Shown: piece by piece, positions 1-32,000 of the stretch | Layout of the letters: every line of letters starts with the position of its first letter | Numbering within the stretch: position 1 is the stretch's first letter | NCBI RefSeq assembly: GCF_000092105.1 | Contig: NC_014148.1 | Location: 4,920,001-4,952,000 of the forward strand | Direction of reading: 5' to 3' | DNA length: 32,000 nt | Origin: Planctopirus limnophila DSM 3776 | Lineage (GTDB): Bacteria > Planctomycetota > Planctomycetia > Planctomycetales > Planctomycetaceae | Notes under the pieces: model-generated | Databases searched by the model: none | Told to the model about the DNA's origin: nothing | What the model saw: only the letters and a program-made list of their open reading frames with translations | Program-made: the position numbers and the translations under genes

Positions 1-792
1 GATCCTGAGCGACCGTCGCCTTCGGCCCAAAGATCCGTACTCCAGGCCCCATTTTCTCCGGATTGTCGTTGTACCTGCGGAAATCAATCGTCGTGATTTC
101 AGCATTGGCGAGTTGTGCCAGATCATCGGGAATTTCAATCAGACTGATCGTTCCTTCAGGATCAAAATCATAGTTCTCATTCGGGGAACCTTCGTTGGCA
201 ACGGCAAGAAGTTTTCCATCATTCGTCAGTGCCACACAGTCCGGCTCATAACCCACCTGGATCTGGTGAACAATCTTGCGATGGACTGGGTCAATCAGGA
301 CAACATGACCACGTTGGCGACGATCTTCTGTAGCAACAGACGCAACGACTCGTCCTGCCCTCGCCGAAACGGATGTGGGTATTCCCAGAGCTGAGACGCT
401 GATCTGGTCAACTCGCACTGGCAGGGCCGGTTGCGACAGATCAAGGACATCGATGACCTGATCTTCCACATTGACGACGAAAAGTTGCCTGGTTGTTGGA
501 TCAAAAGCCGTGATTTCAGTGGCCGATGTTCCTGACTTTTCACTGTGCCGAAAACGGCCGAGAAACTGAAGTTGAACCTCGCCACGAGGGAGAATCTTCA
601 AAGTTCGTGCTGTCGAAGATTGATTCGGTAAAGCGACGGCGGCGGGCTCAGTGGCGACCGCAGTGTTGACCTGCACTGTCCAAACCAGCAGAGACGCCAC
701 AACAATTGCGGCAGCAATCACCTTCCAGGCAGCGACGTGCTGATTGTTCAGTAGGCGGAACTGCCCTCTTACTTTCCCCCAGAACTTCCGCA
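1..792 (-). CDS. Secreted beta-propeller protein, choice-of-anchor I-like. Only the N-terminal part is present; the C-terminus runs off the window edge.
   Basis: This minus-strand frame is absent from the ORF track because it has no in-window stop. My translation from the GTG at 792 is (M)RKFWGKVRGQFRLLNNQHVAAWKVIAAAIVVASLLVWTVQVNTAVA (signal peptide) ... EITAFDPTTRQLFVVNVEDQVIDVLDLSQP ... GYEPDCVALTNDGKLLAVANEGSPNENYDFDPEGTISLIEI ... GVRIFGPKATVAQD. The ANEG-P..Y..DPEG-IS-I and RIFGP blocks resemble choice-of-anchor I / phytase-like propellers. There is no ATG, so the start (GTG 792 or TTG about 821) is uncertain. Confidence 0.55.
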
Positions 793-1166
793 CTGTGCCT
801 GCACTCCCGAAATCCAAAACATCCCCATCTGGCGATATTGCCGAGGGTTGAATTGTTAAGACGCGGAAGATTAGGAGTGGATTGTGAAGAAAATGTTAGC
901 GTCGCGTGAGGAAACGATGATTTGTTAAGATTTTGGAGAGGCTCTTGCAATCTGGGTGACTATATATCCTCGCTTATTATTATCCATTCCATTTAACATC
1001 TGATAAAATGAATAGATCCAGCCAGCGAATACTCACCGGATGGATCTTTCTGTCTGTTCGGAAGTCCGTCGATTCTCCCTAAGTGGGATGATGCGACGAG
1101 TTCGAGCCAGCGATGAATTGTGTCACGTTCAACCATAGATCATGACTGCATCAGGTGCTGTCAGCA

Positions 1167-2177
1167 TTAAATTTCGCCGAGAACCTCACCACCCGAGCGT
1201 GTCCCCAATGCTCGCCAGATCCCCTGGTCGATGTTTTCGGAGACCGCACGGACCGAGCCATCCATTAACAGCGACTGCACAATCCCTTCGTGGTAACTGC
1301 GAGAAGTGATGATGCCGTACGTTGGTGCCGTCAGGCTGGTTCCTTCGCGATTGCTGGAGACATCAATGTCATAAGTCACACCCGCTTCAACATGCGGCAC
1401 CGAAGTATTCGGCCCGAATGTGGTGGTAAAGCCGGTGTGAATGGCTCTGCCACAGACCCATTCGGTATGGCCATTGACTGCAGACCAGGCACCGCCCGCA
1501 GTATAGGTTCCTGAAACCTGGCTGGGAGCGGTTGGTTCTGTGGCAACACCGGTGGTGTCGTGGAAACGAGGTGTAAAGGCCTTCACTTCAGCCATGGCCA
1601 TGGTATTGCTGGTCCCATCCGTGAAGCTGGCGGTCGTGAGTTTTCCATTGGGAGCAAAAGCGGCTCCGCCATTCTGCCCGTTGTTGGGGTCGTAAATGAG
1701 ATAGCGGCCGATGTTCATGGCGTAACACAGGGGGTAATGCTCGGGAGTGCCACTGCTGTTCAAGCGAGCGCGATCGCCGGGATCACTGGGGCAGATGAGG
1801 ACTGAGACCTTGGTGGCTGCCGGCCCGAAAGGTGGATAAACACTGGTGTTCACGGCATGGTGATAGCCCAGCGAGAAGTTCATTTTGCTGTAGATTGTGC
1901 CTCCATCCAGATACGGGAGTATGAAGGCTTGAGCCGACCAGGGCTGTTGTGAAGTGCTGTTGCGATCAATGCAGCCTGAGGGTGGAAAGACACTGAAGGC
2001 ATCGTGGTAGTTGTGGAGTGCCAGGCCCAGTTGCTTGAGGTTGTTTTTGCACTGAGTTCTGCGGGCGGCTTCTCGGGCCTGCTGCACAGCCGGCAAGAGG
2101 AGTGCAATCAGAATGGCAATAATGGCAATCACGACGAGCAGTTCGATGAGCGTAAATGCCGAGCGAGCATTTCTCAT
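1167..2177 (-). CDS. DUF1559 protein with canonical prepilin-type N-terminal cleavage/methylation domain (pseudopilin-like)
   Basis: The track ORF 1167..2273 starts at a TTG. The first ATG (2177) is preceded by GGAGAT and gives [59 protein letters not shown]. The C-terminal ...[15 protein letters not shown] block is typical of DUF1559. Confidence 0.9.
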
Positions 2178-2471
2178 AGGGAGATCTCCAGTCGATGTCG
2201 GGCAGGGCAAAGAGGTCAATCGGCGGGCCGAACATGGCTGGCTGGGAAAGTTGGGACGCTGCGGGCGGTTCAACTTTCTGGCTGGCGGCCATTAAGACTG
2301 AGATTCAGTCTCAATAGTTAAGCGATTGTAAGCTTGGAGATTCTTTTTGGCAAACCTTGATGTGAAAAAGAGTTTCAGGAGCAAACAATATTTCGCGTAA
2401 CAGATTTCCGCATAAGAAGTTGCAACGCAGGAGACCAGTATGATCAAAAGGAGGGATCTTGCTCGATGCCG

Positions 2472-3017
2472 CTAGGAAAGTGGCCGATTGGCCAGATCGA
2501 GGATGATCAGAGGAACCGCGCGAATCATGAACAGGGCCACCAGAAGGCCGCAGGCAGTCCAGGAGGTGAAGATCGCGCGGAATATGCCTCGGACCTCCTC
2601 CAGCATTGGTGAATAGAGGCCCAGATCAAATTGCAGGCCCCAGTGGTAACGGCGGTTCATCACCCACAAGAAATGCCGCGACACGACATACCAGCTCAGC
2701 AATTCCACCACTTCAAGACTGCGAGGAAACGGCAACCCGCTCCGCACATAACAGAGAACCACGATCACCTGGATCAATCCCATGAGCACCGCCGGGAGAA
2801 GAGAGAGCCCCAGCCAGCCATCGGGCGAAAAGAGACTCTGGAGTTGGAATGGTTTCATCACGAGCACTTTTTTGCAGGTGGGAGTGGGTTTGAGGGTGTT
2901 CATGGACAGCGAGGGGGTATCAAGGTGCGACAGATGAGTTCTGCAAAGGTTGCATATATCGTAGAAGATCGTTCTATGTAACCGGGCCTGAAAGCTGGTG
3001 CATTCCGAAGACTTCAT
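2472..3017 (-). CDS. Hypothetical small membrane protein; start uncertain
   Basis: The ORF starts with ATG at 3017. Alternative ATGs lie at 2903 (MNTLK) and 2858 (MKPFQLQ). Hydrophobic segments include WLGLSLLPAVLMGLIQVIVVLCYV and ACGLLVALFMIRAVPLIILDL. It is on the same strand as the DUF1559 genes and lies between them. I recognise no family. Confidence 0.45.
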   Translation of the reverse strand: MKSSECTSFQARLHRTIFYDICNLCRTHLSHLDTPSLSMNTLKPTPTCKKVLVMKPFQLQSLFSPDGWLGLSLLPAVLMGLIQVIVVLCYVRSGLPFPRSLEVVELLSWYVVSRHFLWVMNRRYHWGLQFDLGLYSPMLEEVRGIFRAIFTSWTACGLLVALFMIRAVPLIILDLANRPLS

Positions 3018-3094
3018 GCACCCTACTTATAGAGTGAGGATTCTGTATAGGTCGTGCGATAACGAGTTGATCGACCTGTCGCTTTGACTTCGCT

Positions 3095-4246
3095 TCAACG
3101 GTTTATATTTTCGTCCGGCGAATCGTTATCTTGAATCGTTGACGATGACTTCAGAACTTGAATTCTTCGCGGTGTGCTCTTTACCTCAACAAGCACGATC
3201 TCCGGATTCTCGACACCGTTGATGTCGATGGACTCCAGATGCGGGGACCGCAGGATCACGCGTATTTCTTCGGCAGTCACTGTGCCTTTGACGATCACCT
3301 GCTTGATACTGGCTTCCAGGCAAAGTTTTTCCAAACTGACTAACCAACCCAGATATGCGGGTTCGTATCGCTTTTCTGGAGGGGAAGTATCACCTGCTGC
3401 CGTCGAGACTGTCAAAGTCTGGCCGTCGATGGATAGCCGAGCGCGCTGATCAGGGTTATTCTTACCATACAAACTACTCCAAAGATGCTTTACATATGGC
3501 TTACTTAAAGGTGGCGGAATCCCAGGTTCGCGGGCCGTCAATTCTGGTGCCGGCCTGAGTGATTCCGGCCCTTGCATGGCGTGCCAGATTGATTCATCAG
3601 CTTCAAGAGTGACCGTTTTGACAGAACCATCACCCATGAGGCCATGCGTGACCTCTCGACCGTGGGAGCTGAAGCCGAATGGAGAAGTGTTTCGAGGTAT
3701 GCTGACTTCGCGCCAGGCAGTCGTTGAAGCAAAAATATCAAACGGCTCGGAAGCATCGGCTGCGAGAAGCGTGTGAGCCGAAGTGCCAAGATCGTCAAGC
3801 GTCACGTGACTATTGCGATGCATGACCCAGGAGTTGGCCGCGACATGAATCAGTGGATAGCCATTGGCGGAGGATGGTGTCTCAAGACTGGGGTCCAGCC
3901 ACGAAATATTCTCCCGGCAATGACGATCTGTAAACCATTCGACCTGCCGGGGATCATCCCAGGGGATATTCTGATCAAGTCGATAGTAGAATGGAGTACA
4001 TGCCAGGTAAGGAATCAAGGGGACGGGCCAGCCAAAATAGCCGTGTCCCTCAGCGTTATAGACACCTCCCGGTGGGAATGTGTCAAATACATCATGATAG
4101 TTATGAAGTGCCAGACCAATCTGCTTGAGGTTATTCCGCCACTGCGTGCGACGAGCCGCTTCTCGGGATTGGTGAATTGCCGGTAGAATCAACATCACAA
4201 CAAGCAGTGGAAAAAGGACTCCTGCGGCAATCTTCAGGTATCTCAT
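3095..4246 (-). CDS. Atypical DUF1559-like protein: membrane anchor without a prepilin cleavage motif, plus a C-terminal extension of about 130 aa of unknown type
   Basis: [61 protein letters not shown] aligns with the DUF1559 N-region of the 1167..2177 product but lacks [11 protein letters not shown]. It retains [11 protein letters not shown] (the DUF1559 DGSV block). It is a paralog of 4311..5417. Confidence 0.8.
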
Positions 4247-4310
4247 GATGTTTCCTAAGCGTCATAGTAATTAGCTTCTAACAGAGATCGTCATGAAGAG
4301 GATGAGTCGC

Positions 4311-5417
4311 TCATTCGGAGGAGTCGGGCGTCTCAATAATTTGGATTCGGTGTGACTCTTGTTCGAGCAGTGGACGAATCACGGGTGCATTTCGAATTGC
4401 ACGAATATCCACGGTCTTCAGGTTCTTGCAGGACAATAGAACCTTCACCTCTTCGGGTGATGGATAGCGATACAACTTTGCCGATTGCACATCCCCTTTT
4501 GCACATAATGCGGCCAATTCAATCAGCCAGGATTGGAAGACTTCCTCTCGCCGTTCACTCAGTAAGCACGGATCAACGGACTCAGTATTGAGAATCAAGT
4601 GTTGACCATCAGCGGTCAGTGTTGCTTTCTGACTGTCCTTGTGAAACATGTCAGTCCAGATGCGGCGGTCAAAGTGAGTTGGAGCTGGGGGGATGCCTGG
4701 GATACGGTCAATAAGTTTATCAACTGGTCTGAGTGACTCTGGCCCTTGCATCTGTTTCCAGATCGATGCGTCGACGTTCACATCGACAGACCGGACGGTC
4801 GCATCGGCCATGAGACAATGAGCCATCGGACGGCCATGTGAGCTGAAACCTGATGGAGAACTGTTGATAGGAATGCTGGCGTCTCTCCAGGCCGTTGTGG
4901 AACCATAAATATCAAATGGTTCCGAAGCATCGGCTGCCAGAAGTGTCGAGGCGAGGTCTCCCACATCTTGTAAGGTCACATGACTATTGCGATGCATGAC
5001 CCAGGAGTTGGCCGCGACATGAATGAGCGGAAACGTATTTTTCTCCGTGAGGGTGAGGCCAGGGTCTTGCCACCAACGTCCTTCCCGGCAATGGGCCATT
5101 GTAAACCATTCGATTTGCCGGGGATCATCCCAGGGGATTCGATCATCAACCCAAGACGAAAAGGGAGTCTGCGTTTGAAATTGCGCCAGACGGCTAGGCC
5201 ATCCCTGATAACCTTGCCCTGCTTCACTAAAGATTCCACCAGGTGGCAGGCAATTGTAAACATCATGGTAGTTATGGAGTGCCAGGCCAATCTCTTTCAG
5301 CCGGTACATCCAGTCTGATCGCCGGGCCTGTTCTCGCCCATTGAGAACTGCGGCACTTAAGAGTGTCAGCACAACGACCGTGAGAACGAGCCCAACAGCA
5401 ATTTTCAGGATGTTCAT
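4311..5417 (-). CDS. Atypical DUF1559-like protein, tandem paralog of 3095..4246
   Basis: [61 protein letters not shown]. It shares [20 protein letters not shown] and [13 protein letters not shown] exactly with the neighbour. The DGSV block has changed to MADATV. The C-terminal extension is homologous to the neighbour's. Confidence 0.8.
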
Positions 5418-5508
5418 GATGTCATCTCACGTTCGGGCTGCAGACCACGAAACCAGCAGTTTCAATAGATGCCGGGTGTTCATGGTCGGATTGCAGCTAC
5501 GATTGAGA

Positions 5509-6939
5509 CTACACCTTGAGTTCTTCTGCCGCCAGACCGAGTGTGCTTTGATAGCGCTGGCGGATGAGGGTGATGATCTCGGAAACAAATTGCTCGACCT
5601 GTTCCGGTGCACGACCTACAAATCGCCGGGCATCGAGTGCAGCACCCAGATCGACCTTGGCAAAGGCGGCATCACCCTTGAGTCGCTCGATGAGGTCGTT
5701 GGGTAAGCCGTGCTCTTTGACCTGTCGAGCGGCTTCATGACTGTGAATGCGGACGCGCTCGTGGAGATCCTGCCGGTCGCCACCGGCACGCACACCTTCC
5801 ATCAGAATCTCTTCGGTCGCCATGAATGGCAACTCGGCAGCGAGTCTTTGGGTAATCACCTTCGGGTAAACCACCAGCCCATCCACCACGTTCCGATAAA
5901 GAATCAGGATGGCATCGGTCGCGAGAAATGCCTGTGGAATGGAGAGCCGCCGGACGGCACTGTCGTCGAGAGTTCGTTCCATCCACTGCGTAGCGACTGT
6001 CTGGCCGATGGAAGCCGTGACGCTGGAGACAAACCGCGACAGGCTGCACATTCGCTCAGACCGCATGGGGTTGCGCTTGTAGGCCATGGCCGATGAACCG
6101 ATCTGCTGCTTCTCGAACGGCTCTTCGATCTCTTTGTTGCTTTGCAGAATGCGCAGATCGGTCCCTGTCTTGTGGGCACTCTGGGCAATGCCATCGAGAA
6201 CATCGAGAATCTGCACATCGAGCTTGCGGGTATAGGTCTGGCCAGTCACGGCGCAGCGCTGGGCAAAGCCCATCTTTTCGGCCACCCGGCGATCGAGTTC
6301 TTCCACCTTGGCGTGATCGCCGTTGAACAACGTGAGGAATGTCGCCTGAGTCCCGGTGGTGCCTTTCGCACCGCGGAACCTCAGGTTTTCGATGCGATGT
6401 TCCAGATCTTCCAGATCGAGCACCAGATCGTAACACCAGAGTGTGGCTCTCTTTCCCACCGTTGTCGGCTGGGCAGGCTGCAAATGGGTGTACCCCAAGC
6501 AGGGGAGGTCTTTGTATTCGACAGCAAACTTCGACAGCCGGTCGATGGTGGCGACGAGTTTATCGCGCAGCAGTTCCATCCCTTGCCGCATGAGAATGAG
6601 GTCGGCGTTGTCGGTGACATAGCAACTGGTGGCCCCCAGGTGAATGATGGGCCGGGCTGAGGGACATTGATCACCCCAGGCGTGGACGTGAGCCATGACA
6701 TCGTGCCGCAGTTCCTTCTCGTAGCGGGCGGCGGCAGCGAAATCGATATCTTCGAGGCGAGACTTGAGTTCATCGATCTGACTTTGCGAAACCGGCAGAC
6801 CCAGTTCGTGTTCGGCTTCCGCCAGCGCCACCCACAGTTTGCGCCAGGTGGCGTGCCGCACCTGCGGCGACCAGAGGGCACTCATGGCTTTGGAGGCGTA
6901 GCGGGAAACGAGTGGGTTGTCGTAATGTTCGTGAGACAC
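5509..6939 (-). CDS. purB: Adenylosuccinate lyase
   Basis: 476 aa. The N-terminus is [19 protein letters not shown]..., and the fumarate-lyase signature [14 protein letters not shown] is present. The GTG start at 6939 has GGAG 6 nt upstream. Confidence 0.95.
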
Positions 6940-7142
6940 GGAAAACTCCGGTTGAAAGGCCTGTTGCGGGCTACGGGAACCCGAACAAACCGAATGTCAG
7001 AAACCATGAAGTCAGGAAAATTCTTGCCCGAATATGGCACGGGCGTCTGCATGCGTTACGATGGAACTACTTTAACAGGTCGGCGAGACGTTGCCGACTC
7101 ATCCCGTCGTCTTACGCTCTCATTCGGAAACAGGCCCTGCTC

Positions 7143-8183
7143 ATGCCGACACCTCTTGAAACCCTCGTTGCCTGCGGCACCAAAGTCTGGCTCGACAGTA
7201 TCGATCCCGCACTGGTCGTAGAAAACCGCAAATTTGGAGCCACGGGTGCCACATCGAATCCAATTATCATTGCTGACCTGCTGAAGACGGGTCGCTTTGA
7301 TGATCAGATTCGCGCGTTGGTGGCCGAAGGGCATTCCGATGAAGCGATTGCCTGGGCGATGACCGATCGTCTTGTCCGCCAGGCACAGGAAGTTTTTGCC
7401 AGCGTTTACACAGAATCTGCGGGCAATAACGGCTACGTGAGCTTTGAACTCGATCCTCTCCTGGAAGATACCGCGAACACGTTGAGTGTGGCTGAAAAGG
7501 CCAAGAAGTATGTCGAGCTGGGTCAGCATTGGGCGGCAGGGCATTCCAACCGCATGATCAAGGTCCCCGCGACACCGGGTGGATTAGCTGCTCTCGAAGA
7601 GCTGGCCGCTTCCGGGATTACGCTGAATGTGACGCTGATCTTCTCGGAACGGCAGTATGAAGCGGCTCGGGAAGCGGTTTGGAAGGGTGCCCAGCGGCAC
7701 GGCAAGCTTGAACGCTTCAAATCGGTTTACAGCATCTTCGTCAGTCGGATTGATGTCTATACCAAGAAGCACGTTCCCACATTGATCCCTGCGGCTCAGG
7801 GTCAGGTCGGCATTGTGAATGCCCAAAGGCTCTGGGCAGAGAATCAGAAGTTCTGGGCCGACAAGAAGCTCCCACTTCAGCAGGAAATCATCTTCGCCAG
7901 CACAGGCACAAAAGACCCGGCAGAAGCTCCTGATCGTTATGTGAGTGCACTGGCTGGTTCCGATATCCAGACCAACCCACCTGCGACGAACGCGGCTGTC
8001 CAGAGCCTGACAGGTAAGGTTTACACCCGCAAAGTCGATCAATTGCCACCAGCCGACGTTCTGGCCGATATCGATGCAAAAGTCGATTTCGCCAAGATGG
8101 AACAAGTGCTGATGGAAGAAGGTCTGGCCAAGTTCGCCGATCCATTCAAGTCACTTCTTCAGGTGATCGCTTCCAAGCGCTAG
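7143..8183 (+). CDS. tal: Transaldolase
   Basis: The track ORF begins at GTG 6912. ATG 7143 gives [43 protein letters not shown]..., [40 protein letters not shown]. These are typical transaldolase blocks. Confidence 0.9.
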
Positions 8184-8246
8184 TGCCGAAGTGTCTCTCG
8201 GCATGAGGTTTGGTAGCGATTTGCCAGACTGATGCAGGAGAAGAAT

Positions 8247-8858
8247 ATGCAACGAACAACATTTCTTATGAGACACAAACTGGTCGCGCTTCGGCCCGGT
8301 TTGTGTCTCAGTCTATTCACTGGGTTGGCGATTTGCTGTTTTAACCCGGCATTTGCTGAACCACCCGTTGCTGGAACCAGTGGCCAAGTGGCTCAGCAGC
8401 CACAGGATGGCGAGGTTCCCGCGGATGCCGAGCGGATTTTGGGTGAGTGGGTGCCGGTGGAGTTTATCTTTCTGGGCCTGCCGGTCCCGATGGAGAATAT
8501 TGCCGGGCTAAAGGTGGTGTTTGAAAAGGAAGAGCTGAAGCTCTATCCCCCCGCACCTGTTCGCAAGCTGAAAGAAGGGGAGCTGCCACCACCCGCCCCG
8601 ACTCCCATCAAATTCCGTTACCAGCTCTTAACAGATCGTGAGCCGCACCAGATCGAACTGACGGCGGAAGAAGGCCCGCAACAGGGACAAACAACAGGTT
8701 CGATTTACCAGTTTGATGAAAAAGGCCGCCTCGTCATTTGTGGTCATCTTGACCCTGCTGCCCCTCGGCCGGATGTCTTTGAATCGACCGATACGTCGCG
8801 CACGATTCTTTTCAAGTTCGAGCAGCATGTGAAGCCTGCTTCAACTCCAGAGAAATGA
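8247..8858 (+). CDS. Secreted protein with a planctomycete TIGR03067-like domain
   Basis: ATG 8247 has AGGAG 6 nt upstream; an alternative ATG is at 8232. The signal peptide is MQRTTFLMRHKLVALRPGLCLSLFTGLAICCFNPAFA. The pattern ILGEWVPVE...LKVVFEKEELKLY...PHQIELT...GSIYQFDEKGRLVIC...RPDVFES...ILFKFEQ fits the TIGR03067 layout as I remember it. Confidence 0.65.
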   Translation: MQRTTFLMRHKLVALRPGLCLSLFTGLAICCFNPAFAEPPVAGTSGQVAQQPQDGEVPADAERILGEWVPVEFIFLGLPVPMENIAGLKVVFEKEELKLYPPAPVRKLKEGELPPPAPTPIKFRYQLLTDREPHQIELTAEEGPQQGQTTGSIYQFDEKGRLVICGHLDPAAPRPDVFESTDTSRTILFKFEQHVKPASTPEK

Positions 8859-8859
8859 A

Positions 8860-9351
8860 TCATTGCCGAGTTTCGACAAGTATATCGATCAGTGATTGCA
8901 AGCCGGTCGCATCGAGTTGATTGAAGCGCTCGAATTGTGGGCTGTCGATGTCGAGGACTCCGAGGAGCTTCTGGCCAGAACAGATTGGCAGAACAATCTC
9001 GGAGTTCGAGGCGGAATCGCAGGCGATGTGCCCCGGGAATTGGTGAACATTGGGGACGATCTGCACAGCGAGGGTTTGTGCTGCAGTGCCGCAGACACCC
9101 TTACCGACGGGAATGCGGACACAGGCCGGGCGACCCTGGAATGGCCCGAGCACCAGTTCATTTCCCTGCAGAAAGTAAAAGCCCGCCCAGTTGATTTGGG
9201 GCAGGTTGTGATAAAGCAGGGCGGCACAGTTGGCGGTGTTGGCAATCCAGTCGGGTTCATCTTGGGTGATGGCGCGCAAATGCTGCTGCAACAGAGCGTA
9301 AAGCTCGGTGGGGCCTAAAGAGTGCGAATCGGTGAGGGACGTTTCGTGCAT
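8860..9351 (-). CDS. msrC: GAF-domain free methionine-(R)-sulfoxide reductase (YebR/MsrC family)
   Basis: 163 aa. WIANTANCAALLYHNLPQINWAGFYFLQGNELVLGPFQGRPACVRIPVGKGVCGTAA...GHIACDSASNSEIVLPI...GVLDIDSP matches the fRMsr/GAF_2 pattern, including the conserved Cys residues. Confidence 0.85.
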   Translation of the reverse strand: MHETSLTDSHSLGPTELYALLQQHLRAITQDEPDWIANTANCAALLYHNLPQINWAGFYFLQGNELVLGPFQGRPACVRIPVGKGVCGTAAQTLAVQIVPNVHQFPGHIACDSASNSEIVLPICSGQKLLGVLDIDSPQFERFNQLDATGLQSLIDILVETRQ

Positions 9352-9490
9352 TCGTTGTGATTATCTACGGATGATCGGTCGTGAATTGGAACAGTGTCCC
9401 CTTGAAGACATGCTCGCTCAGAGCCGCGAGGCATGGCACAGAGCCCTCGGGGAGCATGGCACATCAGGTTTTGTTGTGTGCTGGTCAACT

Positions 9491-9892
9491 TTACTTGACG
9501 GTGACGACGTACTTTTCGACTGTCGGTTTCAGAGTGCGATCAAAGGTTTGTTTGGATACGAGAATGGTGAGTTCGCCGGGATCGGTGGCTTCGATTTCGA
9601 ATTCCATCATGAGAGCACCAATCATGGGATGTCCGTCCCGATAGGTGCTGAGTCTGGTTTGTCGATGGAGCTTTCCTCTGCCGGAGATTGAAGTTTGGAT
9701 AATTCCGCCGGAAGGTGTGGAGCCTGTCACCCGGAGAATACTCCCCTTTTCGACCGTCAGGCTTTGCGGGCCATCGAGGACTACCACGTTGACCCAGTCG
9801 TCAGGCTTATCGGCCTGGGCGATTTCCACAGCGAATCCAGCCGAGAGGACGCAGACCAGCGTCAGTAGAGTGCCCCATATGAGACGATTCAT
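9491..9892 (-). CDS. Hypothetical small secreted protein
   Basis: The signal peptide is MNRLIWGTLLTLVCVLSAGFAVEIAQA. The remaining ~105 aa look beta-rich. I recognise no family. Confidence 0.6.
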   Translation of the reverse strand: MNRLIWGTLLTLVCVLSAGFAVEIAQADKPDDWVNVVVLDGPQSLTVEKGSILRVTGSTPSGGIIQTSISGRGKLHRQTRLSTYRDGHPMIGALMMEFEIEATDPGELTILVSKQTFDRTLKPTVEKYVVTVK

Positions 9893-9977
9893 CGCGAAGG
9901 CTTTCCGATTTCGAGGGATTGTTCTGGTGTTGAAATGTGTCTTACGGATACCAGTATTCGACTGCGATCCTTGGTAT

Positions 9978-10061
9978 GGGTGGCTGGGGTTGAGTCTTCG
10001 AACCCCCAGCGCTAACCAGCAAAAACTGGGGGTTCGCGAAGACGCTCAACCCCAGCCACCC
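9978..10061. repeat. REPIN-like paired-hairpin repeat, short form (copy 1 of 3)
   Basis: The left arm is gggtggctggggttgagtcttcgaacccccag (9978-10009). The right arm is ctgggggttcgcgaagacgctcaaccccagccaccc (10026-10061). The arms are inverted and separated by 16 nt. They carry the same GGGTGGCTGGGG...GTCTTC...CCCCAG arm motif as 21672-21832 and 31515-31684. The element lies between the DUF420 gene end and the start of the 9491..9892 gene. Confidence 0.8.
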
Positions 10062-10195
10062 GCCGCGCAGTTGATTATTGGAATCTGTTTCACGTCTCCG
10101 TGAGCATACGGATTAGAGGTGGGAACTCCAGGCTTTCGTTCCAGGAAAATCATATTCCTGACGGCTGCGATGAGCTCAAGGGATGGGTAAGAGAA

Positions 10196-10693
10196 TTACA
10201 GAGTGGGGAGTACAAAGGTGGCGGCGTAGAAGATGACTCCGGTGACCGATGTGAGGACAAGATCAATCATCGAGAGCCAGCCGAGCCTTTTGTGTGTGGT
10301 GCTGTAGGCTGAAGGTTGGGCTGGTTTGGCATAGTTGCGCAGGGCACCAATGAGCGTGACAGCCCAGAGGATGGGTGTCGAGATGGCAAAGACGAGATGG
10401 ATGCGGAGCAGCCAGGTGGAGCGTGCAATGACTTCGGTGCTGAGTGGTGGCTCGTGGCGATCGACGATGTTGCGCCAGCCACCTTGAACCCATTGCAGAT
10501 CGACTTCGAATAGAGTCACTGCCACAAGCAGAATCAGGGCGAGGAGCATCTGCAACTTACGGTGATTCTCGAAGCGGCGAGCTTTGACCTCCACCAGACT
10601 CCAGATCATCAATGGGACGACAATGACGAGCGCCACCACGACAAAGTCGAGCATGAAGGATGTCTGATAGCCGAGAAAACCGCGAGTGAGCAT
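10196..10693 (-). CDS. DUF420 family integral membrane protein
   Basis: 165 aa with four hydrophobic helices. The size and pattern (FENHRKLQ..., WLLRIHLVFAISTPILW) are consistent with DUF420. Confidence 0.75.
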   Translation of the reverse strand: MLTRGFLGYQTSFMLDFVVVALVIVVPLMIWSLVEVKARRFENHRKLQMLLALILLVAVTLFEVDLQWVQGGWRNIVDRHEPPLSTEVIARSTWLLRIHLVFAISTPILWAVTLIGALRNYAKPAQPSAYSTTHKRLGWLSMIDLVLTSVTGVIFYAATFVLPTL

Positions 10694-10906
10694 TCAACCT
10701 CCGGAATGTGGGGCTATGCAGTGTGAGCTAAGAGTGCAGGTCAGTGGTCGTTTCCACATCAATCTTTGTTCAAGAACAACATTCTGTCGCGGAAATTGGC
10801 GATCTGGGCAAGCGGGAAAAACCCCATTCCATACGTTTCAAATAGACGTGAAGGAGTTTAATGACGCCCTGAGAATGTTAGTGCGAACGCCTGGAACCAC
10901 CAGTTC

Positions 10907-11656
10907 TCACAACTTGGGATTCGTTGGAGGCGATGGAGGCCCTTCCTGGCGGACGGTCACCTGCAGGGCACTGAGCATTTTGGTGATGCGTGCTTCTTTG
11001 CCATCAATGAACGGGACGTTGTCGAGCACGAAGGCGCGCGGCTCAGAACTGGGGTGGATAATCAATCGGCCACTCCGCATGAGCAAGTATTCGAAGATGT
11101 CGTCGATCTCTTTGCTGATGCGCAGATTGGGAGCGGAGTAGCGTTCGAGGTTACTGAGAAAGCCATGATGATGCAGCAGTTCATTCGAGCGAATTTCCCA
11201 GTAATCCATGCGGACTGTGAAGAACACACAGAGATAGATGATTCCCAGGACCCCGGCGAAGAGGAAATAGAATGTGGAATTGGCATGTGGTTTGAGTGAA
11301 TTAAAAAAGCTGGAAACAGCCGGGAGCAGATCCGGGAATTGTCTCATGAGCAGGATGAACCCAAAGACAAAGGCCACAATACAGAAAAAGAGTGTCAGCG
11401 ATGTCGTGCGCGGGAAGTCGAATGCCAGCACGACGAGGTTGACTCCCAGAATGGCCATGAATGAGAGTGCGAGCGTCGATTGAGTCGGGTTGGCTGCATC
11501 TTCCAAAAACAGGGCAATAAACCCGCAGATGATCGACGCAATAAAGGTGGGGTAGAGCAAAACGATCTTCGGATAGGACATCAGATAGATTGGTTTTGTA
11601 GGGTCGAAGTCGCCGTTAGACACGGGAGATCCTTTCCGCAGTGTATTTGCAGACAT
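10907..11656 (-). CDS. Polytopic membrane protein with a C-terminal bacterial PH-like domain (hypothetical)
   Basis: 249 aa. About 4 TM segments (IVLLYPTFIASIICGFIALF, LSFMAILGVNLVVLAF, LTLFFCIVAFVFGFILL, FYFLFAGVLGIIYLCVFF) are followed by a soluble ~90 aa domain (YWEIRSNELLHHHGFLS...RLIIHPSS...FVLDNVP). The bPH assignment is only a resemblance. Confidence 0.65.
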   Translation of the reverse strand: MSANTLRKGSPVSNGDFDPTKPIYLMSYPKIVLLYPTFIASIICGFIALFLEDAANPTQSTLALSFMAILGVNLVVLAFDFPRTTSLTLFFCIVAFVFGFILLMRQFPDLLPAVSSFFNSLKPHANSTFYFLFAGVLGIIYLCVFFTVRMDYWEIRSNELLHHHGFLSNLERYSAPNLRISKEIDDIFEYLLMRSGRLIIHPSSEPRAFVLDNVPFIDGKEARITKMLSALQVTVRQEGPPSPPTNPKL

Positions 11657-11973
11657 GCAGTTTCGTGTTTATCAGTCTGGCAGTTTTGAGCTGAAAGGTG
11701 GCCCACACAATGCGAACTGGCCGGCCGGCTTTCAGTTGAACTTCGTCCTGTGTGCAATGCACTTCTGGACGAGAATCTTTCCTGAAGAACGCGAATAGGG
11801 CCTGTGTGGATGACAGTCTTTCTGAGGAGGACTTTAGCCGCCCGCGACCGTCGATTCAATTGCGGATCTGGCTTCGGGTTCCCACGATGAATTCCAGCCG
11901 GTAGTTCGCTGGGCTCTGGTGGTTTCCGGGGAGGCTGGGGCCAATGAGAGTTGATTTGACAAAACGCATCATG

Positions 11974-12016
11974 CAAAAAAATCGTCCAGTGGCTCGCGAG
12001 GGCACCACTGGACGAT
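11974..12016 (-). terminator. Rho-independent terminator downstream of the lipoprotein gene
   Basis: On the minus strand there is a perfect 12-bp stem atcgtccagtgg / ccactggacgat (12016-12005 and 11992-11981) with a 12-nt loop. It is followed immediately by a T7 run (plus-strand A-run 11975-11981) and lies 38 nt after the stop at 12054. Confidence 0.8.
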
Positions 12017-12053
12017 CTGTTATTAAGATGAGGTCAGGTTGATCGCAGCAGGA

Positions 12054-12872
12054 TTAGAAGCCGAATCCACCGCCAAATCCACCGAATCCACCACCGCCGA
12101 ATCCGCCGCCACCAAATCCTCCACCACCAAACCCACCACCGTTACCAAACTGGTCGTTGCCAAAGTTCTGATAAACGTTCTGGTAGAATTCGGGAGCGGC
12201 TTCCAGCGAATGCTTGCCAGGGCCGTAAGAAGTGGCAACAAAAGTGCGGTTATATGCGTCTGGGTTGCCCAGATCGGTCAGAATTTGAGCCACGAGCTGC
12301 CGGCGATGGTTATCGAGTTCTGGATCAGCGTTGTGCATCGTCCGTTCCACAAGAACCGGGAAGGGTGCACTGCGCATTCTCGATGCGATTTCGAGGATTT
12401 TGTCTTTGCCGTCGGGTGTCAGTTCGGCACTTTCTCCCACAAAGTCACTGTAGTACAGAATGAAATCTGCTGCTTCGGCATTGGTTTCCATCTGGTGGAA
12501 GTGGGCTCGATGCACGGTTCCTAAGGCGTATTGCTCTGGTGTCGTGTTTCGATTGGCTGAATGACCCCACCAGGACGAGGCACCCGAGCAGAAGCTGCCA
12601 CATTTCGTCCCGCAGCTATTGCACGAGTTGCAGTCATTACACGATTTTTTCCAGCCCCATTTGTTCCCGCCACAGGGCTGAACACCACAGGTTGGATCGT
12701 AGGGCGAATTGTTGCAGCCACCTGTTGGGCAGGCACCCGTTTCGCAAGAACCCGTCTGGCAGCCCGCCGGGCCACAATCAGTTGATTTATGGCCAAACGA
12801 GATGCAGCCTGCAGCAATCAGCGGCAATGCGACGAGGCAGCGACTCAGATAAATGTGGAAGGAGCGGAGCAT
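12054..12872 (-). CDS. Lipoprotein with a Cys-rich N-region, a central OmpA_C-like (degenerate) domain and a C-terminal GGF-repeat tail
   Basis: MLRSFHIYLSRCLVALPLIAAGC has a lipobox (IAAG|C). The next ~75 aa contain 15 further Cys (CGPAGCQTGSCETGACPTGGC...CNDCNSCNSCGTKCGSFC). The central block ADFILYYSDFVGESAELTPDGKDKILEIASRMRSAPFPVLVERT...RRQLVAQILTDLG loosely follows the OmpA-like pattern. The tail is GNGGGFGGGGFGGGGFGGGGFGGFGGGFGF. The ATG is preceded by GGGGAGAAGGG. Confidence 0.8.
   Translation of the reverse strand: MLRSFHIYLSRCLVALPLIAAGCISFGHKSTDCGPAGCQTGSCETGACPTGGCNNSPYDPTCGVQPCGGNKWGWKKSCNDCNSCNSCGTKCGSFCSGASSWWGHSANRNTTPEQYALGTVHRAHFHQMETNAEAADFILYYSDFVGESAELTPDGKDKILEIASRMRSAPFPVLVERTMHNADPELDNHRRQLVAQILTDLGNPDAYNRTFVATSYGPGKHSLEAAPEFYQNVYQNFGNDQFGNGGGFGGGGFGGGGFGGGGFGGFGGGFGF
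12057..12143. repeat. Imperfect short tandem repeat encoding the GGF tail
   Basis: Iterated aatccaccaccgcc-like 12-15-nt units (gaagccgaatccaccgccaaatccaccgaatccaccaccgccgaatccgccgccaccaaatcctccaccaccaaaccc...). Confidence 0.7.
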
Positions 12873-13086
12873 CCCTTCTCCCCTAACGAGACTGGCGCAG
12901 GGACAGTCTTTCGGATATTTCTGGCAGATTGTTCAGCAATCAATCGTCGCAGGTGCGATCAATGCCCAACTGCCTTCTTCGTCAACCTTGACTTGATGGC
13001 TGTCTGTTCTCGGAGGCAGAACAGACCCGGTATGTACTAGTAAGTAGCCGGACGATGTGTCTGGCACCTCAAGCTCTTCTGTACGA

Positions 13087-15459
13087 CTATCGACGACCTG
13101 CACCACTTCCTGCGGAACTTGCTGACGGAGCGGAATAACCGCCACGACCATAAGGATTTCCGGGTTGCCCGGCAGTTTCTGCCTGTTGCATCCCTGTCTG
13201 CTGGATTTGTGATGAGGGTTGATTCCCGGGATAGCGGCTGCCAGGAGTGTAGCCTGACCGGTTTCCTTGAGAACCATTATTGTTTGAAGAGATTGGTGTC
13301 GGCATCAGTGGCGTGCTGGGCCGGGGTTGAGCCGGGCCGGGTGTTGGTGGATAAGCGTGCTGTGGGACAGAGTAGCCACCTGGAGCCGGCTGGATTCCCT
13401 GATTTGGCCCACCTTGATTCATTCCTCCCGGCTGTGGTCCGACAGGCTGTGGCCCATAGGAGGGGCTGGCTGGCCCGGGATTGAAGTGCTGATAACCCAC
13501 ATTTGTCCCATTACTGCCAGAACCATAAGGTGGTACCTGATAATGTCCCGTATCAGGAGTGCCTTCGATGCGGTTGTACCAGAAGAACTCGTGATCGCCT
13601 GGATAAGTGACTTCGAAGCCCGGAACAGGAGGCACTTCTTCGGGATCCATGGGTCGCACAATGTCGGGAGTAATCAGAATGAGCAGTTCGTTTTCGTCCT
13701 GAGTTTTCTCTTTGCGACTGAAGAGAGCTGGTCCAATCTTTGGGATATCTCCCAGGAAGGGAATCTTCGAGATGTTGGTCTTCATCAGGTGAGAATACAG
13801 ACCAGCCAGCGCGAGAGTCTGACCTTCGCGCATTTCGACAGTGGTATCAATGCGGCGGGCGTTGGTACCGGGAATCCCTTGGACCGAGTTCGCCTGGTTC
13901 AGATCACTGTATTCCGCGATGGTCGACAAGCGGATGAGATCGCGATCCAGAACTGTGGGTGTGACGAGCACTGATGTCCCGAAACCACGGAAAGTCGTGG
14001 ACTGACCTTGTGCACCGGCAATACCGATAATCGTGGGAACAGCAAATTCACCACCAGCCAGAAAACGGGCCTGGCGACCACTGAGAACAGTTAAACGTGG
14101 TTCCACCAGTATCTTGCCGATGCCGTTCGTCTTGAGCCAATCGAGCAGAATCGAGACGTCGCCGTTATCGAAGATACCACCCAGCGTCGCGGCCCCGCCC
14201 GTTAGTGACGATTCAATTAACTGGCTGCCATTAAAGAGTACGGAGATATCGGCCCCGGCTTTAAACATTTCTGAACGGTTCAGTTCGGCGATACGAACTG
14301 TGAGGCTCACCTGGAACTCACCTGGAACTCGCAGCTCATTGATAATGAAACCAGCTGCGAGGTCGGAGGCTCCACCGAAACTGTTACCAATTCCACCGAT
14401 GGCACCGTTATCGATCGTGCTGGATCCACCACCGAGATCACCGCCAAGACCGCCCAGGAAAGGTTGTGGGCCGCCCAGTGAACCTTCCTGATTGATGACT
14501 TCACCGCGCACGATACTCAGAATGTGAGCGGCTTCTTCCGCATCGCGGGCTTGTCCGCGGACGACAATCTTGTATGACATGGGGATGAGGTAAACCTTGC
14601 TGTTGGGGAACAAGGTCTGCAGTTTCTTTTCGAGCTTGCCATAATCGAGACGGCGCTGGAAATCGAGAGCTGGATCGCGAATGACTTTCACGAGATAAAT
14701 GAGTGGTTCGGCGGCACCTTCAAACCAGAGGGTAAGAGTTGTCGTTCCTCGAGAAACACCAATAATGGAAATTTCTCGGGGGCCGTATTGCACGACATCG
14801 ATCACGTTCGGGTCGGCAATGGCCGCACGAATGACGTTGGCACGAGTGACGATCAACTGGCTGCGGCGATGAATCACTTCGAGGTCTTCTTCGGAAGACG
14901 GCATCGATTCAATCAGCCGGTGGAGTTGCCGGGCCGTATCCGACTGGTTGGAGTCCTGTACTGTGCGAACTGGCACGGCCCGCTGTGGCAACGGTAATGC
15001 ATTGACAGCAGGGACGGGTTGATACTGGACAGGTTGGATGTTGCCACGCGGAATCTGGATTTCACCATTCCGACTGGCAGGCACCTGATACTGCGTATTA
15101 ACGACGGGATATCCATACCCGGCGGGTGACTGCGGATGGGACGGAGTTTGCCCTGGTTGTCTCTGGTCCTGATAGCCCTGAGCTTCAGGGGCATACCCGG
15201 CTGGTGCCATCTGCTGCTGAGAATAGGAAGCAGAATGCCCGCCATAATTTTGAGCGAGGCAGGTGCTCGTCCCTACAAGACAAAGCAGCAATGCCTGAAT
15301 TCCTTGCCGGAGCGAATCGTGCCATGTGAGGCGCAAGAGACCGCTGTCGGTTTTATGACCATCGCGATACAGCTCTGCCCGCGTCGGCTTGTAAACGGTC
15401 AACATCCGTGTTGCTCCTGCTCGCTTCGAAAGCATCCTTGCCTTGAAGCAGACATTCAC
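13087..15459 (-). CDS. Outer-membrane secretin, CpaC/RcpA-like (type II/III secretion system family), with Y/Q/P/G-rich N- and C-terminal extensions
   Basis: The secretin domain reads LVEPRLTVLSGRQARFLAGGEFAVPT...GIPGTNARRIDTTVEMREGQTLALAGL...IPFLGDIPKIGPALFS...NELLILITPDIVRPM. The CpaC-type N-terminal block is VIHRRSQLIVTRANVIRAAIADPNVIDVVQYGPREISIIGVSRGTTTLTLWF. The track ORF starts at GTG 15459. More likely starts are ATG 15435, ATG 15405 (GGAG 8 nt upstream) or TTG 15336. The signal peptide is ...GIQALLLCLVGTSTCLAQ. Confidence 0.9.
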   Translation of the reverse strand: MNVCFKARMLSKRAGATRMLTVYKPTRAELYRDGHKTDSGLLRLTWHDSLRQGIQALLLCLVGTSTCLAQNYGGHSASYSQQQMAPAGYAPEAQGYQDQRQPGQTPSHPQSPAGYGYPVVNTQYQVPASRNGEIQIPRGNIQPVQYQPVPAVNALPLPQRAVPVRTVQDSNQSDTARQLHRLIESMPSSEEDLEVIHRRSQLIVTRANVIRAAIADPNVIDVVQYGPREISIIGVSRGTTTLTLWFEGAAEPLIYLVKVIRDPALDFQRRLDYGKLEKKLQTLFPNSKVYLIPMSYKIVVRGQARDAEEAAHILSIVRGEVINQEGSLGGPQPFLGGLGGDLGGGSSTIDNGAIGGIGNSFGGASDLAAGFIINELRVPGEFQVSLTVRIAELNRSEMFKAGADISVLFNGSQLIESSLTGGAATLGGIFDNGDVSILLDWLKTNGIGKILVEPRLTVLSGRQARFLAGGEFAVPTIIGIAGAQGQSTTFRGFGTSVLVTPTVLDRDLIRLSTIAEYSDLNQANSVQGIPGTNARRIDTTVEMREGQTLALAGLYSHLMKTNISKIPFLGDIPKIGPALFSRKEKTQDENELLILITPDIVRPMDPEEVPPVPGFEVTYPGDHEFFWYNRIEGTPDTGHYQVPPYGSGSNGTNVGYQHFNPGPASPSYGPQPVGPQPGGMNQGGPNQGIQPAPGGYSVPQHAYPPTPGPAQPRPSTPLMPTPISSNNNGSQGNRSGYTPGSRYPGNQPSSQIQQTGMQQAETAGQPGNPYGRGGYSAPSASSAGSGAGRR

Positions 15460-15769
15460 CTTACCTCGGCAAGAAAAGCTCTTACATTTTCCGCAGTTGA
15501 GAATCTGGTCAGAAATGACCAGAAGGAACTCAGCCTGCTGAAGGAAAATGTATTCGCCTTGTGTCGGGTTTGCCTGAGATATCGTTAGTCAATGTGAGTG
15601 CAGACTCTGGGGAGACGCTCTCACCGTATCATCATGTATCGGCGGTAGAATTCTGATGCCATCAAGCGAAGTGAGTCATGTTCCTCAGTTGCTTTTGTCG
15701 TAACGGAAAGAGGCGACATAATTGAAAAAGTTCCCGCAAGCCCCCTGTATTGCCCAGGGGCCATGAGTT

Positions 15770-15806
15770 TCACCTCCCACAAGCAATAACTGCCTGTGGG
15801 AGGTGA
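15770..15806 (-). terminator. Strong hairpin downstream of the 15868..16551 gene (possible terminator, no U-tract)
   Basis: tcacctcccaca (15770-15781) pairs with tgtgggaggtga (15795-15806): a 12-bp perfect stem with a 13-nt loop, 62 nt after the stop. Confidence 0.4.
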
Positions 15807-15867
15807 TTTAGAACTTTGCAGGTCGATGATTCAGGATGCTGAGGCATCTTCTGCCGGAGTCATCTGC

Positions 15868-16551
15868 TTACCACGCGTAATTTGTATCCCGGTTGTAGAC
15901 TGCTCGACCGGGGTAGTACCAGGGAGCCCGGTAGGAGTAGTAAGGGAACCGATAGTGACCATGCACCTGATTGCGATGAAACCCGGGGCCGAAGTGGTCA
16001 ACGTAGGGATCGCCGGAAATTGTAGATCGCTCGTTTCCATCGTAATAGTAGGGTGAGCCGATTCTGGCGTCGTAACCACCTGGCTGGAAATACTTGGCCC
16101 CCGAGGCATAGCCTGACTGATAAGTGGGGCCAGGCAACGCCGGGCTGGGCAGTCTGCCTTGAACCTGACCGTTAGGTGCAAGACCATACGGTGTCGCATA
16201 GGGCGATAGATTGACGTTTGCCCCGTAGCCAGCCATGGTTCCCTGGCCTGTCAGGTAGGGCTGGCTGCCCATTACCGAGGGATCAACGGGCTGGGGACCG
16301 TAGGTATAAGGAGCAATTCCAGTGGGCGTGGGTTGAGCCACAGCCGGACCATTCATCGTGGAGTCATAGGCGGCTGGTGGATTGATCGACACTCCTGCGC
16401 CCGATTGAGGATAGTAATAAGGTGTCGTTCCAGCGGCTCCACCCGAGAAGCCGAAACCATAGTTGGACCAGGAAGCTCCAGGAGCATCCTGAGCCTCCAC
16501 GGTTGTGAGGTTGCCCAGGAGCGTTGCTCCCAGTACGACACCCAGCTTCAT
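15868..16551 (-). CDS. Secreted Tyr/Pro/Gly-rich low-complexity protein (hypothetical)
   Basis: The track ORF extends to 16764. ATG 16551 gives a clean signal peptide, MKLGVVLGATLLGNLTTVEAQ. The rest is Y/P/G-rich (TPYYYPQSG, YTYGPQPVDPSVMGSQPYL). The C-terminal aromatic block is HFGPGFHRNQVHGHYRFPYYSYRAPWYYPGRAVYNRDTNYAW. Confidence 0.65.
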   Translation of the reverse strand: MKLGVVLGATLLGNLTTVEAQDAPGASWSNYGFGFSGGAAGTTPYYYPQSGAGVSINPPAAYDSTMNGPAVAQPTPTGIAPYTYGPQPVDPSVMGSQPYLTGQGTMAGYGANVNLSPYATPYGLAPNGQVQGRLPSPALPGPTYQSGYASGAKYFQPGGYDARIGSPYYYDGNERSTISGDPYVDHFGPGFHRNQVHGHYRFPYYSYRAPWYYPGRAVYNRDTNYAW

Positions 16552-17039
16552 GGTGGTTTTCCACAACTGGGCTGCCAGCGAAAACTCTTGAGGCGCTTTG
16601 GCTTGTGAGGAATCAGCAGGCAATGCGATCCCCCGGGCCTGGCAAAACATCGTGATCGGGGCAAGCTTCCAGGGAGTCTGCGGCATGTTAAACCTCAATG
16701 ACCGTGACGAAAAAGACGGCCTGCGGACGAACCGTCGAAGGATCTCTGATTTCTGACGAGGCAACTATGAATCACAACTGCCACATCTGCCGACGATACC
16801 TCACAAGTTGTGATATTTTCCTGCAGTTCAGATGTCCTCTGCTCCTCATGGAAAGATCACGAAAGAAAGTGCGCATTGGCAAATTTTGCCGACAAACACT
16901 CCCACAGCGAATCTAACTGCAGAATGAGTGAGAATTGGTGAAGGATCACTGATTGCTGGCTGGCTGCGGTTTCTGACCAGGATGGATCTGGTTGGCCGAC
17001 AGGTTGAAACAACCTTTCACACAGGCAGGAAGCATTGTT

Positions 17040-17768
17040 ATGTCGGGCATTATTGTTCAAGTCGCCCTGGCGGCGGTCATGCAGGTTGGTCAACCAGCTC
17101 CTCAGGAAACTCCGGGGATTCCTGTCATACCACAGGCTTATCAGCAGTATGGCTTTGGAGGCCAGGCCGAAACGCGCCATCCTTACGACACTCAACAGAA
17201 CTGGGTGCATGGCTACTTTCAGGAAATTCCTGCCTATCGCGGTCACGCACTGTTTCGACCTTACAACTATAAGCATGTGTTGTCCCAGTCGCAGACAGCT
17301 GGTGGCTGGGGAATGAATCCGAATCTGGCTTACTCTCAGCAGTTCTGGCATCGTTACCAGGATCAGGCCACCATGCTGAAGATGTCCCAGACGGGACCAC
17401 AGGGTCTACCCAATACAGGGCCGTTCCCGGGATATGTGGTCTCGCCCATGCCACCTGTGGATGGTTCGCTGTATCCTGTCTCGTATGCACCGGAGTATTC
17501 GCCACAGGGTGGGTATGCCCCGGCAGCTCCCTATCAATATCAGTCTGCTCCGGCAGTGCAGATGGCACCGGCACCTGCTGGTTATCCAGTCATGGGCTCT
17601 CAACCACCTGCTGGTGCCCCGGTGACTTATTATGAACTTCAGGAGCATCTGGGTTCGCCAGTTGTGCCTGCCGGGAGCTATGCCCCTGCTCCGTCGAATC
17701 CAGCCAACAGCGGGCTTATTCCAGCCAACAGTGGGCCGATGCTTCCTTTACCACCGCCCGGCCGCTGA
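17040..17768 (+). CDS. Tyr/Pro/Gln-rich low-complexity protein, probably exported (hypothetical)
   Basis: The track ORF starts at TTG 16992. ATG 17040 has GGAAG 8 nt upstream. The hydrophobic N-terminus is (MADRLKQPFTQAGSIV)MSGIIVQVALAAVMQ. The aromatic block is WVHGYFQEIPAYRGHALFRPYNYKHV, followed by low complexity such as GGYAPAAPYQYQSAPAVQMAPAPAGYPVMGSQPPAG. Confidence 0.65.
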   Translation: MSGIIVQVALAAVMQVGQPAPQETPGIPVIPQAYQQYGFGGQAETRHPYDTQQNWVHGYFQEIPAYRGHALFRPYNYKHVLSQSQTAGGWGMNPNLAYSQQFWHRYQDQATMLKMSQTGPQGLPNTGPFPGYVVSPMPPVDGSLYPVSYAPEYSPQGGYAPAAPYQYQSAPAVQMAPAPAGYPVMGSQPPAGAPVTYYELQEHLGSPVVPAGSYAPAPSNPANSGLIPANSGPMLPLPPPGR

Positions 17769-17799
17769 TGCCTTCTGTTGAATAACGCAGTCGATTGCA

Positions 17800-17838
17800 A
17801 GCCATCTGGTGAACGTGAGCCGGGTGGCTTTTTTGTTT
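17800..17838 (+). terminator. Rho-independent terminator of the 17040..17768 gene
   Basis: agccatctgg (17800-17809) pairs with ccgggtggct (17820-17829): 10 bp including two G-U pairs, with a 10-nt loop. It is followed by tttttgttt. Confidence 0.75.
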
Positions 17839-18100
17839 ATTGAGGTCGACTGGTATGGTGTTCGCTGGTGGCCGGAGATCAAGAGCATACTGCGATGAAA
17901 TCGCTGGTGAATGGCTCGATCAATACGTTCGGACTCGCCCTCATCCCGGCCTTCTCCCGTCGGAACGGGAGAAGAGGTAAAAACCCCTCGCCCGCGTCTG
18001 CGTGGGAGAGAGGGTCGCCGCAGGGTGGGTCGTGAGTTTCTTCCTCTGGCCGACGTGAGCATTCTCAAAGTTTGACAGAAGTCGAAAGTGCTTATCAAAG

Positions 18101-18937
18101 CTACTTGAGAGGCGCCAGAATGCCGTCCAGTCGTTTCCAGGCATCCATACGGGCCTGCTTATTGGCATCGGTGGCATCGGGGGCTTCACCAGCTCGCATG
18201 AATCCATGACCTGCCCCTTTGTAAAGCACGGGCTCGTAGATTTTACCAGCTTCCTTCATACTGGCTGTCGAACCGGCAATCGTCGCATTCACCCGGGCAT
18301 CATTCTCGCCATAGAACCCATACACAGGTCCCTGGATACGGGCCAGATCTTTAACTTCCGTCGGCCCTGTCCCATAGAATGGGCAGAACGCTTCAATTCC
18401 CTCGACGTTGGTCGCGAGACGAAATGTCTGTCCACCACCCCAGCAGAAGCCGATCACCACCACTTTGCCATTCGCAGCGGGTAAAGCTTTGGCATACTCG
18501 ATTACCCCTTTCAGATCGGCTGTGATCTGATCGGGCGGTAGGGCCGAAATCGCCTTGCGAACACCATCGCCTCCACCTAGTGAAGCCGTCCCCTTACCAT
18601 CCGGTCCACTGCCTGAAAGCAGATCGGGAGCGATGGCAATCACACCGCGTTCGGCCAGTTGATCGGTCACACCCCGCACCCAATCCGAAAGCCCGAAGAT
18701 CTCATGGATGACAATCACCACCGGGGCTTTCTTGCTCACTTCCGGAAAGGCAATAAACGAATTCACCTTTCGTGAGCCCGCCGGAATTTCCACATATTCC
18801 AGATGCCGGGGAGAATCTTCCAATCGCTTGAGTGCCCATTCCTGAGCCTGTGTCGTCTCGCTTGTGCTCAACCAGCCACAAGCCAGCAGCAGTGCAGCCG
18901 ATAACCGAACGAGTGTCTGAGACATCGTCATCCTCAT
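18101..18937 (-). CDS. Dienelactone hydrolase family protein, exported
   Basis: VVIVIHEIFGLSDWVRGVTDQLAERGVIAIAPDLL, VVVIGFCWGGGQTF and GAGHGF are typical DLH blocks. The track ORF starts at TTG 19000. Three ATGs lie at 18937, 18931 and 18925 after GGAAGGA. The signal peptide is MSQTLVRLSAALLLACGWL. Confidence 0.85.
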   Translation of the reverse strand: MRMTMSQTLVRLSAALLLACGWLSTSETTQAQEWALKRLEDSPRHLEYVEIPAGSRKVNSFIAFPEVSKKAPVVIVIHEIFGLSDWVRGVTDQLAERGVIAIAPDLLSGSGPDGKGTASLGGGDGVRKAISALPPDQITADLKGVIEYAKALPAANGKVVVIGFCWGGGQTFRLATNVEGIEAFCPFYGTGPTEVKDLARIQGPVYGFYGENDARVNATIAGSTASMKEAGKIYEPVLYKGAGHGFMRAGEAPDATDANKQARMDAWKRLDGILAPLK

Positions 18938-19039
18938 ATCCTTCCAATTTCTCGTTAGGGATCTGTCAAGAGACGACAAGCCCTGCTGGTCTGTCAGCAA
19001 GGCTTGCCGTGGAATCCATCGTTTACTTTTTGACTTGAA

Positions 19040-20464
19040 CTAGGGGCCTACAATCTGCAGCCCGGGAATCGCAGCCCTCAACTCGTCCAGACCCCCACCA
19101 CTCAGCATGATGCAGTTATTGACAGAGAGCTTCTTGAGTTTCTTCAGAGCAGCCAGTTCTTTCAACGTCGCATCGGTCACTTCTGTCTGCGATAAATTCA
19201 ATTCGGTTAACTCACCGAACCCTGCAATCGTTTTAGCGGCGGCATCAGTAATGCGGGTCTGCTCCAGATTCAACGCCTTGAGCTTCTTTAAATCTCGAAT
19301 CGATTCAATCCCTGCATCCGACGTCGTTGTGGCCCACAGGCTCAAATCTTCCAATGAGGTCAGCCCCGCCAAATTCTTCACACCATCATCACCAAAAATC
19401 CCCTCTGTGAGATCAAGCTCCACCAGATTCTTAAGCCCACTCACAGCCTCGAGCCCGGGGTCGGTACACAACGTATCCCGCAGGAGCAGCCGGCGCATCT
19501 TGGGCATGTTCTTCACCACCGCCAGGCCATCGTTTTTGATGCGCGTGCGGCGAACATGCAGCTCTTCCAGATTGGTCAATCCACCCAGCTTGATCAGCCC
19601 TTCGCTGGTCAGTCTCGTATCATCCAGTTCCAGGATGCGGAGCGTCTTCGTATCAGCCAACTGGCTCAGACCGGCATCCGTAAAGTTCTCGCCCCACACA
19701 TTGAGCTTCTGCAGGTTCGGGAGTTTGGCAATCAGCGGGAGCGATGCATCGGTTACACGAGTCGCCTGCAGGCGCAGATCGCGCAGTTGAGACAGTCCGG
19801 CCAGCGACTTCATTCCTTCATCCGTCACATTCGTAAATCGCAAGTCGAGTGCTCGCAATTTGGCCAGCTTCGAGAGATGTGCCAGAGCCGGGTCGAGAAT
19901 GTTTGTTCTTCTGAGATACAGCACTTCCAGGTTGGGAAAACTCGCCAGCACCTCAGCCCCGGTATCTGTCAGTTGTGTGTTCTCCAACCCCAGCACGACC
20001 AGATTGGTCAACGGCTTCAGCAGCAACACACCTTTGTCGGTAATCTTCGGGCCTTCGAGCCGCAATTCGGTCAGATGAGTCAACTTGGCGACGAGAGCCA
20101 GATCGTCATCTCCAATCGAAGTTTCTGCAGCCGTCTCTCCTTCACCAGCGACCTTCGTTCCCTTGACTGTGAAATCAGCCTTGATGACATGTCCGTTAGC
20201 GTCCACCGTCAATAGACCACTTCTGGCACGCAACTGTTCAATCAATTTGGGATCATCAGGTGGCGCTGCCTGTTCGCTGGTTGCGGAAGTCGATGTTGGT
20301 GCCGATGGCGGAGCACTGGGACAGCCCGACAATGTCGCCATCGTCAGCAGCAGCGAAGCCCCGGCCAACAATTTCGTATGTGCCAGCCATGTTAGGCTGA
20401 CCCGTGAAGCAAGTGCGGAAATACGGCAGGCAGTGCGGTTCGAGTCGTCGAGGCGGCAAATCAT
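19040..20464 (-). CDS. Leucine-rich repeat lipoprotein (planctomycete-type LRR array)
   Basis: About 15 repeats of 24 aa of the type L..L..L.L..T.(V/I)TD.GL..L. The putative lipobox is LLLTMATLSG|C. The track ORF starts at TTG 20503; the first ATG is at 20464. Confidence 0.85.
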   Translation of the reverse strand: MICRLDDSNRTACRISALASRVSLTWLAHTKLLAGASLLLTMATLSGCPSAPPSAPTSTSATSEQAAPPDDPKLIEQLRARSGLLTVDANGHVIKADFTVKGTKVAGEGETAAETSIGDDDLALVAKLTHLTELRLEGPKITDKGVLLLKPLTNLVVLGLENTQLTDTGAEVLASFPNLEVLYLRRTNILDPALAHLSKLAKLRALDLRFTNVTDEGMKSLAGLSQLRDLRLQATRVTDASLPLIAKLPNLQKLNVWGENFTDAGLSQLADTKTLRILELDDTRLTSEGLIKLGGLTNLEELHVRRTRIKNDGLAVVKNMPKMRRLLLRDTLCTDPGLEAVSGLKNLVELDLTEGIFGDDGVKNLAGLTSLEDLSLWATTTSDAGIESIRDLKKLKALNLEQTRITDAAAKTIAGFGELTELNLSQTEVTDATLKELAALKKLKKLSVNNCIMLSGGGLDELRAAIPGLQIVGP

Positions 20465-20818
20465 TTGGATAACAATCCCTGCGAAAGCGGTAGGTTGAGT
20501 CAATTACCCATCAGGGAAAGTTTACCCGAACTTCCAGCCTCTCGCGCCTCTCCTCAGCAAGGAATTCACCGCTGGGAAATCATTTTCCATTTGCAGGAAA
20601 GTCCATCCACCCTGCGATCAAGGGATTGAAGATATCTGGCAGGAAGTTTGTTCCTGTTGGAAAGAGACCAGGCTCTGGCGTCACTCTGCGAATTCCTGAT
20701 GAACATCTGGCTGGCCAGTTCGACAGATGGTTATGATCTTCGTGGCTCGCCCCGACTTGATGGATCCTCCAAAACTCACTGAAGTCTTCTCGAAACCTCA
20801 CGGATCAAAGGTTGTTTC

Positions 20819-21415
20819 ATGTCGATTCTCGACCGCTCCACATTTTTCATCAAAGAGCATGTGGGCATGATGAAACTTGTCGATCGCTACGATATTCACG
20901 ATCCCGACACCAACGAAAAAATTGGCTTCGTCGAAGAACAGCCGGGGCAGCTTGTGACTTACCTCAGGCTGCTGGTGAATAAACAGCTCATGCCTACGAC
21001 GATTGTCGTGAGTGATCTTACAGACAACAGCGTGCTCTTTATCATTCACCGTGGGGTGTCGTTGTTCCGCCCTAAAGTGACTGTCAAAAGCCCGCAAGGT
21101 GAAATGATTGGTTACTTCCGGGCCAAGCTCTTTTCACTGGGGGGTGGCTTTTTACTCTTCGATGCGAACGATCAGCAGGTCGGCGATGTCAAAGGGGATT
21201 GGAAAGGCTGGAATTTCAAACTGCTCAGTACCTCAGGCGAAGAGCTGGGGACTGTCACCAAAAAATGGGCTGGCATGGCCAAGGAAATCTTTACCTCGGC
21301 AGATAACTACATCGTCGCACTCAGCCCCACGATTCAATCCAATCGCAGCCTCGCCACCTTACTGCTGGCAGCCGGCCTGGCGATCGATACGGTCTTCAAA
21401 GAGAGCAAAAATTAG
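20819..21415 (+). CDS. Phospholipid scramblase family protein (PF03803-like)
   Basis: GTVTKKWAGMAKEIFTSADNYIVALSP and the C-terminal hydrophobic ATLLLAAGLAIDTVFKE align with the eukaryotic scramblase blocks [26 protein letters not shown] and AVMIGACFLIDFMFFE, as I recall them. Confidence 0.8.
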   Translation: MSILDRSTFFIKEHVGMMKLVDRYDIHDPDTNEKIGFVEEQPGQLVTYLRLLVNKQLMPTTIVVSDLTDNSVLFIIHRGVSLFRPKVTVKSPQGEMIGYFRAKLFSLGGGFLLFDANDQQVGDVKGDWKGWNFKLLSTSGEELGTVTKKWAGMAKEIFTSADNYIVALSPTIQSNRSLATLLLAAGLAIDTVFKESKN

Positions 21416-21469
21416 CCGCTCAACCATCGCTGAATGTCATATGCAAAGTGCCATGTCTCGCGGCTTTGA

Positions 21470-21602
21470 GCGAGCATGTCTTATGCATTCTTGCCAATGT
21501 TGCACATCAGAACGTACTTTGCCCTCCAGCTTGAGCTAGCACAACTTTCGTGGAAAATCAGTGCGCGGTGTTGATTGCGAAATCATGCTTGACCAGAGCT
21601 GC
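21470..21602 (+). repeat. 133-nt direct repeat R1 (partner R2 at 21834..21966)
   Basis: It aligns colinearly with R2 at an offset of exactly 364 nt. The 36-nt core tactttgccctccagcttgagctagcacaactttcg (21515-21550) is identical to 21879-21914. Confidence 0.85.
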
Positions 21603-21671
21603 TGTCTGTTACACACAACTCTGCATTCATTTTGAGCTGAAGTGTGGTTGGAGACTGCGAGGCTTAAAACG

Positions 21672-21832
21672 GGGTGGCTGGGGTCAAACGTCTTCGTTTG
21701 CCCCCAGTTCATTGGACTCTGATGGTTTTTGACGAACAGCGTGAAAAGTCAAAGATTCATGTGCCGGATGCATTTGCGGTGGGGAACTTTGTTGACCAGG
21801 GGGCGGATGAAGACATCCGTCCCCTGCCACCC
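21672..21832. repeat. REPIN/MITE-like paired-hairpin element, long form (copy 2 of 3)
   Basis: The left arm is gggtggctggggtcaaacgtcttcgtttgcccccag (21672-21707). The right arm is ccagggggcggatgaagacatccgtcccctgccaccc (21796-21832). The arms are inverted around an 88-nt spacer that is homologous at both ends to the spacer of 31515-31684. Confidence 0.85.
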
Positions 21833-21833
21833 G

Positions 21834-21966
21834 GCGAGCATGCCTGATGCGTTCTTGGCTATGTTTTACATTAAAGCCTACTTTGCCCTCCAGCTTGAGC
21901 TAGCACAACTTTCGCAGAAATTAAGTGTGTGGTGTTGGTTATTAAAACATGCTTGCCCAGAGCTGC
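21834..21966 (+). repeat. 133-nt direct repeat R2 (partner R1)
   Basis: See R1. It contains the hairpin catgcttgc/gcaagcatg (about 21948-21973), which is absent from R1. Confidence 0.85.
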
Positions 21967-22049
21967 AAGCATGGCACAAAGTGCGCTCTTATTTCATGGA
22001 AAGAGTATTACACCGGGTTTGCGACAAGGATCCGAAATCGGATCGCATC

Positions 22050-22092
22050 CCCAAATGAAACAAGGCCACCGGGAATTCTTCCCGATGGCCTT
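22050..22092 (-). terminator. Intrinsic terminator of the giant inverse-autotransporter gene (possibly bidirectional)
   Basis: aaggccaccggga (22062-22074) pairs with tcccgatggcctt (22080-22092): 13 bp with 1 mismatch and a 5-nt loop. On the minus strand it is followed by GUUUCAUUU. It lies 26 nt after the stop at 22118. Confidence 0.7.
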
Positions 22093-22117
22093 GTGTTCGA
22101 TTCAGACTGCCAGTTGA

Positions 22118-25100
22118 TTATGGCGTGAAGGGATCGCCTGGCGAAGCATTGAAGTTTCTGGGGAAACCAGCATTCGGGAAGATCCCATCGTTGGCTGTCG
22201 GAGTGAATGCTCCGGCACCATCGAGATTGGTTCCCACCGCTTGCGGAATACCCAGGCTGATAAAGTTGTTGTTCGCATTGATATCGGCTGCTGAACCTTC
22301 CATCTGGAAGAGCTGTGCAAACCGTGTGGTGTTCGGTCCCAGCAGGAATTCCGGTGCGTATGTGGCAAATCCAGTCCCTGCGTTGATGCTGTTCCCCGTG
22401 TTATTGAAGAACCGCAGATCCATCTGGGCCGTATCATCCAGGAAGATTCGATCCAGAGCTGGACTGCCCGCCGCCGTCGAAGCGGGTTTCGCAATCACGT
22501 TGCCAGCCGCATCTGTCTTACGGAAGGATGCCGTGCGGAAGTCGGACTGGCGGTTACCAGTAAAGGTGTTCCCCTGGCCAGAACCGACGGCACCGCCGAT
22601 ATCAGCGACCACGAGCGAATCGGTACTGACGTTGATGAACAAGCCATCGCCATCAACACCACTCTGTCCGTTAAACCGAACGGTGTTGCTGAAGAAGTTA
22701 AATGTCGTGACCGCACTGGATGTCACATCCATGTAATTGCTGTAGGACCCAATCGCTGCATTCGCACCAATTGGCAGGTTAGCTGCCGAGTTCCCTGTGG
22801 CCCGTGCACCAGCCGATGCCGCAAAGAACGCGGCAGGGTTAAACGGTGTAGCAACAGGTGCTGTCGGTTGTGGCAGATCGACATCGAAGAAGCGGTATCC
22901 GTTGACGTTGTTAAAGGCTGCAGTATCTGTTCCGGCATTGCTGTTGAGGAACACACCATGGCGACCACTCCGCTCGATGGTATTGCCATCAAACGTGAAA
23001 CTGTTCGCGGTATTACCAAAGATGTCGATGTTCACCCCATTCAGGCCGCTATCCTGAATGATGGAGTCTTCGACAACCGCAATCATGATGGATGAGCCTG
23101 CCGATTTGCTGTTCGAACCCGTGTTCTGCAGGTTGAGCCCGTTGCCCGCGTTACCGGTAATCAGTGTATTCACCATCTGCAGACCATTGCTGCCGGTGGT
23201 ATCAAACTCGAATCCATCCCCGCCGTTGTTCTGAATTGTGGTATTCACACCCACAGCACCCACCGAGACAGAGCTTGTGCCACCGCCAACGATGGAAATC
23301 CCGTTGCCACCGTTGGGACGACCAACAATTGCGTTTGGCCCCGTGGGCAGTGCACCTGTACCACCAATCAACGTATCGTTCACGTTGAGAATGATCGTAT
23401 CGCCCTGCAACAGGCCGCTGATACCGTCACCCACGTTGCTTTCGATCACTGTCTGGTTACCGGCGAGCAAGCCATCGCCCACCACGTTAATGTTGGCAAT
23501 TCCTGTTCCAGTGGCTCCCACAGGATCTACAGAGCCTGCGACAATCGCGATGCCGTCATCGCCATTGCCACGGATTGTCGATTGACCCGTCACCGAGTTG
23601 ATTTCGGCGAGAATCTGCGAACCGACACCCAACCCATCCAGAGCATTGAACTGGATGCCGTCACCCGTGTTCTGCTGGACCGTGATGTTATCGAATGTCG
23701 AGCGAATTGCACCGGCAATATCGCCAAAGCCCGAGGCACTGTCTGTCGTGACCGAGATACCGTTGGCCGTGTTCTGGTTGAAGGTGCTGGTCAGCAGATT
23801 CGTCAGGAGGACTGCATCGGCATCACCATTGGTCTCCAGACCGTTCCCCGTGTTCAGGTTGACCTGGGTATTCGAAATGGTGAGGAAGTTCGCCGAGTTC
23901 GGGTTGGCAGCCAGGAAGTTCGTCGAAAGTGGCTGGTTAGGATCGGAAGGATCGCTACCCGTGTAGTTGAACCGAATACCGTCATTCCCGTTGTTCGAGA
24001 AGGTCGACAACCGGGTGTTCGCAGTATTCGAATCGGTGATCGAAACTTCCATCAGCGAAGCATCGGCACGATTGATCTGCATACCGTTGCCGGCATTGTT
24101 CGTCGCGGCCACCTGATCAAAGAAGCCGTTGACTTTGCCATTGATCGTCGAGCCCAGCACGATGCCGTTGGCATTGTTCTGGAGTGTGGATTGGTTCCCC
24201 ACAGGGAGAGGTGCCACGTTGAAATCAGGATCATCCGGGCTGGCAATTCCCACTGTCAGGAAGGAGTTGTCAGCAGCACTGCCATCCAGACCGTCCCCGG
24301 TATTCTGGCTGCTGGTGAGATTGTTGAACTGAGCCGTCACAATCGAGTTTTGTGTGAGTGCGAGATTTACACCATCGCCAGTGTTACCACCCAGGATGGC
24401 ATTACCAGTAATGTCTCGATTGCTCTCGAAATTCATCCGGCCATCATCGCTACCCTGAATCGCAATCCCTGCGACTGTGTTCTGGATGGCAATATTGTCG
24501 AACGACGAAACCTGCATGATCGGCGCACCGGCGTCGCCGTCGGTCGCATACAGGAAGCCGTTCTGGTTGGCTGAAGCGTTGTTCCCAGTCACGATGATCG
24601 GATTCGCCAGCGTTCCCACGGTGGCAGTGCCATCCTGGGTGATCGCGAAGCCATTCGCATTGCCGGAAGCATCGTTGTTGATGACCGTCGCAGCCAGAAC
24701 TGTCGTCCCGGCAGCTTCCAGCAACATGCCCGAATCTTCGTTCCCTGTGAACTGGTTGCGTGCCACAGTCGGATCAGCAGACCCGATAATCAGGTTGGCA
24801 GCACCGTTGAGTCCTTCAAAGTGCAGACCGTTCGAATCGGTACCGACGACACCGTCTGTGTTATTCGCAAACGTGTTGGCGAAGATGTTCGCATCAAGAT
24901 TCCCGCCGGCAGCTGTGATCTCCAGGGCCAGGCCGTCGCCATTGTTCTGCGAGAAGACGTTATCAGTAATCGCGAAGCCACTGGCTGGATTATTGAAGTT
25001 GATGTCGCCGCCATTGGCAGTCAGTACGAAGCCGTCATCTCCGTTACGAGAGGCTCCAATGGTACTGTTTCCAGAGATCACGCCTTGCAGTTGGCCACCA

Positions 25101-26821
25101 CCATTGGACTGCATCTGGAAGCCATCGTCGCCATTGCCAAAGGCAAAGTTGTCCGTCACAGCCACTTCGAGTGGCCCAGAAGTGTCGATGAAGGCACCAT
25201 CAGCCGTGTTGTTGCGGAATGTGTTCTCAGAGAAGGTGCTGCTGGCTGTTCCAGTCCCTGTCAGATTGTTGAGCAGGACACCGTTCAAACCACCACTGAT
25301 CGTATTTCGATCAACAACGACATCCTGATTGTTGATACCAGCAATGCCGTTGGTGCCTGGCTGTGCCTGAATATCAAAGCCCGAGATATCAAACCGCACA
25401 TCACCCGTTGTCAGAGTGACCACATCACCGGGCGTAGTGTTCGTCAGGACTGGCAGTGCCCCGCCTGTGAAGCCGGGCATCTGGAATGTCCCGCCACCCT
25501 GGGAAGGATCAATGGCAACTGTGTGGGTCACACTGGTGCTCCACAGCCGCTGGGTGTCACCACCAGCCGCAGGGTTGATCAGTGTGATCCCGGTATTCAG
25601 ATTAGTGCTTGTACCGTCTGTTCGTGGCGTGACGTAGATGAAGTCCACATCACCTTTGTTAGCCTGCAGAGCGGTGTAGTTCGCCAGACTGCTGAACTGG
25701 TCTTCGAACGTACCGTTCCCTGGGCCCGCCAGATTGGGGTTGATGTGCGAGACGAAGTAAGGATTACCATCTTCAGGATCGATGGCAAATTCCTGCGAAA
25801 CCAGCAGACGTTCCTGCACCGTCACGCGATAGTTACGCATGACAGGATCACGCAGTCTGTCGCGGACACGTTTCTCCCGTGCCCATCGGCTGGGGAAACC
25901 ATTCGGAATATCAGCAATCACCTGGATTTGAGCATTGGTGCCAAAGGTATGATCGTCAGTGACGGTGACGTTGATCGTGAGATCTTCATTCACACGCTGC
26001 TGGAAGCGACCACTCACACCCGTAAAGCTGCCCACATCGGTGTTGGCGTAATAGTACATCCCCACGTAGCCGCTCATGCCGTAGCGACCAAGAATTGGGA
26101 ATGGCCCACCGATTTCGGTGTCAAAACCCTTGTAGGCACTGTCTACCGAGCGCCCACGATTCAATAGAATAAAGTTATTCTGGAATCCGGCAGCACCCAA
26201 AATCTGATTGGAAATTTCTTCATTATCTTCAACAGGCAAATAGCCGTTCACGCGCCAGTCAAGGTAACGGCCAATCGACTCGAAGCTCACGCCAAACTGA
26301 TTGAAGGCCTCACGATGACCGTTGTCAAAGTCGTACCAGCCAGAAACACCAAAGATGCGATCGAGTTCTGGCACAAACTGCCGATAGCCCACACCGACGT
26401 TGGCACCACCTTTACCGCCATTGGTCATCAGACCACGGATGTCAGTAAAGATCAGTGAGTTCTCATCACGGAAGAAGGGCAGGAACCCGCCAACGCTGGT
26501 ATAGCCTTCGTCGTACCCGTAAAGCTGACCGCCACGAGCATCGACGCGGAAGATGGGATTAAAAATCTCATCCACACTCCGGAAGCCAGGTGGCACCTGA
26601 TTGCCGGGTGTCCGGGCGACACCATAAGGAGCAGGTTCGGGCAGAGGAGCCGAGAATGTGGCCACCCCCGGAGCTTCTGTGCTGCTAGTCTCGGGTGAGA
26701 AATCATCCGAGAGTCGAACCGTTCCGCTCTCCTGCGCCTGGGCTTGTCCGGCAACAGCGCCGCACACTGCCAAACCACACAGGAATCGTTTCGTTAAAAC
26801 GTTCATCGGCTGCTCCAGCAT
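22118..26821 (-). CDS. Inverse autotransporter (type Ve secretion, intimin/invasin-type beta-barrel) with a ~1200-aa parallel beta-helix repeat passenger
   Basis: The signal peptide is (MLEQP)MNVLTKRFLCGLAVCGAVAGQAQAQ; ATG 26806 has GGAG upstream. The N-terminal barrel region FLPFFRDENSLIFTDIRG...NVGVGYRQFVPELDRIFGVSGWYDFDNGH...FGVSFESIGRYLDWRVNGYLP...GFDTEIGG...YVGMYYYA...PVMRNYRVTVQE parallels the intimin blocks LLPFYDSEKMLAFGQVG...NLGAGQRFFLPENMLGYNVFIDQDFSG...LGIGGEYWRDYFKSSVNGYF...GFDIRFNG...LVQRNNNIILEY, recalled from memory. The rest consists of dozens of ~22-25-aa repeats (N.GDGI, NTANGIS, NAGNGL, F..N motifs), as in right-handed beta-helix proteins. Confidence 0.88.
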   Translation of the reverse strand: MLEQPMNVLTKRFLCGLAVCGAVAGQAQAQESGTVRLSDDFSPETSSTEAPGVATFSAPLPEPAPYGVARTPGNQVPPGFRSVDEIFNPIFRVDARGGQLYGYDEGYTSVGGFLPFFRDENSLIFTDIRGLMTNGGKGGANVGVGYRQFVPELDRIFGVSGWYDFDNGHREAFNQFGVSFESIGRYLDWRVNGYLPVEDNEEISNQILGAAGFQNNFILLNRGRSVDSAYKGFDTEIGGPFPILGRYGMSGYVGMYYYANTDVGSFTGVSGRFQQRVNEDLTINVTVTDDHTFGTNAQIQVIADIPNGFPSRWAREKRVRDRLRDPVMRNYRVTVQERLLVSQEFAIDPEDGNPYFVSHINPNLAGPGNGTFEDQFSSLANYTALQANKGDVDFIYVTPRTDGTSTNLNTGITLINPAAGGDTQRLWSTSVTHTVAIDPSQGGGTFQMPGFTGGALPVLTNTTPGDVVTLTTGDVRFDISGFDIQAQPGTNGIAGINNQDVVVDRNTISGGLNGVLLNNLTGTGTASSTFSENTFRNNTADGAFIDTSGPLEVAVTDNFAFGNGDDGFQMQSNGGGQLQGVISGNSTIGASRNGDDGFVLTANGGDINFNNPASGFAITDNVFSQNNGDGLALEITAAGGNLDANIFANTFANNTDGVVGTDSNGLHFEGLNGAANLIIGSADPTVARNQFTGNEDSGMLLEAAGTTVLAATVINNDASGNANGFAITQDGTATVGTLANPIIVTGNNASANQNGFLYATDGDAGAPIMQVSSFDNIAIQNTVAGIAIQGSDDGRMNFESNRDITGNAILGGNTGDGVNLALTQNSIVTAQFNNLTSSQNTGDGLDGSAADNSFLTVGIASPDDPDFNVAPLPVGNQSTLQNNANGIVLGSTINGKVNGFFDQVAATNNAGNGMQINRADASLMEVSITDSNTANTRLSTFSNNGNDGIRFNYTGSDPSDPNQPLSTNFLAANPNSANFLTISNTQVNLNTGNGLETNGDADAVLLTNLLTSTFNQNTANGISVTTDSASGFGDIAGAIRSTFDNITVQQNTGDGIQFNALDGLGVGSQILAEINSVTGQSTIRGNGDDGIAIVAGSVDPVGATGTGIANINVVGDGLLAGNQTVIESNVGDGISGLLQGDTIILNVNDTLIGGTGALPTGPNAIVGRPNGGNGISIVGGGTSSVSVGAVGVNTTIQNNGGDGFEFDTTGSNGLQMVNTLITGNAGNGLNLQNTGSNSKSAGSSIMIAVVEDSIIQDSGLNGVNIDIFGNTANSFTFDGNTIERSGRHGVFLNSNAGTDTAAFNNVNGYRFFDVDLPQPTAPVATPFNPAAFFAASAGARATGNSAANLPIGANAAIGSYSNYMDVTSSAVTTFNFFSNTVRFNGQSGVDGDGLFINVSTDSLVVADIGGAVGSGQGNTFTGNRQSDFRTASFRKTDAAGNVIAKPASTAAGSPALDRIFLDDTAQMDLRFFNNTGNSINAGTGFATYAPEFLLGPNTTRFAQLFQMEGSAADINANNNFISLGIPQAVGTNLDGAGAFTPTANDGIFPNAGFPRNFNASPGDPFTP

Positions 26822-27181
26822 CCTGCCAGATCGAGTCGTCGTTCATGGCTGCAACACGTGCGATCGACCGGGGAGGCCCCCGGTATCGGGCGTAGCGGTT
26901 TTAACGCTATTCGCACTTGTCCTGTTTATTCGGCGTATGCCAGTTGCAAGGTTGAGGGATTGTGCCGTCACTACCGGGCATTTCGTTACATCCCGCAAAC
27001 TCAACAGGCCTTGAACCTGTGGGAAATGCGCGAAATCGGCAGGAAGCTCTCCAAATGCACATTCTCAGCAAGCCGATGCGACTCTTGCTGCAAAATCTGC
27101 GTCTGCGGGACACAGGCAAAAAGTGCCAGTCACACTATCAAGGGAGGCGATCTTTATACGCCTGGCTACCAGAAGCGAGAG

Positions 27182-28654
27182 CTACGAATTCAAACTCTTC
27201 AGCCGCTGAAAAATCTCTTTGGGCTGAGACTTGGCATCCCACAAGCCACCATGTGGCAACGAGTGCGGGGTCGCATCGTTCAGGTGCTTCCACGTCACAC
27301 CCACGACGGCAGGCTTCGCAATCAATAACTGCATGATCTGAGTCGCCCACTCGGCTTGCTCACTCTCGCTCGGGCCGTTCTTCCACAATCGTGGATCAAC
27401 TCCGGTCTCGGTGGTGGTTTCGAGATCTGCAATTCCTGCCGATGGGCATGAAAGTGTCACGTGCAAAGGGATCCCTAACCCACCCCACAGATCGATCAGC
27501 CTGGAAAAATCGAGCAGATCTCGATGCTGGGTGGCAGCCGGCTGATATCCGACCGCGATCTCCAGGTTGGCACCACTCAGACCCACTCCCGATCGAACGA
27601 GGGCATCCACGGTCTGGATGGGTGAGAGTCGATGCTGACCCTTGGCCATATAATCTCCCCATGGCTGATCGACTCGCAGAATCAGTTGGGATTCTTCATC
27701 AACCTGCCGGGCAATATCCAGCACTCTGGCAAGAAGTGCCAGTCGCTGATCTTCGGGCAACTTCAATGCTCCACCCGTATTAAATCGAGTCGCGATTTCC
27801 CACAGTCTGACCCGGCCCTGGTATCGAAGCATCGCGGTTTCGATAAAATCGCAGATAAAGCTCTGCAGATTGAACGGATCATGTTCCCATGGAGCCAGCC
27901 AGCCGGGTAATCCCCCCGGGCCAAAATCGAGCAGCGGCCCGGCACGAACCACCATCTTGCGCGATTCACACCACTCCAACTGCTGATCGGTCAACTCCCA
28001 CGAATAATCACCTTCCTGGGGTTCGACTTCTTTCCAGTTCAGCCGCAGACAGGCGGAATTGAAAGGACTCGTAATCAACGACCAGTTCTCATGGGGAGCC
28101 GCATGCTCGAGCTCGATTCCAAGAATCGCCGGCAAGTGAGGGTACCGCTGCTGGCGACTGGCCAGTGCCTGTCGTGAATATGCCTGGCCCAACTCCTTCG
28201 CAGCATCACAGGCGTTCACAATTGCTTGAGAAGCCAGCTCACACATGCGGCCCAGGTCGTCTTCTAACACTGCTTGCCGAAAATGAGCCTGAGCCTGCTT
28301 CAGCAGATCATAATAATTGACAGGAATTCGCAGCCCGGATAACTCCCACTGAGATGCCTGATCGCGCAACAGTACGATCTTGCCGCGAGCCAGTTCCAAG
28401 GCCAGAACATAAGGTTCCTGCCGTTCCGGTAACGATCCTGTACAAAGCAGCAGACGACCGTGCCCCGGCACAGGCCAGGCAATATGAAACTTACCGCTTT
28501 CAGAAGTATTCCTGCGGCACCCAAGCACATTTCCTTCCACTTCCATGCGGGAAGGGAAAATGCGACCATCCGGGCCAGCCAGATAACCGTGGTAGACTTC
28601 TGGCCAGTCTTTGAGGATCTCTTCGGAATCAACCACAAACCTCAGGAGCCCCAT
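27182..28654 (-). CDS. Cytoplasmic TIM-barrel glycoside-hydrolase-like protein (clan GH-A / GH10-like); function uncertain
   Basis: 490 aa with no signal peptide. The C-terminal ~300 aa show an alternating beta/alpha pattern (SACLRLNWKEVEP..G.Y.W...D..LEW, VVRAGPLL, VRLWEIATRFN, LSGANLEIAVGY, IPLHVTLSCPS, VVGVTWKHL). This is reminiscent of planctomycete proteins annotated as endo-1,4-beta-xylanase. The track start TTG 28657 is replaced here by ATG 28654. Confidence 0.6.
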   Translation of the reverse strand: MGLLRFVVDSEEILKDWPEVYHGYLAGPDGRIFPSRMEVEGNVLGCRRNTSESGKFHIAWPVPGHGRLLLCTGSLPERQEPYVLALELARGKIVLLRDQASQWELSGLRIPVNYYDLLKQAQAHFRQAVLEDDLGRMCELASQAIVNACDAAKELGQAYSRQALASRQQRYPHLPAILGIELEHAAPHENWSLITSPFNSACLRLNWKEVEPQEGDYSWELTDQQLEWCESRKMVVRAGPLLDFGPGGLPGWLAPWEHDPFNLQSFICDFIETAMLRYQGRVRLWEIATRFNTGGALKLPEDQRLALLARVLDIARQVDEESQLILRVDQPWGDYMAKGQHRLSPIQTVDALVRSGVGLSGANLEIAVGYQPAATQHRDLLDFSRLIDLWGGLGIPLHVTLSCPSAGIADLETTTETGVDPRLWKNGPSESEQAEWATQIMQLLIAKPAVVGVTWKHLNDATPHSLPHGGLWDAKSQPKEIFQRLKSLNS

Positions 28655-28825
28655 CAATCATCCTCGCTGGCTGAGTCTCGAATGAGCATTCTCTTTTCGT
28701 GAGGCAGAAGTCGGTCAACGGGCCGCTCGCTGTGTTTTCTGCAGTCGATCTCGAAAGTGGCAAAACTTTTCGTGTGGAAATGAATCAACACCTAAAAATT
28801 GTTGACCAGTGCTGTTTGAGCCAGA

Positions 28826-28929
28826 TCACTGGCAATTGAAATCCTCGCAACATATTGCGAAAGTCTAGTCCTCACTGGCAGTTGGTTCAAGCTGTGACCA
28901 TGCTGAAGAGAGAACTCTCACTGGCAGTT
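28826..28929 (+). promoter_or_regulatory. Three copies of TCACTGGCA(A/G)TT at exact 46-bp spacing upstream of purC (candidate operator array)
   Basis: tcactggcaatt is at 28826-28837, tcactggcagtt at 28872-28883 and tcactggcagtt at 28918-28929. Copies 2 and 3 share ctcactggcagtt. The last copy starts 86 nt before the purC ATG. Confidence 0.35.
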
Positions 28930-29003
28930 CGAACATATTTTCGCTCGGTACTGCCCCCATGTCGTCCATGATCTGATCATCATTCATCGATTAAGCCGGT
29001 TGT

Positions 29004-29918
29004 ATGACCAACAATTCCCAGCCTTTCAACTCCCCCTCTCGCCCGGCGGTCACCCAAAGCCATCTCCCTGGCATGACACCCCGCCAGGGCAAGGTTCGAG
29101 ATGTTTACGACTTTGGCAATCAGCTCCTGTTCGTCGCCACGGATCGCATCAGTGCCTTTGACTGGATCCTCCCCACAGGCATTCCCGATAAAGGAAAACT
29201 CCTCACGCAGATGAGTTGCTTCTGGTTCGATCTGCTGAAGGTTCGCCATCATCTGGTCTCCACCAACCCGGCCACATTGCCCTTACCCGCCGGTACAGAC
29301 CTTTCCTTGCTCGAAGGTCGCAGCCTCGTCGTACAGAAAACCAGAGTCATTCCCATCGAGTGTGTCGTGCGTGGCTATCTGGCCGGAAGTGGCTGGAAGG
29401 AATATCGCGCTTCACAGACAATCTGTGGAATTTCACTCCCACCGGGACTTGTCGAATGTGACAAACTCCCCGTGCCAATCTTCACCCCCGCTACGAAAGC
29501 CGAAAGTGGCCACGACGAGAACATCTCCTTTGAACAGATGCAGCGGGATATCGATCCACAGCTCGCCGAAAAGCTTCGCGACCTCAGCCTCTCCATCTAC
29601 CGGCAGGCAGCCGATTACGCCTTGAAAAAGGGAATCGTGCTGGCCGATACCAAATTCGAGTTCGGTCTATTGGGCGAAGAAATCATCCTCATCGATGAAG
29701 TCCTCACGCCCGACAGTTCGCGCTTCTGGCCTCTCGATCAATATCGGCCCGGCCATGGCCAGCCTTCGTTCGATAAGCAGTTTGTTCGCGACTGGCTCGA
29801 AACCCAGCCGTGGGACAAAAACTCCCCACCTCCTCCACTCCCGGAAGATGTCGTACTCCAAACCAGGGCCAAGTACGTCGAAGCCTACGAACGACTCACA
29901 GGAAGCACTTTTTCATGA
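29004..29918 (+). CDS. purC: Phosphoribosylaminoimidazole-succinocarboxamide (SAICAR) synthase
   Basis: [47 protein letters not shown]..., LADTKFEFG and [16 protein letters not shown] are the canonical SAICAR synthetase blocks. Confidence 0.95.
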
Positions 29919-30014
29919 AGTCAGACACACTCATAAAACAATCCTTTGTTTGTAGATGAGTCTTTGTGAAGGCCTCACCCTGCTCATGCACGGAGTCGGT
30001 GGAAAGAACTGCCC

Positions 30015-31466
30015 ATGTCGGCTCAAGATGGCTCATCACCCAGCGTACCAACTCCAGGAACCCGCCCGGATTCCACCAAGGCGCTCTTTAATCCTTTAAC
30101 TCCGCAGAATCTGGCTCTTCGCGATCAGGAATTCAATTGGGATCTCGCTGCCGAAAGTATCACTGTTCGCATTCGCTGGTTCGGTGTTCTCGTGGGGTTC
30201 GTGCTGGTGAACTTCGTGGGCAGTGGTGAGAACCAGTTCATCCTCAATGCCATTCTCACTCTTGGTGCGATCTACGCGATTGTCGACACCTGGTACAGCT
30301 TGCGAGGACTGGTCTTTCTCGATGCCGCACCACTACTGATCTCGATGATGGAAGCCGTCTTTATCGGATTGCTCTGTTACTTTGATGAGGGCCTGCTCAG
30401 TCCCTTTCGATTTTACTATTTTTTATCACTTTTGGTTTGTGCGCTGCGTCATCCCGCCTGGATGACCTACATCTCACTTCTGTTTCACACAGCCAGCTAT
30501 GCCGCTTTAACTTTCAGTGTCACCCTCACCAATGAGCGGATGCTGGCGCTGGTGTTTATGCTCGTGCTGATGCTCTGGGTGACATGGGCGACGGTCTCAC
30601 TTTCCGACCTGTTAATGCGGGCCGGGCGCAGGCTGGCCATGCTTAATGATGTTCTCAGGCAAAACCAGGGCGAACTCGAACAGCGGATTAACGAGCGCAC
30701 CAGGCAATTGCAGGAATCGCAGGCCATGCTGGTGCAGCACGAAAAACAGGCCGCATTCGGGTTGCTGGCTGCAGGCATCGCCCATGAGGTTGGCAATCCT
30801 CTGGCTGCCATCAGTTCGCTTGTGCAACTGCTCAATCGCCGGGATATCGATGCGCACACGCGGGAAAAGCTGCATCTCGTTGACGATCAATTGCGGCGCA
30901 TTCAGCGAACATTACGCGAACTGGTCGATTTCAGCCGCCCTGCCACGAACGTTGAAACCAATTGCGACATTCACGAAGTCCTGGGGGCCGCTCTCAGTAT
31001 TGCCAAGTATTACAAACGGAAAAAGGGTAAGCGAATTGTCACGGCTTTTGCCGAGAACATTCCCCGGGTTCGCGCTGTCCGCGATCAACTGGTGCAGGTT
31101 TTCCTGAACCTGATTCTTAACGCGCTGGACGCCACAGAAGAAGGGGGCCAGATCCATATTTCGACCTCGATTGCCGACGGCTGGTTGAGGATCGATATCC
31201 GCGATGATGGGCATGGGATTGAACCTGCCGCCCGCTCGCGAATTTTTCAGCCTTACTTCACCACCAAATCGACAGGGACTGGCCTGGGGTTGTTCGTTTG
31301 CCGGAACATTATCGAACAGCAGTTGTATGGTCGTATTGAACTAACGGCATCCAGTTCATCGGGTTCCACATTCACGGTGTTTCTCACGAGTGACGCCATT
31401 CAATCGATTGGCCAGCGACCTGCAGGGATCGAAGTGGGCGAGTTACCAGCAGAAGAGCTTGCATGA
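30015..31466 (+). CDS. Sensor histidine kinase with a polytopic N-terminal membrane domain
   Basis: About 5 TM helices are followed by a coiled coil. The H-box is FGLLAAGIAHEVGNPLAAISSLVQLL, the N-box is VFLNLILNALDA, and the G-boxes are DDGHGI and TGTGLGLFVCRNIIE. Confidence 0.9.
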   Translation: MSAQDGSSPSVPTPGTRPDSTKALFNPLTPQNLALRDQEFNWDLAAESITVRIRWFGVLVGFVLVNFVGSGENQFILNAILTLGAIYAIVDTWYSLRGLVFLDAAPLLISMMEAVFIGLLCYFDEGLLSPFRFYYFLSLLVCALRHPAWMTYISLLFHTASYAALTFSVTLTNERMLALVFMLVLMLWVTWATVSLSDLLMRAGRRLAMLNDVLRQNQGELEQRINERTRQLQESQAMLVQHEKQAAFGLLAAGIAHEVGNPLAAISSLVQLLNRRDIDAHTREKLHLVDDQLRRIQRTLRELVDFSRPATNVETNCDIHEVLGAALSIAKYYKRKKGKRIVTAFAENIPRVRAVRDQLVQVFLNLILNALDATEEGGQIHISTSIADGWLRIDIRDDGHGIEPAARSRIFQPYFTTKSTGTGLGLFVCRNIIEQQLYGRIELTASSSSGSTFTVFLTSDAIQSIGQRPAGIEVGELPAEELA

Positions 31467-31483
31467 AACCACCCCGCAAGCTC
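31453..31483 (+). terminator. Hairpin overlapping the histidine-kinase stop codon (weak terminator candidate, no U-tract)
   Basis: agagcttgc (31453-31461) pairs with gcaagctct (31475-31483): a 9-bp perfect stem with a 13-nt loop. Confidence 0.3.
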
Positions 31484-31514
31484 TGATACCCACTTCTGTG
31501 ATAGTTCATGCTGG

Positions 31515-31684
31515 ATGACCAAATGCGTGGCTGGGGTCAAACGTCCTCGTTTGCCCCCAGTTCATTTGACTTTGATTGTTAATGGCAAACATGCTTGAAC
31601 GTCAGAAAAACATATTAAGGATGCATTTGTGCTGGCAGCGCCATGGAACTGGGGGCGGATGAAGACATCCGACCCCAGCCACCC
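31515..31684. repeat. REPIN/MITE-like paired-hairpin element, long form (copy 3 of 3)
   Basis: The left arm is gcgtggctggggtcaaacgtcctcgtttgcccccag (31515-31550). The right arm is ctgggggcggatgaagacatccgaccccagccaccc (31649-31684). The spacer begins ttcatttgactttgattgtt and ends ggatgcatttgtgctgg, like copy 2. Confidence 0.85.
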
Positions 31685-31793
31685 CCAGGTGACGTTTGAC
31701 GCAGAACAACCATTGGGTGAATCGTGCTGTGTGGTGGATATCAAACAGCAGCTTTGAGTTAACAAATTCTGGTAAGAATCAACGTACAATTCG

Positions 31794-32000
31794 GTGAAGG
31801 TCTTCAACCTCAGGTTTTCCAGTGAACCTCAACGATTGGCCCTTCATGTCAGGGAATACTTCGTGTCGGATACGACTGCTCCAGCCTCACTTCCTGAAAA
31901 AGCGGCTCCAGTCGCGAAGCCTTTATGGCAAAAGATCCTCAAGTGGGTGCTTTTTGCAGTCGTGCTGGTTTATGTCAGTCGGCATCTCTGGCAAATGTGG
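31794..32000 (+). CDS. Possible 5' end of a membrane protein gene, running off the window
   Basis: The frame is open from 31776 to the window end and translates ...REYFVSDTTAPASLPEKAAPVAKPLWQKILKWVLFAVVLVYVSRHLWQMW (TM helix). There is no ATG; candidate starts are GTG 31794, TTG 31836 and GTG 31863. Confidence 0.3.
   Translation, partial: MKVFNLRFSSEPQRLALHVREYFVSDTTAPASLPEKAAPVAKPLWQKILKWVLFAVVLVYVSRHLWQMW

Follow-up and report, generated by a model that had tools for sequence, protein, structure and literature searches.

A secretin-lipoprotein gene pair of Planctopirus limnophila as a candidate CpaC-CpaD-like outer-membrane module

The four genes under study, Plim_3838 to Plim_3841 of Planctopirus limnophila DSM 3776, lie in a 32,000-nucleotide stretch of contig NC_014148.1, referred to here as the window. 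An ORF check of the window placed all four ORFs at the coordinates of the initial annotation. Exact look-up identified the lipoprotein as Plim_3838 (ADG69650), the secretin as Plim_3839 (ADG69651), and the gene annotated from 17040 as Plim_3841 (ADG69653). The ORF at 15868-16551 gave no exact look-up match with its start at 16551 and, by its position between the named genes, is taken to be Plim_3840. The features are listed below in window coordinates.

12054-12872, minus strand: lipoprotein Plim_3838, 272 aa, with a signal peptide and lipobox (Cys23), a Cys-rich region, a conserved domain, and a Gly/Phe tail
12057-12167, minus strand: Gly/Phe-rich C-terminal tail of the lipoprotein (GGGFGGGGF..., F-terminal)
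12168-12542, minus strand: conserved domain of the lipoprotein, residues ~111-235, with a modelled β-α-β-α-β core
13087-15405, minus strand: secretin Plim_3839, 772 aa, with Pfam domains and an exact match to ADG69651
13090-13434, minus strand: variable Pro/Gly/Ser/Gln-rich C-terminal tail of the secretin
13435-13653, minus strand: conserved family-specific C-terminal extension of the secretin, consensus EVPPVPGFEVT..PDTGYYQ.PPYGSGS.GTNVGYQHFNPGPA..Y.P.PT
13654-14352, minus strand: Secretin (pore-forming) domain (PF00263), Pfam residues 442-602, E 7.6e-37
14353-14484, minus strand: Gly-rich insert that separates the N-terminal ring domain from the secretin domain and has no counterpart in canonical CpaC
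14683-14889, minus strand: T2SS-T3SS_pil_N domain (PF13629), residues 191-259, E 7.6e-14
14965-15405, minus strand: signal peptide and Pro/Gln/Ala/Gly-rich N-terminal region of the secretin
15868-16551, minus strand: secreted Tyr/Pro/Gly-rich protein taken as Plim_3840, 227 aa from MKLGVV, upstream of the secretin on the same strand
15871-16104, minus strand: conserved C-terminal segment (last ~80 aa) of the 15868 product, ..DPY.DHFGPGFHRN..HGHYRFPYYSYRAPWYYPGRAVYNRDTNYAW
16992-17768, plus strand: secreted Tyr/Pro/Gln-rich protein Plim_3841, divergent from the secretin; annotated start 17040
17160-17396, plus strand: conserved segment of Plim_3841, residues 57-135, ..NWVHGYFQEIPAY.GH..FRPYNYK..SQSQTA.GWG....YSQQFWHRY.DQATMLK
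17799-17840, plus strand: terminator-like hairpin and T-run 3' of Plim_3841, with a 12-bp stem (6 GC pairs) followed by TTTTGTTT; a consensus match only

The secretin had been described as a 790-aa protein at 13087-15459. The ORF is indeed open to 15459, but the orthologues begin at MLTVYK, and the start most likely lies at 15405, giving a 772-aa protein like ADG69651 and the orthologues. Its assignment to the CpaC/RcpA type is borne out by Pfam: PF13629, an N-terminal domain typical of CpaC/RcpA secretins, and PF00263 are present here and on all 120 of the homologues listed. When the profile was compared with the PDB, the closest solved structure was the Tad secretin RcpA (8odn, E 2e-42), followed at a distance by GspD (at best 1.6e-25) and PilQ (at best 5e-19), a ranking that supports a Tad-type secretin. 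Against CpaC from a canonical cpa locus, the protein is 28% identical over residues 179-588, and several of the listed plasmid matches whose surroundings were inspected sit in cpa/tad loci. The protein is made by the cell, as proteomics in P. limnophila lists it as "CpaC" among the identified proteins (PMC5394234, Supplementary Table 2).

Outside these shared domains, the secretin carries sequence of its own. The N-terminal region is variable in sequence and present family-wide, with a median of 94 aa ahead of the conserved core (P 17%, Q 14%). The pil_N domain that follows has many invariant residues and is among the most conserved parts of the protein across 26 homologues, which would fit docking on a conserved partner in the periplasm. 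The initial annotation had described the C-terminal end as ~190 aa of Tyr/Gln/Pro/Gly-rich sequence. Such a tail exists, but its first ~70 aa (residues 603-675) form a strongly conserved block, with dense invariant columns in the 26 homologues, that falls past the end of the alignment with canonical CpaC. The tail proper has a median of 111 aa (range 92-187) after FNPGPA, with P 21%, G 12%, and S 11%, and it ends in Arg-Tyr in 53 of 77 homologues; the window protein instead ends in RR. The initial annotation would have been refuted by tails unconserved in length or composition; instead, the low-complexity tails are conserved family-wide in presence, length, and composition, while their sequence varies. 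A further feature, not mentioned in the initial annotation, is the Gly-rich insert ahead of the secretin domain; it appears as a 44-aa gap in the alignment with Azospirillum CpaC and is 40-67 aa long and 34% Gly across the family.

The same data bear on a possible role of the secretin in another type IV filament machine, for example a T2SS/T4aP-like one handling the numerous DUF1559/N_methyl pseudopilin-like proteins, instead of a Flp/Tad pilus. Three DUF1559 genes, which are of T2SS/T4aP type and not Flp type, lie at 1167-5417, 7-11 kb from the module, with an N_methyl (prepilin-type) motif in the first of them. This proximity means little, since 12 of the other contigs analysed carry DUF1559 genes as well. 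GspE/PilB-type ATPases are found within 10 kb in 2 of the 80 best related Planctomycetaceae loci, examined with 10-kb flanks, that make up our comparison set, and in one source the orthologue from Planctopirus ephydatiae goes by the name "putative type II secretion system protein D". Set against this, a Pfam scan of the secretin returned only pil_N and Secretin, with no N0/Secretin_N or AMIN domains. Its scores lie far under the NCBIfam cut-offs for GspD (TIGR02517, 102 bits vs 351) and PilQ (TIGR02515, 90 vs 284), among solved relatives RcpA leads by 17 orders of magnitude in E-value, and for other systems P. limnophila has a separate GspD (ADG69500) as well as two other secretin homologues. 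We consider service to such a machine improbable.

The lipoprotein belongs to a family of 446 proteins. In 40 homologues, the lipobox (...LIAAG|C) has an invariant G22, and C23 is at least 90% conserved. A precomputed Pfam domain is recorded for none of the 120 members listed, and a scan of 40 members with E up to 10 gave no credible Pfam match and none to OmpA or TPR; even at that threshold the CpaD family was absent from the matches. The whole protein nonetheless has 29 invariant columns, mostly in the conserved domain, and an AF2 model reaches block-mean pLDDT values of about 72-95 over residues ~131-220. The top Foldseek matches of this model in the PDB are OmpA-C-like 9uu2, MotY 2zf8, TagL 4b62, and OmpA 4rha. 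These are weak (E 0.03-0.4, probability 0.54-0.96, TM normalised to target 0.21-0.47). The order of secondary-structure elements matches an OmpA-like domain, and hhalign with Pal/OmpA gives the same register (E 0.047). In that alignment, the invariant R190 and R191 coincide with the ERRA motif of Pal, and a deletion removes the GHADE loop, where the peptidoglycan-contacting Asp of Pal-type domains would sit. A search with the lipoprotein against PDB sequences gave no match beyond Gly linkers, and when hhalign was run against two annotated CpaD proteins with this shallow profile, the register did not correspond (E 0.21). On the basis of the model, the conserved domain probably has an OmpA-like fold. 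The Gly/Phe tail was followed in 103 homologues. It is 26-70 aa long there, Gly and Phe account for 64% and 14% of its last 35 aa, and the final residue is F in 46.

The two remaining proteins are secreted and rich in Tyr and Pro. The 15868 product begins with a Sec-type signal, MKLGVVLGATLLGNLTTVEA|QD, as read from the sequence, and has 111 representative relatives, nearly all of which match at their C-terminus; it has no Pfam match. Plim_3841 has a hydrophobic N-terminus as annotated, and because its homologues have an Arg-rich N-region upstream of this, the true start may be the TTG at 16992. Its family comprises 291 homologues with 36 invariant columns; none of the 120 listed has a Pfam domain, and AF2 found no fold (pLDDT 50). 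The earlier picture of three exported neighbours holds as far as the export signals are concerned. They are not merely low-complexity proteins, as each has a well-conserved segment: residues 111-235 in the lipoprotein, the C-terminal ~80 aa in the 15868 product, and residues 57-135 in Plim_3841.

We compared gene order across the 80 loci, where the pair occurs once per genome. The lipoprotein gene lies directly downstream of the secretin gene in every one of the 76 loci long enough to include it. The two genes are a median of 87 nt apart, and the adjacency also appears in two independent gene calls. The pairing holds across genera whose secretins are only 45-60% identical and whose other flanking genes all differ. 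Upstream of the secretin, genes of the 15868 and 17040 types co-occur in about 46 of the 80 loci, in fixed position and orientation (for the 15868 type, tblastn found 36-38 loci and a profile search 47, with an alignment that held some antisense ORFs). They are jointly missing from at least 15 loci whose upstream sequence spans the full 10 kb and are gone from the locus in about 40% of genomes. The flanking genes are thus syntenic in relatives, contrary to a refuting condition of the initial annotation, and its proposal of one unit stands for a conserved unit but not for all four genes: since the two Tyr/Pro-rich genes are jointly missing from part of the loci, the universal core is the secretin and the lipoprotein. 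A TPR protein (736 aa, with weak PilW/Tgl-like matches) follows the lipoprotein in about 13 loci only, including Gimesia MAGs.

Could the genes be chance neighbours that form no functional module and resemble one another only in composition? The two Tyr/Pro-rich proteins have no significant homology to one another. The short peptides reported to recur between the proteins are shared as described for YGPQPV and VMGSQP, but they are not conserved motifs, as the hexapeptides occur only in the Planctopirus loci (L001-L003). Shared k-mers of the low-complexity parts are modestly above composition-preserving shuffles (P 0.013, 0.016, and 0.065 for k = 4, 5, and 6). These peptides are genus-specific and add little. 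For the secretin and lipoprotein, chance is contradicted by the invariant pairing at such sequence divergence amid differing flanks, and the two Tyr/Pro-rich genes are present or absent jointly in fixed position and orientation. We hold this explanation to be very improbable.

The reported lack of Tad/Flp partners around the secretin was upheld. Pfam and NCBIfam scans of all main ORFs in the 32-kb window found no CpaA/B/D/E/F, TadB/C, or TadD, and in tblastn of the window with a full Azospirillum cpa set including Flp, the secretin was the sole match. None of the 80 loci has CpaA/B/D/E/F, TadB/C, TadD, or Flp within 10 kb, and the orthologues accordingly sit outside complete tad/cpa operons. 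TadE/TadG genes are near the module only in loci L052 and L009. The adjacency to a TadE-TadE-TadG triad in L052 is absent from close relatives of that triad and fits chance. In about 25 contigs this pseudopilin triad has neither CpaF/TadBC nor a secretin in its vicinity; 4 of these contigs carry DUF1559 genes typical of planctomycetes. As TadE/TadG genes are scattered too, missing synteny, and with it the "orphan" position of the secretin, is weak evidence for a non-Tad role. Flp, TadA/B/C/E/V/Z, RcpC, and RcpA have been reported in other planctomycete families (PMC7397252, PMC11279305).

The lack of Tad partners across all 80 loci could also mean that a secretin ring, its lipoprotein, and, where present, the two secreted proteins form an autonomous outer-membrane complex, specific to planctomycetes, that works without a Tad inner-membrane machine and could be a crateriform core that anchors or extrudes fibres or admits macromolecules. 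In that case a disordered collar or plug would arise from the Gly-rich insert together with the Gly/Phe tails of the lipoprotein and the Pro/Gln-rich tails. The large family-specific additions kept in length and composition, the two further family-restricted secreted proteins syntenic in ~46 loci, and the detection of the secretin by proteomics are all consistent with this. To our knowledge, however, secretins are the outer-membrane part of trans-envelope machines (type IV filament systems, T3SS, filamentous phage), and none is known to act alone. Strong conservation of the periplasmic pil_N domain points to a partner in the periplasm, the scattering of TadE/TadG genes blunts the argument from synteny, and two of the genes are dispensed with at the locus in about 40% of genomes. 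An autonomous complex is possible but, in our estimate, unlikely. P. limnophila crateriform structures bear fibres of 12 and 6 nm (PMC5394234), and according to a 2025 review (PMC12673574), it was still unknown which players lie behind the fibres, crateriform structures, and macromolecule uptake of planctomycetes.

The reading we favour, with about even confidence, is that Plim_3839 and Plim_3838 form a CpaC-CpaD-like outer-membrane module of a Tad-type (type IVc) pilus whose partner genes are scattered and which has acquired planctomycete-specific additions. Caulobacter CpaD is an essential 225-aa outer-membrane lipoprotein encoded directly after cpaC, predicted to be OmpA-like and modelled as a ring around CpaC in a Tad outer-membrane module (PMC13170226). 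In both systems a pil_N plus Secretin secretin gene is followed by one for a ~225-270-aa lipoprotein with a predicted OmpA-like fold, and the pair is proposed to be an outer-membrane complex anchored to peptidoglycan. The initial annotation was right to call the module uncharacterised, but the pair is not without precedent. The differences are considerable. The planctomycete pair is in a cpa operon in none of the 80 loci, and the lack of an inner-membrane Tad gene or Flp pilin within 10 kb speaks against a Tad module. So does a lipoprotein that lacks CpaD or Pfam OmpA sequence membership, has weak fold matches, and is without the GHADE loop in the Pal alignment; it also has no detectable CpaD similarity and bears a Cys-rich head and Gly/Phe tail foreign to CpaD. 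A further point against is a secretin with ~130 N-terminal residues, a Gly-rich insert, and ~185 C-terminal residues, including the conserved 70-aa block, that canonical CpaC lacks. Two extra secreted proteins are often syntenic with the planctomycete pair, and we know of no counterparts to them in any Tad system.

In a CpaC-CpaD-like module, the CpaC/RcpA-type secretin multimer would be the outer-membrane channel. The lipoprotein, with its lipid anchor in the inner leaflet of the outer membrane, would surround or dock on the secretin and may tie it to the cell wall through its probable OmpA-like domain, by analogy with the role proposed for Caulobacter CpaD; the Cys-rich region may supply further links. 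CpaF/TadA, TadB/C, CpaB, CpaE, the prepilin peptidase, the Flp pilin, and TadE/F/G would have their genes in other parts of the genome, the usual situation in planctomycetes, and the link to a Tad inner-membrane machine is itself putative. The conserved C-terminal extension is a likely place for the lipoprotein, or else the two small secreted proteins, to dock, and the Gly-rich insert and Pro/Gln-rich tails would be further lineage-specific additions. In the part of the family that has them, the 15868 and 17040 products probably attach to the complex by their conserved segments, which are not folded in isolation.

It is distinctly doubtful, though conceivable, that the secretin, the lipoprotein, and, where present, the two secreted proteins are the outer-membrane core of the planctomycetal crateriform structure, the long-known pits with emerging fibres. 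In that case, the material of the unusually large collar would be the family-specific C-terminal block together with the disordered segments rich in Gly, Gly/Phe, and Pro/Gln. The structures concerned may be the small polar ones with 6-nm stalk fibres, whose width is near that of the Caulobacter Tad pilus (~5.5 nm). P. limnophila has a precedent for targeted gene deletion (PMC5394234), and its secretin, detected by proteomics and paired with a lipoprotein, is a concrete target for knockout and localisation. A CpaC-CpaD-like module would extend a recently proposed type of outer-membrane module to a distant phylum, in a form whose lipoprotein has diverged too far to be recognised by sequence and whose secretin has acquired large additions, both conserved and disordered. 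Should this be only an ordinary Tad secretin with scattered partners, the "orphan" reading is still corrected and three families of hypothetical proteins are assigned to an envelope machine.

Other known systems share parts of this arrangement. In Pseudomonas aeruginosa RcpA-TadD (8odn, PMC10499894), the secretin domain is the closest solved structure to ours, and a lipoprotein partner assists the secretin, but TadD is a TPR pilotin, which the planctomycete lipoprotein is not, and the 426-aa RcpA chain has no room for long tails or a C-terminal extension. TagL (T6SS), MotY (flagellar motor), and TsaP (T4aP secretin) tie an envelope machine to peptidoglycan, the role proposed for the lipoprotein, although they belong to other machines and domain contexts, and none has a Cys-rich head or Gly/Phe tail. 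TsaP uses LysM, not an OmpA-like domain. CpaC-type secretins on alphaproteobacterial plasmids (S. meliloti L081, Pelagibacterium L083, and Paracoccus L086) are also accompanied by a small gene downstream, a TPR gene close by, or both, and the 3-7 kb inspected contain no CpaE/CpaF/TadBC. Unlike the planctomycete protein, they are of ordinary length (450-470 aa), without extensions and with other partners; in Paracoccus, a TadG-related gene lies about 1 kb downstream.

The four open reading frames (ORFs) that the initial annotation proposed as one outer-membrane pore module were confirmed at their coordinates:

12054-12872 (-), lipoprotein gene, Plim_3838
13087-15405 (-), CpaC/RcpA-type secretin gene, Plim_3839
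15868-16551 (-), gene of a secreted Tyr/Pro/Gly-rich protein (the 15868 product), upstream of the secretin gene
from 17040 (+), divergent gene of a Tyr/Pro-rich protein (the 17040 product), Plim_3841

Exact look-up showed Plim_3838 (ADG69650) to be identical to the lipoprotein ORF, ADG69651 (Plim_3839) is a member of the secretin's cluster, and the divergent ORF is Plim_3841. The ORF that separates the secretin from Plim_3841, unmatched in an exact look-up with its start at 16551, is taken to be Plim_3840. The secretin ORF extends to 15459; the deposited protein and its orthologues begin with MLTVYK (15405, 772 aa). Pfam found both the CpaC/RcpA N-terminal and the secretin blocks claimed for this protein (T2SS-T3SS_pil_N and Secretin), the NCBIfam GspD, PilQ, MshL, and SctC models match the secretin domain only and far under their cut-offs, and neither Pfam nor NCBIfam gave a match on the three neighbor proteins. 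The claimed lack of Tad partners around the secretin is correct, as judged from the gene content of the window and from a tblastn search in which a full set of Azospirillum cpa genes matched the secretin alone. Rfam gave no match on the window, and the promoter and terminator scan stayed at background level except for one hairpin 3′ of Plim_3841.

Relatives of the secretin number more than 1100; the best 120 have 52-96% identity, lengths of 600-790 aa, and, without exception, the two Pfam domains of Plim_3839. Scanning one genome per species yielded 324 loci, and we analyzed the best 80, each from a different genome; these are labeled Planctomycetaceae, Planctomycetales, Planctomycetota, or unclassified bacterium and include Planctopirus, Schlesneria, Gimesia, Planctomicrobium, Thalassoglobus, and Maioricimonas. 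By tblastn and profile searches, the lipoprotein gene lies directly 3′ of the secretin gene in 76 of the 80 loci (median gap 87 nt), and in the remaining four the contig ends right behind the secretin, leaving no space for it. The pair is also present in two independent gene calls reached via the lipoprotein, and a chance association of the two genes is excluded. The two Tyr/Pro-rich genes are jointly present in ∼46 of the 80 loci, always upstream, with one on the secretin strand and one divergent, and jointly missing from the rest, including at least 15 loci whose upstream sequence spans the full 10 kb, where housekeeping genes are found instead. No other gene family around the secretin is common to more than ∼16 of the 80. 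The constancy of the secretin-lipoprotein pair, together with the joint presence or absence of the Tyr/Pro-rich genes, therefore defines a universal unit of two genes, which in part of the family is joined by an accessory set of two more. The proposal of a four-gene envelope structure thus holds as far as a conserved envelope module exists, and has to be narrowed in that its universal core is only the CpaC-like secretin and a lipoprotein whose fold is probably OmpA-like. CpaA/B/D/E/F, TadB/C, TadD, and Flp were detected in none of the 80 loci, and a regex search of all loci for Flp pilins found none; the "orphan" state is a trait of the whole secretin family.

Two variations were seen around the pair. 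At L051 (13263-15473) and ∼12 other loci, a subset that includes Gimesia metagenome-assembled genomes, the lipoprotein gene is followed on the same strand by that of a ∼736-aa TPR protein with weak PilW/Tgl/PrsT-like matches, which recalls the TPR pilotin TadD. On one metagenome contig (L167, 8915-16720), the pair adjoins a peptidoglycan/division cluster on the opposite strand, with Pfam matches to Glyco_tran_28_C, FTSW_RODA_SPOVE, Glycos_transf_4, and two Mur_ligase (probably murG, ftsW, mraY, murF, and murE).

The lipoprotein family comprises 446 proteins, and none of the 120 listed has a Pfam domain. Its members contain a lipobox whose Gly-Cys is conserved, a Cys-rich stretch (median 10.5 Cys) ahead of a 125-aa domain that bears most of the protein's 29 invariant columns, and a tail in which Gly makes up 64% and Phe 14% of the residues. 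Scanning 40 homologues with Pfam at E values up to 10 gave Gly-rich noise only, with no OmpA or CpaD match, and the profile gave only Gly-linker matches against PDB sequences. The AF2 model is poor overall (pLDDT 58), with block means of ∼72-95 across residues ∼131-220, where the elements follow one another as strand, helix, strand, helix, strand. Foldseek ranked OmpA-C-like domains, MotY, TagL (the wall anchor of the T6SS), and OmpA highest among PDB entries, all of them weak matches (E 0.03-0.4, probability 0.54-0.96). Against Pal and OmpA sequences, the lipoprotein profile aligns in the same register at E 0.047, with an invariant Arg pair opposite the ERRA motif and the GHADE loop deleted. 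On these results, we regard an OmpA-like fold as probable and peptidoglycan binding as a candidate function of the modeled domain. A relationship of this domain to CpaD was not supported, as hhalign against two annotated CpaD proteins found no similarity with shallow profiles; the comparison of CpaD with Pal, for which the profiles are also shallow, was uninformative.

The secretin is 28% identical across residues 179-588 to the CpaC of a canonical locus (order Flp-CpaA-CpaB-CpaC-CpaD-CpaE-CpaF-TadB-TadC), relative to which it has ∼130 extra N-terminal residues, a 44-aa Gly-rich insert, and ∼185 extra C-terminal residues. Residues 603-675 are a block dense in invariant positions among 26 homologues, EVPPVPGFEVT...PDTGYYQ.PPYGSGS.GTNVGYQHFNPGPA. 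The N-region (median 94 aa, rich in P, Q, A, and G), the insert (40-67 aa, 34% Gly), and the final tail (median 111 aa, rich in P, G, and S) are variable in sequence and keep their length and composition, so that the low-complexity tails stressed in the initial annotation are conserved in these two respects. In 53 of 77 homologues, the last two residues are Arg-Tyr; the window protein differs.

The C-terminal block (13435-13653) also bears a marginal likeness to the C-terminus of the 15868 product (15871-16104; hhalign E 0.015 over 39 columns), and an HF[NG]PG motif is common to both; this possible kinship of the secretin extension is a lead only. Across 111 representative relatives, the last 50-90 residues of the 15868 product are conserved and aromatic-rich. 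In the 17040 product (291 relatives), most of the 36 invariant columns fall within a conserved segment of 80 residues. AF2 with 40 homologues predicted no fold for this protein (pLDDT 50); conservation despite the missing fold suggests that the segment may gain order only upon a partner. Behind the hydrophobic core of the signal peptide, 40 homologues share an invariant Q-V-G-x-P-x-P-x-E-x-P (window 17082-17114, Plim_3841 residues 31-41 from a start at 16992), a strictness unusual in a cleavage region. A common origin of the two Tyr/Pro-rich proteins is unsupported (BLASTP E ≥0.6; hhalign E 0.14 across 12 columns). The hexapeptides reported as shared between the module's proteins are real, yet they are confined to Planctopirus and only modestly exceed shuffled controls, and reflect common composition rather than a conserved motif.

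The closest known arrangement to the pair is the outer-membrane module of Tad pili in Caulobacter, the CpaC-CpaD complex, which offers a close precedent for its function and in which CpaD is modeled as a ring around the secretin (PMC13170226). We give an even chance to the reading that the pair is such a CpaC-CpaD-like module whose partner genes are scattered in the genome. Flp, TadA/B/C/E/V/Z, RcpC, and RcpA have been reported for other planctomycete families (PMC7397252, PMC11279305). Among our own loci, L009 has a TadE at 6 kb from the pair, and L052 has TadE, TadE, and a TadG-like protein immediately upstream of it. A metagenome scan with the L052 TadG showed this TadE-TadE-TadG(VWA) triad to be kept in ∼25 contigs (L087-L130, e.g., L087 8763-11830), four of which contain DUF1559 genes of the kind typical of planctomycetes, with no secretin, CpaF, or TadB/C within 10 kb. 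Because the triad is never beside a secretin in these contigs and ∼2 adjacencies per 80 loci are expected by chance, the L052 case is best taken as chance and was discounted as a Tad link. The scan shows that Tad-type genes occur in these bacteria and are themselves scattered. On peat-metagenome contigs (L157-L159, ∼4070-9360), CpaB-CpaE-CpaF-TadB-TadC occur, and a secretin is found neither between CpaB and CpaE nor elsewhere in the 20 kb.

A planctomycete-specific complex that works without a Tad machine is a possible, if doubtful, alternative. We found no described counterpart for the secretin C-terminal block and Gly-rich insert, for the lipoprotein Gly/Phe tail and Cys-rich head, or for the two accessory secreted proteins. 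CpaC-type secretins also lie on alphaproteobacterial plasmids (L081 6806-9060; L083 2187-4263; L086 805-2422), beside a small hypothetical gene and/or a TPR gene and with no CpaE/CpaF/TadBC in the 3-7 kb inspected, and CpaC genes that stand alone are thus not exclusive to planctomycetes; on L086, a TadG-related gene lies ∼1 kb downstream. That the secretin of the module serves another type IV filament system is unlikely: among solved structures, the Tad secretin RcpA is its closest relative (E 2e-42), and GspD and PilQ reach E 1e-25 at best. ADG69651.1 is entered as 'CpaC' among the P. limnophila proteins found by proteomics (Boedeker et al., PMC5394234), in a table that also holds one GspD and two other secretin homologues; the secretin protein has thus been detected, and the organism has further secretins to supply other systems. 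This supplementary entry is the sole literature trace of Plim_3838-Plim_3841, whose locus tags were not mentioned in the literature searched and whose ADG, WP, and UniProt accessions, as searched, are absent from main texts. A link of the module to crateriform structures is an attractive candidate, albeit an unlikely one; its appeal is that 12- and 6-nm fibers emerge from these structures in P. limnophila and that the uptake players are still called unknown (PMC5394234, PMC12673574).

Pfam and NCBIfam scans assigned the other window genes to three DUF1559 proteins, adenylosuccinate lyase, transaldolase, a GAF protein, DUF420, a membrane protein, dienelactone hydrolase, an LRR protein, a scramblase-family protein, a 1567-aa β-helix protein, a GH10 enzyme, SAICAR synthetase, and a histidine kinase. 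The DUF1559 genes, of a pseudopilin-like family typical of planctomycetes, stand in tandem at 1167-5417 (-), 7-11 kb from the module, and the first has an N_methyl prepilin-type motif. A 198-aa protein at 20819-21415 (+) matches the mainly eukaryotic scramblase family PF03803 (E 1e-14). The sole Pfam match of the 1567-aa protein (22118-26821, -) is a right-handed β-helix, and the GH10-like glycoside hydrolase (27182-28657) comes after it.
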